DNA of 63,281 nt, filler included, from Hausera hauseri (lineage: Eukaryota): NCBI GenBank assembly GCA_046269625.1. It is 12 parts of 12 records of this genome, joined end to end, with 100 filler letters (N's around TTAATTAATTAA, not from the genome) between each part and the next. Parts side by side here need not be neighbours in the genome. Positions count along the whole stretch, not along the records: positions 49,134 to 53,809 come from JBJURY010479798.1; 11 more parts are not named here. One strand, given 5' to 3'. The notes beneath the pieces are model-generated. The model saw only the letters and a list, made by a program, of their open reading frames with translations. It was not told where the DNA came from and ran no database searches. The translations under genes and the position numbers were made by a program. Below are positions 1-63,281 of the stretch, piece by piece (positions within the stretch are counted from its first letter, which is position 1; each line of letters begins with the position of its first letter).

Positions 1-129
1 CTTTCTATATTTGTGTTTGGTTTAGTCAAAGGGTTTTCGTCTGATTCAGAACTATTCCTTGCTGAATCAGTGCGTGAAGTTACAATATTAACGTTAACTC
101 TACTTTGAATGTTATACGCCAGTGTGTCT

Positions 130-146
130 CCTCACTAGGGGCACCA
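130..146 (-). promoter_or_regulatory. Primer-binding site (elongator tRNA-Met type) of an LTR retrotransposon
   Basis: Minus strand reads ...TTATCA-C-TGGTGCCCCTAGTGAGG, a near match to the complement of the elongator tRNA-Met 3' end (TGGTGCCCCGTGTGAGG). It lies directly after an LTR CA end. Confidence 0.75.
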
Positions 147-147
147 G

Positions 148-895
148 TGATAAGTTTATAGGTTAAGATTTATTGGTCTTACGACCTTAAACTTATACTC
201 TTTACTTAAGACTAAATAGAGTCTGGGTTTTTCCTTCCCCCTAGACCAAAGACAAATTTTTCTTATGAGCAACCTGTGAGATTGCCTTCGAGTCTTATTT
301 GACCTTAGTGTGAAAACCGTTCAGGAGGAACACTGACGGTTTACCCCTTACTTATTAGAATTTATACATCCGGCAAATTACAGGGCCGGAATACCAAAAC
401 GGGTTAGGATTTTAATATTAATTAATCCTTACTACTAACTATTATACTCTACGACAAAACTAAAATCAAATTAATGTATATTAAAAATAATTAATTTACA
501 ATCTATAATCAAAAGAGTACAAAAATTAAAGAAAAAGCTTACAAGTATTGTAATGAAGCATCATAAAGGTAGGTACGAATTGTTGTTCGTTGTCACCAGA
601 AAAGGAATTGTGTTTCAGTCATAAAAATTACGGTATTTATACCAAACCAATACAAATACCATTACGAGAAAAATTTACATTTAATTAAATCCATCACAAG
701 AAAAATAAAAATCAATTAAAATGATCACAAAAGAAACAAAAATCAATTTAAAATTCCAATGCAGGTAGTTTCATATTTCATTGTTTATTTTTTTAGATCA
801 GTCAATTTGAAAGTGCAGTACAGGTAATGACATTGTTTATTTTGTTCGGAGCATGTTTATTTTTCATTTTAGGACCAACGAGTGGTTACTGGACA
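148..895 (-). repeat. LTR of a Gypsy-type element (about 750 bp)
   Basis: Starts TGTCCAG on minus right after the PPT, ends TTATCA before the PBS, has TATAAATA near 634-641, and has a diverged second copy at about 2955-3586. Confidence 0.75.
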
Positions 896-909
896 TCTTC
901 TCCCACCTT
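896..909 (-). promoter_or_regulatory. Polypurine tract
   Basis: Minus strand AAGGTGGGAGAAGA immediately before the TG of the LTR. Confidence 0.7.
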
Positions 910-2284
910 AGGTAAGGTTGTCCTCAGCTTTAAGGCATAGGTTTCTAGGATACCGTTGGAATATTTATAATTAGCGGAACCTATCCGCAACCACTAATTT
1001 CCTTTTCGAATCTTCCTTTTAAGGGTAACTGTTTTTCGTGTAGTTCTTTTCTTCTTTAAAGATTCTGTTAAATCCACTAGGATAGATTCGTTGGAACTGC
1101 TTGCAGGGAGCGATTGATTGATAGTTGGTTGGTTATGTTAGATGTTTCAGGGGTATCGTTAGTATCCATCTATTCGCATTTAGAATCATCTGTCAAGGTC
1201 AATGTTAGGAATTGTTCATTGTCGAGCAGAATTTCGTTTACGGTTGATTCTGGTTTATCTAATTGAGATTGAATGGGTAATTTTTGGAGATTTCCTTTAT
1301 TGATTTTATATTCGTTCATAGAATTGTATATCTTTAATATTGTTGCAGCCTTCTCCTTGGCACGTTGAGGATATACGATGTCATTAAATTTCATTAAGAC
1401 TTGCTTATGGGTCAATGTTTTATCGGGATTTATTTCCGGATGATTTAAAAGATCCCTAATTCCTAATATTGCGTTGGTATCAAAAAGATCAAGGTGTTTT
1501 AAATATCAATTCCAACTATCATCTTTCCATTGAGTTTTTTTCTAATAAGGGATCTAACTTGATAGGCATCTATCTATCCGGTTAAATCTACTTGTTTTAA
1601 TGCAGTGATCGGACTGTTGTAATTATCTATCCGGTCTCGTGGAGTAACGAGTTCGTCCAAAATGATATCTCCTTCAATATCCCTAATGGTTAATTCCACG
1701 AGAGTTGTCTCTTTGTTGCGTAATGGGGTTAGAAGGAAAGCAAAATTTGTTGCCAATATGGCTATTTGATCCTTTGATTTCAGCGGCAATCTGGAGAAGG
1801 ATATTCCGGTTGTGAGCTGATCACGATTGGGTAAATTTGAGGGATATATCGACTTCTCATATTCGATTTTAGGGAGGGTTTCTCTTCGCGTGACCTCAAT
1901 GTAAATTATCGGAGATGGGCCTCCGTAGGTTCGTAAAATAATTGTCACATTCCGGTAAAATTTCTTGTCCACACGAATCGTAGTATATGCCGTGACATCT
2001 GAAGTGTCAGTAAAATCATTTAAGTGTGCTCGGCTTTTTATTTAAAGATGGCCTTTTGCCGTAGACACAAAGACTGACGTGGTTTGACTGGAGATGTCAA
2101 TTAAATCTGAAAGTTTTGTAGAAGTGTTAGGCAATTTCATTATCAATCCGGATCTTTGATGGAGAAGATGGCCTTTTAAGTTGTTGGGTATGAGATTTGC
2201 CTTACCATAATAGACATAATCTTTGTTGTCTGTTTCATTCAAATTGCTGATAATGTTATAATAAAAAGATTTGGTTCTGTCCAT
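910..2284 (-). pseudogene. Decayed 3' accessory gene: unknown N-terminal domain plus inactive REX4/ISG20-like DEDDh exonuclease fold
   Basis: ORF pieces 2042-2284, 1574-1972 and 1170-1415. VELTIRDIEGDIILDELVTPRDRIDNYNSPITAL matches the REX4-type pattern VSIVN.G..VYD..VKP...I.DY.T..SGI, but the DxE motif reads ATNF. Broken by stops and frameshifts. Confidence 0.65.
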
Positions 2285-2325
2285 AAGTTCGGATCCTTCT
2301 TGAACTAAAAGGAAATAAACAAATA

Positions 2326-2958
2326 TTAACCAAAATGATTTAGAGATGGGAATATAAATAAAGGCATTGTCTTTAATTTATAGTTTTTGTAGATTGCAAA
2401 AAATTTCGTGACTTCATTCTGTATCTTTGTACAGTAACACACGGTCATGTCTATTGGTCGACAAACTTGTTGTTTACTTGTTTGATTGTTTTCATTAGGG
2501 AGACTTAATTGGCAGTCTTGCCATTCTGGATTATTCGGCTTTTTAGCGAATGGCTTTTGGGTTGACGGGCAATTCAGCCGTTTAGGAGTATGTGGAATTT
2601 CATCTTTGGGCGCACTCATTTCCCCTGTTAACATGTTTTGGGAGTCTTTTCTTAAAAGTCTTAACTGGTTTATTATTTTTCTTATTTTACGTCGTCGCTG
2701 TCTTATTTTTGAATAATAGATTGTTAAGGGTAAAAATATTATTAATAATATTAAAATAACGCATAGTACTCTAATTATCCAAGGGTATTTATTAGAGGTT
2801 TCTCCTTGGATTGGTATGATAGTTGTTTTCATAACTTTCTTTGTGACAGTCATAGGTGATTTTAACGTTTTCTCTTTCTTTCTGAGAACTTGTAGGATTT
2901 GTCCGTCTTCATCTAGCTCTGTTATCACAATCTTATAATTAATGTCGGGTTCCAGGGT
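2326..2958 (-). CDS. 5'-truncated FN3-end plus transmembrane protein of the LTR element
   Basis: In-frame extension upstream of the called start reads TLEPDINYKIVI (FN3 L.P.T.Y motif). It is followed by TM WIIRVLCVILILLIIFLPLTIYY and a basic stop-transfer RQRRRKIRK. Confidence 0.5.
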   Translation of the reverse strand, partial: TLEPDINYKIVITELDEDGQILQVLRKKEKTLKSPMTVTKKVMKTTIIPIQGETSNKYPWIIRVLCVILILLIIFLPLTIYYSKIRQRRRKIRKIINQLRLLRKDSQNMLTGEMSAPKDEIPHTPKRLNCPSTQKPFAKKPNNPEWQDCQLSLPNENNQTSKQQVCRPIDMTVCYCTKIQNEVTKFFAIYKNYKLKTMPLFIFPSLNHFG

Positions 2959-3586
2959 TGCTTTCAGATTTTATTTGACCTTAATGTGAGAACCGTTCAG
3001 GAGGAACACTGACGGTTTATCCTAACTTAGTAGAATTTATAAATCCGGCAGATTACAGGGCCGGAATACCAAAACGTGTTAATATTTTAATATTAGTTAA
3101 TCCTTACTACTAAATATTACGTAACTATACTTTACAACAAAACTAAAATCAAATTAATATGTATTAAAATAATTAATTTGCAATCTATTACCAAAAGAAT
3201 ACAAAAATTAATGAAAAGACTTACAAGTATTGTAGTGAAGCATCATAAAAGTAAGTACGAATTGTCGTTCGTTATCACCAAAAAAATTGTGTTTCAGTCA
3301 TAAAAATTACAGTATTTATACCAACCCAACATAAATACCATTACAAGAAAAATTTACATTTAATTTATATTCACTACAAAGAAAATAAAAATCAATTAAG
3401 ATGGTTACAGGATAAACAGAAATCAATTTAAAATTCCAATACAGGTAATTTATTTTATCTACTCATATTTCATTGTTTATTTTTCTTTTAGGATTGCCAA
3501 TTCAAAATTGGAGTACAGGTGATCACATTGTTTGTTTTTCCAACATGTTTATTTTTAATTTAGAATCAGCGATTGATTACTGTACA
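2955..3586 (-). repeat. Second, 3'-truncated and diverged copy of the 148-895 LTR
   Basis: Direct repeat, e.g. ttatttgaccttaatgtgagaaccgttcaggaggaacactgacgg (2971) vs ttatttgaccttagtgtgaaaaccgttcaggaggaacactgacgg (295). Starts TGTACAG on minus at 3586. Confidence 0.8.
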
Positions 3587-3955
3587 ATATTGTGAAAGAC
3601 AAGAAGACAGTCACAGAAATTATCTATATCTATTACTGACCCCGATCACCAGTAACAGCTGTCGAAATTATATTCGAAAGAGAGATAGCATGTCCCAAGC
3701 AGCAGGGGCAATCGCGTCAAATTCAATGATAAAAACATATTTTTCGAAGATATTCACCGAAACTCTCAACGTTTTTGTCCATTCAAAGACTTATACTTGT
3801 CGATCGAGAAATGATACTCACGTTCTCGAATGTCGCGTAACGGATCTTATGACAAATAAAGATATCTCCGGAAAGTTTACCATTCAATGGTCGTTTAAGG
3901 ATACCAGTGGGAAAGAATTCAATCCGACAGATTTGGCTCAAATTGTCGAAACTCA

Positions 3956-4055
3956 NNNNNNNNNNNNNNNNNNNNNNNNNNNNNNNNNNNNNNNNNNNNT
4001 TAATTAATTAANNNNNNNNNNNNNNNNNNNNNNNNNNNNNNNNNNNNNNNNNNNN
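3956..4055. other. Artificial contig linker; same linker at 14937-15036, 20021-20120, 25308-25407, 29451-29550, 34132-34231, 38693-38792, 43982-44081, 49034-49133, 53810-53909, 58778-58877
   Basis: Identical 100-nt N blocks with a central TTAATTAATTAA (stops in all six frames). Confidence 0.98.
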
Positions 4056-5600
4056 AAAAGCAAACAAAGAGAGGTTAGGACCTACGTTACCCAAGGTTCT
4101 GAGAATACACGTGAAAAGGAAGAAATGGTGGCGTTGAGAACAGTAGAAGTATCGTTAATTAATGGGAATAAAATAAAAAAGGCAGTAATGTTATTAGACG
4201 ACGCTGGTACCGAAAGCTTCGTCGATTCAGGGTTGTGCGAAGAGTTAGGTGTCAGTAAGAAGACGGAAAAATTAACGATAACCGTTGTCGGAGGGAAACA
4301 GACCAAGATGTCTACCGATAGGGTAAAAATGGTGTTACTAAATATGGAACGGTCAATGGAAGTTAAATTTGAATTGTTGGCCATGAGAAAACCTACGGGA
4401 CGAATGAGGACGGTAAATTGGTCTATAGAAAAACAGAAGTGGTTACACGTGAAGAACATAAATTTTCCAAAAATGTCACCCAGTTTGAAAGTGGACGGGT
4501 TTATCGGGGTGAATTTTATGGAACTACATAGGCCGATCAAGGAGGTGTACGGAAAAAAGGGAGCGCCGGTGGCACGATTAACCCCGTTAGGTTGGACATG
4601 TGTAGGAAAAATAAAAAAGAGAAGGAAAATTATAAATAGCACTTTTGTGAGGGCCTTCTGGACTAGAACAGAAGAAATTCAAAATGATTTAAGTCGGTTA
4701 TGGGAGGTAGAGTTCAATATGGATGTAAAAGAGTCTGCAAGGTCTGAACAAAAGGAGAGAGCAGCGAGAAGGATATTAGATGAGATGACTTACGAGGAGA
4801 ATAGATATTGTGTGCCGTTGCCATGGAAAGAAGGAGTACAATCTAAGATGGAAAAAATGAATGGATGGCACATAAACGGTTAGAAATTTTAAAGAGAAAG
4901 CTGAACAAAGATGAAACGGCAAAGGCAGCTTATGAAAAGGTGATAGAAACTCATACCAAGGAAGGATATATCCGAATAGTGAAAGAACAGGAAGAACAAG
5001 AAACGGCTTGGTTACTTCCGAACTTTCCGGTTATGAAGGTCGATAGATACACCACGAAATGTCAGATCGTTTTCGATGCTGCTTCAAAATATCGAGGAAA
5101 ATGTCTGAACGATTTCTTGGACCCCGTCCCGAAATTACAGTTGGACATTGTGGACATTGTATTGAGGATGAGAAAACAGCCGTGGGTTGTCATATGAGAT
5201 ATCCAGGAAATGTTTCTGCAGATCAAGGTGAAACAAGAAGACAAAAAATATTTGAGGTTTCTTTGGTATAAGGAAGGAAAATTCAAAACGTATGAATTTA
5301 ATCGGTTAGTATTCGGATTAAACTCTTCCCCATTTCTGGCACAATTAGTGTCAAGACACAACGCTGAAGTTTTTAAGAAAATATTTCCCCGAGCTGTAGA
5401 GACGATAGAGTGTTCCACGTACATGGACGACTGTATCAACTCAGTTGACACCGAGGGAGAAGCCGTATCGTTATATGGGGAACTAAATAAGATTTGGGAA
5501 GAAGCTGGGATGAAACCACACAAATAAATGTTCAACTCTGTTAAATTAGTGAAGATAATACCTGTCGTAAACCAAGTTAAGGAATTCCACATATAGGATA
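4056..5600 (+). mobile_element. BEL/Pao LTR retrotransposon pol fragment (protease, RT), decayed
   Basis: MLLDDAGTESFV protease, ARLTPLGW, RYCVPLPWK, TTKCQIVFDAAS, DIQEMFLQI, VFGLNSSPFLA and YMDD are all BEL/Pao motifs. Contains frameshifts and stops. Confidence 0.9.
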
Positions 5601-6340
5601 ATTTGTTCGTTCGTAGATGCAAATGTCCTTTATTACGGCCGCACTGTCTCGAGTAACGGCTAATCCGACTGCAAAGAGTTAACGGCTAAAAGGGGTTCAT
5701 CAAAAGCAAATAGGAAAACAGATGCAAAACGTTACACAAAACACGTTAAAAACAAATCTAACTGGTCTAGACAAAAACGCAGAGAAAATAAATAAAATCA
5801 GAAGATAGGCAGGAAGTGTCAATAGATATACTGGTGGCCCTATGTTCGGAAATGGAACGAATAAAAATTAGTAGTAGTATTAGTAGTTTGAGCAGAACCT
5901 GTCATTCCACTCAGTGAAATAAACAAACAAATATTATATGCATGAACAAGGCACTTGACAGACCTGAGTTGACAGGACGATTCGTCTTAAGCTTCAAGTG
6001 TGATGCTCACCTGACCATGCCATTCCCTCACTTCAGAATCTCACAATGCGGAGATTAATGCTGATTACGAGTGTGAGGTTCTCTGACAGTCCCCTCTGAG
6101 GCCACTGATAATATTTTCCTATCTACAGATCTGCCATGCGATATGATAACTGGGCTTGAGAAACCGTCCATTTTCCGTGGCATCCACATAACGTTAACAG
6201 AGGACAAAAATGAAGATGACTGTAGATTTGTGCAGTATAAAGAGCGTGACTACTTACTAACTATTTAAGATCAATACAGAAAACAAATGGTATTTGCATT
6301 TAACTGTCAAGTCTAGTATTAATTGTTTAATACCTTTCAG

Positions 6341-7047
6341 AATTGACGAATGTGTCTATGACACTACTTTCATGACCAAGCAAAATAGATGTAACATAAC
6401 CTATAAGGAGTATAAAAAGATGGCTAGATATAATGACATAGAAATCACTGAAAACTTGTTTGTACTAATTTACCCTAAACAAGATAGGATAGCATTCAGT
6501 TGGAATCACCAAATGAATACACGGAATACTTGGGTGAGTATAACTTGTATAAACCAACATCATCAGCAAAGAGTTATACTTGAAAGGAAACAAAAATACG
6601 TCTACTGCATAGGACTAAGTTCAGATACTGAATATTTAGTAGTAGTAAAGAACTGTACTCATTATTCAGAGATCTATATTAAAACATTGCAGAAAATAAA
6701 TGAAGTAGTCAAATTTAGTTATGATAAAAAAGATGCTAGGAATGAACCTGTGACTATGAAGCCAAAAATTGACAATGTCGAACTAAGTATTACAATATGC
6801 TCTTTGTTAATTATTGTATTAAGTATAGCTTTGTTGTTTGTGTTGGCTATAGGCACTTTAATTATTCCAAAAATAGTTCGACATAATCATACTGACACTA
6901 TCACGTGTCACTGCCCACTAATTTCAAGATGGCGGTCGCAGACTAGTCATCAGCACGAGCAATTACCGCACGCACTACACGCGCCCCCACAAATAGTTAC
7001 ATTATTAGCATATTCATTGGTTATGTGTTGTTTACACACCAACAAAG
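6341..7047 (+). CDS. FN3-like ectodomain plus transmembrane protein (probably spliced) of an LTR element
   Basis: 5' part of ORF 6294-9086 after acceptor cctttcag (6340). Contains IAFSW...GLSSDTEYLVVV (FN3 pattern) and TM LSITICSLLIIVLSIALLFVLAIGTLII. Confidence 0.5.
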
Positions 7048-7103
7048 GTGAGTATTTAAATGAATTTTATTTATTTCCAGCTCTTTGCAAATTTTCCTCA
7101 AAA

Positions 7104-9086
7104 ATGAAACGTCAAAATCCGAAGATGAATAAAACCGAAACACAGATACAATCCAACCTACTATTTTCCAAACTCTGTCCTCAGTATCACGCAGATCAAC
7201 TGGATGCGGCAACTCTAATGCAAAATTACGGAATCAAGAAGGGCACTTTCAGTAAAACTATATCGAAGACTTTTTATAACAATATAAGAAGACACTTAAT
7301 AAAAGAAGAAAATTTCGTAGCTTTAAATGTGGTTCGAATCCCGAACCAACTAAAGCACGAAATTACCGTGAATAGAAACCTCGGAATTTATCAAATCACT
7401 GAAGCCCGCCAGATAGAGCTAAAAAGATATATGGCAAAAACTGACAAAGTAGACGGACTCGTTATTCATGTAGCCAGAGGCATGATTTGCCTAAAAACTA
7501 GAAACGAAACCCAATTCAAGGACCAGAGAGAAAATCTCATATACGAAGAAGAAAGTCAGTTTATCAATACACCTATGAGTGTAGACTTGTTGCAAATAAG
7601 GCCTGTATACCTTCCGGTAATCCTGATGATCGAATGGCTTCTTCCAGAGAAGCATCTATACCTACCACGACCAATGATTCTAGCGCAGAGTCCTCCAGAG
7701 CTAATTAAGCAGAACGGGTTAAATTTTATCAACACGAATCAAAGCAATACTGTTCGGATATTAACAGTGTCTATCGGATATATGGAAGATAACAGTCCTT
7801 TGCCAATACACGTCACGGTAGCAAACAGAAAAGGAGCAATTTTATATGAGGCTATAGTAGCTAATAGAAAGAAACTACATAATTTGAACTCCATAAGACA
7901 CGGCATTCTCTCAGATATTATTTCCAACTACGGACAAGACATATTCGATGTCACCAAGGAGCTAATCAATTGGATATTCGGAACAGTGGTGATTGGAGTA
8001 GAAACACACAAAATGCTCGAGATTTTCGATATCCCCCTAAACTATCTTGCCGGGGTCGTGGACATACTAAAACATGAGGAGATTACAGGAAAAACGTTTC
8101 AGCAGATAACTCTAATGAATGCCAGCATGTTGCTCAAGTTACCTGGACATCAGAGCGGACAAGGTTATGAACAGGATAATCGAGGGAAGTTGAAGTTTAC
8201 AATGGATATTTTCAGATTGATAGTGGATCCGTTAAAAGTAGCATGGTGCCCCCCAGATCCATTTAATAACTTTGTAGATCCAGCAGAATTGTTTTATGAT
8301 GGAGAAAAATATCTGACAGATTTTGCCTGGATACACCATGTAGCAGGAGGATCGAACAAAAATACGGAAATCCTAATAGATGAAATTATGGATGAACTAA
8401 AAACTCCATCAGTCTCAGATATATCAGACATAGTGGCAGAAGAAGAAAAGTTACAAATAGAGGATCGAATTCCCGAAGTTGCGGACAATAATGATGAAAA
8501 TGGGAGAAAGTGGGATTATGAAGGCAGACAAATGAGTTCCGTAGCCATACAGACTGAGGAGACAGATTTCACTAGATTCACTAGGAGAGTCATACAAGGT
8601 TTGGAAGCATCAGAGACATTTACTTTCCCCTTCGGTGTTATCGTGTACACAAGGAATTTTAGTTTCCCAGTAATAATAGATTCGGTAGAAGCTCCTTCAT
8701 ATATCGATCAGACTATAACCAAAATCACTCTACAATCTTGGGATACCTACAGTAATGAGGTTATTGGCTTCATCTTCGAAAGATCCATAGATATCAAGCT
8801 GCTCTATCTGTTTGATAATTACGACAGACTATATCGTCTGCCTATCCGGTTGGACATAGATTTCAACAACAATCTTCCCATACAATTGAAAGATAAATCA
8901 GTAATAACAAAGCTAAGAAGTGAACACAAAGGAGGGAAGCTGATATACATCCTGATAATGAAATATAAGAAACCTTGTTTGATCCCAATTGAGAGAGTGC
9001 CAGAAAAGAAGAGACCAGATCCAGATCAGACCCTGACATTTCGGATCGAAAATGACATTCGTAACATTGTGGATCTTGACTGTTGA
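7104..9086 (+). CDS. LTR-element 3' accessory protein with inactive REX4/ISG20-like DEDDh fold (open frame)
   Basis: ATG follows acceptor ttatttccag (7080). IHVTVANRKGAILYEAIV...HGI...IFGTVVIG...VVD aligns by eye with REX-type exonucleases and with paralogues at 33051 and 54228. Catalytic acidic residues are absent. Confidence 0.65.
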   Translation: MKRQNPKMNKTETQIQSNLLFSKLCPQYHADQLDAATLMQNYGIKKGTFSKTISKTFYNNIRRHLIKEENFVALNVVRIPNQLKHEITVNRNLGIYQITEARQIELKRYMAKTDKVDGLVIHVARGMICLKTRNETQFKDQRENLIYEEESQFINTPMSVDLLQIRPVYLPVILMIEWLLPEKHLYLPRPMILAQSPPELIKQNGLNFINTNQSNTVRILTVSIGYMEDNSPLPIHVTVANRKGAILYEAIVANRKKLHNLNSIRHGILSDIISNYGQDIFDVTKELINWIFGTVVIGVETHKMLEIFDIPLNYLAGVVDILKHEEITGKTFQQITLMNASMLLKLPGHQSGQGYEQDNRGKLKFTMDIFRLIVDPLKVAWCPPDPFNNFVDPAELFYDGEKYLTDFAWIHHVAGGSNKNTEILIDEIMDELKTPSVSDISDIVAEEEKLQIEDRIPEVADNNDENGRKWDYEGRQMSSVAIQTEETDFTRFTRRVIQGLEASETFTFPFGVIVYTRNFSFPVIIDSVEAPSYIDQTITKITLQSWDTYSNEVIGFIFERSIDIKLLYLFDNYDRLYRLPIRLDIDFNNNLPIQLKDKSVITKLRSEHKGGKLIYILIMKYKKPCLIPIERVPEKKRPDPDQTLTFRIENDIRNIVDLDC

Positions 9087-9282
9087 AACATTAACTTTGT
9101 GATTCTACAAGCATGCTACTCCTTCGTTTCGTTTGATTGTGTCTTGTATTTTAATCCCTTCACCTATAATTGTAGCTTTTATTTTATTCTCTATTCTGTT
9201 TGGTCTATATGTACATATTATTTTTTTTATTATTAATAACTCCTTTAATTTCGTATGTCTTGGTCATGGTAAATGACCCCTT

Positions 9283-9295
9283 AAGGGTCGGGGAT
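9283..9295 (+). promoter_or_regulatory. Polypurine tract followed by LTR start (TGTTG at 9296)
   Basis: AAGGGTCGGGGAT|TGTTGTG about 200 bp after the ORF stop, the same layout as 56480. Confidence 0.6.
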
Positions 9296-9900
9296 TGTTG
9301 TGGATTAGTCAGCTAATAGTCTAGACTAGTTGGACTAGTCTAACCTTGATATTTAAATATACTGCGCGCGGCTAGTTTAAATTGCCGATTAAATTGAGGT
9401 TTGCGCCGGCGCTAGATTTGGATTAGGAAAAAATTATATAAATACTTGGTTGAAAATCATTAAAGGGACAACAAACAAAAACAGAAAAAAATTTCTATTG
9501 GTCTAGCTTTTAGACAAATTTGTGGAATTTATTGCTATTTGCGATCTGAGGCATTGAAGCTTAATTTGAAATTTCTAGATAGAAATTTTATTTGAAATTT
9601 TTTGGAGTAAGTTTTAGTAGATAATCGTGTTAGTTAGTTATTATCTTTTATTGGTAAAATTGATCATTTCATTTACATTTTTGTGTACGAATTGTGTGAA
9701 ATTATATTTATTTACTTAGACTCATTTCTGTTTATAAGTAAAATATTGAAGCACGTCTTGCAGAGAAGGCGTAGCTAATTAAACAAGTCTTCTTATCTTT
9801 TTCCTTAACACAGCAAACACTTACATATAATTAATCAGTATAAATTACCCTCAGATTTGTACTTAAGAGTTTTCGTTTAAGAAATTTATTTGAGAATTCT
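9296..9900 (+). repeat. Putative 3' LTR (end not determined)
   Basis: Begins TG after the PPT. TATATAAAT near 9436 is followed by short GT-AG intron-like segments (9654-9719, 9738-9813). Confidence 0.45.
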
Positions 9901-9921
9901 TAAAAAACAATAATAATATCT

Positions 9922-10515
9922 ATGGCCAATTTCAATAGATTTCAGGATAAAATATTTTCAACAGACATACTAACAGGTCTATTAGAGTGTTTCGTACATT
10001 TTCCATATAACGGTTACATAGCTCATCTCACTGATCAAGATATGGACAAAATCCACACGGGAGAGCCAAGCTTTGTATTTGCGTTATACGTGCAAGCACT
10101 TGCTAGCTTCTCAACACCAAATTTATGGACGATTCTTTTTATGGCTACTTTCGCTTTGCATGAAATCCAAGCGACGATCATCATCATCATCGATATGTTA
10201 GTAATTGCTTGTGCCGATACATTTTTGGTCCAACATAACTTTAGGCAAAAAATTATCCTGTTGATCATTGTTTGCATGGCTATGTTTATTGGATCTTTTC
10301 TGTTTACTATTCCGAAAGGTGGCATTTGGATGTTAATATTTGGTGTCATCAATTCTACCTATGTGGATATAATTCGTGAAAAAGCGGTCTTCTATGGTCA
10401 ACTACAACAAAATATAGCGACGATACGGGAATGTATCTTACTATCAATTACACAAATTGTCGACTCACGCCAACAACCACAAATACCATTATTTATTTTA
10501 CCTTTCTCGGTATAG
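9922..10515 (+). pseudogene. Intronless, diverged fragment of an SLC6 (sodium:neurotransmitter symporter) gene, about TM7-TM10
   Basis: GEPSFVFALYVQALASFSTPNLWTILF resembles SLC6 GPGLAFIVYPEAL..LP..PLWSILF. VCMAMFIGSFLFTIPKGGIW resembles C...FL.GL...T.GG.Y. Confidence 0.65.
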
Positions 10516-11562
10516 GTAAATATCTCTCTGAAAACAGTGTCCAAATCTATAGTGACGACTTGTTCAAAGCCTTATGTATCTTGAAGAGGTTTGATAACCA
10601 AACTCACTGTGATCTTTTAATTAATAACATTGTATCTTCCACCTACGAAAAAAAAATTAATGTTGACGTTTCATTGAATATCTATTCTGATCCAACTTTT
10701 ACAACGCCGGTCAAACGTAGTGAACAGTTATTTAAACTCATTCTTAATTCAAACCGAGAGAGAGGAGCAACGAAATCATCAATGTTGATTAGTAGGCGAA
10801 TTGCTGAACCGATTATTTTGAGTAGCCAAATGAACCAGGGTTCGTTTAACCATGATGATGAATCTGCAATAGCTACTGCATCTAACGTAAAACGAGTCGC
10901 ATCGAGACCCATACGTTCTGTTGCCAGAGTCTTTGTAGCTTTTCAGCTACAGATGGCTCCAGATTATAACCGTAAACGCCATCAAAGTCGACTTAGTAGT
11001 AACGTTCACGTTTCTTCACACGAACAAGACCCTTAGTTGTTTGTAAATGATTTCTCTAACGTCTACCTTTTGCGTCTTTGTCCGAGCTACCACGAATCTC
11101 AGCGGACATTATTGTTCTTGCTCGATGTGGATTATTGAAACCAACTACAAATTATTCGCATCTTTATCAAATTTCTGCAGAATTCCAAACTTTTATCAAA
11201 TATTCCAAACATCTATACCAGATAACACCCTGCATTTTCGTGCCCGCCATACCGAGGCGGAGGTTCCGGCCGCCAATCCTGCGCCGGTCGGTCGGACGGC
11301 GCCTTCTGCGTCGGCCCCACAGCACGCCACCAGGCCCACCTCTGTTCCCACTTCCGTTTTTTACTTTTTTAACAATATACATATTTATACTCTCAACACA
11401 ACACATCCACACATTCCCACTCTTCAGACCCGCATATCTTCTTTCCTTGGTTCTTCTGACTTTTATCTCACCCATCACGGTACTATCATACATCTCAACA
11501 AAACTTTACTTCCCTCTTCAAATCATGCTTGCTTCAACATACATCTCCATATCCGTGGTGGC

Positions 11563-14500
11563 ATGAATTCTTCCCCAACTATTGACATCACGGATACAAC
11601 CATCTCAAAAAATCCAATACCCATTCTTTACTACTCCAAACCAAACCCCCATCTACTTTACTCGATGCAAATCCTCACAAAAATCCTACCAATACTTCAC
11701 ACTGCACTGAATACTTCATAGATAATGAAAAGTCCAGTAAAACGTGGCTTCACTTCCATCAACTCTGGCTACAATCCAACGGTACCACAGACTCCTTATC
11801 CAAAGCCCATAGCCTACTCTGTCTTCTCCCAAACTCCATAAAAGCCTCAATCCATAACTTACTAGACATTTTTAAACACCCTGACCATTATACCCAATTA
11901 TTCGACGCTGTATTAAAACTGACTCCATAATGTAACATTTCTTTAATGAAAATGCAATGGGGACACAAAAACCCAGTGACTTCCTACGCATCTCGTTGGC
12001 ACACTTCCGTACTCTTGCTGTAACTAAGGAGCACAACCCAGATCTCCTACGTCACTATTTTCTTAATGCGCTACCTATCCAAATCCGGACCCTCCTTACC
12101 GCTTGAAAAATTGGCCGAATTGGCCGATAGGACACACGATGTCCTACACGCAAATTCTCCACCAGTCGTTTCAGCAGCAGTTACCACAAATGATAACACA
12201 TCTATAGAACAACAACTTAATCAGCTATGTGCTGAAAACATTGCATTACATGCAACAATCAACAACATCAATAACAAATTGAACTAATTGTCTCTGTCAC
12301 GACGAGGGGGTTTTGCCGCTGATCGTACCCATTCTGTGTCATAAAACCGCTCACCATCGCCTGCGCGTTCGTCGATCTGCTATTACCACAGCAGATTCAA
12401 CACTAATGCTCAGAAATGCTGCCTAGGGTGCCAATTTTATAACAAGACATTTTCCTCAAGCACCGTTGTTTGCATTTACCATGCAAGGTTTACAAATCAA
12501 GCTCGTAAATGTATCCATGGCTGCACCTTCAAATCCAATAAGAACGACGGACGTACTGCCTTTCCTTCTAACAGTCGTCCCAGTTCACCGTTTCAAAAAA
12601 ACTAACTTCACCTCCAGAAGTCACGGCAAACTCTGGAAAAGGCACTACTTTACATTCTGATCGCCGACATGTCTCTTTCGCCGCAATCACTGCTCCTACA
12701 ACGCAATCTGTTGATTTCTTCATCGATGTAGGTGTAGTGATTTCTCTATTACCGCAAAACTTTCCTGTTCAAAACTCTCCATTCAAACTTAAGTCCTTAT
12801 ACACTGCTTCAGGCCAACCGCTGCACATTTCTGGCACGACTAAATTATCTTTCACTCTGCCGAATTTTCTTCCACCCTTCCACTGGACGTTCACAGTCGC
12901 TAATGTCCAGTCGGCAATTCTGGGATCTGACTTTCTCTCACACTATAACTTACTGGTTGACTGCAGTCAAAGATGTTTGAGGAACGGCACCACTGGCCGC
13001 ATTTCTGGACTTGTAAATAGCATTTCGTCTACAGCGCAGTCGACCGGAATGCGGAAGCCTATTTTAAAAAAGTTTACGAATAGTTCGATTTTTATAACAA
13101 TAATTCTATTCGAAAATTTTTAAACAATAATGTGGATATACGATCGAGGTTTGATGTCGATGAGTGTGGTACTGCCACCAACATTGCTCCATTCAGCGAA
13201 GTAACTTCACCCAACACCATCTTCAATTCAACCATCTTACACCAAATACCACTTGACTGCACATCACCTAACAACTCACAAATTTCATCTGCTACTACTC
13301 AAGCCGTTTCACCACCTTCACCAAATCTCTCACAGTTACCAAGAACTTTACAACAGTTCGTCAACACATCATGTCCACGCGTACTTAAAAAAGTCCGTAC
13401 CTTTTACTCCCGCAAATAGTACTTTACACCATATAGTCACTTAGCATCAACGTCCAATACGCCAAAAGGTACGACCTCTGTCACCTCGCCGTAGACAGGC
13501 CGTAGAAGCCGAATTCCTTGAGCTAGAACGTTTCGGCATAGTACGCCGTTCCAAATCTCCTTGGTCATCACCGTTACACGTTGTACAAAAAAGGACGGTA
13601 TCTTTAGACCATGCGGTTACTACCGACAGCTAAACAACTTGACTATCATGGATGCGTATCCTTTACCACTCATCAAGGATATCGTGCATCGTCTTAATTC
13701 AACCACCATTTATTCAACCATTGATTTAGCTAAAGCATACCATCAGATACCGGTAGCACCCGAAGACATAGAAAAAACCGAAGTAACTACTCCTTTTGAT
13801 CTCTACAAATACCTATGCATGCCATTCGGTTTTCGAAATGTCGCACAAACTTTTCAGCGCCACATCGATTCGATTCTTGCAGATTTCCCGTTTGCACACC
13901 CTTACATCGATGATATTCTAGTCGTTTCATCTTCGGCCAAGCAACACGAAGAACACCTTCGCGCAATATTTCAACGTCTCAACCACCATAATCTCCAAGT
14001 CAGTTTAAACAAATCAAACGCATTTGTTTAAAAAAAACGCATTAACTTTTTAGTCCACGTTATTACACCAGACGGTCATTCTCCCCAATTAGACCGAGTC
14101 GAAGCTCTTAAAAACATCCAGTTGCCACGTTCGACCACCGAAATGAGTAGCTTCCTTGGCACACTCCACTTTGTACATAAATATTTACCACATTGCTCGG
14201 AATTGACAGCATCATTCGCACATCTAAGCGGCGGCAAAAACATCTGCCAATCCAGTGGACACCCGAATTGGTTGACAAATTCGACAAGCTACGTGAAGAC
14301 ATCAAAACTGCAGATATTCTAGCCTTTTTCAAGCCTGATGCAGAACTCATCCTTATTACAAACGCGTCAACCACTGCTGTAGGCGCTGTACTCCACCAAA
14401 TCTACAAGGGAGAAAACCAATCATTAGAATTTTTCTCTCGCAAACTAACCGCACCGGAAACCAGATATTCCACATTTGATCGAGAATTATGGCAATCGCA

Positions 14501-14936
14501 TTGGCAAAGCACTACTCACACCTGCTTGTCGCTCGTCATTTTACTCTACAAACTGATCACAAGACTTTACTTAACATCATGGCCATGAAACATCCTTACA
14601 CACGTCAAGAACGACAAATATCATAATTATCTACATTTAACTTCGATATTAAACATATTAACGGAGTTAACAATTTAGTTGCAGATTTTTTATCTAGGTC
14701 GGTTAGTTCTATTAATTTTTCTCCGATTTTTACGCAAGACCAACTTCAACAGAATCATCCACCTCAAGACATGCTTAAGTCTTTTAAATCTTGCACAATC
14801 GCTGACGGCATGGCTTTGGACACCTCCAAACCAGGTCATTCCGTAATGATCCTAGCACCATCTTTGCAAAGGCAAGCATTTCACAGCATGCATTCATTAC
14901 ACCATCCTGGTGCTAAAGCCACTTTTCGTCTTCTTC
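11563..14936 (+). mobile_element. Gypsy LTR retrotransposon, CsRn1-like (gag with CHCC knuckles, protease, RT, RNase H, integrase start), decayed
   Basis: CYYHSRF..AQKCCLGC and CIYHARF..ARKCIHGC; protease FFIDVG and ILGSDFL; RT DLAKAYHQI, MPFG, YIDD; RNase H NASTTAVGAVL, YSTFDREL; integrase HSLHHPG. Confidence 0.9.
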
Positions 14937-16047
14937 NNNNNNNNNNNNNNNNNNNNNNNNNNNNNNNNNNNNNNNNNNNNTTAATTAATTAANNNNNNNN
15001 NNNNNNNNNNNNNNNNNNNNNNNNNNNNNNNNNNNNTCAGAAATAAGCAAAAAGACAAAATTGATGAAATACAAGTAAAAAAGAGAAAGTCATTTTATGA
15101 CTGTGACCAGAAGAAAGACTGAAGATGAAAAACTAAAAAGATTGCGAAAGAAAACCCGAGAAACAAAGAAACCAATAGAAAATAGAATAGAAGATCAAAA
15201 GCAGGAAGTTAAAACAACCAGTTAACAGAACAAGAAAAATCAAGACGGTAAACAGAAGTCAACGCATTATGGAATAAAAGGACAAATGAAAAAGAAATTA
15301 CAAAGAATGAGTTTACAAAAATATTGGTAATGGCAGAATACAGCAGTCACCGGAAAATAAAAGAAGCAATGTTCTACGTAAAAAAGGTAGAAACACGAGG
15401 AGCATACGAGAACGCCTATTTACAGGCGAACCCCAATATTTGACGATATTTGGCCCCAATTTTCTGATCTGGGACAAAACTGTCGCTGCCAATAGATACC
15501 AAAGTTAAAATACTACTAGAGAACCAACACCAAAGATGTCGGAGCGATGCCCACATCCCAGATTGACACAAGCAAGTTATCCATGATTGGACACTAGTTC
15601 CCGTGAACTATTATCCGATGAAAAGTTCAATTAATACTGACGAAAAAGTATTGTACGGTTACTTGTATCAAGATCAAGATGGTCTCGTATTTGAGCCAAC
15701 AGAACATATTACCAATGTAGACTTAGACAGAGACGACGGTGAAGAAGAAATCACTTTTCCCGTATGTGGAGCTGTCTTGAAGCATGGACCTTAGAAAACG
15801 ATGAAACCATTGATCCAGTATGTAGAGCGGTGGTCACGCAGCTGAAATATTATTCTAACGGACGAAATAACCGGGTCGTAGAAATCCGGCAAAACAGCAG
15901 CTGTCAATTAGAGGAAAGCCCCCGACGCGAACAGGAAATTGAGGCACACGATTCAGAAACAAGTCTACGCAGAAGATTGAATCTACTAAAACGACTGCAT
16001 CAAGACGTCACCTTTCCTGATGCAGTATGCTCGTCCGAGGATGCCGT

Positions 16048-16468
16048 TGTAAAATGTCTCCAGTCGATTGAATTATTTAGTTATAGTTGCATTGTCTCAA
16101 TCTAAAATGTCTCTAGTCGATTTAATTATTTAGCTAGCTGTAGTTGAAATAATTATTAGTATCCATCATTGTAAAAAGGATTCTTACTATTGTAAAAGTA
16201 TTATTTATCAGCCAATATCTGATTAACCACTAAAGGTGCTAACCTCCATGTTATCAAAATCAAGAGTAAAATATATAGGTAAGTGAGTTTCTAAATTAAA
16301 ACAGGACAATACACGCAATATCCGCAATTATGAATTAAAATAATAAGTATGGCACATCCCGTTTTATCGACATTGATAAAACCTTATTCACACAAGTCAA
16401 CTGAAAAACTTGAAGCATAACTCATTATTATAGACGGGAGTTGTGTAGGACGAACCGTAACTATAACA
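16048..16468 (+). repeat. Putative LTR (5' boundary tentative)
   Basis: TGT...ACA with an internal tandem duplication (aaatgtctc.agtcgatt twice), ending 2 nt before a PBS. Confidence 0.45.
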
Positions 16469-16470
16469 TT

Positions 16471-16487
16471 TGGCGACCATAGTAGGA
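16471..16487 (+). promoter_or_regulatory. Primer-binding site (tRNA-Arg type)
   Basis: TAACA-TT-TGGCGACCATAGTAGGA, a TGGCGACC-type PBS upstream of gag. Confidence 0.7.
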
Positions 16488-16890
16488 GAGTTGGTGCCTC
16501 GCTAGACTATTACTTATTACAGTTAAATAACGACACACCGGCGATCAGCACCACTCACATAAAGTGACTGAACTATAGTTTGAAACTTAAAATTTGGGAT
16601 ATAATTTGAACAGAATCAAATAAAGATTAATACAAGAACGAATATTGATAAGTCAAAAGTAAATCTTAGTATAAATGATAAAGAAAATTCGCCAATACGC
16701 CAGACGCGTAGAAGTATATAGGAGTAACAAAAATCTATATAAACGTTCGCTTTTTGAGACTAGAATAAATTCGCTTGATATAGAATCAACTGTTGTTGTG
16801 TAAACCGTTAAGTTTAAAATTCCTCACATAAGAGATAAAGTTCATAAAGATAATAAAATAGATTTAGAAATTAGAAACGAAATTAATAAT

Positions 16891-19800
16891 ATGGCAGCAG
16901 ACAATATCTTTACATTTGACTCTGAATCTGCCGGCGTATGATGGTAACCCGGACGGATTGAATGAATTTCTGAGAACCTGTAAATTGCTCGCGGAAGGTG
17001 CCAGTCTTATTCTGAATTGATGATTAAACGTTTGTCATTATATCTGAAAAATTTGGCTACTGATGCCTATAATGATCTCACTAATGACGAAAAGAAATCT
17101 TGGTCCTTCCTGGTAGGAGCCTTTTCACGGTAAATTACTTCCAAGAGTGACACAACAACAGAAACAGCATTTCAAAATGGAACGCTGTAAAAGGGTGAAT
17201 CGGTAACCCAGTTTGCGTTTGCATTGTAAAAACTCGCTAATAGTTATGTAAGTACGTTAAGAATAACCAATGTAGCTAAGGCTAAAAATGATGCAGAACG
17301 CGAGGTCTAAGAGAAGGTACGTCCTTCAGATTTAGACGTCATGACGAAATTAATCAATGGTATCTGGTGGAGGGATTAAGTAAAAGAGCTAATTTTAGCC
17401 AGACCAGAAAATTTAGAGAAAACCTTGCAGTAGGCTCAGGACTTAGAAATGATACTGGATAGATATGCCAGACAATGATAGGGACAACAGGAATAATGAT
17501 CCAAACGATCGTAGAAACCGGAATGATAATCGAGGTAGAGATAATAGACGATTTAATAATAATAGAAATTATTAAAGTAGAAACCAGACTGCCAATAATG
17601 ATTACCGAAATAACCGATATAGTAACAGGAATTGTTGCAATGACCGAAATGCGAATAATTCAACTAGTAAGTCAAACTAGGTACAATAGAAATCACGATA
17701 GTTATAACAACTTTAATAATGGAAGTCGGTATAATGAAAACCGAAATAATGATAGTCGACGGAATGGAGATAATGGACCAGGTCTGTCAAATCACAATAA
17801 TAGAAATATGAGTAGATCAAAGTCACCTGTAAATGTAGATGGTCGACAGAGTCGGCAAAAATGGCAACTTAATTTGCTATACATGTGGTAAGGAAGGACA
17901 CAGCAAGGTCATGTCCAAACCCGCGTAGCGTGGCATTCGCCGAGCCCAATAAAACTAGTACGATTAAGACTAACGAGAATTTGGAAGCTATTTATGGTAC
18001 TCGAGCAGATATAAATATGGTTATTGAAACCCACGACTTACGGAGGTATGTAATGAGTCAAAGTGAAACTAATAATCCACAAGTTTTAAAGGCTAGAAAT
18101 TAATACGAGAAAAAATTACGATTAATAGAAGTTTACTATGGGTTGATAGAGTCACAGAGTACGAATATGCTATAGAACCAAAGCGAACTGATATGATGTG
18201 GAAAAAGAACGTTCCTGTAATTAATAAAGTCATGGATAAACCACATGAACTTAAAACTTCAACATAAGTAGACTTAGACGAAGAGTCTGAGTATACTGTT
18301 GAAAGGTCAACAAAACTACAGGTGATATAGATGAAAAGGAATTTATGGGACCACTAATACTCACAATAACGAAGAATAGAGGATAGAGTCCTTAAATTAA
18401 ACGGAAACGCGAAAATCGTTCGTGATCTCCAATGACCAAGGAGAGATTAGTGAAAGCAAAAGAAACTGAAATCTCTGTAGGAAGCGATGTAGAATTTAGT
18501 TTAAATATACCAGAATTCGGTTAGATCGCACCTGCCGAAGTAGAAAGATCAGTAGAATTAATAAATGAAATAAATCACATGTCCGTTACCTACTAGTGAG
18601 GAAGAAACAACAAATCGAGAAGTTCGATCAGAAAAGTGGAAAATTCTACGATCATGGCAAAATTTCGATGAATTAGAAAGAATGAGAGTTTGCTGTCACG
18701 ATCCAGAAGTATTACAGCAAAACTTTGAAAAACTTAAGCGGATGAGCGAACAGATAGATATCTGCGGCGAAGAACAACAATTTGCTGAAAAATTGTATAA
18801 AAGTTTGAAATCATGTAGTGAAGGGATATTAAATAAACCAATCGACTTAGAGCAACCTGAAGAAGTACCAACAGAAATGTTATCTAAATGGAAACATGAA
18901 TTATAATCATGGATAAGAAGTGGAGTTGAATTTTCAGAAACGTGGAGTAAAATGGAAGAGTGTCGATGTAAAAGTTGCTAAAGTTCAGAAATTATTAACC
19001 ATGTTAGAAGCAAATCCGAAATTAAAGAATAAAGCGTAATTTAGAACAAGCAGTGGAATGAATTAAGTTTGCAATGATTAATCGACTCAGAGAGAGACGG
19101 GTTAACGAATGGAACGAAATCGAATTAGAAATATTGGGTATACGCCTAGGAGATGATAAAAATTGCTTCCACTGCACCTAAATAATATGCGAATTTAGAG
19201 AATCGCATTAAAATTGGGAACGAAAAGCTTGCATCTTGGAATTTGACAAGTACAAAGACGAATTTAACTATGCCAACCAGGTCATGAGTTTTATAAAAGG
19301 GCCAGGTTATGAATTAAAAGATGCTTATAAAACGCTAAACAGAGCAATACTGGAGAAACCCGTAATAACTAACCAACTAAAGGAATGGTCCAAATTAATA
19401 TTGAGACTAAGTCAAGTAATGAAAAATCGTATAAAATAATTCCCAGAAAGCGAAGTGATAGTGGAGAAACAATTGGGGGAAATTTCAGGAAATTTAGATA
19501 CTATGAGAAAAGAGGTAGACATCTGGACCCAGTTCAACATACTATGACAACTAAAAATTATGGGTAAAAGTAGAGATGAAATTAACGAATGAAATATATA
19601 TGATTGAAAGGACAGATTTTCATATAAAACTAGACATGACTTGTGACCTCTATCCGAAATTAAGGAATGTAGAGTTTAGGCGTCCAACAACTAACTGTAA
19701 AACCCATAAGGAAAATTTCTATCCAAGAAGTAAAACCATTAGACATCTGTCTAGATTACGAACTGTCAATAGAAAGGACACTGAAATTTTTACAGTACCC

Positions 19801-20020
19801 TCATAAATGGATGCCAGGATAAGATCAAAAATGGCATGCGGAGTTAATAGAGATAATGGAAGATTATCGACTCATCTGTGATGAAACGAATTTCATACAA
19901 AATTAATTGAAGAAATAGATCCCGATTCCGAAATTTTAAAATGAAATAATCAAGTTAACGTTGTTACTGGTAGAAATGGCTGAAATCAGCGATGAGAAAA
20001 TGAGACAACTACAAGGTCGG
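16891..20020 (+). mobile_element. Decayed Gypsy gag followed by a long unknown coding extension
   Basis: LPAYDGNPDGLNEFLRTC capsid motif, an N/R/D-rich linker and a CCHC knuckle CYTCGKEGH/ARSCP near 17875-17915. After it come more than 2 kb of broken, charged ORF pieces with no protease motif. Confidence 0.7.
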
Positions 20021-20120
20021 NNNNNNNNNNNNNNNNNNNNNNNNNNNNNNNNNNNNNNNNNNNNTTAATTAATTAANNNNNNNNNNNNNNNNNNNNNNNN
20101 NNNNNNNNNNNNNNNNNNNN

Positions 20121-20322
20121 TACCAATGTCAACGTGACACACAACGATATTGTATAAAATTTTCATCAAATTGTCTATTACAAATTGCGGGAATGATAGC
20201 AGCAAGTTTCGCTCGTGTCTGGATGGTGTTTTGAGCAAAGCAATAAAGTACGGCTGACTACGTTTAAATCGCATTTTTGGACGTATTGATTCTGAGACGT
20301 AGTTGTTTATAACCGTTGCCAC
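20121..20322 (-). pseudogene. Polinton small ORF (paralogue of 60497-60838)
   Basis: MATVINNYVSESIRPKMRFKRSQPYF is nearly identical to the ORF at 60497. Confidence 0.75.
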
Positions 20323-20499
20323 TGTGACGGTAATTTGCGTCTAGTTGTTGTTGTTGTTGTTTTTCGAAGCACAGGATTGATTGATCGCTTGACTGTAGCG
20401 GTTAGTTTTGAGACAAGTTTCTTGTCGGGCACCCGCTTGGTAGATTTACGTTTAACAATTGTTTTTCGAAAATTCTTTATTTTATCACAATTATGTCGT

Positions 20500-20850
20500 C
20501 GACTTTTGAATTTGTTTATAGACCTATACACCTTTCTGATTGAAAACGTCTGTTTGTACAAGCATGTCATCGGGACACTGTTGGGTAAAGTTTATGAACA
20601 AGTATCTGTGTGGCTCGGTCGTAGCATCATGATATGCATATATCAAGTAGGCTTGGTTTTGAGGAAATGCTTGTCGTGCAACATAATCAATGATAGTCTG
20701 ATCACGGGAATTTTTGAACAACAATGAATAGTATACGTTAAGATTTCTTGTTCGATGTTGTCCGCCCTGATGGAACATGTTTTGCATAATGAAAATAACA
20801 GACACATCACGGTGTCGTAAAATTTTCGTAAACAGGTTGATGAACAGGTT
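20500..20850 (-). pseudogene. Polinton packaging ATPase, C-terminal half
   Basis: LFTKILRHRDVSVIFIMQNMFHQGGQHRTRNLN...LFKNSRD...PHRYLFINF is the A32-like ATPase C-terminus. Confidence 0.85.
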
Positions 20851-20969
20851 ATTGAAATATACAACAAAACAATATACATAGGATATCACAGTTAGGATTG
20901 TCACAGTAACTGAACTGAACTGAACTGATTTGTCTGAACCGACAGAGCTCCAATTGTTTAAACATGCGT

Positions 20970-23900
20970 TTATTTCAGCCGCCAGTGTCCATACGCCCAA
21001 CTCTTATTTTGTCTCACCCACTTTCGCTTATCATCGTTACATGACAAAGCTACTTTCGCACTCGTTATTTTGTACAGCTGGTGTTCAATTGATCGGATGA
21101 TCGTTTGAGACACAACAGCCACTGATTGTCCTCCTTCTGCCGCTTCTTCACATATACGTCGATAATCACCGTGACTTAGTTCCGTCTGTTTCAGCTGGAC
21201 TGCTTTGCCCGCATTTTCGATCCACAGTCCGTCAGAAGTCTGTATTACTTTGGACGTGGGAATATCCATTCTTGATGCTGAACTCTGCCTTCACTCTCAT
21301 CCTTGAAGCAACTAATTTTGTTTGTGATGGCGTTGCTGTACAATGGATGATTCTGTGGGTAATTGGACGTGTCAAGTAATCCATCGTCCATCGTTTGTCG
21401 CAGTAGTTGTTCGCGATTGACGTTTCCCAGTTGCAAGAACAAACTATCTGTGGCACCGGAAATTATATTGATCTTGCATCCGCCGCCGCCGACGAACATT
21501 TGCCGGCAACGTGCCAAATCACGATAGTGCAGCTCATACATCCGCAACTTGCTCAAATCCAATACCACTTGTCCTGTATAACTTGGCCGGTCTAGTACGA
21601 CTTCTTCCCTGTTTAGTAGCACCGCAACTAATCCATCGGCAATGTGCATTGACCGCCAAAACTGTCTTCTGCTATACGTAACCAGCCGCTTTTCCGAGTT
21701 ACATAGGCGCATACTGAGCCGCTTTTTCAGATTCTCCACTGTTTTTCCGTACAGGGAATTGTTTTTCAGATTGTAGTAGTCCTTTTCGAACTTTGTACAA
21801 GCTACGACTCATTTCTCCGAATTTCCATCTATGTACGCCTTAAATATAGGCGACTGATCAAACCGTATTGCACGATGAAGCTGTGTGACGCATACACCGA
21901 GCTGCATGTAAAACTGTAGCAGACGCCAATGGACCACGTAATTCAGCTTCGGTCCATGCGTCATGAGCAGTTTCTTCACTTTTGAACCTGGCGGATATTG
22001 GTTAAATGGTGCGACCTGTAAATCGTCCAAACGTCATGCAGCTCATCTGATACCACGAGATAGACATCCATCAGGTATCCGACTAACCCTGCCATGTCTG
22101 TTCATGGTTGGTTGACCATTATATCGTCGAGATCTTGTCTGTAGACAACCCATTTGAATGAACCGTACGGCAAGGGTTGTGAAAGCGCCCAGCCGTACAG
22201 GTTATTAATATCGATATACAGCAGTGATGTGGTATGGTAGCATGGACCTGATATTTGTTGACAAATGTCATGCTGCCGTGAATACCAACATTAAACAGTC
22301 GGTACATTTTCGGGTCTTGCAGCAGCTCAGTGTCTTGATCCAGTGACATTATAGCTGACGCTCATCTAATTCTCGGTATGGAATAAAAGTTGAGTGGCTC
22401 TAGCCTATCTTCAGCCAACGCTTTCGCTCGAAACACTTGAAACACATCGGCTAATAAGTACACGTCCGGTTTAAGATACTGGTGCATGTAATTCAACATG
22501 TTTCTACAGCCGAGTTTTGTTTAACGCCTCTGTGCTTTCCGGTATTCATCCTCTGCGATACTTGTCCATCGCGGCGGTAATTCCTCTGCTGCCCGGAATC
22601 GCTCGTATGATGTTGCAAAGTCATGTGGAAATATGCCTTTGCTGCGTGAAATATGTGCGGAGAACTGCGTCAGTGCTATCGGCACATCTGGCAAGGCATT
22701 TAACAGCTTTGCCAATGATTTATTGAGAAATTGTAATGAATCAAAGAAGCGTACCTGTAACCGGTTTATAGAAGCAGACAGTGACAGGTATTTCTCCATC
22801 GTAGTCGGAATTACGGACAGTTCTCAGTGCGAAAATCCCTTTATTGCACATTTCAAAATATGGTGATAATCAAAATTCATGAAGTTATGAAATACCACTG
22901 GTAAGAATGGCCGCACACGCCTTGCCAAATTGCATGAATTACATGCTGCTCCGAGATATCGATCAGTAAAATGATCGTTATCCGGTACGAACCATTCCAG
23001 TGCGTCAAACGGTAATATTTTGTGGCACAGGTAACATTCATCTGTGACTGCAAACGTCAGGCGTTCGTATTCATTTGTCCAGATCAGATGTTTGGTACTA
23101 TTATCTCAAGACCACGGTGCGATTTCAGTTTCCACTATGGTTTGCAACTACTGCAAGAAATCGCCTACACAATTCCACCATGGAAAACATAATATTGAGG
23201 TTGACCTGCGGCATTTATTGGGACAACCAACATACCTACGGCGATTGGAACATGTTTTTGTCACACATGCTGTGCTGTGGTAAGATAGCTTCGATATAGG
23301 CATATACTACATATTCCGGACTGTCTGTTTTTGACAAATTAATGGACCTGAGTTCATGTTTGACGGGTGTGACATACATTGTGGTTCCTGACGAATTTTG
23401 TCTGCACAGAGTCACATGTTTCTCCTATTTTGTTTCCGACCTTAATCCATGAAGACATACAGAACACCATTTACAATGTATTTGTTTTTGTAGGAAATGG
23501 TTATGCTCCATGTTCAGTAGTCTATCCAGATTTGTCACCGAAACGTAGTGGTACTTTTCTTTCTGTTTCAGTAGCAACAAATTTACTGAGCAGCCATTTG
23601 GGTTTCAACTACGATAGATTATATCCACACGAGGATTTTTGTAAATTTCTTTATTCGCCGGTATTTCTACGATCGTGTTATACAGGAACATGGTGATTGC
23701 CAGTGTCGGATTACGCCATTCAAATGTCGGAATGGATTTCAGTTTCATTGGCATCCAGGCTTTATCTAAATCCAATTCGGAAAAATATTTCTGATACTGT
23801 TTTGGGCAAAATGCACTATGTCTGTCCACATTGTCATATTTCAATACCGCCAGAATACTGTAAAGAAAACAGTATTCATCTTTAGTATTTTTTACACTCA

Positions 23901-24495
23901 CTACCACCAGAAACTGCTTCAGAGCTGCAGGTGTCGGTACGAATGATCGTCCAAACAAATATATTATGTCACTCGACTTTGTTATGATAATGCCGAGGGT
24001 GACAATCTTTACAATTCGCCATCCATTACCATTTTCCATGTAATTGGCGATTTTTTCCTCGAGCTTTTCGCCAATCTTAGAGATAAAATTCTCGGTATAT
24101 GGTACAGCTCTATGTGACAGGTACCACTGCTTCCTGTCGCCTTGCACGTTTTCGAATTCTGCAAGTGCATAATACTGCACTTTGCAATTGTGTTGGAATT
24201 TGGCCACTTCAGATTCCAACCGGTTTCGCATAATGGATGGAGCATGTCTCAATTGCGTTGTTGTTGTTGCTGTTGTCGCTGACATGTTCACTTTTATATC
24301 CACGTACGATTTTTTCAGATCGTACATGACAGTAATGCGTGGTTCCTTCCCCTGTTGCTCCTGTTTCTGCTGCTGATGTTCCTTCTGCTGTTTTTGATTT
24401 CTGTTGTTTTGCAAGTATTTATCAAGGCTTGTTGATGCCTGACGTTTACTACTTGTTGAGAGAATACAGCTGCTGCTGCTTTTTGCTGCGTCCAT
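20970..24495 (-). pseudogene. Polinton/adintovirus protein-primed DNA polymerase B with endonuclease VII-like insert, decayed
   Basis: CFLYSILA; CYLC...DHFTDRYLGAACNSCNL; PVVFHNFMNFD; FFDSLQFL; KGIFPHDF; YIDINNLYGWA; KNNSLYGKTVEN; LDLSKLRMY; TDSL; KVALSCNDDKR; AYGHW. Confidence 0.92.
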
Positions 24496-24577
24496 TAATG
24501 TTTGTTTTTTTCGACCGCTTAAACTTGTTTAAGTGGCCATTGTGCTGATTATAAATTGTTCATAGTTTATTTGATCA

Positions 24578-24914
24578 TCAGCTAAAGAACAACAGGGACA
24601 TACATAGTCCCGTTGTGGTGCCATAGTATTGCTCCATTGCACTATGGCAACCACCAACCTTATGCACTTTATTGGTACAGTAACGTGGGTACGTGGGGCA
24701 ATGCACAACCATCATATTCTTTGACCGCGTGAACGGCCCGAGATGATACTTGTGCATCTCATAAAAGTCGACATATGGGCATTGCGTTGAAACACAGCAT
24801 GTTGGACACACATACGTGTCCCTGTCCACTTTGTAATATTTCGCCATCTGTTCATGGCACGGCACGTCTACATATATGAGAGAGACGCAATACATGGGAT
24901 ATTGCTTGCATTTC
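24578..24914 (-). CDS. Small Cys/His-rich Polinton protein, likely spliced
   Basis: 105-aa ORF with CPTC, CPY, HKYH, HCP and C..H motifs. On minus it is preceded by acceptor tttctcatttag near 24915. It lies directly upstream of pPolB. Confidence 0.4.
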
Positions 24915-26877
24915 TAAATGAGAAACAAATTAAAGTAAATGTTAAATGTCATACAAATATATATAAACTTATTTATAATTTAAATTAAAATTTACTTAAG
25001 TTACACTATATACCGTTCCTTCTATGATGGTAATGGTGGTGGTGGTTGTGGTCTCAAGGCTTAACTTACTCAGCTATAAGCATTTACCATTCTCAGCATT
25101 TAATTTGTATAAATTAAATGGAAGAGTATATTGAAAGTGAAAATCAGAGATTGACCGTGACATTTGGCCAGACATGTGTTTGATGTACAGTTTTTATATG
25201 GGCTCACAGAAGCGAGAATAATGAGCAGGCGAGAGTATACTGAAGTGATAGTTAGATCTGTCTTCGTAAAACGTATCGAGGATGGAATGAGACAAAAACA
25301 ACTACAANNNNNNNNNNNNNNNNNNNNNNNNNNNNNNNNNNNNNNNNNNNNTTAATTAATTAANNNNNNNNNNNNNNNNNNNNNNNNNNNNNNNNNNNNN
25401 NNNNNNNTTAGCTCTATTTTATCTTCTTTTTTTGCATGACAAGGCCTCTTTCAGACCGAATTGGCAAGAAAGGCGATAACTGTGAGAATTAATTTTGGTC
25501 TTAATCCACTCTACGCGCCCGTTTGAACAAGAATGTAGTAAAAGTTTAATCGTTTTCCGCATTCATCGCTGTTTTCTCCACTTTTGAAAAACGTATATCT
25601 AGGTTCCACTGTAATTTTAAATGTTTTGTGGGCATAAAGTATAATATGAAAATGTTGTTGAAATGCTCAGTATCATAACGTTTCTGTCATGAGATGAAAA
25701 TATTTCCAACAGACTTTCGAATAAAGTTCATTCCGAGAAATTACTTATTATTTCTTCTAAAATGAAATAAAGCTTGCTTGTCCTGATCCTATACGACGCT
25801 TCATTTCTAGACAGTCGATGTTGTTATTTCGCTTCAGCTTCAAATTAGACTTAACTTCATTACCATAATTTCATTACACGATAAACGCTCAGTCGAACAA
25901 TTCCTTATAACGAATTACTCCAAATAAACATCGTACAGTATAGTATGTCTCAATTTAGCCTTCTTTTCTTTCTTCTGTCCTAAGAAATTTTATAAGGCCA
26001 ATTATAGACGTGAAACGGCAATTTTTTAACTTCCTTCTTCAATTTTAAGTGCGAATTATGAAAACTATACGTTTTCTTGATCAAACCAAACAAAAAGAAA
26101 CCAAATAACCTGCGGCCGAAATTCTTCGCTCGTTTTAGCCAGCCACTTTGTAACGGAACTCATCTTTTCGTCTGAAAAATAAATAAATTTAAATAAAAAT
26201 TAAAATAAACAGTTATTTCTTTTATTAACGCAAGATTTCCGCTTAATTTATTTTCAATTAAATATAGGTAATATTATGTACATATATTTTTATTCCATTC
26301 TTCCGTGACTCACCGTGAGACAGAGTTTCCTCCAAGTTGATTAGTTTCCTGAGAAGTTCTTTAATTAGTTTTTATAAAAATATTTATTTATATTTTCCAT
26401 ATTTTTTAATTAATGATAGTAAGTTTTAATGTACATTAGGAAAATTACATCGACCCAATAAATGCGATATGTGGTTTTCATTATAAGACATTTTAATTAA
26501 AATATTGTGCCTTGAATACTATCCCCGTCGAAGTATTACTTCACTTCATATTCCATTCAAATTGTTATGTAATACATCAAGACACTTCGAAAAAGTTTTC
26601 ATCTATTATTCCCTTCGTTTGCGTGCCATCTCTATTCTGTCGAACTGAAAAATGTTCACCTATTCTGAAATTGCTATTGTGTTATCATTCGACTTCAAAA
26701 AGTTTTCTAAACACCGTAATATCTGAATATTAGATGGAACAAACGAACAAACAGTAAAAGACAAAAGATAAGACGTAACTTGAAAAGTGCGTTAAGTGAT
26801 AAACGACTTATTTTATTATGTAAACATAGTAAAATAGTTAAAATAAATTGAGCATTCAAACTAAATACCTTTCAGAA

Positions 26878-29143
26878 ATGGCCATGTCGAAAGTTAAAGC
26901 ACAAATTACGAGAAGAAAAGTCACGTATTCTATTTTCGGTATCCCGAAATATCTTTGTCAATCCACACTTCCCACTTATGAAGATATAATTCGGTGTGTT
27001 CTTCAAGAAAAGTACAATTTGCTAGTAACTGGAAATAGAAAATCTCCTAGTTTCGAAGAAATCGCCAGCTCTGTAGCTGATAAAGTCATACGATTGTATG
27101 ATACATCCTCAACCCCTGTAATAACGCACTGTACGATGGTGCAAATGCTGAATTCCTACTATGACAAGTATCAACATCTGAAAAAATCGTATAACCGTGA
27201 CATCAAAAAGAAATCTTATCTAGATAAAGTTTCCGAGTTTCCTCGCAAAGCTAGAACACAGCTTTTTGATATCGCGTCCTGCAAGTGCTCCGATTTTAAA
27301 ACTTGCAAGTGCGAGAAATTGAAGCGAATCCCTATTCTCGAGAGGGATTTTTTAATCGACCAGCGAACTACAAGAGAGTGACGAATTGGGTCGGTTGATG
27401 TCATCGAAACGGCTAGAAATGCACTGCAAATTCAAAGACAGAAACGCGATGATCATCGCGCATCGAGCATCGTCGATACAAATATTGTCGATGCACAATA
27501 GCGTGATTTAGTCAACGATGCAGAAGAGCAGGAGGAGAAACTTGAAGAAAATCAAGTGGATGCCTTAATTTCGGAAGAACCTTCTTTGTCCCAAATGCGA
27601 CTACAACTTCAAGCAACGGCTTTGACCAGTGACAGGTTCGGTGTGTCAGATAGAGCCACGGCTGCCATTATTTCAGGTGTTTTAAAGGATGTTGGCTTGA
27701 TCACTGAGAACGACAGTTCCCTCGTCGTAGATAAAAACAAAATCACACGGGAGAAACATAAAATGAGACAGGCAAGCCAGAACGAAGAAATCGATAAAGT
27801 CAGTGGACTATATTCCGACCGGAGGAAAAACAAAACATCAACCAACGTCAAGAAAGGAGACAAATTCTACCGCTCAACGATTGTTGAAGAGCACATTGCG
27901 CTTGTACAAGAACCTGGATCGAAATACATCGTGATTGTGAGTCCTGCTTCTGGGTCGGCTGAAAAGATTTGCGAGAGTATTACTTTTCATTACAATGGGA
28001 CGATCTAACGGATCTGGTAGCGGTGGGTTACGACGGAACCGTCGTCAATACCGGAAACAAATGTGGTCTTATTCGTCGCTTGGAGTTAAAGCTTCATAGA
28101 CCATTGCAATGGCGTATTTGTCTACTACATTTTAACAAACTTCCTCTGTGACACTTATTTGCATACCTTGATGGTCAAACAGCAGATCCTCGTGCTTACA
28201 AGGGGCCAATAGGACAGCAGCTTGTTGAATGCGAAAATCTACCCCTAGTTAATTTTCATAAAGTTGCCTGTGAACTTCCACAGGTGTAATCAATTGAAGA
28301 CCTGGTGACTGACCAAAAGTACCTGCTAGAAATTTCGCAAGCAGTGCAATCCGGCTTCAGTTCAACAGATCTGTCAAGATGCGATCCTGGTAACCTCAAT
28401 CACTCTCGATGGTTGACAATTGCAAATCGCCTTCTTCGACTATACGTTTCAACGGAAACTCCAACTTATCAGCTGCAACTTCTCGTCGACTTCGTACTGA
28501 GAGTGTACGTCACCGGGTGGTTCCCCATTAAGATGGAAAGCTCCGTGAAAAATGGTGCGAGACACGTTTGGCAAATCATCCGCAATTCCAGATATATGAA
28601 CTCCGATCTTTTGAGGATAGTTGACCAAGTTATTGCAAGAAATGCGTTTTTCAGTCATCCGGAGAACATGTTATTGAATACGATAACCGACGATAGATCG
28701 CACTTAAGGGAGCTGGGAATTTGGAGAATTTTGAAAGTCAGACAAGCTGAGGTAGATGGGGTCAGCGAAATCCGTTCACTTGAACTACCAAAACTTTATT
28801 TCAATGCATCCGATTACGTAGAATTGATTGACTGGAATTCCACTGAGGTCACTTCACCTTCCATCATGGCCAATGTTAGCACAGATTTCCTGATAACGCT
28901 TCTTGTAAATCGTGATGAGATAGCTCGGGACTGAGATTTCTGCAGTTATCCCTGTCACACACAGGCGGTTGAACGCTGCGTCAAGCAGGTGACTAGGGCG
29001 GCTGAACAAATCTGTAGCGCTGAATCTCGAGATGGCTTTATTAGGGCCAAACTGAAATCCAGAGAAACTATGCCCGTGTTTGGGCACAAGTCACAGTTCC
29101 ACACTGCATTAAATGACCGTCGTACAATTGTTACAGATGAATG
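26878..29143 (+). mobile_element. hAT-superfamily (hATm-like) transposase, decayed
   Basis: EEHIALVQEPGS, GYDGTVVNTG, RPLQWRICLLHFN, LNHSRWLTIANR, FFSHPENML, PCHTQAVERCVK. Contains stops and frameshifts. Confidence 0.8.
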
Positions 29144-30282
29144 ACCTTTCAAGTAAAATTGATGGAAATTGGAGTTAATTTGTGAATTTTTGACAAACCC
29201 CTGGAGGCCCCAATATATACAATTGAGCTTTGAACGTTGTTTTAAGTATTGTAGCAATGTTAGAAAATAAGTTTCACACACTGAAATGATTGGTACATTC
29301 AAATTAATGCTGTCTAGAAATTAATAGAAAAATGTAAAAATTCTCAATTTCTTTTTCGTTTTTTAGCCAACTTTAGGCCTCTTGCGGAACCTGAAGACAT
29401 TGTTGTAGGGACGCAAAAATTTCTGTCATCCGCGTACCTAATGGCAACTTNNNNNNNNNNNNNNNNNNNNNNNNNNNNNNNNNNNNNNNNNNNNTTAATT
29501 AATTAANNNNNNNNNNNNNNNNNNNNNNNNNNNNNNNNNNNNNNNNNNNNCCATACCGAATAGTTAAATTCCTTACTCCACATCAGGCGGTACTACAATT
29601 TCCGAATAGACTGAAACCCAGGCGAATTGAGTGGTTGAAAAGAGCGACGTCAAACAACAAAACGGCGAGAGAGGGAAGTTAGAAAATATGAGATAATTTG
29701 TTTGAATAATGTCAATTATATATAGAAATATATATTGAAATGGAATCTTCTAGTTCTCTTACTCGAACAAAAAATATTAATTTACTATTTGCTCGTACGT
29801 GTGCCAACGAAATTTACACATAGGAGACAATACACTAGCTGCCGAATATGAACTATTTCCCTTTAAAAACTGCAATTTATTAACGACGTATTAGTTAAAA
29901 TATATTGTCAAATATTTTGATGAAACGTTAATATTTAAGAAATGTTTCATGTGGGGAAAAATTTAAGTAACTACAATATTGATGTGTACGATACTGTATA
30001 TCTGCATAAAATATTGACGCTCAGAAACTCTTTGTAAAAATGAATTTTAAATCAAAATTTTTAAATACAAAGTGATCGAAAAAATCTATAGCCACCGAAT
30101 ATTTACATTACATTTTGCGAATTCTGTGCCAATTTTGCATTCTGATACAAACGAAACCTCATTCCATGTTAAGAAAGCCAATCTATATAAATTATCAATG
30201 ATTTGATATTTCTATATGTACACACATTTAATAATGTCGTGATGCTATTTGTAATTTAAGTCTAATTGTAATACTGAAAAGT

Positions 30283-31065
30283 ATGTTTCGAAAAATTTCA
30301 AGAAAAATTTCATTTTCACGATTTTTTTCTTCCAATAAAACTCATTTTGGATTTGAGGAAGTTCAAATCAATGAAAAACAGAACCTAGGTAAAATTTGTT
30401 GAGTAGCAAAATGTATTTGATAAATAAAATGTAGTAAATAACGTTTTCACAAGTGTTTCATCGAAGTACGACACGATGAATGATGTGATGAGTTTTGGCA
30501 TTCATCGCTTATGGAAAGACCATTTTGTTAGTCGGATGATTCCATTTCGCAGATCAAATTGCTTGGATGTTGCTGGTGGAACAGGTAAATTGAATTCGTT
30601 AGACAATGTCGAAGCTTATTAAAATTAAGGCGATATTGCTTTTCGTATTGTTGAATCGTACTTGGACGAGAAACGAACGCAGTCTATTGACGTCAAAGAT
30701 GAATTTTCAGTAACCGTCTGCGATATCAATGGTGCCATGTTGAAAATTGGACAGAAGAAATCTGATGGAATGGGCTTATCACATTGTTGGTCAGTATGTT
30801 ATATAAATGGATTTCATTTTATTTGCAGATGTCAAATGGATTGAAGGGAATGCTGAACAATTGCCATTTGAAAATAATTCGTTTGATTTATATTCTATTT
30901 CATTTGGCATCAGGAATTGTACGAATGTGCAACAAGTTATTTTGACAATTACGGTTTGTAGATTATTTGTCTGTAGGTAATCAATGAGACATTTCGGGTT
31001 TTGAAACCATACGGTCGATTTATGTGTTTGGAATTTAGTCAAGTTAGAAATCCATTGTTGAAAAT
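30283..31065 (+). CDS. COQ5: Ubiquinone biosynthesis methyltransferase COQ5, exons 1-5 (3' exons not in this contig)
   Basis: Spliced translation: mitochondrial-type leader, [79 protein letters not shown] introns of about 45 nt (30389-30434, 30585-30629 and others). Confidence 0.93.
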
Positions 31066-33050
31066 GTAAGAAAGTGTAACGTTGGTAAATATGTTTGAAA
31101 TGTACTACTACTACTAAAATAAATTGATTATTTCTTTAATTTTTAAATGAGGGTATGGTGCCCACCGTGCTTTGAAGCGCCTTGGTCCATTTCGGCCGGC
31201 TGCGTCGGTTTAACCCCGATTCCAACGTTTACCGGCTTTGTTTTTCCCTCTGGGGAAATCTTGCCGTGGTTGTGACCATCCGATTGTTTTAATTTCATGG
31301 CACAGTTTCAGTTCAAAAACACCAACAAAATCGCGTTGTTAACAAAATTCAAAACAATCAAATCAGAGACAAAAAATTTCCTTTTATGGATCAAAAGAAA
31401 TTAGAATCCCTTTCCAATTCGCCCTATTCAGAACAATTATCGATGCTCAAATTTTCATGCCACAGAACTAGGTAAGTCATAAAAAATATTCGCAGTCAAA
31501 ATTACCAAAAATTCAAAGAAGTACACCAAATGGTAACACTAAAACAGGACATATCCTATCGGACACGATCGGTCGCATCAACAATATTTAATGACATTTG
31601 AAAATTTACGGTTAGTTCATCGTGTAATACAAGGCTATGGAACATTGTTTAATCATTCGCACCTCATCACTGTTCAGAACATTTCGAGATTTCCACACAA
31701 TATTGAAGCTGTTTTTTTTCATTCAAGTTAATTGTATTACAAAAACAAGTGCAGAAAATACTCTTTTATCTCGGTTTAGCAATGAAACTTGATCAAATTT
31801 TAAAAGATTAGTCTACTTCTTATTGTCTGGGACCTTTTATACCGGGGCCTCATGGAATAAGCCAAGGCAGTATGCACCTAGCTGACAAGACTTGCTTTCT
31901 GCACAACTATCTGATTAGACTCACAGGACCTGGTCCAACTGACTTCAGCAATGCAGATTTTCTTGAATCATGACATAAATGTCATCAGTATGTCTGAAAC
32001 ATGTCTGGACAAAACAGAGCTGGATAATGAACAGCGCCGCCATGCAGAGACACAGAAAAACACACATGTGAAGGTACAATGTACAACGAGACATTAAGTA
32101 TTTCCATTTTTTTTAATCTTCCTGTCCATTCGTCCATCATGCAGCACTGCAGCACTTCCTGTTTGAGTCACCGTGGCGATGACCGCATGGCCAATAAAAA
32201 TCAAACAGGAAAATAAAAATGAAAGTAAAATTACCGCCAATGTCGACTCAACAATATTTATAATTCAGTTATTTCTGATTAAAATCTATACAACTTTTCT
32301 TTTTCCTATAAACATTGCGTTTTATTGTTAATTTGATCAAAGAGAATATCTATTGAAAAGCAGACAATAATACATTGAAAAAATGTCACAGTTAACTAGA
32401 ATGTCGCCAATGTCAGCTCAACAAAAGTATATTATGCATTTTAATCATAGTTACCTACATATAATGATGCAGTCCGTAACTTTCTGACAATACAGTATCG
32501 AAACAACGCATTTTATCATTAAAAGTTTACGATCTTCCTTTAGAAGTAATAAAAGGTAAAAGAAAAAGAAATTTAGCCAATTAATTCTGTGCAGATAAAT
32601 GAACAGTTGTAACATGTCCAGAATATCAAAATACAACTAAACCTTTTATCATTATTATTGGTTTTGTTTTCAGCTGGTAAGTGATAAATAAAACAAAACA
32701 AAATGAAATGAAATGACATGCTTATTTCTCTGTTGGTAAATATAACCAAAGTGCTGTATATAAACATATATAACTAGATACGCAAGTGTCAGAATGATAG
32801 AAAATCTTAGAATATTTGAACAGAGTCTGTTAATATGAGTACTTATATAGAATCCCCTTTAGGAAATTTTGCTTGTTTCATATTTAAAACATTTCTCGTT
32901 TTTCGATGGGTAAAACGACAGAACATTAGCAACCTATTATTTTATGTGTTAGAACACGAGAAAATTATATAAAACAAACTAAATTTCGTAATAAGGATTC
33001 TATATAAGTAGAGGAAAAATGGGAGTTCTGGTCCAAAGGCATATACACAG

Positions 33051-34131
33051 TTAACTAGAATGTCGCCAATGTAAATTCAACATAGCATCCTTGGGCAAAG
33101 ATGAGAGTCCCTGCTCATCCATATGTTTGTTATTTATCTTTTCTACCGATTTACTGTATCGGTCTCCTTGAGGCAATCTGTAAATCAGTGCGTCTATTTC
33201 GCATTGTTGACCATTGATCATGGTGAATTGATCCACAACGATTTTCGGAGTCCTCTTGATTTTGATTGATTTTGGAGAGGAAATTTTCTTGAGCCGCTTG
33301 GGAGAAGATGGAGAAAGAGAAGCAAAGGATGTTGAGAGTGTGGGTTCTTTTGGTGGTTTTTGTGAAAGATAATTTTCGCCATGATCAAGATCAGTTGATG
33401 GTGTGGCCATTGTTGTTTTGTTAGTTCTATCATCAGGACAAACGTCGTCATAGTATATATCTACAGTTTGATACGCTTTCAAGTAGGCTTTGGCTAATGG
33501 AAGGGCTCTCATGGAGAAACTTCTTGTTTGCTCCACTTCCATTGCGAAGATACGGGTGTTTTCTGAATTAAGAGATTTGTATTTGTCTATTAAGGGTTTA
33601 TAATACATAAGATCCCTTAGTCCTTGGACAAATAGGAGATCTATCTGGAATAGGTGTTCAATAGCATACGCCAACTGACATCCGATAAGTAATTTCCCTT
33701 TTATTAAACTCAATATGATTTTCCGAGCGTCGTAATAGTCAGTTTGACCTCTTACGTGTATTTCCTGAAGGCCGGTTAAATGGGTTTCGTAATTTTCTAT
33801 CTTTTCACGGGGAGTAATTAACTGATTCATAATCACGGATCCATGTAAGTCTAATATAGCAACTTCTATTGTGGATGCTATTTTCTGGGGTTGGAGAGCA
33901 AATATGGTGGCGATGACTAATTGATTTTCTTCTTTAACTATAGTATTTCGTCTAAATGAGATACCAGTTCTAATGTTTGGGATAGCAGATGTCAAGTCGA
34001 ATGTGGGCTTCGCGGTACTTGTTGGAATATATACATTTTCTTTTTGCATGCCTTCTATAGCTATTAGTGCTCTTTCCGTTTCGAGTCGAATTAAAAGCTT
34101 TCTTTTCTGTCTCAAGGTTGTATAAATACTG
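33051..34131 (-). CDS. LTR-element 3' accessory protein with inactive REX4/ISG20-like DEDDh fold (5' cut by linker)
   Basis: EVAILDLHGSVIMNQLITPREKIENYETHLTGL...LIKGKLLIG...GLRDLMYYKPL closely follows the REX4 pattern. DxE reads ATIF and the GH...ND motif reads GCQLAYA. Confidence 0.75.
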
Positions 34132-34632
34132 NNNNNNNNNNNNNNNNNNNNNNNNNNNNNNNNNNNNNNNNNNNNTTAATTAATTAANNNNNNNNNNNNN
34201 NNNNNNNNNNNNNNNNNNNNNNNNNNNNNNNATCTTTGTGATTCATTCTGTGGAAAGGTTATGATTAGTGTTTTACTTGAGTCAGCCTCCTCTAAGTCAG
34301 AGTTAACAAGCTAGTTGTTAGCTGATGGGCTAACCGCTCTGAAACCAGAGTACGGACTGCTGCCACGTTTAAAACAACTCCAAACTAAAAATAAAAGTGT
34401 AGCTAAAAGCTGGAGTATCAGAAGGTAGCTAAACACTAATATAAGCAGAACACTACCTTAAAGTTAATTAAAAATGTTAGTTAAATGCTAAATGTTTCTT
34501 GATGTATTGATGTATTATTGGAATTCATTCAATGTACTAAAAATGATTGATTTAGTAACAAAATTCGGGTTTCAAATGATTGATACAAATGAAAATGAGA
34601 CAAAGAATGATATGTATAGCACCATATAATCA

Positions 34633-37436
34633 TTAGCCTGGGGTGAAAAAACTAACATCGTACGATAAGCTCATATTTGATGCCATTCGATGTAATTAAT
34701 ACAAAAATGAACAAATTTGTCAAATATTTTAATGTGAAGTGTAGCATTTTAACAAAGTGTTTTAGCATATAAAGTTCTGTCTTTGCCCTTCAAAACACAG
34801 AGTAATCAGCACAAAGGTCAATGACTACGACCATACTTCTCATTCCTTTCCGCTGACATGAAAGTTTTTCTTTGTATCAAACTGTGGTATGACAGCTCTG
34901 GATGAATTTCTTGCTTTTATAAACCCGTCTCTTGTCTCTTCGCTGTGAACTACTCTGAATGCATCCGTAACTACTTTGACGCAACGTTCTATACCTTGAG
35001 TCTTGTTGGAACAATAAGTGGAGTATCAATAATTGCTCTCATTTGTTCATTTGTGAAATGAAACGTTAGAGGAGGCTCCGTTACTGTAACACTCTCCCAG
35101 TCAATAAGTTCATTCCAGCTGCATGCAGAAAAATTGATGGGAGGTACTTTAAATTGCCTGGTTTTCTGTCCTTAACTTTATAATTATATTGACTGCTTTC
35201 TGCCGCTTGTCCCTTTTCAGCTGCTGACATCATAACTAGAAGCACATTTTCAGCATGAGCGAAGTAAGCATTCCTGGCAATATAGGGTCTGATGATTTCT
35301 ACAACCTCTTTGGGTAGTTGTTTGAGGAGCTGCGTTGATAAGAAAACGTGCTTTAGTCAATAACAACATGATGGTTCACATTTTATTGCAAACCAATACG
35401 GCCTGTAATTTGTACCTAGAAAAAGAGCAAACTATTGTAACTGATTGTCCGGCGAAGCCGTTGAAATATAAAGCCTACACACTCTGATGGCCAAAGTTAA
35501 CCGCCTTCTGTGATTTAATGGTCCAGGCTTTTTTTGTGCTAAGTGATCAGAAATATTATCCTGTCTTATAGACTGTATAATCTGGACCGATATTTTTGTT
35601 CCCTACCGAGGTTGGCCATAACTTCTACTGGCAATTCTGGTAACGACTAGTCGTCTACTGTTGACATAAACTGAACCACAGATAAACGTTTACATGACTG
35701 AAGGGATTTGCCCATGGGTCCTGAAAAGGTGGCTTTACCACTCGTTGGTCTATCCAGTTCTTGAAAGAGATGGCGAAGTGGGAGCTTATTTGTGTGCAAG
35801 AGGCATATGAACAATTTTAGTGGTGTCCTATTGTCTTCTCAAGATACTGTATGATACCTCCTCTCAAACCTGCATTTGTGTTTGTACTATCGTATCCAAC
35901 AGCACACAACTTTTTTAACATTTGGAGATCTTCGGTCTTGATATTACACCGTCAGCGACAGTTTGACTTTTGCCTGAACTGGGCACTATATGTGACAAAT
36001 GTCGACTGCCGGGTTCTGTTACAAGCACATAGTGCTCTTCTGTTTCATTGTAGGTGTATCATTTGCCACATTCTTTCTTTCTCTTTAAAGTTTCATCCTT
36101 TCTACCATCAAAATAAACACACCCTATTCTGTTTGTTGCTTCACATTGACAGTTTTTCCTTAGCTTTCTCCTTTTTCTTCTTACATTGCTTTTATCAATG
36201 ATTTGACAGCGATCACCTGTTACTAAACCAAAACGGCTGTCGCTAGAGCTGCTGCTGCACGATTTGACACGCCAAACCTGTCGGCCGCCTTAGCAAGGTT
36301 TGTTAAAGAAAACCTCATCTGTGACGTGGCTTTAGAACATAAACTGCCTGATGAACTTTCAGCATTATTATAATCGTCATTACTATCATCTTCTTTATCA
36401 TCAACAATGTTTTCTTGTTCTTTCTTTTCATCTTTTACTGAGTCAGTATCATCTCTAACTTCATCTTCATCTCTGCTTTCTTTAAATTCACCAGTTTGGT
36501 CATATGCTTTCTTACCCTGTAGTTTCTTTCTATTTCGTTCTCTGACTCTTCTTCGTTTTTCAACACTACGTCGTTCACTCTGTTTTGTCAGTTTTGTCGT
36601 AGCTTTTTATAAATGCCTCCAATGTACATTAGACGAGCAGTACGCTGGTCGTGCAAGAATTTTAGCTCTTTCATTGGAACTTTGATTTCTCTGGAGCAGT
36701 TACAGTTCCGAATAATTTCGGTAGAACTGGCATCAACGCTCAATTTGCACATGCATGAGCAAATATCAAATAGTTCAGGAAAACTGCTACAAAGTTCTTT
36801 CTTTTGATTTGTACTAGACTTGAATCAGATCAGGTGAGAACCAGTGTCTAATAATTTACAAATGTGCTTTACAACAGTTTGTCGTTGAACAGTTGGAATG
36901 GATGCTGTCCGCCACATAGTAAAAATATCATATGTTATCTTTTGAATAAATGTGACATTATCAGACTTACCTTTTCCCTTTAAATTCAGATAGTATTTAA
37001 CGATGTGGCCTTGTGTTGGAAGAACATTTGTTGGTAGATATGCTGGAGATCCAAATACGGCATGGCTTTGCAATATCCTAGTGCAAAAAATTGCCTCTGA
37101 GCTGCAAGTACCACTGCCGTAAGACGCCATGATAATTGATTTTTGGGATATAATAAATCGTATTATATTGATAGAAGTCAATAACTAGTATGCAGTTCGA
37201 AAGTAAACAAAAAAGGTAAAAAGTAAACAAAACATCAACTAGTAACAGCAATTGTTCTAGTTTGATCAAAATTTTAAAAATTCAAAAAAGTCAAAAATTT
37301 CAAAGTTAAAAATGCTACACTTCCCATCAAGCTAGGGTAACAAAGTTTGACACCCTTATCACTCATATTGAGTGCCCTCTAAATCCAGCGTATTGAACAG
37401 ATTGAATGAAAAAAGTACAGTTTCACCCTGGCAAAT
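34633..37436 (-). mobile_element. hATm-like DNA transposon, decayed transposase about 37131-34850, imperfect TIRs
   Basis: GYDSTNTNAG, CLLHTNKLPLRHLF, YFAHAENVL, TQGIERCVK. Ends ttagcctggggtgaaaaaact (34633) and agtttcaccctggcaaa (about 37419-37435) are imperfect inverted repeats. Confidence 0.75.
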
Positions 37437-37474
37437 GTGCATGAATATTTTCACGGTTGGATATTGGGCACTAA

Positions 37475-38589
37475 CATGTGTCCCCTAAAAAAGTTTACAA
37501 CAAAAGAAAGTGTCCCAATTCTTTAATTAACAAAGATGTAGTAACTGAACTTCTGACAAAAATTAAACAACACTCCATGTAAATAAAATAACAATCAAAT
37601 TATAGAGTTCAAGCCGTTTTCAGCACAACAGACAATCTTTTCCTTGAAGTGGAAGAATAGATTTTTTAAGTAAATTGGCGGAAAGTTTTTTGCTTTTGAT
37701 TCTTCATGCAAGTTGCGTCTCATTTTCGGCGGTCCAGCCATTTTCGTACACCTTCAACTTAAGATGGGCCCAGAAGCGCTCAATTGGGCGGATCTGTGAT
37801 GCACAATGTGGATTTTTCTGGCATTTGAATGGCATTTTCTTACTTTCCATCCACTACAATGTGGCACAGGCATAGTGACATGAGACTAGGTCAGGCCAAA
37901 AGTTGTAATGTCCTCTGGGACAAACAGTGAAGAGAAACGGTAATAAATGCTTTTTTAAGCATTCATTGACGTAAAATGTAGAATTGAAAGCACGTGAATT
38001 GGACTTGCGAATCAACAAAGAAGAAATTCCACGCTTTGAAACGGCTACCAAAACTAAGATTTTGGAGCAAAATTTCTGGCGGTATTTCAAGCGTAGCTCA
38101 TCAGGAACGTTGTTTTTATCTGCTGCTGAGATTTAAAAGCCTCCTTTCTGAGATCCAATTAGAGTAAAATAGGATTCATCATCTAACACAAAGTCGGTCA
38201 TTGAGTGCTCAACGATAAAATCCTTCAGAACTTGAATGCTCTCAATTTGACGAATGCGTTGGTCAGGTGTCACTTTTGGAGCCTCTTTACGATTTCTATA
38301 GATGATTTTCTCTTTCTGAAGTATTCGCGACATGTGTCTTGGAAATATTAAATTTCCTTCCAAGCTTTCGAAGGTTCTGGCCTATCTTTCCAATGGCAGC
38401 AGAAACAAGGCGTTTACAACAGCTTTCAGGCATTTTAGAAAATTTTCTACCACTTCCAGGCTTTTTCATTACTGTTCCCTTCTCTTCATAACGTTTGAGA
38501 ACTTTGTAAACACCTTGTCGTGTCATTTCAATGCCAGCGAACTTCACAGTGTCTGCTTTTGAATGGTTCAAATTATAGGAAATGATCAT
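37475..38589 (-). mobile_element. Tc1/mariner (DD37E/ITm-like) transposon, decayed
   Basis: HTH with KPGSGRK, FVLDDESYF, FWPDLVSCHY, NP..SQIRPIERFWAHLK. Confidence 0.85.
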
Positions 38590-38792
38590 TCCTCCCCAAC
38601 CTTCCCACCCTGACTTCTACAATCGGTAGATAATAAAGACTCGTGGAAACCAAACTCAACTAACAAGGGACATTCACGAACTTATGCACACCNNNNNNNN
38701 NNNNNNNNNNNNNNNNNNNNNNNNNNNNNNNNNNNNTTAATTAATTAANNNNNNNNNNNNNNNNNNNNNNNNNNNNNNNNNNNNNNNNNNNN

Positions 38793-40360
38793 AGAATTAT
38801 TACGGAATGGCCTGGTTTGGAGGTGTCTAAAGCCACGCCGTCAACGATTGTGCAAGACTTGAAAGAATTGAGCATGTCTTGAGGTGGCTGGTTCTGTTGA
38901 AGTTGAGCTTGCATGAAAATCGGTGAAAATTAATGGAACTAACCGACCTAGATAAAATATCGGCAATTAAATTATTAACCACATTAATATGTTTAAGTTG
39001 AAGTTAAATATCAACAAGTATGATATCTGCCGTTCTTGGCGTGTGGAAGGGTGTTTTATAGCCATGATGTTAAGTAAGGGTTTGTGATCGCTTTGTATAG
39101 TAAAATGGCGAGCGACAAGTGGGGGGAAGAAATGCTTTAAAGCAAGCACGGCGGCCAATAACTCTCGATCGAACGTTGAATATCTAGTTTCAGGGGATGT
39201 TAGCTTACGAGCAAAAAATTCTAGTGGCTGATTTTCTCCTTTGTGGAATTGGTGAAGAACAGCACCTACTGCAGTGGTTGAAGCGTCTATGGTAAGGATG
39301 AGTTCCGCATCAGGTTTGGGGAAGGCGAAAATGTCGACGGTCTAAATTCCTTCGCGTAACTTATCAAATTTGTCTACCAATTCAGGTGTCCACTGGATTG
39401 GCTGATGCTTTTTGCCACAGCTTAAGTGTGCAATTGGTGCTGTCAATTCAGAGCAATATGGTACATATTTATGTACAAAGTGTAGTGTACCGAGGAAGCT
39501 GCGCATTTCGGTGGCCGTACGTAGTAGCTGGATATTCTTAAGGGCTTCAACGCGGTCTGGTTGAGGAGAGTGGCCGTCTGGTGAAACAACGTGGCCTAAA
39601 AAGTTGATGCGCTTTTTGAAGAAATGGCATTTGTCGAAATTGACTTGGAGATTATGGTGCTTAAGTCTTTGGAATATTGCACGAACATGTTCCTCGTGTT
39701 GTTTTGTCGAATACGGAACGATCAGAATATCATGTCGCTGAAAGGTCTGGGCGGCATTTCGCAAACCGATTGGCATGAACAGGTACTCGTAGAGAAAAAA
39801 GGAGTAGTGACAGCGGCTTTTTCTATATCTTCGGGTGTCACTTGTATTTGGTGGTATGCTTTGGCCAAATTGATGGTCGAATAAATGGTAGTTGAATTAA
39901 GATGATGCAGGATGTCCATAATGAGTGGCAAGGGGTACACATCCATGACTGTCAAGTTGTTTAACTTGCGGTAGTCACCGAATTGTATAAAAGTACCGTC
40001 CTTTTGTGTAAAACGTGTAAAGGTGACGACCAAGGAGATTTGGAACTGCGTTCAATTCTGGAGCGTTCTAGTTCAGAAAATTCGACTTCTACAGCCTGCA
40101 TACGACGAAGTCACAGTGGTCGTACCTTTTGGCGTATTGGTCGTTGATGCTGTGTAATTATGTGATGTACAGTTCTGTTTGTAGAGGTAAACGAACGATC
40201 TTTTATAAGTACTCGTGGACATGATGTGGTAAAGAATTTTTGTAAAGTTGTAGGCAACTGTGGTAGATTCGATGATGATGGCGAAACAGCTTGGGTACTA
40301 GCGGATGCGATTTGTGACTTGTTTAGTGATGTGCCGTCAAGTGGTATTTTGTTGAGATAC
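38793..40360 (-). mobile_element. Second copy of the CsRn1-like Gypsy (RT-RNase H), decayed
   Basis: High similarity to 13240-14850 (STQAVSPSS.NL.QLP, HQRPIRQKVRPL, LAKAYHQI, PIQWTPELVDKFDKLRE). Confidence 0.9.
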
Positions 40361-40399
40361 CTTACTTTGCAGTACCTCAATTTTTTAACAACATACTTT

Positions 40400-43300
40400 T
40401 GATTTTATACTTTACTTTCGATTTTGATAATGATACAACATTTGAGCACCATGTGATTGTAAATGTGAATAAACGTTCTGCACTTCTTCTTCTTTTTATT
40501 TTGTTAAGCCCTCATGATGGGCATTTTTATTCATCTGACATTTGTAAAGATGTATGTATCCAATTCGGTAGCAGGTCTATAGTTGAAAAATATTTTAAAG
40601 AACTAATCCGTCATATAATTCCAGGAAAATAGAATTTAGTTTTTCACAATACAACATGGAGTGTAAATACATATCCTTGGCTGGAATGGAAAAATATATC
40701 ATACATTGGAATGGATTGAAAAATATATCATTACTTTAAGAGAAAACCATAAATATATTCATTGGACTATAGAAGTGGTGCCGTCATATAGTTCCAAGAA
40801 AAATAAAAATTTAAATATCTAATTTTTTATGATACAACTTGATTAGAATCGAAGAGCATGCCATACATTACTCTAAAAGTATTACATTCGCGAGTTATGA
40901 AGATCGTGCACCAGGTTTTGTGTCCAGGAATTATGTGTGAAAATTTTAGAATTGTACACCGGATTTTGGTGTTCGGGTTTTTGTGTTAAAGTATGGCATT
41001 TTAGTGCAGAATTCGTGCATCTAAATTTAAATTAATAAAACGACATTATGTCGTAATTGTTAAATTTAGAATTGACAGAACAATACCATGTCGTTGTTAC
41101 TAAAATTAGGTCTCGGGTATATAAGCGAGACGCAAACCTCAAACCACACACAATTTCAATCTTACAGTTTTATACACTTATCTACGATTCGATTCAGACG
41201 AAATTTGAAAGAATTTGTTCCTTTGAGGAAAACATTAAGCTTACTTCAAGGTAGACCAGTTAATTTAGTTTTGTTTTGATTTTGACGTCAACTAGTTAAT
41301 ACAAGACAACGTATTTATCGAATTTAATAAAATTTGGAACCAAGAAAGTCTACGAGTACTATTGCTGTTTTAGTGGAACCTCATAGTTAACCAAACTACG
41401 ACGCATCGACCCGATATGGATAATTCTCATGATAATCATATGCAAGAAAATTCAGGAATAGGTAAGAAAATGATGATAATTGATCTTTAAATAAATGATG
41501 AGATGGTTTTGAATGCCGCGTATATTTTATTTGTTTGTATATCGTGTAATTTAATAAATATTTGTTACAAAAATTGAACGTTTATTGTGGTTATGAAGAT
41601 ACCCTATTATCAGGCGATTAACCCTTGTGTTGAGTCATGTAACAAGGGAGATTGAAGTTTTAATTTGTGTACAAGGAACAATGAAGTAGTTACGGGAGAG
41701 GTGTGAGGTCCTCGAATAACAAGATTACAGTGAAAGTAAAAGGATACAGCTGAATATGGTCAGCGGAACAATTGATAATTGATGTGGACATACTGCTGGA
41801 TTTCACGGACCAATATGACATCTGAGTAGTGAAGAGTCGCCGCGTCAGAGTGGATGAGTTCGACTCGAATTTATGCGCAAAAAGGTATTCGAATGTGGTT
41901 ATTATGTGCGACTGGCGATGGGAATTTGTGAATGTTATAACCTTGTTGTAGTTAGAATAGATTGTAGTATAGGGAATTGTGGGAAGATATGTCGGATATG
42001 TAATCCGTAACTCTTTTGAAGTTATGGGTTATTTTAGAGAAAGCAGACTTTCCGATTGTGTTCGTTCGTAATGATTTAGCACGTCATCCGCGACTTAGAA
42101 GGAAGTGATTTCTTGTGCCCGAAGATCCTTTTAATTGATAAACCAGGTGTTTGCCGAATACTATGTTAATATATCATCTAGCGAATATATATAATATTAG
42201 ATTATTGATATACCATATAATACCCCAAGTTAAATAGGAAATGTTGGGTTTGGCCAAGAGAGTCGTCCGTGTTAATATGTCTTTATTGATATGTTAATAT
42301 ATACTTTTTATGAACCTGTTGATGGGGTGATTTTGGCTTCCAGTACGCGGGTAATGAGTGTTTCGGGATGTTGAGTGTTAATAATGATCGACGGGATCGA
42401 GGATCATGTTGTTGAATATACTAAAGCAATGATCTTACTTCAGGTGGAACAAAATTCCAAACAAGATGAGTAAATTACATCATGGGTCATGGTCATATCA
42501 TCATTGTATGTTGTTTTGTATGACAAAGTGGAGATTAAGCCTTTGTTGGTGACGTATGCAGAAGTACCAGAAATACGTGATTAGTGTTAATTGCGCTCGG
42601 TTTAGATCTGTAGTGAACGAGCTATAGATGGCCTTTGGTTATAGATATTATTGTTGCGTGGGTGCTAAACTATTGGCGAGATTTAATACGAGTTATGTTG
42701 ATTTATATTTGATGAGTGATTGTTGCACAAAGATATCCATTAGTGATGTTTGATTTTGATCCTTTATAAAGTAGCACGTATAGCAAGACTCAACATTCGA
42801 ATAATTGATGAGGACTGATGGAATCTATCATTTGCTGACGTGTACATCATGCATTGTTTAGAGAAATGTATAATCGTTGAGTTGATGGATTAAACTCCCA
42901 GAAGGTGGTAATATTGTTAGAACTGAGATAGAATGAATAGCCTCTGTGGTGTAAACTATTTGATTAAAGAATTACTCAATGGAAGATACAATATATACAT
43001 TGTGTGGAAATGATTTTTTCCTTTAGAGTATACCGGTGCAATTGTTATTCGTTCATCGAAATTATTTGGGTTATGATAGCTAAACGGATTAATGTTTCTT
43101 TACTGTAATCCCATCATAAACGAATGTGTATAATGGTGAATTCTTAATTATCACATTTAGTATAATTCTATGATCCTTTTGCTTATCGATATCCTTTATT
43201 GTATTTGAACCAAATGATAAAATTCATAAACTAGGGTTGTGGAGCAAAATGGGAATAGAAAAATTTTTTACAAAATATTGTCTTCACAGAGTATTGGAAT

Positions 43301-43909
43301 CAATAGCGGGCTTAAAGAGAGAGAGTCAACATTTAACTTTTCATAATCATATTGTTACATATAGATAGGCAGTGGTTAACTTGACAAATTTAATAATAAT
43401 AATAACATAAATCTGATGTAAATTATAAATAATAGAAGAAAAGCATGAGGAACCATTGAGGAGCATCATCTTACACATACTAACACAAAGATAAGCATGC
43501 GCATATTTACGTGTATACGAAAAATGAAGAAAGGAGTAAATATTAGACAAAACATTGCCATCAAGACAAATCGAGATTTAAATCTAGAAAGAAACGTTTA
43601 CACAACTATTGAGAATGTGCAAAGAATATCTAACTTCAATGAGACTATATGGAAAAGATGAAAATAATAAAGTAAATTCTAGCAGTGTAAATGTACCGTA
43701 AGCACTTAAAATGTTTGGCATTTATATCAATCTAACTCACATATACGCCTTCAGTTATGAGATGATATTTAAGAAGAAATGTTTAAGGTGTAGGCGTTTA
43801 CCTTACGATATCTTGAGACAGAAATTACTGGGGAAACGCATCTGACAAATGATTACTTTATATGTGGATACAATTTAAGGTCTGTCGTAAAGACCCCTGT
43901 ATACCAACA
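40400..43909 (+). repeat. Candidate long LTR ending CA before a PBS (5' boundary uncertain)
   Basis: Short tandem motifs at 40680-40990, TATA-like GGTATATAAG near 41117, donors GTAGA/GTAAG at 41250 and 41462, and an end ...CCAACA followed by a PBS. Confidence 0.35.
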
Positions 43910-43916
43910 TATAAAC

Positions 43917-43933
43917 TGGTGCCCCGAGTGAGG
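43917..43933 (+). promoter_or_regulatory. Primer-binding site (elongator tRNA-Met type)
   Basis: TGGTGCCCCGAGTGAGG, the same type as 130-146. Confidence 0.75.
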
Positions 43934-44095
43934 ACACCATATTGATAAAACGATTAATGATTTTAAGGCAAAAATCCTTATNNNNNNNNNNNNNNNNNNN
44001 NNNNNNNNNNNNNNNNNNNNNNNNNTTAATTAATTAANNNNNNNNNNNNNNNNNNNNNNNNNNNNNNNNNNNNNNNNNNNNTTTGCCTATTCGAA

Positions 44096-44261
44096 TGACC
44101 ATATATCCTATTTGTTTGCCTATATACATACTATTTGATTGACCATATATATTTGTCCTCTAACATATCACTTGAAAATATAAACAAATTACTGATCACG
44201 ACAAATATATATGGTCAATCAAATAGTATGTATATAGGCAAACAAATAGGATATATGGTCA
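44096..44261. repeat. Long inverted repeat (about 62-bp arms, about 42-bp spacer), MITE/fold-back like
   Basis: tgaccatatatcctatttgtttgcc...atttgtc (44096-44157) is the reverse complement of gacaaat...ggatatatggtca (44200-44261). Confidence 0.85.
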
Positions 44262-44269
44262 ATCAAAAC

Positions 44270-44945
44270 AAATGGAACAGTAAATTGCGTTGAATAACGT
44301 TGATCTTTAGGTTGCCTGACAGATTTAACGAGGGATGCCATGAGTTGAAAGCAGGATTATTCACAGAAGCAAACTTTAGCCCGGGATGATATAAATGGAT
44401 TCTTCTTGACAATTCTTATTATGGTCTGATCGTCCCTTGTAGATGTGCATTTAACTCTTCCATAGTTGAATTTTGATGAACGTTTTCCAGACAATGTCCG
44501 TGAAAAAACCCTTTGAGAAATGTTCAGTCTTTGAGATATTTGACATTGCATATACCCCTCGTCTTTCAAAAACCTGATACTTGAGAGCAAAACAGAAATC
44601 ATATCATGATGATTATCCATCCGTGAAAAATGATTAAATTTGTACAATGCAATGAACAACAAAAACATAAAAAATAATATTATTGCAACCAAGTAACAAC
44701 AAAAATTAGACCTTCATATGTAAATACTGCTTTAATATACATTCAATCGAAGCATGGAAATATTTAATAAAACCAGGTGAACTAACGCTTAATTACTAAA
44801 AGTATGTGGATTTTCTGTTACCAGGTTCAAATATATTCATGAGTGGCAATATGTTGTCATTTGACAGATTTACAAGTATTTCTAAATATTCGTTCAAAGC
44901 ATCATGTAATTGTGAAATTATGCAAATTTTTTAGAAACGACTGTA
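44270..44945 (-). mobile_element. Tc1-like transposon 5' fragment
   Basis: TIR-like start TA-CAGTCGTTTCTAAAAAA on minus, and HTH region QCQISQRLNISQ...GRVKCTSTRDDQTIIRIVKKNPFISS. Confidence 0.75.
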
Positions 44946-45466
44946 TATATTCTGTACATGAATTGTTGGTTTTCAAATAATATTTATCTTTATTGAATTT
45001 GCCATTCATAAATTCATCCCAACGAACTACCTTTTGTGAAAATATAATCTATATACAGTTAAAACTATATGGAGATTTAGGTAAATCTCATAATTTCCAA
45101 ACCCTGCTCGGGGGTCCACAAAATCCCTGCGATTGAATCATTGTAAAAATTTTTGTAATAACGAAACGCGCGATTACGTGAATCGAGCTAATCCTTAATT
45201 ATGTCGGTAGCCACGTGTGATGACGTTTGTAAAGTTGTTTCATTAAAAAACTGTCCAACATTTACCAAAAAACAGACTGAATCTGAAGACAACATGATAA
45301 ATTTGACAGCTTTATTATGATTGAAAGTCACCACCAGAATTTACAACAAGGCTTCACCAGAGAAAATTATTGTACAAAACAGATAAATCAGGGAATTCAG
45401 GAATAAAAAAAACAATCTTTACAGAAATAAACGTCTAAAACTGTTACGATCTATGAACCACAAAAT

Positions 45467-45943
45467 TTATTTCATCGGAAAAATCAAACCAAAAACACTA
45501 CCAAACCAATTCAACCATAATTTGAGATCATTCGAATCTCGGACCCCAATAGCGGACTTTATTGTGCTGATTGACTGATTTGTCTTACACGGATGAATAA
45601 CAAAATACGGTAAACCAAAAAACGGATGTTCAACCTGCACTAAAGCCATTAACAAATCGTGATCGGTGCATTGGAATAATTGGCAAAATTCATGGATGCT
45701 GAGGTATTGACCACATTCATTATTGGCTCTGATGTACAAGAGTGGAGCATTGAATGTGGTTGAAAAACCAATTCGATATTCTACTTTATAATCCAAATCA
45801 TTTTTGTTCACAAAAGTACTTGTAAAAAGTTCTACAGATGCATTGTACTTGTCATGTTGAACTTTCGTCCATGATTGGAACGAATGATTTTTTAAATAGG
45901 ATTGCAACTCCGTCAGCTGATTAAGGTAACAATCGACATCCAT
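45467..45943 (-). CDS. ATG10: Autophagy E2-like enzyme ATG10 (single exon)
   Basis: EYRIGFSTTFNAPLLY, QVEHPFFGLPYFVIHPCKT (catalytic HPC), LKLWLNWFGSVFGL. Confidence 0.88.
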   Translation of the reverse strand: MDVDCYLNQLTELQSYLKNHSFQSWTKVQHDKYNASVELFTSTFVNKNDLDYKVEYRIGFSTTFNAPLLYIRANNECGQYLSIHEFCQLFQCTDHDLLMALVQVEHPFFGLPYFVIHPCKTNQSISTIKSAIGVRDSNDLKLWLNWFGSVFGLIFPMK

Positions 45944-46428
45944 TAAAAAATATTTGAATCGCTCACAAACAGTTCATGAGTCGATTAGCAATATGTAGGA
46001 AAATGACTTTCGTTTGCTGAAATAACAATATAGATTTTAAAACAGAGCAAAAATTATGATTGAGATTTGCTACAAAAACCTATTGGGATCTATCCATTCT
46101 GAGACGGTTTACGGGATCAAAAAATTGAATATTAATGATTTCGAACGAGAATGAGGGTTATTTGCCGCATTCTATAATATGAAATTTCTCGATGTAATAA
46201 ATCAAATTAAAATAGACAGAATTTAGTAAAATCCTAGATTTCACAGGAATTAGATTTTAGTTTACCGATAGCTTGAATTAACCCACATACTATGTGCATA
46301 TATAGTACGTACAAAATCAGATAAACATTGTTCTAATATAGTACTGGGAGAAGTAATTTTTAAAATATACAGTTTTATTTTTTCGTTCATGTAGAATTTA
46401 GAATATAGTTTAGCTTATTTGCAGTGTT

Positions 46429-47328
46429 ATGTTAACATCTAAATTTTTTTCAAAATTTATACCAGGCGGTACAATAATCAGTGGTAGGTCTGTGGCCGTT
46501 ACAACATCAAAGTTACTAATTTAATTTATTTTCTAATTTATGCTAGTTAAGATTTCAGGCAAGTAATGTACCTGCCGGTACATCAGCTGACGACAACAAA
46601 CCTAAACCTTATTCGCCTTTTCAGGTAAGTACTAGTAATAAGATGGAATTTGCGTTAGCCAGACTCGATGATTTAATTAATTTTGGTCGAAAGGTAAATA
46701 ATATTAAGTATGGATGACCGTATTGGGATTATTGTAGGGTTCAATCTGACCGATGACGTTTGGGCTGGCCTGCTGTGGAAATGATGCACATGGCAGCACC
46801 ACGGTACGATATGGACAGGTTCGGTATTTTGTTTCGTGCCAGCCCCAGACAGGCGGATGTGATCATCATTGCTGGTACCGTCACAAATAAAATGGCAACA
46901 GCACTGCGTAAGGTCTATGACCAAATGCACAATCCAAATGGGTGATTTCAATGGGATCGTGTGCCAATGGTGGTGGTTATTACCATTATTCGTATAGTGT
47001 CGTTCGTGGTTGAGATAGGATTATTCCCGTTGATATTTACATATCAGGTTTGTTTTGGAAGTTTATTTTTTCGGTTGGATTTCGTTAATTTTGTTGGCAA
47101 TAATTTTATATTTGTTATATTATTTTAATTTAATCAATTGCATAATTCGATTTATTTCATAATGCTCTCTACCTATCCATACCAAATCGAATCAACAATA
47201 ATGAAGTCTATTTTTATTCGTTTGTTTCAGGCTGTCCACCATCAGCTGAGGCACTTCTTTACGGTTTCCTTCAGTTGCAAAAGAAAATCAAACGGATGAA
47301 TAACGCACAGATGTGGTATAGAAAATAA
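46429..47328 (+). pseudogene. NDUFS7: NADH dehydrogenase Fe-S protein 7 (PSST) pseudogene retaining introns
   Basis: [90 protein letters not shown]. Two in-frame TGA stops and two frameshifts. Confidence 0.9.
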
Positions 47329-49135
47329 AGTTGACAGACTCGTTTTAGCGCAACATTAATAAAATAGATTCTTCTTATAGTTTTCATTTCCGAAATTCTT
47401 TCGACGAAAAATTACTTCAAACATTTATTTTGACCTTTCGGTAGAACTATTTAACATTTGACGAAAGTGTAAGTCAATCAGTTGTTACTCCATGGACTAA
47501 TTAGTAAATTCGTTTCATTATTATATGACATAATCCCTGGGAGTAAATGATTTAATGATGCATGTTTTCTCTAATTTCTTACAATGTGTTATCACTACGA
47601 ATAATTAATACGAATAGTTGAGAATATTTTTCACAGGATGCAAAATTATTTATAACTTTAATTAATTTGGAATGAAACTGTTTTGTAGCTAAATCAGTAT
47701 TCGATTGATGATTAGTTAATGTAAATCAATATTATTGTATTTCATTTGTATAATACACAATCAAATTATCATGACACACCAACACATTAAATTCGAACTT
47801 TGGCTGTTGAACGTCATGATTTCACTGAATATGCTAATTTCAAAAATTGGGCACGGGAATTCCATATTTAAACTAGAAATTTTGTGCACCATTTCTGAAA
47901 TCTATGTTTCATGAATATTTCATTCTGATAAACTTTTAACAAATCGATCGTTTAGACGAAAATATTTATCGATTAAACGTGACTACAACGGGTTCGGAAA
48001 TTTTGAAATCTATGTAAATTTTCAAATAGTTTTCGTTTATCAATGGGTTTATGTTAACATTTGTTGAGCAAATTGAGCGCTTTGGAGAAGGCCTTCTTAA
48101 TGTTACATCATTTTGCACTTCTTCAATTTCCCCCATAGCATGGAAAATTTCGTTTCATTTTTCAGCTAATATTTTACTAAAGTCGAATTTCCAGTTTGTC
48201 ATTCATGTTATGTCAAAGTACAATGTATTAGTCTAATTATCACTTACATCACTAATATCTCTTCCTTCTATATAAATATTAACTTTACAATTTGCACAAT
48301 CTTAACTAGAATAATTTTATCGAAAAATCCAAACTACTAAATCAAAACAAAAATGTTTTTTCAATCAAATTCATTATTTCACCCAACGGTCTGTGCTAAT
48401 CGCTGTAAAATTGACGATCAGTTTGTAAATAATTTAAAAAATTTCCCGTGATTGAAACCAAAAAAAAATATTGTTGATTTAAAACGTTTCACAAAACTAA
48501 TCGACGAAATGAACCATCTGGTTTTAAGCGTTTGTAAATAAATTACATCTGTCAGGTTTGGGATTCGTAAAATTTGAGGATCAGGAAAAAATATGTTGAA
48601 TTCTTCCACAAAACTTCACACAAATGAAATTCTAATTGACGGGTATTTGTTGGAGATTGGTTACTACAATGACAGTTCCCTTTCATTGACATACTGTCCA
48701 ACTTAAGTTCGAATATAACGATTCATAACATTCAAAGAAATGAACTAAATTGGTGCTTTGGATTTTAGTGACAATTGATCGATTAATAATAATTTAAAAT
48801 AATTTAAAATTCAATTTGAATTCTGAGAATTCTTCTAGTATGGAATTGTATTGATTTTGTCAATTCACGTGACTGAAATATTCTAAGTACTAAATTCAAA
48901 TTTTCTCTATTGATTTTTTTTTTTACTCCCTTCTTTTAATAACTTCTTGCAAGCGAGCAGATTTTACGCACAAGAATGCTAACACGTGGGAGGCTGGAAC
49001 AACGGGACGGGTTTAAGGCAGATGAGCCGCTTANNNNNNNNNNNNNNNNNNNNNNNNNNNNNNNNNNNNNNNNNNNNTTAATTAATTAANNNNNNNNNNN
49101 NNNNNNNNNNNNNNNNNNNNNNNNNNNNNNNNNTT

Positions 49136-49459
49136 CAGACGTTACGTAACGGTAAGTTAAAAATTAGTAGACAGTTTTATGAAAATATTGGACAGGAACG
49201 AATCAATGAATTAAATGAGCAAGACATACTGGAAAAGATGTTTGCCACAGGAATCACACGAGAGAAGGTAATAACGGCTACTGCCTACTTATCATATAAG
49301 GTAATTGTTATTAATTATCAGACACAAAATCTTAAGGAAATTGCGAGAAACATCAAAGTAATAGTGAAGGTTTTACGTGACACCCTGGAAAATTGGATGC
49401 AATGTAGAGGTGGATGGATACCAAGCCTAACGAATGTCAGAATAAGATCCGAAGGATGA
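49136..49459 (+). CDS. Bcl-2/Bax-like domain (BH1-BH2) inside a Gypsy element
   Basis: KMFATGITREKVITATAYLSYK resembles BH1 (F.DG.NWGR/ITRER.V). VLRDTLENWMQCRGGW resembles Bax BH2 LRERLLGWIQDQGGW, with similar spacing. Confidence 0.6.
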   Translation, partial: QTLRNGKLKISRQFYENIGQERINELNEQDILEKMFATGITREKVITATAYLSYKVIVINYQTQNLKEIARNIKVIVKVLRDTLENWMQCRGGWIPSLTNVRIRSEG

Positions 49460-51726
49460 TCATATGAAAAGCCTACCACAACACAACCTAATTCCACTAG
49501 ACAGGGTCTAGGTAGAATATTATTTATGGAAATATTACAATTATTATTAATAGCATCCATGTGTATGCCTAAAGCTATGGGAATAGTAGCCTATAATTGC
49601 TCAAAGCCCAAAGAAGGACAGAATTACTCTCTAGTGTACTTAGAAAAATGCCCTGAAGCTAATCCGTAACAGCTTACCACTACTGGCGGTCACCACTATT
49701 GGGTATATCAAGAATCGGAGTTTATTAAAGTTAAAATCACGGAATGTTATGTGAAGAAATCATTCTTTTTGTTCAACTGCGCGTACTATTCGGGAAATTC
49801 TGCCATTATTGAACCACCAACCCCTTTTGAACCTATAAGAATATTACGGGCAGAATGTCAAGACGCTTTTAAGATCGGAGTTATAACGACACAAAGCGCG
49901 CAAATATCATCAGTAAGACATAAGATAAAATACACTCAAATCTTCAGAGCATGAAGAATAGATAAAACAATGGAGGATACTTATAAAGGAGTAGATTACG
50001 ACGTTGGAAGTACCATTGCACCAAGTAGCTATTGAGGATTATCAAGTCTAATTAAAGGAATATGAAGGACTATTTGACTCAAAAACTAAACTCATGACGA
50101 CAGTGAGTGAATGTGAATTTGAAAGCGGTGAATGTGACACAGGAGATTCTAAGGTGACTTGAGAAGCATCTTCAAACCGATATCATTTGACATTATTAAA
50201 GGAAGGAAAATTCAACAAAACGGTAGGAAAATAGCAGAAAAATAAACAACAACCTACAAGGAAGGTAAAGAAGTGAAAATGACGGAAGTCGCGATGATAG
50301 TATACTCAGAAAATCCTGAAGAAATGATGCGCTTTAAAATGATCGGAACGACCAATAAATGTGATGAAGAAATGTGTAAAACGAATTATAAAGGTATATA
50401 TCTCTCACATAAGGAAGTGGCTCAAGATAAAAAAGATATAAAACTAACACAATACTTTGATAATAAGGTCGACTTTTTAATCAATTACGTCAGAAAAGAA
50501 ATCAGAAGTTTATATAGAGAGATAACAATAAAGGAATGTAAATTAAATTATGAAATAATCCGCAATAAGATGGCCTTAGTAATAACGAACCCAGATATGT
50601 TGGCACCGGTCATGACATTCGGAGATGGAATAATTGGAAGAGTAATGGGTGGGGTGTTGATAACCATTGAGTGTATGAAGACAGAAGTATCAATAAGACC
50701 AACAGAAGAATGTACATCAGAATTTATAACACGGAACCTCGATACATAATGCCAGTAACAAGAATATTATTAGACGCCAACGCTAAACCCACTCAGATGG
50801 ATAATTGTACATTTAATGTCTCCGATGTTTATACCAGACGATAAATGGATCCGAATGCCCAAAAGAAAACCGGTATTAAAACCAGAAACGTTAAGTTTGA
50901 TTAATTTGCAAAGAAATCAGAAGTTTGAACCATTAAATTGCATATCGCAAGGAGGGATTTATACGCAACAAAATTTAGAAAACTGCCGACGAATGTTGTT
51001 GTTTCCTCAGCAAAGACAATGAGTCATAACGGAGTTGACGAGAAGGGTAATGTGGGACGGAGAAGGTTCACCACAATAAGAAAATTTGGTGGGAAAAGAT
51101 TATTTGGAGAAAGTAACAAGGAGTGTAACGGAAAAGATGTGGGGAAAATTCTTATATTTTGGTCAAGCAGAATCAGGATTTTTAGCCATATATTTATCAT
51201 TGGTGCTTTACGAACAATATTCACTGCACTTGATAAAGCTTATGGAATTCATGCAGCAGTCGGATGTTCATGGAAAATTCTCATAGAGGTAATACCGGCA
51301 GTCGCTAGTTGTTTTCTAGCAAATCACAGCGCAAGATGGAAAAGAAAAATACTTAAGGAAGGAAATAACGATGTTGAGAAGAATTCACCATATAGTACTC
51401 TAAACGGTATAAATGACAATGACGACGACAATTCAGATACTAAATTTAAAAATAGTAAATATCTAACGAAGTTTAAACGATTGTCATTGAAATCACGAAG
51501 ACAGAGGTATAAGCGAAAACTGGTTACTGACTTACTCCAGTTAGACTCTGCACTCGAATATCACGGGCAAGTTTATAATGAACCAATGTTATTGAATCCA
51601 TCAGCTCCTCAATATGTGAAACATGGACGAATGGATCCCATGTACCAAGTTTTACGAATGAAACAAAAGTATGATGAAAACCCCGCACCATATAATCATG
51701 AACCCACATGTAAAATAGATAAATAG
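49460..51726 (+). pseudogene. Chuvirus-G-like envelope glycoprotein, decayed
   Basis: Signal peptide then IVAYNCS...SLVYLEKC; ECKLNYEIIRNKMAL..TNPD; GRVMGGVLITIEC..VSIRPTEEC; SQGGIYT...MLLFP; WGKFLYFG; TM and YGIHAAVGCSW. This is the chuvirus/retrotransposon G pattern. Confidence 0.75.
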
Positions 51727-51739
51727 ACCCCAGTCCGTT

Positions 51740-53809
51740 ATGAGACCAGAGATAGGTATCGAAGTGAACGGATACCCACTAACTGCATTAATAGATACGG
51801 GGTCCACAAATACTATAATTGGAAAGAGTCAATTACCTAAAGAACTAATAAAGAAGTTGCGAAAACCAACGGAAACTTTAATTAATATCGGAGATTTTGG
51901 TACGGAGGAGGAAATAAAAGCGGTCCTGGATGCCAAGATCAAAATATCTGACCAGACGATAAATCACACGATTAGAATAGCCAATAATCCAATTAATGAA
52001 ATACTGATTGAATGCGGTGTATTGCATCAAATAGAGAACACGTACATAGACGTAAAAACTGGTCAGCTCAAAACATTTAGCAAAGATCAATACGAATGTT
52101 TAGTTTCACTAATGGAGGATGTTATAATTCCGTCGCACTCTGAAATAGTAGTACCTGGCTGACTAGAATGTAAATCACCAATAATATATGTACATTTGAA
52201 CCATTCCCACGAATGATGGAGAAATACGACATTCTTGTCGCACCGCATGTCGATAAAATAAGAGATGGAAAATTCATTTGAGAATTTGCAATACTGGAGC
52301 TAAAGAAAAATGACTAAGAAAGAATATGAGACTTGTACAGGTAATGGCTATTGAAGAAATATCAAAGGCAACGGTCAATTCGGTTATCTCAGAGGTAGAT
52401 AAAATTTAGAAAATGATGGCGGAAAATTTGAAGAAAGAAACGAATAAAAATAAAGAAGAAAAGAGAGTCACCGGCATTAACTGGGAAGAAAAATTACGCG
52501 ACTGCAATATTTTAACTAAGAATAAAAAAGGTATGTTAATTCAGCTGCTAGAAAAGAACGGTAATCGATTCGCTCAGAATAATTATGACCTAGGAACATG
52601 CCATCAAATTAAAAGACAGGCAAAATAAATCTATAAAGAAACGACCATACAGATTAGCATACGATAAAAAGGAAGAAGCCCGAAAAATTATAAAGGAAGT
52701 GACAAAAATAAGATAATACGATCAAGTTGTTCCTCTTGGACGGCCCCAGTAGTAATGGTTAAAAAGGAAGATGGAACAATGACATTCTGTGTAGACTATA
52801 TAGAAACCGATACATATCCATTACCAAAGATTGATGAAATATTAGATAAATTACATGGCTCAACAATATGTACCACCATTGATTTACAGAAAGGGTACTG
52901 GCAGGTCGAAATAGAAGAGGAAGATAAACCGAAAACGGCTTTTTCGATAGTGAAGTATTATGGGAGTTTAATAGAATGCCGCTTGAATTAAAGAATGGGC
53001 CGCCAACTTTTCAAAGAGGAACGGAGTTATTACTTTTAGATGCACCACATGCTATGGCGTATATTGATAACACATTCATTGTATCATCAGATTTACAACA
53101 GCATTTGAAAGGCTTACAGGACCTTTTTGATAGATGTGAAATAATTGGTTTGAAAATAAATCCAAAGAAATGTACGTTTGCTCAAACCGAAGTTGACTTT
53201 CTCGGATACAGAGTCGATAGATACGGTGTGAGACCTCATGATAGGCTACTAGGCAAAATAGAAGATTTTCCAAAACCAACTACAATTAGCGAATTACGTC
53301 GATTTCTAGGACTTCCGAATTACTATTGAAGGTTTGTAAAGGATTTTAACAAGATAGCCATACCACTCTACAAGTTGCTACGTGAGGACATAGAAGAAGT
53401 ATTATGGACGAATGATTGTCAGAATGCTTTTGTGAATCTAAAACAAAGATTATTAAGTGCTCCGATTATAATTTATTCAGATATGACTAAGCCGTTCATA
53501 TTAACAACCAATTCCAGTGACTATGGAGTTGGAGCAGTATTGTCACAAAAAGATGAAGATGGCAAAGAACATCCGATTGCATATGCGTCAAGAAAGTTAA
53601 ACAAACACCAAAGGAAATACTCTGTTATCGAAAAAGAGCTATTAGCAGTAATCGTTGCTCTAGAGGTGTTCTCACCTTATATTAGCGAAAATAAACCTTT
53701 AGTAATATATACCGACCACCGGCCGTTACAGTGGCTGAAAAAGCATGAGAATCTTAGCAGTAGGTTATTACGATGGGCTTTAAAACTCCCGCCATATACA
53801 TTAGATTTC
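51740..53809 (+). mobile_element. Gypsy pol (protease, RT, RNase H), decayed
   Basis: ALIDTGS; SSWTAPVVMVKK; DLQKGYWQV; YID(N); RRFLGL; NSSDYGVGAVLSQ; YSVIEKELLA; TDHRPL; RLLRWAL. Confidence 0.93.
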
Positions 53810-54227
53810 NNNNNNNNNNNNNNNNNNNNNNNNNNNNNNNNNNNNNNNNNNNNTTAATTAATTAANNNNNNNNNNNNNNNNNNNNNNNNNNNNNNNNNNN
53901 NNNNNNNNNATAATAGAATTAAAAAGATATTCTAGAAAAAGAATTATTATGAATCAGACCCTATTATTGTCAACTAACCTAATTTGCTTAATAGGTTGTG
54001 GTGTGGAGTGGACCGTCGACGCTAAGGATATGAAAAGCTTTAAATGTCAATATGCAAAAATACACACATATAGAAATGCAACACCATGCAACACTAAACA
54101 ATTACAACCAATAAATAAACATCAACTAAGAAAGCCAATAATAATAAACAATACAAACACCTACACTAAAGACGGGCTATTAAAAACAACCCGTAGTATG
54201 ATAATACTTCTTTTCAGTCAAATTCCA

Positions 54228-56312
54228 ATGTCCGACAGATTTCTTCAATCAAAAATGATCAAGGCAGACGTAGATCTGGACGCAACATCAGAGTCAGATT
54301 CAGATACTTCAATCGACACAGTGATCCTAAATCCTAAAAGGAAAGTGCTTCCATCAACACATTTCACCTTTTCAAATCCAACTCAAGGAGTACAGTTTCA
54401 AAGAGAAATTTGTAGCAATAATATACGTAAATCAATATCAATCTCAAATGAAATAACCAAATCGCGACTTCAATCAATGGTAGAAGTAAGAAAACCTGCT
54501 CCATCTTACAACGATATATCTCCCATGAAAAGAGATGAAATTATGCTCAATTTGCAAGAATTAATCAGTGAACAGGAAACTCTATGGCCATGGGACGCAG
54601 TAGCAAAAAAGTATGTGAAGATATTACATGGGACTAATAATCATCTACCCCTTGGATTTTACAAAACTATTAAAAACATGATGGAAGAAACAAATGAAAT
54701 TTTTTATCCAGAGGCAAGAATGATTGATAATGCTCTAAAAGTTACCACTACCGAAGAAAGAATGTTCCGTATCATAAAATTACTGACACCAGTCTATAAC
54801 GAAAATCTACTGAACACGCTTAAATATTCAGCGGTATCGAACTGTAGTAAAATAATCGTGCATTTGATCCAAGGACAGATACAATTACGAGCAGAGAAGG
54901 AATCATTTGTCTCGAATCAATTCCCTTATCTATTACAAGCCTATACCACAATGGAAATGCAAAATACTATTGTTAAACACTCAATTTATTTCCGTACAGC
55001 AACAGTTCCTACTATAATAGCAATAGAGATCTGTCAAAAGTTCAATTTGTATAGAAATTTGGAACCGCCAATGTTCTACAAAACCCCACAAGGGAAGATA
55101 GTTCAAAATTTTCAGCTAACAAAAGCTGACAATTATCGTTATTTAGCCACCTCTTTGGCCTATTCAACAAGAGGTAAAATGCTTCCAGTAGAAATCATCA
55201 TAGCCGATAAAACAGGGTTGATTATTTATCATGATTATGTGAATCCTAGAATGAAGATAGATAATACCAACGAGCACTATCATGGGCTTAATAAACAAAT
55301 ACTAAGTCAATCAACGGATGAAGAGGAAGTTAGATATGAAGTCATGAAGTACTTATTTGGGCACATTGTAATTAGTGTAAACACCATTGCAATCCTGCAA
55401 GCCCTACAGATACCTTTTGATATATTACACGGTATCATAGATTTATTTGCAGCAAAAAACTCGCTGAATCGATATCAGGATGCCAATGAAAAAATATGTC
55501 TTAGTAAACTACCAACGGTTTACGGATTCAACCAAGACTTTCCTAAGAACGCGGAATCCATAATAAGTATGGTCGTAAATATTCATAAATTAGTCTCAGA
55601 ATCCTGCACTAACGAAACCTGGATGATGGATTGGGAACCTCCTCCCAATAATCTAATCCATAATGGATCTTTTCATCTCATTGATGATAAATATCATAAC
55701 AACTACGTGGAAGAAAAGTCAGAAAGTAACGCTCCAACAGTTGCTCAATGCATTAAAGATTATGTAATAAGAAACCAGCAAAAGAAAAACCAAACCACAG
55801 ATCAAGTCCAACAACAAGGGATTAGATTATCCTTAATCCTGTACGAAAATGAATTTAGAATAATCAATGTTAGATTTTTACACCAACCCACAGTCCAGAT
55901 AAACAAGGATCAATGTATATTAACTAATTACAATCTTGGACGATTGGTTGGACTAGTATTTAAGCATGCTAATCAAAGCACGCTACACCTATGTACCATA
56001 GGTATAGAATATGAAATTATTAGGGAATTGAATCATGATCTTATAAAAAATATCCAACCAATATTTCTACAATTGGAACCTAAACCACTTCCTAAACCAA
56101 GGAGTGGTAAGCCACTGATCTGTACATATAACCTCAAAATGTTGCTATACCTTAATTGTGAAGAATACGTATTAGAAAATCTGTACAACATGACAGCAAA
56201 TCAGGAGCTAAACCAAACTCCTATTCAGACGAACCAAGTCATAATCCAGTTAACTCACAAGTCAGCAGAACAATATCCAACACCAAACCCAACCAGTTCC
56301 AGTCAAGGATAA
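54228..56312 (+). CDS. LTR-element 3' accessory protein with inactive REX4/ISG20-like DEDDh fold (open frame)
   Basis: ATG follows acceptor cttcttttcag (54217). PVEIIIADKTGLIIYHDYVNPRMKIDN..HYHGL...LFGHIVI...GIIDL; DxE reads ATSL. Paralogous to 7104-9086. Confidence 0.7.
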   Translation: MSDRFLQSKMIKADVDLDATSESDSDTSIDTVILNPKRKVLPSTHFTFSNPTQGVQFQREICSNNIRKSISISNEITKSRLQSMVEVRKPAPSYNDISPMKRDEIMLNLQELISEQETLWPWDAVAKKYVKILHGTNNHLPLGFYKTIKNMMEETNEIFYPEARMIDNALKVTTTEERMFRIIKLLTPVYNENLLNTLKYSAVSNCSKIIVHLIQGQIQLRAEKESFVSNQFPYLLQAYTTMEMQNTIVKHSIYFRTATVPTIIAIEICQKFNLYRNLEPPMFYKTPQGKIVQNFQLTKADNYRYLATSLAYSTRGKMLPVEIIIADKTGLIIYHDYVNPRMKIDNTNEHYHGLNKQILSQSTDEEEVRYEVMKYLFGHIVISVNTIAILQALQIPFDILHGIIDLFAAKNSLNRYQDANEKICLSKLPTVYGFNQDFPKNAESIISMVVNIHKLVSESCTNETWMMDWEPPPNNLIHNGSFHLIDDKYHNNYVEEKSESNAPTVAQCIKDYVIRNQQKKNQTTDQVQQQGIRLSLILYENEFRIINVRFLHQPTVQINKDQCILTNYNLGRLVGLVFKHANQSTLHLCTIGIEYEIIRELNHDLIKNIQPIFLQLEPKPLPKPRSGKPLICTYNLKMLLYLNCEEYVLENLYNMTANQELNQTPIQTNQVIIQLTHKSAEQYPTPNPTSSSQG

Positions 56313-56479
56313 CTACGAACACTTCCACTAACAATTAGTGACAATTTTGTGATCATCTTACTTGGTTTAAACAATGCTTTATATATTTTTTTGCTTTCTG
56401 ATTTGTATATTCTGTTTTATTTCACGTGTAAATATTAACCTTGTTGGAGTTATTTAAATTTCTTGACCAAATTTCATTT

Positions 56480-56494
56480 AAGGGGGGGGGAAGA
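56480..56494 (+). promoter_or_regulatory. Polypurine tract followed by LTR start (TGTTG at 56495)
   Basis: AAGGGGGGGGGAAGA|TGTTGG. Confidence 0.85.
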
Positions 56495-57855
56495 TGTTGG
56501 AGTAGCAGTGTAAGAAGCAGCCTTGTATTGATTTTTTCAATAAGAAAAAACTACGTTAAACATATGTAAGTAGTTGTGAATCTACTGTGCGTTGCACCAA
56601 ATGATTCTGATATTTTTTCGATCGCATATTGTAATTTCTATATCGGCTAAACTGTTGTTAATCAAAGATAACTGTGATAACATTGAAGTTGCAGTGTGAT
56701 TTTGGTTATAGTGTAATTGTTAAAGTTGCAGTATGATTTTTAGTAATTCAACTTGAATCAACTAATTAGTTTGTCACCAAAAGAAGTAACGATTAAATTG
56801 TAATATTGATGCATAGTCAGTTTTGTTAATAAGTATAGTGATTGATGATTTTACGATATACAGTTTAAATTAGGTTTTATGCAATTGCTTTACAATGCTG
56901 ATAGTTTTGTGTAAGAAAAGTATAATAGATTAGTGCAGTTGAACGATTTTAAAATGTAAATTTACTTAAGAAAGTATAAAATAATTAATCAGTTTGTTAC
57001 TAAAAAGGGTAACTACTACCCACATTAAATTAAATTAAGTAACTGTAACCTACGGGATAATAATGAAGTTTTAAGGTAACAACTACCTACAACAATTGTC
57101 TAAAATTAGTAAAAAGGGACCTACAAATGTAAAGTTAAAATAGTAAACCACACCTACTAAATAAAGTCGGGTATAAAAGTAAACAGTAAATCGTCAAAAA
57201 TCGCCCTCAAATCATTGCGGTTAAATTCCGAAGTTGAGATAGCCAAATTTTTGATCCAACAAGGTTGGTAAAGTATCTTTGTTATTCTATTGTGTTTATA
57301 TTTTTCTTTATTTCGTGATTGGTGTTATAATAAAAAATACAATTGTTATTTTTAACCTTCTTCTATAACTATCAAAATCTATTCCGCTAAAATAACGCGA
57401 CGTGGCACCTGAAACACAAGTAAGGTACGCCATTAACACACCAATTAATCTAAAATTCTAAACCTTAGGGTCAAATAACTCTTTCTTCAATTAAAATTAT
57501 CTCATTTGAGAACTTAAACTCTTTAAACAAGGGAATTGTACAACGACAATTGCCAATTGAATCACAATAGTATTAAATGTGCATTGCGGCGTTTTTGAAA
57601 CGTTTGAAAATCAGAATTGAATATTTAATTTGGAGTTACCAGGAAAGACTGGAATTCTTTTTCGCTAGAAACGCAATCAATAAAGAATTGCAACATCAGC
57701 AGACATTAAAACTACAACAAGAAACGTTAAAATCACAACAAGAAGTTATTAACCTACAAAAGAGTAAGAAAAGGAAACTATTTTCCTTCAAAAGAGACAA
57801 GAATCCGAAGTTTTAAATTGTAAAGCATTTGAAATTTTGGACACTGAACCAACAT
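56495..57855 (+). repeat. Putative 3' LTR interrupted by a mariner
   Basis: Starts TG after the PPT, has short internal repeats (aagttgcagt twice), TATAAAA near 57172, splice donors and a small ORF at 57577-57816. Confidence 0.5.
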
Positions 57856-57859
57856 ATAT

Positions 57860-58777
57860 AAGGGTGAGATGAAAAATTCGGTAAACGCCATCTATTAGGA
57901 AGCTTTAGAACCAAGCCTACTAGTGTATGTTGACAATTCATCTTTCATAAGAGCACATGTAAAATTTCACGTCATTCTGTCAAGTAGTTTGTTTTACACA
58001 GCTGTTTGAATCAAAGTGTTTCAATGTTTTTTTAAATGGAAAAAAATTAAATATCGTGCTGTTATTAAATACTTTGTTAAAAAGGTTTATCGGCAACAGA
58101 TATTCATGTAGACATGAAAAAAACTTTACGTGACTCTTCTCCATCTTTTAAAACGGTGTCCAAGAGGACGATCCTCGCAGAGGACTCCCAAAAAGTGCTA
58201 CAACTGACGAAAATATAGAAAAAATCCATGATGTGGTTTTGGAAAATCTTTGTTTGAAACGGATTGAAATAGCTGAGACCACAGACATTTCGAAAGAATG
58301 AGTGGATCATATTTTAAATGAAGAATTAGGCATGAGAAAGCTAGTCACAAGATAGATGCCGCGTTTACTAACTACTGGTAAAAATGTGTTCGTGTACAAA
58401 ATTCTACTCAATGTATGGAGTGTTTTAAGAAGAATAAAACTGATTTTTGTACAGATTTGTAACCACATATAAAACTTGGGTTCACCATTATACGCCAAAA
58501 ACAAAACAACAGTCAAAACAATGGACGGAACCTGGTTATTCTGCACCAAAGAAGGCAAAAATAGTTTTATCCGCTGGAAAGGTTATGGTATCAGTTTTCT
58601 GGGATAGCAAAGGTATAATCACGATTGATTATCTTCCAAAAGGCCGAACAATAAATGTTGCATACTATGATGACCTTTCGGATAAATTAAACCAAAGAAC
58701 TCCTGAAAAAAGACAAGGTTTAGCAAAGAAAAAAAATCATTTGTCACCATGATAATGCTCCTGCGCATATAAGTCTT
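57860..58777 (+). mobile_element. Mariner transposon (irritans-like), decayed
   Basis: KYRAVIKY, WVHHYTPKTKQQSKQW, SAGKVMVSVFWDSKG, HHDNAPAH, and a TA-flanked TIR-like start. Confidence 0.9.
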
Positions 58778-59674
58778 NNNNNNNNNNNNNNNNNNNNNNN
58801 NNNNNNNNNNNNNNNNNNNNNTTAATTAATTAANNNNNNNNNNNNNNNNNNNNNNNNNNNNNNNNNNNNNNNNNNNNTTTCGTTTCCAGACAGTCGCCCT
58901 GCAGAAAGTCGCCATTAGAAACTTTTTCTATTTGTTGGACAGGTTCTGTTTTCGTTTCCAGCAGTTTAACATTAGAATTGCCATTTTTGTAGCCAAACAA
59001 CCACGACCAATCTGAACTTTCATCATTCTTACAATCATCATCATTAAGTAGAATCGTTTTATCGTCGTTTTTCATGGCAGTAATGTCTGAATGAGCATGT
59101 AATGGTATTTATAGTTTGTTGTGCAATGTACATTATTTTGATTCACTAAAACATTTATGTGGTTTTTAATTTTAATAATAATCGTTTCATAGTCCACTGG
59201 CCGAATACAGAGTACAACAGCTTTTGCACTGCTAAGCACACTCACACAAAGTGGGCGAAACTACGTAAGTCAAGTGCAGGAAACAGTTCGAATTAATACA
59301 TACATTTAGTGGCCATTGCTCCTTTATACAGATTGATTGTTTGGTAGTTTAACTGAATCGTTACTGTTGTAGTTTGAATTTAATCAATGACAATTCCGAA
59401 TGGTAGTAGTTTACTGTTGTCAGCTTTGACTGGTTTACGACAACCCATAAAACGACACTTTCCCAATTGAAATATGATGCATGTAAAATCCGGTGGACAC
59501 TTGAGTACATACTGCCTCGGCTTCTATTCATTAATGTCACACTCGGTAACATGTCCGCGAGTGTTGATATTATCTAACATTATGGAAACAGTGTTTATAC
59601 TATAGCTATTTATATGTGCGTGTAACACGATTATAAACAAATCTTGTGGTAAGGAAAGGTTGTATTATTACTAG

Positions 59675-60310
59675 ATGAAGCTGCAGAATGATGCAATGTT
59701 CCAGATTTTAGGCCCCAGTAGAAGTGGCAAAACATACTTTATGTGTAAACTATTGCATAATTACAAAGCCGTGTTTCATTCACCGCGGCACAATCGCATT
59801 TATTTGCATCAGGGTATTGGTGATGGTAAGTCCGGTTTGATGCATCGGGAATTTTGTAAATTAAAATCGATAACGGTAATTGATGGGTTTGATGAGAACT
59901 GGTCCGGACGATTACACAATGGTGACGTTATTGTCATTGTCGATTTATTTCAAGAGGCAACGAAACAATCGGACTTCAACAATCTGTTTACGAAGATTGA
60001 GGACACCGTTGTGTGACGGTTATTTTCAATACGCAAAACATATGCCATCACGGCGGACAGCATCGAACAAGAAATCTAAACGTACACTATTTGGTGTTGT
60101 TCAAAAATCTCCGTGATCAGGTTCTCATTGATCATTTTGCACGACAAGCATTTCCTTACAACCCAGCCTACTTGATAAATGCATATTACGATGTTACGAC
60201 CCAGCCACAAGGATACTTGTTCATCGACTTTATACAACAGTGTCCGATAACACGCGCGTACAAACAAACATTTTCAATCAGAAGGGTGGTGTATGTGTCT
60301 ATAAACAAAT
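59675..60310 (+). pseudogene. Polinton packaging ATPase
   Basis: Walker A GPSRSGKT, VIVIVDL, LFTK, QN..HHGGQHRTRNLN; frameshifted near 60000. Confidence 0.9.
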
Positions 60311-60496
60311 TCGAAAATCGACAAAATGATTGTGATAAAATGAAGAATTTCCGAAAAATAATTGTTAAACGTAAACCTACCAAGGGCTGGCTGGCGGCAA
60401 GAAACGAGTATCAAAACGAACCGCTACAGTCAAGCGATTAATCAATTCTGTGCTTCGAACAAAAATAGGAGCAGCTAGACGCATATTACCGTCACG

Positions 60497-60838
60497 GTGG
60501 CAACGCTTATAAACAAATACGTCTCATCAGCATCAATACGTCCAAAAATGAGATTGAAACGTTGTCAGCCGTACTTTAGTGCTTTGCTCAAGGCACCTAC
60601 GAGACATAAGCGAAACATTCTGCGATCATTACCACAGTTTGTAGTAGACGATTTGATGGAAATTTTATACAATATCGTTGTGGGTCACGTTGACATTGGT
60701 AGTGGAAAGCGGAATTTACTAAAGTATCGAAAACGACTAACTGGCCTTGCTAAGTCTCGTAGTAAACAACTGAAACGGGAAGTCATGTACCAGCAAGACG
60801 GTGGATTCCTTGGTGCAATTCTACCGGTTGTCATGTAA
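60497..60838 (+). CDS. Polinton small virion/core-like protein
   Basis: Lies between ATPase and integrase and ends QQDGGFLGAILP, the typical Polinton GG-hydrophobic motif. Confidence 0.6.
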   Translation: MATLINKYVSSASIRPKMRLKRCQPYFSALLKAPTRHKRNILRSLPQFVVDDLMEILYNIVVGHVDIGSGKRNLLKYRKRLTGLAKSRSKQLKREVMYQQDGGFLGAILPVVM

Positions 60839-61015
60839 TTACTGGGTAGACTCATTGGTTCTACAGAATAGTATAAACAATGACGGTACGTGTATGATTA
60901 TTCGGCGATATGGGTGCATGATTATCATCATTTTGCCCCAGTTTACCGAATCTTTCATTTGCGTTTCGTTTTAATTGCTATAATGCTAACAAATACTACA
61001 TCATCGATAACAACG

Positions 61016-61870
61016 ATGGGCGACGTGTGGTTCGATCCGCGTCATCCCGTCGGGTATACTGGCGTCAATAAACTGGCAAAGACTGTCAAACAGACTTGGC
61101 AACCGACCCAACGTTGGCTCGGAAAACAGTTAGCATACAGTCTAAACAAACCGATAAGAAGGCGGTTTCCAACTCGTGCATACCGTGCTGCCGTCGTAAA
61201 TAACGTTTGGCAAATGGATCTGATGGAAATGATTCCGTACGCCAGCATCAAAGATAAGTAGCGGTATGTGCAGACATGCGTTGATGTGTTTAGTCGTTTT
61301 GCACGTGCAATTGTCGTGAAATCTAAATCCGGTAAAGAGATTGCCGACGCTGCCCAGACATTGATACAATAACAACAACCGAAGCATTTACAAACGGATT
61401 TGTGTAAGGAATTCTACAACGCCGACGTTTCAGCGCTCTTGAAACGGTTGGACGTAGACCACTACTCGGTGTTTTCCCAATACAAGGCTGCACTCATTGA
61501 ACAATTTAATCAAACTCTATATAGTTGATTAAACAAATTCTTTACGAAGCAAGGCAACAAACACTGGGTAGTTGTACTGCCGGATATTATTCATGCATAC
61601 AATCATTCAACACATCGTAACATCAATGGATTACGACCGGTTGACGTAATCGATGATTTGGACATGTGGTTTTATCAAAACCAACGAGGACGACCAATTA
61701 AACGCTCAAAATATAAAATCAGTGATTACGTGCGCATTTCGAAAATAAGTACGATGTCATTCTTTAAGAATTTCAATAAGAACTGGAGCGACGATGTTTT
61801 TTGCATTTAGGCAATTAACACAAAACAAACACTTGTCATGCGGTGACATTGAAAGGTAGTATGAAAATAA
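61016..61870 (+). pseudogene. Polinton retroviral-like integrase
   Basis: FDPRHPVGYTG, RRRFPTR, WQMDL, VDVFSRFA, LQTD..KEFYN, KAALIEQFNQTL, YNHSTH, DYVRISK, NWSD. Confidence 0.9.
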
Positions 61871-61899
61871 CGTACAACAAGACTGTTACTAAAACCAAA

Positions 61900-62746
61900 A
61901 CACATTCTTGTCCTCTGACACTTAATCGCAATAAAATAACAGTTGAAGAATCGGCCATTTGCACGCCCGGTAAAAATTACGGTGTTTTTTATTTTAGGGG
62001 AATACTTATATTTTATGGCAGATTTTGAATTTTCTGCTACTCTGAGTCCCTTAAGATGGCACAGAAATTTGGACTCAAAAATGCAGAGTACAGAGGTACA
62101 AATATTAAAAGTTAAAATACAGTTGCTACTAGATTAAGTCCCGTATATTACCAGACAACGGTGAAATTTACCTATACAACAGAAAGGGTATCAACGTCAT
62201 GCGTATCGATTGGCGACAATGTCTATTGTGAATCTTCAGCACAGCTCTGTCAACACTTTTCAAATCAAAAGTACAAGGCGATATTTAAAGTTTTGGAGTC
62301 AGAGACAAATGGGTATATTAAATTTTAACTGGTTAAGGATATTGTTGACATTTTATTGGACAAAGCTTTGGCCATGGTATAGAGTTTTGAAAAACAGCGG
62401 TTTGAGCATCGAAGACGGCGGCGGCGGCACATGTTGCAACACTCAAACCCAAACTGAAAACGGGATGTACATTTAAGTGAATGTTACTGAACCGATTTTT
62501 GTTGGTGGAGTACGTGTACCGCTACTTCGTGCAATTTATCCGGAAAGCAGCAAGTATACTGCTGGCAACAATGTCACTGTCAAACTCGATAATCCAATGT
62601 ACCTACCTGTGGCATCTATATCTATAAACAATGTTGAAGTCAGTATCCGATGTGATACGGGCTACCTTATTGAATTTCCGTACGGTACCACAACCAGTCT
62701 AACTCTTCATTTCCGTCGGATCCAACAACAACAACAACATGATTGA
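61900..62746 (+). pseudogene. Polinton minor capsid (penton) protein
   Basis: C-terminus PLLRAI...NPMYLPV...IN.VEVSIR.DTG..I.F..GTTTSLTLHFRR. Confidence 0.75.
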
Positions 62747-63103
62747 TTCCCAAATCGTTTTCATTTACAGTATGCCCCAGCAGGGTGGTGAACTGTCGTA
62801 TTTCGTTGGTAAACAGTATGGCTCTAGATGGTTGCGTACATTGGCACGTTTAGCATTTCCGGTGTTAAAGCGTATCGGTGCCGTGGCAGCAAAAACAGCA
62901 TAGGACGTACTATATGAAAACAAATCGATTTGAACATCGCTGAAGGAACACGCCCTGTCGGAAATAAAAAGTTCTGCACCGGGAGTCGTTGAGTCAGTCA
63001 AAAAACGATTCGTTGGCAGTGGCTTGATGAGAAAACGTGGACGTGGTAGATCAGCTAGCTTTTCAACTATAAGCAATCGTCGTCGTCATACGATTTTCGA
63101 TTG
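62739..63103 (+). pseudogene. Polinton core protein (pVII/pX-like)
   Basis: QQGG...QYGSRWLRTLARLAFPVLKRIG...GSG...RKRGRGR..RRRR basic tail; has internal stops. Confidence 0.6.
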
Positions 63104-63139
63104 ATTGATTGATTGATTGACAGACAGACAGACAAACAA

Positions 63140-63281
63140 ATGGCATTTGCAAAATCTGAATTGTGTATATTTGACAAAGCAGAGCAACAAGTTGTTATCT
63201 ACAATGCAGCATTTGAAATCTACACCGTTGATTCGGTTTCAAAGGACGATAACATTGACATTCAATTCAACACTATGACAT
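63140..63281 (+). CDS. Polinton/adintovirus major capsid protein, N-terminus (runs off window)
   Basis: MAFAKSELCIFDKAEQQVVI matches the KSELDLF..P.TQ..I start of Polinton capsids, in the expected position. Confidence 0.7.
   Translation, partial: MAFAKSELCIFDKAEQQVVIYNAAFEIYTVDSVSKDDNIDIQFNTMT

What the first reader, a model, noticed from the sequence alone, without database searches (positions are those of the whole stretch)
6341..7047. FN3 + transmembrane surface-protein gene as a second conserved accessory gene
Seen: in two separate contigs the dead-exonuclease gene is immediately preceded by an ORF with an FN3 signature followed by a TM helix (GLSSDTEYLVVV here; TLEPDINYKIVI at about 2925-2958 minus). 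Inference: a conserved cassette FN3-TM, dead DEDDh, PPT, LTR. The protein may be a receptor mimic or an attachment partner of the fusogen, which is unusual cargo for a retrotransposon.
Basis: partly seen in the sequence, partly recalled or inferred. Interest (0 to 1): 0.7.

Follow-up and report, generated by a model that had tools for sequence, protein, structure and literature searches.

The report
Receptor-like surface gene in giant retrotransposons
A broken copy of a gene for a fibronectin-type cell-surface protein sits in the tail of a jumping gene beside an exonuclease-like gene, and a distant relative has a similar pairing, suggesting that these virus-like elements carry receptor look-alikes among their extra genes.

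Summary
Partly confirmed. At 6426-6866 (+) lies a probable fibronectin type III (FN3) domain plus a strong transmembrane helix, followed by a dead ISG20/REX4-type DEDDh gene, a polypurine tract and an LTR start. Pfam misses the FN3; a seven-strand model (pLDDT 63) matches FN3 folds modestly. A distant metagenome element has a signal-3xFN3-TM gene two genes upstream of an active exonuclease, weakly but collinearly homologous. So the pairing recurs, but it is not a fixed cassette: two relatives carry RING and TRAF genes instead. Corrections: the proposed upstream intron is coding in other copies; this copy is interrupted near 6261; the FN3-TM frame runs without a stop into the exonuclease; the second contig's FN3 is an 11-residue remnant; the fusogen lies on another contig. 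Relatives link this gene array to Ty3/gypsy gag, and the window holds a BCL2-Env-protease-RT piece like planarian Burro elements. Most array genes start just behind a splice acceptor. Best reading: an optional type I surface protein in a host-modulating accessory array of giant Burro-like retroelements, most likely a ligand-binding receptor mimic. Function is inferred, not shown.

The parts
4056..5600 (+). Decayed protease-RT remnant of Bel/Pao type (type from recalled motifs); breaks off before RNase H; probably not the cognate pol
   Evidence: Asp_protease_2 E 0.0024, RVT_1 E 7.8e-10; RT-like translation ends near 5600
5852..5945 (+). Possible broken start of the surface-protein gene: basic start, short aliphatic run, small residue; interrupted by a frame change and stop codons (weak; the stretch is low-complexity)
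   Evidence: Three-frame translation; depth 1341 at 5932 with a 3-base deletion in some contigs
5946..6260 (+).
   Evidence: Depth 3.5 in bin 6027-6245; a run-X2 contig matches 6262-6497 and is unlike the window beyond 6262; no FN3 profile hit in any frame
6261..6425 (+). Coding region upstream of the FN3 domain, three Cys, one N-glycosylation sequon
   Evidence: Open frame; in-frame synonymous differences in loose ends of other copies; sequons and Cys
6426..6728 (+). Probable FN3 domain, seven strands, two Cys shared with the three repeats of L001
6789..6866 (+). Transmembrane helix
   Evidence: Kyte-Doolittle 19-mer 3.21; flanking net charge -1 before, +1 after
6867..7103 (+). Tail, open in frame into the exonuclease; holds a donor-like GTGAGT at 7048 and an acceptor TTTCCAG ending at 7080
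   Evidence: 0 stops in this frame, 5 and 5 in the others; sequence
7104..9086 (+). Dead ISG20/REX4-type DEDDh exonuclease gene with a conserved N-terminal domain (core about 7206-8093)
   Evidence: 11 homologues; profile E 3e-47; family profile hits ISG20L2 E 3.8e-23 and ISG20 E 2.6e-12; catalytic columns TSEQK
9281..9300 (+). Polypurine tract and TGTTG start of a presumed 3' LTR (no second copy in this contig)
   Evidence: Sequence; no long direct repeat in the contig
2713..2958 (-). Second copy in contig 1: FN3-like remnant, stalk and TM helix, cut at 2958 by an LTR copy
1173..2284 (-). Frameshifted DEDDh-family gene of contig 1, followed by a polypurine tract and an LTR starting at 895
2958..3586 (-). 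Truncated LTR copy, 83% identical to 282-895

Best explanation
The stretch is a damaged copy of an optional accessory gene of large Ty3/gypsy, Burro-like LTR retroelements. SHOWN: an FN3-like domain and TM helix lie 5' of an ISG20/REX4-type exonuclease gene, a polypurine tract and an LTR start. A distant element (L001) has a signal-3xFN3-TM gene in the same 3' gene array. Relatives end in LTR, primer-binding site and Ty3/gypsy gag. Array genes mostly begin right behind a splice acceptor. INFERRED: each array gene is read from its own spliced subgenomic RNA. The product is a type I membrane glycoprotein with a disulfide-held FN3 ectodomain shown on the surface of cells in which the element is active. 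It most likely works as a receptor mimic that binds a host ligand or receptor and damps stress, immune or death signalling, alongside the TRAF, RING and BCL2-like cargo of such elements. I put about 0.8 on the gene identity and about 0.55-0.6 on host modulation given that identity.
For: Fold. Recurrence: L001 ORF 1-1512 has a hydrophobic N-terminus, three repeats, a TM and a basic tail. Pairwise E 0.007 over 103 columns; 30 of 2000 shuffles reach the score; a profile of the L001 repeats ranks the window ORF first among 2145 segments after self (E 0.022, next 1.1). Constraint: 8 of 12 listed variants inside the ORF are synonymous, 2 of 3 in the FN3-TM part. Element type: L005 runs exonuclease, pre-LTR motif, LTR, TGGCGCCCGAAC at 4621, gag PF03732 plus zf-CCHC. 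5 of 6 loci share the pre-LTR motif. Window contig 3 runs P0001-like gene tail (E 7e-41), then a gag piece like L005's (E 4e-5). Window contig 10 runs Bcl-2 (E 1.6e-5, under cut-off), Env PF24664, protease, RT, RNase H, the Burro order in PMC6431247 section 7. Acceptors: 18 of 23 array starts against 11 of 576 other ATGs. Cargo: RING and TRAF genes in L003 and L006.
Against: No contig joins this FN3-TM gene to a gypsy pol; the pol upstream in this contig is Bel/Pao-like. Homology to L001 is weak, and the L001 profile came from an alignment that included the window row. The fold model was built on that same alignment. Atlas recognition values (2005, 1721) are under the 2300 mark; VIA Z values under 8 tie with non-FN3 sandwiches. 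This copy has no intact signal peptide and only a weak basic patch after the TM. Laid depth over 6246-6902 is about 15-25 times that over the exonuclease in both runs, which a simple one-element model does not explain. The acceptor pattern was chosen after seeing the starts, and L003-L006 are close kin. No ligand or expression data bear on function.
Confidence: 0.5

Rival explanations
1. In the dead-exonuclease lineage the gene is one fused type I protein: FN3 outside, TM, and a cytoplasmic pseudo-exonuclease that binds RNA at the membrane (for example tethering genomic RNA or a host nuclease partner). The internal acceptor would make a shorter soluble form.
For: The frame is open for 281 codons before ATG 7104; 81 codons from TM to ATG have a chance of about 0.008. 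A second dead-type gene (54228) is open for 106 codons to its contig edge, chance about 0.0002. The six active-type loci are open for only 1-29 codons.
Against: All 11 library homologues match only from query residue 275 onwards. L001's FN3-TM gene has its own stop. Contig 1's TM frame stops before its exonuclease, though that copy is frameshifted. The four tails share no similarity. An acceptor precedes ATG 7104. What lies upstream of 53910 is unknown.
Confidence: 0.2
2. The protein is a virion or cell-contact attachment partner of the gB-like fusogen, giving cell specificity as separate attachment proteins do for some enveloped viruses (recalled).
For: Type I glycoprotein anatomy with sequons; a gB-like env is present in the same genome; FN3 folds are common binding scaffolds.
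Against: Env lies on a different contig, inside pol-side coding sequence. Related elements lack FN3-TM over 3.2-5.3 kb upstream of the exonuclease. Repeat number differs (1 versus 3). Array neighbours are signalling and ubiquitin genes.
Confidence: 0.15
3. The FN3-TM block is a separately mobile or host-derived high-copy module (host gene family or other repeat) that landed beside this exonuclease gene; the L001 match is convergent capture of a common domain.
For: Depth 1664-2696 over 6246-6902 against 93-165 over 7122-8435 in run X1, and 75-80 against 0.8-6.6 in run X2 (the tool warns that depth is no copy number). Contig 1, contig 2 and L001 proteins are only marginally alike.
Against: No intron inside the block; same strand and 3' array position in three elements; equal signature-to-TM spacing in two; two Cys shared with the L001 repeats; no host homologue in three protein searches.
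Confidence: 0.12
4. The cassette belongs to an internally deleted Bel/Pao element whose pol remnant lies at 4056-5600.
For: Same strand, 650 bases upstream; one run-X1 contig spans 5574-5944.
Against: The remnant ends mid-pol; depth falls to 19 at 5589-5807; the same exonuclease family abuts Ty3/gypsy gag in L005 and window contig 3.
Confidence: 0.08

Closest known systems
Burro / GYPSM1 giant Ty3/gypsy elements of planarians (PMC6431247 section 7, read whole; PMC13465017 passages, second-hand on Lee et al. 2026)
   Same: RING, TRAF-MATH and BCL2-like cargo; env between BCL2 and protease; accessory ORFs that are separate or fused. The window's contig 10 shows the same order; L003 and L006 carry RING and TRAF.
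   Different: That review names no FN3-TM or DEDDh gene for Burro ('fibronectin' 0 occurrences). Burro cargo is described mainly inside ORF1; here it is a 3' array of acceptor-led genes. The primary Burro papers could not be read.
Bdelloid rotifer Juno/Vesta LTR elements (PMC5408684, passages)
   Same: Extra ORF3s include a DnaQ-like exonuclease or small TM proteins.
   Different: DEDDy type with intact catalytic residues, one ORF3 per element, no FN3 ('fibronectin' 0). Here ISG20/REX4-type DEDDh, dead in 8 of 11 homologues.
GAG-ENV-POL errantiviruses with HSV/gB-type env (PMC13524379, part 1 of 11, passages, supplement term search)
   Same: Env-before-pol order reported for Nematoda, Bryozoa and Platyhelminthes, as in window contig 10.
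   Different: No FN3 or exonuclease mention in text or in 7 supplementary files.
Host single-FN3 membrane proteins (FNDC5, FNDC9, FNDC4, insect fend) and cytokine-receptor ectodomains
   Same: Top feature hits 0.91-0.92; TSLP, IL-20 and IL-22 receptor complexes among top structural rows.
   Different: No detectable sequence homology; no WSXWS motif; structural scores tie with other FN3 and non-FN3 sandwiches.
Cytokine-receptor decoys of large DNA viruses (recalled, no call)
   Same: Captured receptor-like ectodomain alongside anti-apoptotic and ubiquitin genes.
   Different: Here in a reverse-transcribing element; binding untested.

Membership tests
Fibronectin type III domain | Pfam fn3 (PF00041) match at the curated cut-off | tested here: not met
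   No fn3 hit for the window domain or the three L001 repeats at E up to 10
Fibronectin type III domain | Seven-strand beta sandwich of FN3 topology | tested here: met
   7 strands, pLDDT 62.9, pTM 0.58; Foldseek list dominated by FN3 chains, best E 8e-4, TM 0.40-0.52; moderate confidence only
Fibronectin type III domain | Structural score clearly above other beta sandwiches | tested here: inconclusive
   Best Z 7.5 (rmsd 3.7, 85 aligned); C2 and glycosidase sandwiches at 6.8-6.9
Fibronectin type III domain | Core Trp (strand B), Leu (E-F loop), Tyr (strand F); pattern recalled | tested here: met
   IAFSW, GLSS, TEYLV in the modelled strands
Type I membrane protein | Single TM helix after the ectodomain | tested here: met
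   One helix above KD 1.6 in 941 residues
Type I membrane protein | N-terminal signal peptide | tested here: inconclusive
   Window copy is broken upstream of 6261; L001 has a hydrophobic N-terminal stretch, KD 2.18; no SignalP available
Class I cytokine receptor | WSXWS motif (recalled) | tested here: not met
   Absent from both translations by inspection
Class I cytokine receptor | Ligand binding | not testable with these tools
   No assay possible
Burro-like giant Ty3/gypsy element | Gypsy gag-pol in the same element as this gene | tested here: inconclusive
   Not in this contig; exonuclease family abuts gypsy gag in L005 and contig 3
Burro-like giant Ty3/gypsy element | BCL2-like domain, env, then protease in one coding run | tested here: inconclusive
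   Present in decayed form at 49136-53809, a different contig
Burro-like giant Ty3/gypsy element | RING and TRAF-MATH cargo | tested here: inconclusive
   Met in relatives L003 and L006; not seen in the window's element
Burro-like giant Ty3/gypsy element | Length of 25-30 kb between two LTRs | not testable with these tools
   Contigs are 4-11 kb; no genome held
ISG20/REX4-type DEDDh exonuclease | Sequence family membership | tested here: met
   Profile hits ISG20L2 E 3.8e-23; RNase_T hits in 3 of 11 homologues
ISG20/REX4-type DEDDh exonuclease | D, E, D, H, D catalytic residues | tested here: not met
   T,S,E,Q,K in the window gene; intact in P0005, P0007, P0010

The most novel reading that the evidence does not exclude
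Giant flatworm-type retroelements carry a large-DNA-virus-style immune-modulation array, read out through a chain of splice acceptors, that includes a captured receptor ectodomain. In the dead-exonuclease lineage this gene is fused to the pseudo-exonuclease, giving a retroelement-made surface receptor with an RNA-binding cytoplasmic domain, and the FN3-TM module is shared among many more element copies than any one exonuclease gene.
Probability: 0.17. Interest if true: 0.85.

Novelty: new variant of a known kind. Interest (0 to 1): 0.58.

Why it matters
Known extra genes of LTR retroelements are mostly fusogens, enzymes or intracellular regulators. A receptor-like FN3 surface protein kept in distant elements, inside a swappable array with TRAF, RING and an ISG20-like nuclease or pseudo-nuclease, would extend retroelement cargo to the cell surface. 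It would make these elements resemble complex viruses. One Burro gene is reported to protect planarian stem cells (second-hand, PMC13465017), so such cargo can matter to the host and can be tested by RNAi. The acceptor-per-gene layout offers a testable answer to how a 25-30 kb element expresses many separate genes.

Tried and rejected
Whole-genome copy survey: no genome is held. Homologues of the FN3-TM protein: none among 96 candidates of 129-412 aa; none covering residues 1-274 in 1.84 billion representatives; only self for the L001 protein and the repeat profile; none in metagenome or viral contigs. The exonuclease family was not found in viral contigs. The single-sequence model was useless (pLDDT 45.6). 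The viral structure library gave no match at E 0.001. Expression: no RNA holder listed. Rfam: no family in window, L001, L003, L005, so no spliced-leader or other RNA support. The sigma-70 scan is not meaningful for a eukaryote. A second FN3 repeat in 5600-6430: no profile hit in any frame. Intron 6290-6340: rejected. Intron 7048-7080 (33 bases, in frame): possible, unproven. The signature pattern hits exactly three places against 0.085 expected, but it was written from those three, so I do not count it. Tail similarity among the four copies: none (the contig-1 tail was out of frame and was redone). Tree: one search had one row out of frame and was redone, leaving out P0011 and the frameshifted contig-1 gene. 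Active enzymes group at 94/94; the window gene sits on a long branch with no firm place. No complex prediction was sent: the window's env is broken and on another contig. Earlier findings: four look-ups returned nothing.

Full report
Setting. The window is 12 contigs joined by N spacers; no whole genome is held. The finding lies in contig 2 (4056-14936). The host is an animal; the element architecture below resembles planarian elements, which is an inference.

The observation. Both quoted peptides are present, at 6612 (+) and 2958 (-). Each is followed after 59 residues by a strong TM helix and then by a gene of one exonuclease family. That family is ISG20/REX4-like. The window gene lacks the catalytic residues, as do 8 of 11 library homologues. 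A polypurine tract and a TGT LTR start follow.

Is it FN3? Pfam and PDB sequence search say nothing. The ESM Atlas puts FN3-TM proteins first (fend 0.92, FNDC9 and FNDC5 0.91), with a recognition value under its reliability mark. A single-sequence model failed. With three related repeats as alignment, AlphaFold2 gave seven strands at pLDDT 62.9. Foldseek's best hit was E 8e-4, and 32 of 41 listed rows name FN3-type chains. VIA-align ranks cytokine-receptor, Tie2 and fibronectin chains first at Z 7.0-7.5, tied with other sandwiches. I rate FN3 probable. The contig-1 copy is only a remnant cut by an LTR copy at 2958. Its link to the contig-2 domain is marginal (97 of 2000 shuffles) and rests on position and spacing.

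Does it recur? One metagenome scan with 6 of the 11 exonuclease homologues returned 6 loci. L001 holds a 504-residue ORF with a hydrophobic N-terminus, three repeats, a TM and a basic tail, then two coiled-coil genes, then an exonuclease with intact catalytic motifs. The window domain aligns along the third repeat (22%, pairwise E 0.007; 30 of 2000 shuffles) and shares two Cys with all three. A profile of the L001 repeats ranks the window ORF first after self (E 0.022, next 1.1), with some circularity because the rows came from a joint alignment. The two exonucleases are far apart on the tree. L003 and L006 have RING, coiled-coil and TRAF genes and no FN3-TM over 5.3 and 3.2 kb. L002, L004, L005 and window contigs 3, 6 and 11 hold too little upstream DNA. 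The tally is 3 of 11 present, 2 absent, 6 uninformative: an optional member of a variable 3' array.

Which element? In L005 the exonuclease is followed by a pre-LTR motif, an LTR, a TGGCGCCCGAAC primer site and a Ty3/gypsy gag. Five of six loci, L001 included, share the pre-LTR motif. Window contig 3 starts with the tail of a P0001-like exonuclease-RING gene (E 7e-41) and continues into a gag piece like L005's. Contig 10 runs Bcl-2-like, gB-like env, protease, RT, RNase H, the order described for Burro (PMC6431247 section 7). The pol remnant upstream in contig 2 is Bel/Pao-like by recalled motifs and stops near 5600. No contig joins the FN3-TM gene to gypsy pol or env, so Burro membership is likely but unproven.

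Gene structure. Contigs from two runs were laid on 4056-10600. Loose ends, read by hand, show other copies keeping the frame across 6273-6340 with runs of synonymous third-position changes, so the proposed intron is coding. Of 12 listed variants in the ORF, 8 are synonymous; 772 further variants were not shown. A run-X2 contig matches 6262-6497 and departs beyond 6262, and 6027-6245 has depth 3.5, so this copy is interrupted there. A possible broken signal-like start lies at 5852-5945; it is low-complexity and weak. Depth over 6246-6902 is about 15-25 times that over the exonuclease in both runs. Depth is no copy number, but the contrast suggests that the FN3-TM block is far more repeated, and I cannot explain it.

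Expression logic. In the six loci, 18 of 23 array genes start 0-3 bases behind a pyrimidine-AG acceptor, against 11 of 576 other ATGs (pattern chosen after inspection, loci not independent). The window's exonuclease genes at 7104 and 54228 have acceptors 23 and 10 bases upstream. This fits one spliced mRNA per gene, by cis-splicing or a spliced leader; neither is shown, and no RNA holder was listed. Against plain separation, the frame is open 281 codons before 7104 and 106 before 54228, against 1-29 in the active-type loci, which keeps a fused receptor alive as a rival.

Mechanism. The anatomy points to a type I surface glycoprotein. Its neighbours in relatives act on signalling, ubiquitin and cell death, so a ligand-binding receptor mimic is my lead reading. 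Attachment for the fusogen ranks lower because env is unlinked and the gene is optional. Neither was tested.

Literature. Nine answered searches plus one by title words were seen as listings; none showed a retroelement-encoded FN3 protein. I read PMC6431247 section 7 whole plus passages; passages of PMC5408684, PMC6338049, PMC13465017 and PMC8532177; part 1 of 11, passages and a supplement term search of PMC13524379. The primary Burro papers were not held and Repbase entries were not seen; they or their supplements may already annotate these genes.

Verdict. A real, probably undescribed accessory gene type in a known kind of giant retroelement. This copy is broken, the homology is weak but consistent, and function is inferred. 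Interest 0.58.

Noticed in passing
window 49136-53809 (+): Decayed Burro-like run: Bcl-2-like domain (PF00452 E 1.6e-5), gB-like env (PF24664), protease, RT, RNase H.
   Followed up: partly
window 15297-17900 (+): Tail of an exonuclease-RING gene 44-50% identical to P0001, then a primer-site-like TGGCGACC at 16471 and a decayed gag.
   Followed up: partly
L003 1-6727; L006 54-4652: Array of RING, RING, coiled-coil, RING, full TRAF-like (RING, zf-TRAF, MATH), two coiled-coil genes and an active exonuclease, most starting right after an acceptor.
   Followed up: partly
window 53910-57420 (+): Third dead exonuclease gene, open for 106 codons upstream to the contig edge, then a polypurine tract, LTR from 56495 and a primer-site-like TGGCACCTGAA at 57403.
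   Followed up: partly
window 33054-34130 (-): Fourth exonuclease-family gene, dead; a 37-base stretch at its stop recurs at 32387-32423.
   Followed up: no
window 6900-7050 (+): GC-richer patch with CAAGATGGCGG and ATTGG motifs ending at a donor-like GTGAGT; might be an internal promoter and short first exon of the exonuclease gene (motifs recalled).
   Followed up: no
L001 1806-3058: Two coiled-coil genes whose starts are 73% identical over 94 bases: a tandem duplication within the array.
   Followed up: no
L001 1345-1512: Tail with two tyrosines ending in GVWV, like a PDZ-binding end (recalled).
   Followed up: no
window 9904-10512 (+): Intronless fragment of a sodium:neurotransmitter symporter (PF00209 E 2e-13) just beyond the presumed LTR.
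   Followed up: no
window 20121-25307 and 59675-60701: Polinton- or virus-like pieces (weak DNA_pol_B_2, Endonuclease_7, RNA_helicase hits); 20121-20844 matches 59975-60701 inverted at 84%.
   Followed up: no
window 45470-45973 (-): Single-ORF ATG10/ATG3-type autophagy gene (PF03987 E 9e-20).
   Followed up: no
window 3564-3953 (+): 130-codon frame with a weak Ig-like hit (V-set_CD47 E 0.006) beside the truncated LTR.
   Followed up: no

Follow-up and report, generated by a model that had tools for sequence, protein, structure and literature searches.

The gene at positions 7104 to 9086 belongs to a lineage whose four copies in the window are ISG20/REX4-fold proteins without catalytic residues, and they are predicted to be inactive as nucleases. 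On the best reading, LTR retroelements of an AT-rich animal carry it at their 3′ end as an accessory gene. It is likely that the gene has been retained as a non-catalytic accessory protein.

Four divergent copies of one gene

The window, meaning the whole stretch of DNA analyzed (63,281 nucleotides, 36% GC), is made of 12 contigs of 4–11 kb joined by N/linker spacers. The contigs are merely joined, so adjacency across spacers is uninformative. Most of the content is decayed mobile elements of a eukaryote, and no tRNA or Rfam matches were found in the window. The four copies are named by position and strand (W1, 2284 minus; W2, 7104 plus, the main locus; W3, 34131 minus; W4, 54228 plus), and each lies on its own separate contig:

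1170..2284, minus strand: W1, broken gene copy, with stops at 2044 and 1576 and a frameshift near 1500
7104..9086, plus strand: W2, accessory gene, open frame of 660 aa, with a beta-helix domain, a predicted dead DEDDh domain and a poorly modeled C-terminal region
33051..34131, minus strand: W3, open frame with its 5′ end cut by the contig end and a predicted dead DEDDh domain
54228..56312, plus strand: W4, accessory gene, open frame of 694 aa, with both domains and a predicted dead DEDDh domain

A sequence-only reading of this DNA had proposed four paralogues, and this was borne out. A profile built from homologues only recovered all four through its nuclease part (E values against window frames of 2.6e-30 for W3, 1.1e-26 for W4, 2.3e-18 for W2, and 1.2e-13 for W1) and no further convincing copy in the window. 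The copies share 16–30% identity, are intronless, and sit on repeat-rich contigs. W1 had been placed at 910–2284; the gene is there, but it ends near 1170 rather than at 910 and its frame is broken. The same reading described open frames of about 350–700 aa in three copies among elements riddled with stops, and both parts hold. W2, W3, and W4 have no frame breaks in 6.3 kb, versus fifty-four in 14.4 kb (about 3.7 per kb) of the seven other mobile-element coding regions that served as background, the borders of which were drawn by eye. W1 has three breaks in 1.1 kb. The open frames of W2–W4 fit selection and equally fit young insertions.

The nuclease fold is kept and its active site is lost

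The C-terminal domain of the protein was identified from the W2 model, for which pLDDT was mostly above 84 over residues 50–320:

7731..8249, plus strand: ISG20/REX4-type DEDDh fold of W2, with 0 of 5 catalytic residues (model and alignment)

The model matched ISG20 (1wlj) with Z 16.5 (rmsd 2.6, 156 aligned residues; Foldseek E 4.4e-7), and the domain scored 0.94 to RNase_T clusters in Atlas. Exuperantia, a DEDD fold that lacks the usual catalytic set and binds RNA, matched the W2 model with Z 10.1. At the sequence level, W3 matched human ISG20 (phmmer E 6.1e-9), and a four-copy profile matched ISG20L2, ISG20, and SDN1 (E 1e-5 to 2e-4). The proposed REX4/ISG20 scaffold is thus confirmed, and with it the RNase H-like DnaQ fold. 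A phmmer search of PDB sequences gave no match for the W2 nuclease domain and E 0.087 for W4. Pfam gave no match for W1–W4; its RNase_T family matched eighteen of the fifty-five alignment members, the four window copies not among them, and genes invisible to Pfam in this way are probably under-annotated.

The DEDDh catalytic set consists of four acidic residues plus a His (PMC9157404). Placed by reference to ISG20, the five catalytic positions are T-S-M-Q-K in W2, A-I-A-M-L in W3, and A-S-I-K-I in W4. The ExoI Asp-x-Glu is present in none of the four copies (W1, also dead at this site, has A-x-N), and the ExoI motifs quoted in the sequence-only reading (ATNF, TVSI, ATIF, ATSL) read alike here. 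The ExoI strand is free of acidic residues in all four copies, which excludes a shifted ExoI site. The ExoII Asp, at the ISG20 D94 position, is replaced by Met in W2, Ala in W3, and Ile in W4; the acidic residue that stands four residues before it, where ISG20 has D90 (Glu in W2, Asp in W1), is not the D94 site. The ExoIII His-x4-Asp is absent in W2, W3, and W4, where the local alignment is gappy; the segment has no His in W3 or W4, and W2 has none at the site. Loss of the later Asp residues, which had been claimed for all copies, therefore stands for these three, while in W1 the ExoII site falls at the frameshift and is unscorable, and the ExoIII His and Asp are absent by eye in the second frame.

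A beta-helix domain precedes the nuclease domain

A second domain, which the earlier reading had missed, lies at the N-terminus:

7236..7649, plus strand: W2 N-terminal double-stranded beta-helix domain, AlkB/2OG-oxygenase- or cupin-like (model; without HxD/E..H or RxxxxxR)

W2 residues 45–182 were modeled as a double-stranded beta-helix, with pLDDT 82.9 when folded alone. VIA matches included ALKBH6 (Z 10.6, rmsd 5.6, 144 aligned), Ofd2 (Z 10.5, rmsd 3.2, 132 aligned), OsALKBH1 (Z 10.3, rmsd 3.4, 130 aligned), prolyl hydroxylases (Z 10.0–10.1), and the cupin 1yhf (Z 10.0, rmsd 2.7, 94 aligned). By title, forty-nine of the fifty VIA rows among the matches listed are oxygenases or cupin-type proteins. 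AlkB-type structures aligned over 130–144 residues (Z 10.3–10.6) and cupins over 90–105 (Z up to 10.0), a difference in Z within 1, and Foldseek puts cupins first. The longer alignment leans toward the 2OG-oxygenase type, but the two types are tied. Identity to solved structures is 10–16% or less.

The AlkB motif set comprises an HxD/E..H iron triad and an RxxxxxR 2OG motif (PMC9289625). The ordered set was found in 0 of 47 rows, with one conserved His column, and the domain seems to lack catalytic function also in those relatives whose nuclease site is intact. Throughout the family, this domain is what stays conserved. The complete W2 model has a pTM of 0.58, with about half of it at low confidence; this pTM hints that the two domains may pack rigidly. 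The C-terminal regions of W2 and W4 matched no family and have a low-confidence model.

Relatives include active and inactive forms

A profile search of the database returned 182 proteins, of which the best 150 of 182 were considered. Fifty of the matches listed start in the N-terminal part of the profile and were kept, and the 100 nuclease-only ones were dropped; cellular hits match only the nuclease part. Because dead copies supplied the query profile, the ratio of active to dead relatives is biased. Among the matches listed, ExoI is kept in 21/50 homologues, sixteen of these twenty-one reading DEED, and the grouping into intact and lost rests on ExoI. Forty-three of the homologues among the matches listed cover all five sites; twenty keep all of them, twenty keep none, and three keep one or two. 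Active relatives carry His at ExoIII. The label of a ‘pseudo-exonuclease’ family suits certain sub-lineages but not the family as a whole, about half of the relatives having the full catalytic set. Word-indexed homologue searches found no match for W2 or for the alignment, and one relative for homologue P0001.

Trees were built without the catalytic columns, using thirty-nine rows after fifteen fragments or long branches were dropped, with a 37-row rerun. Four changes are needed (three to five across bootstrap trees, never one), and a single origin of all dead rows was rejected (p-AU 0.026). By this reconstruction, the catalytic site was lost at least twice in the family. A single all-dead group of thirteen rows (support 88/97, or 88/95 without W2) holds the window copies, of which W2 and W4 are long branches. 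The tree is unrooted; we take the direction as active to dead because the cellular relatives are active.

Dead rows retain the non-catalytic core of the nuclease, including a Pro-Arg pair (97–100%) and a Gly/His loop beside the cleft. They also retain the N-domain Asn, Lys, Arg, His, and Glu at 77–97%. Three of these positions are stricter in dead than in active rows (Lys, 93% vs 68%; Arg, 93% vs 63%; Glu, 91% vs 76%).

Association with LTR elements

The sequence-only reading placed the four copies at the 3′ ends of LTR elements. LTR context was read for the four window copies, and database homologues were compared as proteins only. The clearest case is W1:

148..895, minus strand: W1 3′ LTR, TG...CA
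896..909, minus strand: W1 polypurine tract
2305..2311, minus strand: splice-acceptor-like motif, 20 nt 5′ of the W1 ATG
2326..2970, minus strand: W1 upstream membrane-protein ORF, 5′-truncated
2719..2775, minus strand: transmembrane helix of the W1 upstream ORF
2958..3586, minus strand: W1 5′ LTR copy with TG start, its 3′ part lost at an internal deletion

W1 is the one copy that lies between two matching LTRs, the 5′ LTR copy being 83% identical over 638 nt to 282–895. The order is partial 5′ LTR, deletion, end of the membrane-protein ORF, broken gene, polypurine tract (PPT), 3′ LTR, and PBS-like motif. This last motif, at 146, is directly past the 3′ LTR, and a tandem or nested element is the reading we offer for it. 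No window copy has both outer element ends, the W1 3′ LTR running into the PBS-like motif.

The W2 locus has a similar cassette next to a truncated reverse transcriptase (RT):

4056..5560, plus strand: truncated BEL/Pao-type protease and RT
5832..5840, plus strand: PBS-like motif between the truncated RT and the W2 cassette
6261..7103, plus strand: upstream membrane-protein ORF, in frame and stop-free with W2
6795..6851, plus strand: transmembrane helix of this ORF, hydropathy 3.2
7074..7080, plus strand: splice-acceptor-like pyrimidine tract and AG, 23 nt 5′ of the W2 ATG
9283..9295, plus strand: imperfect polypurine tract, followed by TGTTG at 9296

The TGTTG is a candidate 3′ LTR start of a W2 element, the end of which is unfixed (a 6-bp inverted match lies at 9468–9473), and the candidate upstream and downstream LTRs of W2 do not match each other. 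The BEL/Pao RT is cut short near 5560. Between this point and the W2 cassette, neither an RNase H nor an integrase was found, nor any Pfam match in three frames of 5560–6302, and no continuous PR-RT-RH-IN lies upstream of the cassette. The PBS-like motif at 5832, whose tRNA identity is presumed, suggests a junction between two elements. Inclusion of the RT in the W2 element is unsupported, the RT being broken off and the motif intervening. The upstream ORF gave no match in Pfam or PDB searches; its Atlas score of 0.89 to FN3+TM clusters is below the 0.9 threshold, so an FN3-like ectodomain is a lead only.

W3 was searched for a PPT and an LTR, and neither was found. Its last codons overlap a 37-nt direct repeat (33046–33082, with the other copy at 32387–32423). 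W4 has the following features:

53910..54227, plus strand: 106 stop-free in-frame codons upstream of W4, reaching the contig end
54211..54217, plus strand: W4 splice-acceptor-like motif
56480..56494, plus strand: W4 G-rich polypurine tract
56495..57261, plus strand: W4 candidate 3′ LTR, 767 nt, with a 7-bp terminal inverted repeat

W4 could also be read as a tandem element, with a PBS-like motif at 57403, but the LTR end at 57261 is the likelier reading. A contig carrying env-PR-RT-RH was ruled out as the upstream part of W4, the two being on separate contigs.

A strict PPT+TGT filter finds nine sites in the whole window. W1 and W4 pass it, with PPT+TG located 170–270 nt downstream of each gene where 0.02 are expected per 300 nt; W3 has no PPT by this filter. 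A clear PPT and TG had been reported at three copies, and that description is right for W1 and W4 and too generous for the imperfect tract of W2. Matching LTRs are found around W1 alone: W2 has no match, and W3 and W4 are cut by contig ends. Linkage to LTR elements is therefore shown for W1, likely for two copies, and not shown for the fourth. A position between integrase and PPT had also been expected and is seen at no copy, W3 and W4 beginning at contig ends and W1 being internally deleted. No gag-pol with integrase was found upstream of the gene on the four contigs, of which two are cut and one is deleted.

Two further features recur upstream of the gene. In each of the three copies whose 5′ end is intact, an acceptor-like motif occurs 10–23 nt ahead of the ATG, versus 93 of 2327 window ATGs (4%), by a criterion that was set after seeing the three copies. 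Two copies (W1, W2) have an upstream membrane-protein ORF, and the two ORFs show no significant similarity to each other.

A possible role in shielding element RNA

The earlier suggestion of an anciently captured gene kept for a non-catalytic job agrees with the fold, the 16–30% identity, and the open frames, while it had overlooked both the N-terminal domain and the intact relatives. We propose that the gene would sit downstream of a membrane-protein ORF and be expressed from a spliced subgenomic mRNA, as retroviral accessory genes are. Its product would combine a metal-free AlkB/cupin-type beta-helix domain with an ISG20/REX4-type DEDDh domain. The ancestor would have been an active 3′-5′ exonuclease, and the window lineage would have lost all catalytic residues long ago with both folds kept. 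The emptied nuclease cleft may hold element RNA, and the protein could shield or escort this RNA past host 3′-5′ nucleases and small-RNA surveillance.

We favor an RNA-binding shield because the cleft loop is conserved and because Maelstrom and EXD1 have been described as inactive DEDD derivatives that retain RNA binding (PMC5408684). Several points count against it: with net charges of 0, −4, and +1, the window copies lack a basic nuclease domain, gag-pol was not found in cis, the W1 frame is interrupted, young insertions would have open frames just as well, the profile is biased, and W2 and W4 are long branches. Weighing these, we give the shielding mechanism slightly less than an even chance.

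The N-domain signature, found in active and dead rows alike and at some positions stricter in the dead, would also suit a protein in which the beta-helix domain binds a host protein or modified base and the nuclease domain is a structural partner that loses its site freely. Repeated loss of the nuclease site fits this division of labor, and there is a precedent in the inactivated prolyl hydroxylases C10, C4, and A37 of poxviruses (10.1101/2022.11.22.517515). The conserved loop residues beside the nuclease cleft in dead rows speak against it, and we judge it unlikely, though it is the strongest of the alternatives.

The protein may instead, or in addition, be the cytoplasmic tail of the membrane protein, linking the element RNP to the membrane in place of a canonical Env. 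The order would be ectodomain, transmembrane helix, and then both dead domains. W2 and its upstream ORF form a single 941-codon stop-free frame, and the in-frame codons upstream of W4 are similarly open, but the W1 gene and membrane ORF are separate and in different frames. Most homologues, among the sixteen listed, start just before the N-domain, the acceptor-like motifs precede an internal ATG, and the two membrane ORFs are dissimilar, all of which makes such a tail improbable.

Host genes, domesticated or cellular, could lie near LTR relics by chance. The missing gag-pol, the lack of an LTR at W3, the mismatched candidate LTRs of W2, and an intact W2 beside an RT with three frame breaks are what this would predict. 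The paired LTRs of W1 and the PPT+TG downstream of W1 and W4 are not, nor are four divergent intronless copies on repeat-rich contigs, and we see little chance that the copies are host genes. That dead copies are functionless passengers decaying after nuclease loss is very improbable: the background-like breaks of W1 and the long branches fit decay, but copies only 16–30% identical still share both folds and core residues, the all-dead group is deep, and the W2–W4 frames are unbroken.

A more far-reaching reading is an undescribed lineage of complex invertebrate retroelements with a two-gene 3′ cassette, in which an FN3-like membrane protein occupies the env position next to a spliced dead-AlkB/ISG20-like fusion. 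This is possible, though we lean against it. If true, the fusion would have two switchable forms: an active one that degrades RNA, and a doubly dead one, evolved repeatedly, that captures either RNA or surveillance factors of the host. Retrotransposons would then encode a counter-defense built of two pseudoenzymes.

Comparison with known systems

Most extra ORFs of LTR retrotransposons lack an explanation, and in animals only a few retrotransposon proteins are known to act against host RNA surveillance. The family is a natural experiment, one two-domain protein with a complete nuclease site or, after repeated independent losses, none. Comparing its active and dead members may reveal what use a retroelement has for a captured nuclease and how it can do without catalysis. 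A beta-helix/DEDDh fusion was not described in the literature searched, with Repbase, GyDB, and subscription papers outside the search. The gene is not a member of the bdelloid ORF3, KolobokD, or orchid families, and it is neither a working DEDDh nuclease nor a working 2OG oxygenase.

The suggested parallel with a 3′ ORF of Burro elements was not supported: an exonuclease is absent from the extra Burro domains given in a review (PMC6431247). A Burro-like layout, with a giant polyprotein and env between gag and protease, is present on the contig at 49134–53809, apart from every copy.

Bdelloid Juno and Vesta LTR retrotransposons and Terminons carry a DEDDy exonuclease as ORF3 (PMC5408684). The likeness is that of a DEDD-superfamily exonuclease as an extra 3′ ORF, some members being DEED (PMC5408684). 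ORF3 is RNase D-like and intact as described there, whereas the present family is ISG20/REX4-like DEDDh, fused to a beta-helix domain, and includes dead lineages. The ExoIII His of active relatives and best matches of ISG20 type place it outside the DEDDy group. KolobokD DNA transposons likewise carry a DEDDh accessory nuclease in an invertebrate transposon (PMC9587614). That nuclease has been likened to Exuperantia/TREX/ERI1 rather than ISG20/REX4, and no mention of a beta-helix domain was found in that report (PMC9587614).

For the N-terminal domain, an AlkB-like m6A demethylase domain in an orchid Ty3/Gypsy element is another 2OG-oxygenase fold in an LTR retrotransposon (PMC9289625). The orchid domain, a recent one, still carries HxD/E..H and RxxxxxR and is reported to be functional (PMC9289625), in contrast to 0 of 47 rows here and a tied cupin alternative. 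Poxvirus C4, C10, A37, F11, and A51 provide an inactivated beta-helix enzyme fold in a mobile element (10.1101/2022.11.22.517515). They are DNA-virus proteins that, as described in that source, are without a nuclease fusion, and the likeness is one of shared fold class only.

Among cellular proteins, ISG20, ISG20L2, REX4, SDN1, and Pan2 are the closest matches of the C-terminal domain in fold and sequence, but the window copies keep 0 of 5 of the scorable catalytic residues of such DEDDh nucleases. Maelstrom and EXD1 combine a DEDD fold without the usual catalytic set with RNA binding (PMC5408684); as host genes of other DEDD subfamilies, they are analogues in how the protein may work.

Sequence around the accessory genes

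The following features lie beside W2, the accessory-gene copy at 7104-9086 (+):
5936-6270 (+): broken frame pieces with cysteines, immediately 5' of the membrane-protein ORF upstream of W2
9904-10515 (+): sodium:neurotransmitter symporter fragment of 203 codons (Pfam E 2.3e-13)
The broken pieces may be the decayed 5' ectodomain of the membrane ORF, and the symporter fragment is probably a host gene or pseudogene.

A near-identical pair of PBS-like motifs of the elongator tRNA-Met type was found at 138-146 (-) and 43917 (+). Because the motif at 138-146 comes directly after the 3' LTR of the W1 accessory-gene copy, it suggests a tandem or nested element.

Near the W3 copy, at 32387-33082, a 37-nt direct repeat (92%) occurs on both sides of about 620 nt that contain an imperfect palindrome (32840-33010). 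This region, which runs into the end of W3, is possibly an insertion. Elsewhere, 44090-44267 is a 180-nt palindromic stretch with 86% self-complementarity.

Among the database homologues of the accessory protein, P0008 has a RING finger at its C-terminal end. In P0002, P0012, P0014, and P0046, a hydrophobic stretch and a Gln stand directly ahead of an internal Met, the pattern that a translated splice acceptor would give.

Other genes and mobile elements

Additional features of the window are as follows:
45470-45973 (-): intronless Atg10/Atg3-type ORF (Pfam E 9e-20)
26842-28934 (+): decayed DNA transposase-like frame
58000-58750 (+): decayed DNA transposase-like frame, mariner-type (Pfam E 4.4e-23)
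20121-24528 and 59975-60701: Polinton/Maverick-like region
11300-14936 (+) and 38793-40352 (-): related copies of a decayed Gypsy pol
49134-53809 (+): decayed Gypsy-type element

The Polinton/Maverick-like region has family B polymerase-like motifs, recognised by eye, and shares an 84% identical stretch with another contig; a Pfam search of the region returned no match. The Gypsy pol copies are 78% identical across 1.6 kb. In the Gypsy-type element, a fusion glycoprotein of the Monjiviricetes type (Pfam E 8.6e-18) precedes protease, RT, and RNase H. PMC6431247 describes this env-before-pol order for Burro elements.

Follow-up and report, generated by a model that had tools for sequence, protein, structure and literature searches.

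Results

Domain layout and state of the Hausera copy

The window, that is, the whole 63,281-nucleotide stretch of Hausera hauseri DNA analyzed here (GCA_046269625.1), includes at positions 49134-53809 one entire contig, which is flanked by N-TTAATTAATTAA-N linkers. This 4.7-kb contig carries, in collinear order and all on the plus strand, a Bcl-2-like domain, an internal signal sequence, a chuvirus-type glycoprotein (G), a protease (PR), a reverse transcriptase (RT) and an RNase H (RH). Its limits, repeats and composition (even, with a GC content of 0.32-0.39 and an A-rich coding strand) are those of an internal fragment of one decayed element; no repeats longer than 26 nt were found inside it, and neither gag, integrase nor LTRs were found between 49134 and 53809. 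The PR-RT-RH order, together with RT and RNase H of the Gypsy type, places the element in Ty3/Gypsy. Frameshift-aware alignment against intact relatives revealed 8 stops and 5 frameshifts from the Bcl-2-like domain to the G anchor, another 4 stops within pol together with 5-6 frameshifts, and an additional frame change between the G tail and the protease, amounting to approximately 12 stops and 11-12 frame changes overall, and the active-site motifs of RT and RNase H are degenerate. The contig is an internal fragment of a Ty3/Gypsy retroelement, broken and likely dead, and the near-intact copy with one stop and one frameshift that an earlier note had described is refuted by these breaks and degenerate motifs. 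The source element is likely to be high-copy, with 9079 contigs of run X1 matching the stretch at 80% or more, a contig depth that does not equal copy number; no RNA data set was listed as carrying it. Two other records of this run bridge the domain junctions, one of 327 nt crossing the Bcl-2/signal junction ungapped at about 15% divergence and one of 664 nt crossing the junction between G tail and protease.

The Bcl-2-like domain

The open frame at 49136-49456 represents the C-terminal two-thirds of a Bcl-2-like domain truncated by the contig start, as judged from its match to Pfam PF00452 (E 1.6e-5; 25.8 bits, under the cut-off of 31.4), its alignment to the relative P0003 (47% identity) and a structural model. 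The best sequence match in the PDB was BOK (E 0.014). The BH2 motif reads W-x-x-x-x-GGW, and its GGW is invariant in all five aligned sequences, while the BH1 signature NWGR, the canonical BH1 motif of pro-survival Bcl-2 members, is degenerate in the Hausera copy and in all four aligned relatives. This degeneration makes a classical BH3-binding inhibitor less likely but has no bearing on the Bcl-2 fold. The predicted structure (pLDDT 73) retrieved only Bcl-2 family members among the 37 Foldseek matches listed (TM 0.45-0.68), the best with an E value of 0.06 (above 0.001), and in VIA the Bcl-2 chains scored Z 7.0-7.5 (below 8), with an unrelated chain in the top row at 7.6. Sequence and model comparisons, each weak singly, are concordant in suggesting a Bcl-2 helical fold with a BH2 motif, in agreement with the earlier proposal of a Bcl-2-like segment at 49136-49459.

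A profile search of 25 sequences located a Bcl-2-like segment directly before G in eight (three profile seeds, three strong matches and two weak ones at 12 bits), with 125 shuffled controls scoring at most 5.7 bits. In the other 17, a group that includes partial or accessory ORFs, the domain was not detected; P0004, P0005, P0006 and P0244 carry low-complexity sequence in its place. Where present, the domain is kept in frame across divergent elements at 19-47% identity to the Hausera copy. A word-based search for a cellular homolog of the P0003 Bcl-2 region found none among 169 candidates, and the P0003 domain gave no usable match in the ESM Atlas.

A single stop, the TGA at 49457-49459, lies between the Bcl-2-like frame and the signal segment and G start in the same frame. 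This part of the earlier description stands, and only its view of the TGA as the sole stop of the copy does not. A stop is lacking at this position in P0001, P0002, P0003, P0012, P0216, L001 and L002, and the P0003 alignment runs through it as one HSP with 45% identity.

Glycoprotein, membrane anchor and enzymes

A predicted internal signal sequence (49508-49588; hydropathy peak 1.82) precedes the predicted mature start of G. A hydrophobic segment ahead of the corresponding [AG][YF]DC start was present in 18 of the 19 relatives examined (P0216 was not parsed); by a crude dG measure these segments reach only moderate values (-1.0 to 7.6). The G ectodomain (49589-51160), which is interrupted by 7 stops and 4 frameshifts, matched PF24664 (Monjiviricetes_fusion) in three collinear pieces covering profile positions 3-130, 254-400 and 429-551 of 653 (E 4e-11, 9e-18 and 3e-19, respectively). 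Of the 14 conserved cysteines it retains at least 11, and each of the 17 relatives with a parsed ectodomain has all of them. The G of the relative P0002, folded in place of the Hausera sequence, yielded a model (pLDDT 79.6) that matched chuvirus G (E 3e-40) and herpesvirus gB (E 2e-13). On the basis of these profile matches, and with the fold class taken from the P0002 model, the Hausera G is a predicted class III glycoprotein of the chuvirus-type/gB-like kind, which bears out the chuvirus-like G recognized earlier. No homologs of the Hausera G piece were found among 159 candidates of a word-based search, and scans of viral contigs gave no loci.

The ectodomain is followed at 51161-51330 by a single predicted membrane anchor, with a frameshift near 51194, and then by a weaker amphipathic segment; in the 17 relatives with a parsed ectodomain dG ranges from -2.1 to 3.2 for the anchor and from 3.7 to 13.9 for the segment after it. 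The charged, variable linker at 51331-51723, part of an open frame at 50929-51726, is predicted to be cytosolic, and relatives have unrelated linkers of varied length at the same position. The G-tail frame closes with a TAG (51724-51726); the open frame of the protease, which overlaps it at 51719-51726, has its first ATG 13 nt further on, at 51740. The previously reported spacing of 13 nt is correct, but the frame change here is one of 11-12 rather than the only one. The retropepsin protease (51719-52100; Pfam RVP, E 5e-9) has an intact DTG motif. It is followed by a broken but conserved spacer (52101-52330) that aligns to L001, L002 and P0007 and occupies the position of the Burro dUTPase-like domain; PF00692 was not among the Pfam matches listed for the window or for relatives. 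RT and connection (52512-53400) are broken, with RVT_1 matched in two frames and a degenerate active-site motif at 53051-53074, and the RNase H (53405-53809; RT_RNaseH, E 3e-38) has a degenerate first catalytic motif at 53498-53527. The contig ends before the integrase (IN), which follows RH in relatives.

Intact relatives and phylogeny

In L001, L002 and P0216 a ubiquitin-like domain (Ubl), the Bcl-2-like domain, G, PR, RT, RH and IN are encoded in one uninterrupted ORF, which in L002 and P0216 also includes Gag, and gag lies upstream in P0003, L002, L005 and P0216. Among the 20 top matches scanned, a protease domain comes after G in 11, and RT and RH are present as well in five of these 20; G plus pol in a single ORF occurs in P0151, P0216, P0235, P0244, L001, L002 and L005. 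P0001 has the Bcl-2-like domain directly before G in one ORF, and P0003 the order zf-CCHC, ubiquitin, Bcl-2, G. A ubiquitin-like domain lies upstream of the Bcl-2 position in P0216 (SUMO-like PF11976, E 0.0015), P0003, L002 and L003, and ankyrin is present in P0151 and P0216. MATH and BIR were not among the Pfam matches listed for the relatives scanned. None of these accessory domains lies on the Hausera contig, and the position of the ubiquitin-like domain falls outside it. The ORFs of the complete relatives L002, P0216 and P0244 span 3,700-4,060 aa, and no LTR pair was found within the sequences of L001, L002 and L005.

An RT-RH tree separated the Hausera copy and 12 G-bearing elements from 34 others with a support of 92/97, the bootstrap of 92 being under the 95 cut-off and the Hausera branch being long (1.49); 33 outgroups had been chosen from 120 matches, those listed out of 730 in a search for long RT proteins. 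Likewise, a G tree separated the Hausera G and 19 polyprotein-type G from 30 others (SH-aLRT 95), the latter being shorter G matches chosen from 150 and including one linked to Pao. Since G and RT of the Hausera copy both group with the set containing L001, L002 and P0216, the parts do not appear to be nested separate elements. Very probably, the contig is a fragment of a Burro-like GAG-ENV-POL retroelement, the intact relatives of which encode Gag-Ubl-Bcl2-G-PR-RT-RH-IN in one frame. Thus, the earlier view of a single element with env upstream of pol in one polyprotein is supported by the uninterrupted ORFs of the relatives, and the RT phylogeny that had been suggested as a check, here performed without Burro sequences, agrees with it.

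Discussion

Alternative explanations

It could be argued that a chuvirus-derived G (or an env of the Pao/Anakin type) and a host Bcl-2 pseudogene came to lie by nesting or chance beside an ordinary Gypsy pol, given that the copy is heavily broken, with breaks at both junctions, and that G proteins of this Pfam family also occur on their own or linked to Pao (P0086; PMC7642597, as far as this source was available). However, many relatives show the same order within one ORF, the G tree and the RT tree pick out the same group, the contig is free of long repeats, and both junctions are bridged by other contigs of run X1. We consider this explanation almost certainly wrong, and the nesting of separate G and pol elements that the earlier note had set as a test is largely refuted. 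Programmed recoding, in which readthrough of the TGA at 49457 and/or a frameshift before the protease would set the ratios of Gag-Bcl2, Env and Pol, is also very improbable. A polyprotein yielding its products at 1:1:1 is otherwise unusual among retroelements, and the sole stop in about 1400 codons of L003 is likewise a TGA between Bcl-2 and signal segment. However, the two stops lie at different distances from BH2 (13 residues in the Hausera copy and 20 in L003) and in different contexts, no RNA structure was found downstream of either (z 0.34 and 0.22), and L001, L002 and L005 have neither a stop upstream of G nor a frame change before PR. Because relatives from protein databases cannot display a stop, only the four DNA loci covering the Bcl-2/signal linker form an unbiased sample, and one of these has a linker stop; in a copy with about 12 stops a single one in the linker is unremarkable. 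Decay is most likely the origin of the TGA.

With regard to function, the upstream domain might be Bcl-2-derived, or merely a helical relic, without a role in apoptosis, and the element might be intracellular with a G that is vestigial or membrane-targeting. The degenerate BH1, the failure to detect the domain in 17 of 25 sequences, its replacement by low-complexity sequence in four of the relatives, and the assignment of Burro1 anti-apoptotic activity to the RING-BIR region of that element (reported at second hand in the available part of PMC13465017) are consistent with this possibility. On the other hand, the domain is maintained in frame across divergent elements despite identities as low as 19%, and the retention of all 14 cysteines by 17 of 17 relatives suggests selection on a folded fusogen. 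We regard such a loss of function as somewhat doubtful.

Proposed processing and function

We propose the following processing for an intact element. Gag-Ubl-Bcl2 would be synthesized in the cytosol, whereupon the internal signal sequence would pass the G chain into the lumen of the ER, with cleavage by host signal peptidase just ahead of the conserved [AG][YF]DC start. The single membrane anchor would then halt transfer and leave PR-RT-RH-IN back in the cytosol, where the element's own protease could release the enzymes. The signal segment would remain attached to the upstream product and, lying 50-90 residues beyond BH2, would serve the Bcl-2-like domain as its tail anchor, while G may trimerize as a fusogen for spread between cells and the Bcl-2-like domain may delay death of the host cell. 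If this processing is right, a Gypsy polyprotein comprising Gag, envelope and enzymes crosses the membrane twice, as do the polyproteins of alpha- and flaviviruses, and an envelope signal sequence anchors a death regulator. Tail-anchoring of the Bcl-2-like domain by the leftover signal sequence is possibly a new point; no mention of it was met in the available parts of the literature on such elements, within searches not aimed at this idea. A farther-reaching view, in which active members of the clade are true enveloped viruses of flatworms built from one polyprotein and the env signal doubles as the tail anchor of a captured Bcl-2 protein, giving the element its own membrane-bound brake on cell death, gained and lost across the clade and distinct from the IAP module reported for Burro1, is tentative, and we ourselves consider it doubtful.

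Comparison with known systems

The domain layout is real but already published, so that the Hausera copy, a further element of known layout, adds little on its own. Its significance lies in joining two literatures, that on Burro, with Bcl-2 and in-frame env, and that on flatworm GAG-ENV-POL errantiviruses of the gB type, and in revealing a diverse set of intact, unnamed relatives that vary in whether they have the Bcl-2-like domain but keep the 14-cysteine fusogen.

According to the available part of PMC6431247 (Arkhipova and Yushenova, 2019), Burro/GYPSM1 are giant gypsy-like LTR retrotransposons of planarians with an internal region of up to 25 kb (>30 kb with LTRs) and ORFs of 4,873-5,140 aa, which occur in very many copies and as decayed Dugesia japonica fragments with stops and frameshifts. 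In this description BCL2 is followed by an in-frame env matching mononegavirus fusion glycoproteins and then by PR, with a Ubi2/SUMO-like PF11976 upstream of BCL2, MATH, BIR/IAP and ankyrin as accessory domains, and a dUTPase-like domain between PR and RT called by HHpred; an anti-apoptotic role of Burro1 in planarians is reported at second hand (PMC13465017, available part). Similar to Burro, the resemblance to which had been pointed out earlier and is now borne out by this order, the Hausera copy has its Bcl-2-like domain directly upstream of an in-frame env and env upstream of PR-RT-RH, and the relative P0216 has both PF11976 and ankyrin. In contrast to Burro, the relatives scanned showed no MATH or BIR among the matches listed, and the complete ones have shorter ORFs. 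The Hausera copy carries a single protease, and the linker from G to RT is short. For its conserved segment at the dUTPase-like position PF00692 was not among the matches listed; the published call was made by HHpred. The likeness to Burro relates to the published description, as the RT and G trees contained no Burro sequence. No named Burro was among the 120 matches listed of 730 in a search for long polyproteins with RT, in which multi-RT gene models dominate; four of these 120 carried PF24664, one being the query's own cluster.

In the available part of PMC13524379 (Chary and Hayashi, 2026), GAG-ENV-POL errantiviruses of the gB type are described in Platyhelminthes, Nematoda and Bryozoa, contrary to the earlier assumption that env upstream of pol was unknown in errantiviruses, and the C1a group of 'ancient errantiviruses' of Platyhelminthes, with GAG-ENV-POL order and an HSV/gB-type ENV, includes Smed_errantivirus_1-6. 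That main text, as far as available, has no occurrence of Burro or Bcl-2. Like the C1a errantiviruses, the Hausera copy has env upstream of pol, with gag upstream of env in its relatives, and its predicted ectodomain, gB-like and of class III, is bordered by a signal sequence and a membrane anchor. In the supplement of PMC13524379, again in its available part, the Hausera G motif [VI]YQE was found only in six Schmidtea rows among 229 envelope sequences, and TNYKGI occurred three times, the two occurrences listed being Schmidtea rows; this comparison was made by shared motifs and by eye. Judged from these element motifs, the host is likely a planarian. Unlike the Smed errantiviruses, the Hausera copy is not intact. 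Finally, Anakin elements, mosquito Pao/BEL elements with a chuvirus glycoprotein (PMC7642597, available part), likewise tie a chuvirus-type glycoprotein to an LTR retroelement, but the Hausera element is Gypsy rather than Pao, and its G groups with the polyprotein-type G, apart from the 30 shorter ones.

Domain order and decay of the contig copy

The window comprises 12 short contigs with linkers (N-TTAATTAATTAA-N) between them, so that contigs adjacent in it are not genomic neighbours, and the element fills one whole contig (49134-53809, +). When this contig was scanned against Pfam with stop codons translated as X, the matches followed the order Bcl-2, Monjiviricetes_fusion (E 9e-50), RVP, RVT_1, RT_RNaseH, and the three pieces of the chuvirus-type glycoprotein (G) were collinear on the Monjiviricetes_fusion profile (positions 3-130, 254-400 and 429-551). 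These collinear matches confirm the layout that an earlier note had read from the sequence, including a viral G recognizable by profile, and the single TGA at 49457 between the Bcl-2-like and G frames and the 13 nt from the G-tail stop (51724-51726) to the ATG at 51740 are as described there. However, decay is far heavier than the near-intact copy envisaged in that note. Frameshift-aware alignment to intact relatives revealed eight stops from Bcl-2 to G (49457, 49667, 49952, 50049, 50160, 50232, 51020 and 51077), five frameshifts in this upstream part (near 50000-50022, 50246-50274, 50723-50728, 50804-50840 and 51194), and four further stops with five to six frameshifts in pol. The active-site motifs of RT and RNase H (RH) are degenerate and the protease (PR) motif is intact; judged by its sequence, the copy is likely dead and unable to be active.

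One polyprotein in intact relatives

A HMMER search with 49136-52159 as query returned 471 proteins at E <=0.001, the best matches being long ORFs. G was followed by a protease domain in 11 of the 20 matches scanned, five of which 20 also contained RT and RH, and the database proteins P0151, P0216, P0235 and P0244 are further relatives with a G-then-protease ORF. Among the five metagenome loci found, L002 has an ORF of 3,703 codons encoding Gag zinc knuckles, a ubiquitin-like domain (Ubl), G, PR, RT, RH and integrase (IN), and L001 (3,426 codons, 5' open) and L005 (2,693) resemble it in ORF layout. For the 5' end the nearest relative is the protein P0003, which carries zinc knuckle, ubiquitin-like, Bcl-2-like and G segments in a single frame and aligned across the window's TGA with 45% identity. 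The suggestion of one polyprotein is thus borne out in intact relatives, where G and PR share single ORFs.

The alternative that G and pol belong to separate nested elements was rejected, since relatives have them in one ORF, RT and G groups match, both junctions are spanned by divergent records of the one run containing the stretch (X1), and the contig is even in composition and has no internal repeat longer than 26 nt. A branch of the RT-RH tree divides the window plus 12 G-bearing elements from 34 others; its support of 92/97 is not starred, the bootstrap of 92 being below the 95 cut-off, and the window branch is long. A G tree built by a quick method separates the window and 19 polyprotein-type G from 30 shorter G matches (SH-aLRT 95), and both trees contain the subgroups P0017/P0035/L005, P0235/P0244 and L001/L002/P0216. 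On run X1, 9,079 contigs matched the stretch at >=80%, and 11 contigs of the run are without the stop at 49667.

Among intact relatives (P0151, P0004, L001 and P0235), several aspartyl-protease-like domains occur per ORF, with up to seven stretches in P0151; some of these relatives also have ankyrin or C2H2-finger domains, and there are additional membrane spans downstream of the integrase. A full G-PR-RT-RH-IN polyprotein, P0007 (HBK71150.1), has been assigned by its annotation to a Flavobacteriaceae MAG, probably through eukaryotic contamination of the bin.

Glycoprotein and Bcl-2-like domain

By its modelled fold G is a class III fusogen, because the model of a natural relative, P0002 (pLDDT 79.6; not the window's own G), gave hits to glycoproteins of the chuvirus and chu-like type (best E 3e-40) as well as to herpesvirus gB (E 2e-13). 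Fourteen ectodomain cysteines are present in all 17 relatives with a parsed ectodomain, and the window retains at least 11.

For the Bcl-2-like domain, individually weak but mutually agreeing tests tentatively suggest its identity. The Pfam match reached E 6e-4 on the whole frame and 1.6e-5 on the piece (25.8 bits, under the 31.4 cut-off), the best PDB sequence match was BOK (E 0.014), and all five aligned sequences share the GGW of BH2, with BH1 degenerate. The structural check proposed in the earlier note succeeded in part: with the model of the window's 107 residues (pLDDT 73), all 37 Foldseek rows shown belonged to the Bcl-2 family (TM 0.45-0.68), though at E values no lower than 0.06, and VIA placed Bcl-2 chains from cells and viruses (Z 7.0-7.5 over 87-98 residues) level with an unrelated protein chain (7.6 over 72 residues). 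A profile of the window and three relatives located the segment in 8 of 25 sequences (three seeds, three strong, two weak; shuffled controls scored <=5.7 bits). As several G-bearing relatives are without it, the domain is, on sequence comparison, optional cargo.

Proposed topology and processing, and the linker stop

Of the 19 relatives examined, 18 have a hydrophobic stretch ahead of the conserved [AG][YF]DC with which G starts, and the ectodomain is followed by one strong membrane segment and then a poor hydrophobic one (dG -2.1 to 3.2 and 3.7-13.9, respectively, on a crude scale). From these sequences we infer that, in the simplest topology, Gag-Ubl-Bcl2 would be cytosolic, G lumenal and PR-RT-RH-IN cytosolic, the N-terminus of G being released by signal peptidase and the enzymes by the element's own protease. 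In the six relatives with BH2 located, 51-87 residues separate it from the predicted cut downstream, so that the signal segment would be left behind as a C-terminal anchor of the Bcl-2-like domain; cellular Bcl-2 proteins carry a C-terminal anchor. That recoding explains the break in the Bcl-2/G linker appears doubtful: locus L003 has a lone TGA (3058-3060) in the same linker, the sole stop in a frame otherwise open for about 1,400 codons, but its offset and context differ from those of the window TGA, downstream structure was not found near the linker stops, and L001, L002 and L005 are without a stop there.

Other contigs of the window

Exonuclease (RNase_T, PF00929) ORFs occur in three other contigs (54660-55634, +; 33444-34073, -; 1125-1481, -) and are homologous to an accessory ORF 3' of the polyprotein in L001 (10617-12107) and L002 (12085-13473); by sequence, they are probably 3' parts of related elements. 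The region 6261-9086 resembles these ORFs by eye, yet gave no tblastn match. Direct repeats at 282-771 and 2958-3451 (about 500 nt each, 79-91% alike, 2.68 kb apart) enclose minus-strand exonuclease-like and membrane-protein ORFs. Gag-like and zinc-knuckle pieces (16993-17241 and 17845-17901) match the N-termini of P0003, L002 and L003 and may represent the 5' region of a related element. Gypsy pol fragments at 13241-14853 and 38793-40352 are related (79-88% alike, inverted orientation), and the RT tree places the latter apart from the G-bearing elements. Contigs 20121-25307 and 58878-63281 have segments 85-87% alike in common, with putatively Polinton/Maverick-like ORFs, and an integrase-like match lies at 61214-61639. 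An open frame of 168 codons at 45467-45973 (-; Pfam Autophagy_act_C, E 9e-20), presumably ATG10-like, might serve to identify the host taxonomically.

Comparison with known systems

GAG-ENV-POL gB-type errantiviruses, a group that is not monophyletic, are described from Nematoda, Bryozoa and Platyhelminthes, six of them from Schmidtea, in PMC13524379, among whose 229 envelope rows the window's VYQE-type motif occurs only in the six Schmidtea elements. The comparison also covered PMC8532177 and PMC7642597, and PMC13465017 cites a 2026 study for an anti-apoptotic role of Burro1 via RING-BIR. The layout of Bcl-2, in-frame env and PR is already described: Burro, the giant planarian Gypsy elements, are alike in every feature within the contig's reach, a likeness limited to the features on the contig.

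Follow-up and report, generated by a model that had tools for sequence, protein, structure and literature searches.

A segment resembling the Bcl-2 family lies at the edge of a retroelement contig from Hausera hauseri, shortly before a viral-type fusion glycoprotein. Is it a genuine Bcl-2-like domain, does it belong to the element, and what might it do there? The stretch of DNA analysed (the window; 63,281 nucleotides) consists of 12 unplaced contigs of assembly GCA_046269625.1 joined by N-linkers. The element contig, JBJURY010479798.1, is 4.7 kb long and occupies positions 49134-53809. The Bcl-2-like segment takes up its first bases, and no window sequence upstream of 49134, the contig edge, belongs to the element. 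At the other end the contig stops at 53809, ahead of any integrase, and it is bounded by gaps. Its features are as follows, with P0002, P0003 and P0004 denoting related proteins.

49034..49133, no strand: assembly linker, N44-TTAATTAATTAA-N44; Gag and the beginning of the Bcl-2-like domain fall outside the contig
49136..49429, + strand: Bcl-2-like core, approximately helices 4-8 (profile and PDB matches; 48/98 residues identical to P0002)
49253-49288, + strand: BH1-like ITREKV without Trp-Gly, within the Bcl-2-like core
49388-49417, + strand: BH2-like W-x-x-x-R-G-G-W, within the Bcl-2-like core
49457..49459, + strand: in-frame stop inside the linker between the Bcl-2-like core and the leader; P0002 is open at the same place
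49505..49582, + strand: hydrophobic leader, predicted to act as an internal signal sequence for Env (hydropathy 1.7-1.8; same pattern in all 23 motif-bearing sequences)
49583..51360, + strand: class III Env of chuvirus/Monjiviricetes type, or 'HSV/gB-type' (PF24664, E 8.6e-18; tblastn with P0002, P0003 and P0004)
51743..52036, + strand: retroviral-type aspartic protease (PF00077, E 5.2e-9)
52512..53326, + strand: Gypsy reverse transcriptase, decayed and in two frames (PF00078, E 9e-8 and 3e-13; 42-44% identity to P0003/P0004)
53480..53797, + strand: RNase H (PF17917, E 7.5e-40)

After the stop at 49457, the same frame resumes with the hydrophobic stretch and continues into the class III fusion glycoprotein. 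The leader carries small residues at -3/-1, ahead of an I-x-A-Y-[DN]-C-S Env start. In this copy, Env is interrupted by stops, among them those at 49667 and 49952, and changes frame near 50017-50025, 50228-50279, and 51142-51238; such lesions are spread through Env and Pol. The copy at 49134-53809 is dead and makes no Bcl-2-like or Env protein.

The sequence-only reading had placed an intronless Bcl-2/Bax-type domain in a retrotransposon at this site. The claim is borne out by peptides in frame at 49136-49459 (+) and by a match to the Pfam Bcl-2 profile (PF00452, model positions 35-100; E 1.6e-5, 25.8 bits), and no intron interrupts the visible part of the segment. The score, for a domain truncated at the contig edge, falls under the PF00452 gathering score of 31.4. 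The bcl-2 profile TIGR00865 matches the window segment at E 6.8e-4. A PDB sequence search with the segment matches 72 sequences at E<=10, and 55 of the 60 listed are Bcl-2-family members; among the best 60 of the 72, none matches at E<=0.001, and the best match is BOK at E 0.014. The alignment with BAX spans 63 residues on each side (34-96 versus 98-160), so the BH1-BH2 spacing is Bax-like, as the first reading had it. In the ESM Atlas, the top clusters are of Bcl-2 type (0.91 and 0.90), with a recognition of 1880 and hence weak. The Bcl-2 domain of P0002, when cut out, matches Pfam at E 0.0027; used alone, it found no Bcl-2 match in the PDB at E<=10 and no usable match in the ESM Atlas.

The 5' end of the segment coincides with the contig edge, so the N-terminal helices are absent from the contig. 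The match in the BH3 region is weak. At BH2, the pattern W-x-x-x-x-G-G-W is present, and RGGW is kept in both the window and P0002. The BH1 motif NWGR with its conserved glycine is found in neither sequence, the corresponding residues being ITREK in the window and ISRNK in P0002. According to PMC2836074, Bcl-2, KSHV Bcl-2, and F1L depend on the BH1 glycine for their pro-survival action. Because neither sequence has the BH1 Trp-Gly, it is uncertain whether the window and P0002 domains bind in the canonical pro-survival manner. The failure at BH1 lowers the case for a classic pro-survival Bcl-2 protein but not for a domain that works on cell death. Judged from its sequence, the segment is a divergent Bcl-2-like domain, its resemblance real but weak.

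Profile search and structure prediction had been named in advance as checks on this domain, and they gave a divided answer: a Bcl-2 profile match under the curated cut-off, and no significant fold match. The AlphaFold models, predicted without a deep alignment, are of low confidence (pLDDT 47.6 and 39.3, both <50). With these models Foldseek returned nothing at E<=0.001, and its weak rows, at E 5-10, include four of eight from the Bcl-2 family. A profile built from two sequences across all 1130 columns matched only Arc capsid-like chains.

A relatives search covering 1.84 billion representative proteins returned P0002 as the sole protein with the domain (49% identity, E 1.8e-23). P0002 is one open frame of 1130 aa that runs through Gag, a ubiquitin-like domain, the Bcl-2-like domain, the leader, and Env. 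Its Gag contains a CCHC knuckle, and the profile matches are ubiquitin PF00240 at E 0.031 (weak), Bcl-2 at E 0.055, and Env at E 6e-19. The alignment with the window spans the Bcl-2/Env junction, with 45% identity over 299 residues. Identity is 48/98 (49%) in the Bcl-2 core, 6/24 (25%) in the linker, 8/22 in the leader, 57/99 (58%) in the N-terminal part of Env, and 49% in mid Env. In conservation the Bcl-2 core is thus roughly on a par with Env and has twice the identity of the linker, a pattern that suggests the domain is under constraint. A search for longer proteins with P0001 gave nothing among 129 candidates, and a near-length search with P0002 residues 600-900 returned P0002 itself alone. 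No loci were found in the metagenome scans or in the viral-contig scans, one of which gave two matching stretches.

P0003 and P0004 are open Gag-Env-PR-RT-RH-IN polyproteins of 3,760 aa, from clusters of 7 and 21 members, and their Env and Pol are 34-44% identical to the window. No Bcl-2 match lies ahead of Env in either. Both retain the hydrophobic leader, the small -3/-1 residues, and the same Env start; the leader with the Env-start motif is found in 23 sequences, namely the frame in the window plus 22 of the 24 proteins compared. Since the leader is kept in sister clusters that lack the Bcl-2-like domain, it belongs to Env. The first reading had given the hydrophobic stretch two roles, as signal peptide of the glycoprotein and as tail anchor of the captured domain. 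The former stands, whereas the stretch did not come with the captured gene as its tail; a second role as membrane anchor would be plausible on topological grounds. Two open sister clusters without the domain also mean that it is dispensable for this element type, of which, on these comparisons, it is a variable cargo. P0003 and P0004 each contain three protease-like stretches and, past the integrase, a C-terminal region with three hydrophobic segments.

In sequencing run X1, 9,079 contigs align to the 4.7-kb contig, 8,134 of them less than 95% alike; the run is a single study that may be the window's own source, and it shows genomic copies rather than independent occurrence. At the listed sites inside the Bcl-2 segment, 28-59 contigs were counted, and summed depth should not be read as copy number. 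A single contig of 327 nt spans 49210-49536 with 49 differences and no gaps. Some single contigs, with short sides, skip parts of the segment. The Bcl-2-like segment is a family trait of the element, since dozens of contigs cover it and one bridges the junction; together with the open homologue P0002, this answers the earlier question of whether other copies of the family carry it.

Several other features occur in the window. A decayed Gag piece related to the Gag of P0004 and P0002 lies on another contig at 16934-17238 (+). Four contigs bear mutually related ORFs at 6264-9086 (+), 53910-56312 (+), 33054-34130 (-), and 1574-2041 (-) (blastp E 4e-18 to 2e-4). These have no Pfam match; one matches ISG20/ISG20L2 exonucleases in the PDB at E 6e-9, and two, of 800-940 codons, are open amid otherwise decayed DNA. 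They are probably mobile-element cargo. An ATG10-like ORF, apparently intronless, is located at 45467-45973 (-) (PF03987, E 9e-20), and an NDUFS7-like gene with short introns at ~46560-47330 (+) (PF01058) shows in-frame stops by eye and is a possible pseudogene. The regions 20121-25307 and 58878-63281 share inverted homology and are presumably Polinton/Maverick-like pieces, with ATPase-, polymerase-, and integrase-like ORFs recognized by eye.

What kind of element carries the domain? The contig at 49134-53809 contains Gypsy-type PR-RT-RNase H, and the class III Env is placed before Pol, PF24664 lying upstream of PR on the same strand. Gag is seen in P0002 and integrase in P0003/P0004, and neither is on the window contig, nor are LTRs or the full length of the element visible there. 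In both the window and P0002, the BCL2-like motif comes immediately before Env, as described for the planarian Burro elements. The sources for Burro are reportedly Grohme 2018 and Jurka 2007, as cited by the Burro review. According to the available part of PMC6431247, Burro elements carry a BCL2-like motif preceded by a ubiquitin/SUMO-like domain; their mononegavirus-like Env follows BCL2, precedes the protease, and shares one reading frame with gag on one side and pol on the other. The order Ubi-BCL2-Env-PR is thus published. The initial view that Bcl-2 mimics are not typical of retroelements therefore fails, the BCL2-Env-PR order being in print for Burro (PMC6431247). Burro elements are also characterised by sizes of >25-30 kb and triclad hosts, and Burro1 by a 4,873-aa (~4,900) ORF with BIR, ankyrin, MATH, and RING domains. 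GAG-ENV-POL elements are also catalogued in flatworms in the accessible part of PMC13524379.

No Pfam match to BIR, ankyrin, MATH, or RING lies between Gag and Env in P0002, the closest homologue, and the element is therefore filed as Burro-type rather than Burro1. Two short open pieces between PR and RT (33 and 35 aa), where a dUTPase-like region was sought, have no Pfam match, and none was detected in P0003/P0004 at E<=1. The contig very probably holds one degenerate copy from a high-copy family of Ty3/Gypsy GAG-ENV-POL errantiviruses of planarian Burro type, the likeness to Burro1-4 being one of domain order and published description rather than of sequence alignment.

Six short Env motifs match only six S. 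mediterranea rows among the 229 fusogen rows in the available supplement of PMC13524379, where gaps in aligned rows can hide motifs. Four of the motifs were taken from the window Env or P0002 and two are close variants; one had no match. The string 'bcl' is absent from seven supplements of that paper, and 'apopto' and 'burro' from its main text, as far as these were available. Among the papers retrieved in the literature search, none but PMC6431247 was found to name BCL2 in a retrotransposon; the available portions of PMC8532177, PMC11410931, PMC6884822, PMC13309565, PMC10175614, and PMC13238120 contain nothing on BCL2.

Taken together, the locus is probably best explained as a decayed Burro-type copy whose intact relatives use the Bcl-2-like domain to dampen host cell death. 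Intact members would make one polyprotein, Gag-(ubiquitin-like)-Bcl-2-like-leader-Env-Pol; the frame is open from Gag to Env in P0002, and from Gag to integrase in the sisters without the domain. The Env leader would enter the ER, and signal peptidase would cut before the conserved Env start, a site placed by the -3/-1 rule. The Bcl-2-like domain would then face the cytosol, where the leader would tether it or the element protease would trim it, and could dampen host cell death during element expression through a non-canonical surface rather than the BH3 groove. This scheme of polyprotein, ER leader, cytosolic tether, and pro-survival action is plausible and, at best, narrowly probable. Pro-survival cargo has a precedent in the clade, because the RING+BIR module of Burro1 is reported to be anti-apoptotic and to protect stem cells (Lee et al. 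2026 Dev Cell, as cited in the accessible part of PMC13465017). Counting against the explanation are the lack of a significant fold match and the sub-threshold Pfam scores; the absence, in the window and P0002, of the BH1 glycine reported as necessary for pro-survival activity (PMC2836074, in part); the effectors BOK, BAK, and BAX as top PDB matches; and the sister clusters of 7 and 21 members without the domain, beside one domain-bearing homologue.

Some poxvirus Bcl-2-fold proteins block innate signalling. A fold kept but repurposed could likewise act close to the membrane as a structural or adaptor domain, either in the manner of a matrix or by blocking innate signalling, with no role in apoptosis. 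Loss of BH1 Trp-Gly in the window and P0002, the weak BH3-region match, the divergent viral Bcl-2-like clusters that are its weak Atlas neighbours, and the fixed position beside the Env leader would all fit such a use, but RGGW at BH2 is kept in both sequences, the sisters assemble without the domain, and the clade bears other apoptosis cargo (PMC6431247, in part). We consider repurposing unlikely, though a serious contender. It is quite improbable that the domain acts as an effector of the BOK/BAK kind, permeabilising membranes or killing the producer cell for particle release: the leading PDB matches are BOK, BAK, and BAX, and the Lys following the BH1 glycine position resembles BOK in the PDB alignment, yet E-values of 0.014-1.5 cannot separate subfamilies, and a killer domain would be costly to a genome-resident element.

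A resemblance due to chance, a neutral passenger, or unrelated contigs joined together might be suspected from scores under curated cut-offs, the missing fold match, the position at a contig edge, and the single contigs that skip parts of the segment. However, the identical junction occurs in the independent open protein P0002, another copy in run X1 bridges it, conservation is near the Env level and twice that of the linker, and the arrangement is published for Burro (PMC6431247, in part); these readings are highly improbable and already largely refuted. A host Bcl-2 exon with the element inserted alongside was ruled out by the conservation of the junction in the open polyprotein P0002, and a tail belonging to the captured gene itself by the presence of the hydrophobic stretch in relatives without the domain.

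A Bcl-2-like domain beside a viral glycoprotein in a retrotransposon was already published for planarian Burro in 2018-2019, and the available portions of the literature covered annotate the module only. The present analysis adds two sister polyprotein clusters without the domain but with the leader, and the absence of BH1 Trp-Gly in both Bcl-2-like sequences. Specific, testable predictions on topology and function follow from the sister families with and without the domain, from the Env leader they share, and from the lack of the glycine at BH1. In a bolder and rather unlikely version, the lineage is a compact Burro type whose Bcl-2-fold protein, one per Env, is tethered to the ER by borrowing the Env signal as its tail anchor, and its glycine-less, non-canonical surface controls host cell death or serves particle budding. 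If true, sister families that gained or lost the domain would amount to a natural experiment on what a retroelement gets from apoptosis cargo.

Cellular BOK/BAK/BAX and viral Bcl-2 mimics such as vaccinia F1L share with the domain the helix 5-6 core, the BH1-BH2 spacing, and the BH2 GGW (PMC2836074, in part). Unlike them, the window and P0002 lack BH1 Trp-Gly and embed the domain in a polyprotein, and the hydrophobic segment of the window is an Env leader ~30-40 residues beyond BH2 rather than a free C-terminal tail. The Burro1 B-IAP (RING+BIR), as described in the accessible text, is likewise apoptosis-type cargo borne by a retroelement, but it is a caspase-level IAP and not a Bcl-2 fold. S. 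mediterranea GAG-ENV-POL errantiviruses 1-6, with an HSV/gB-type Env, share the Env-before-Pol order and six short motifs in the available part of PMC13524379, the comparison with the window being by motif and not by alignment. Measured against Burro as described in the available sources, no dUTPase-like region was detected, and P0002, whose Env begins at residue 808 and which lacks BIR, ankyrin, MATH, and RING, is more compact than the 4,873-aa ORF of Burro1. As in Burro (GYPSM1/Burro1-4), the BCL2-like motif stands immediately ahead of a mononegavirus-like Env, which itself sits between Gag and protease in the same frame; PR-RT-RH comes next, and a weak ubiquitin-like domain lies upstream of BCL2 in the homologue P0002.
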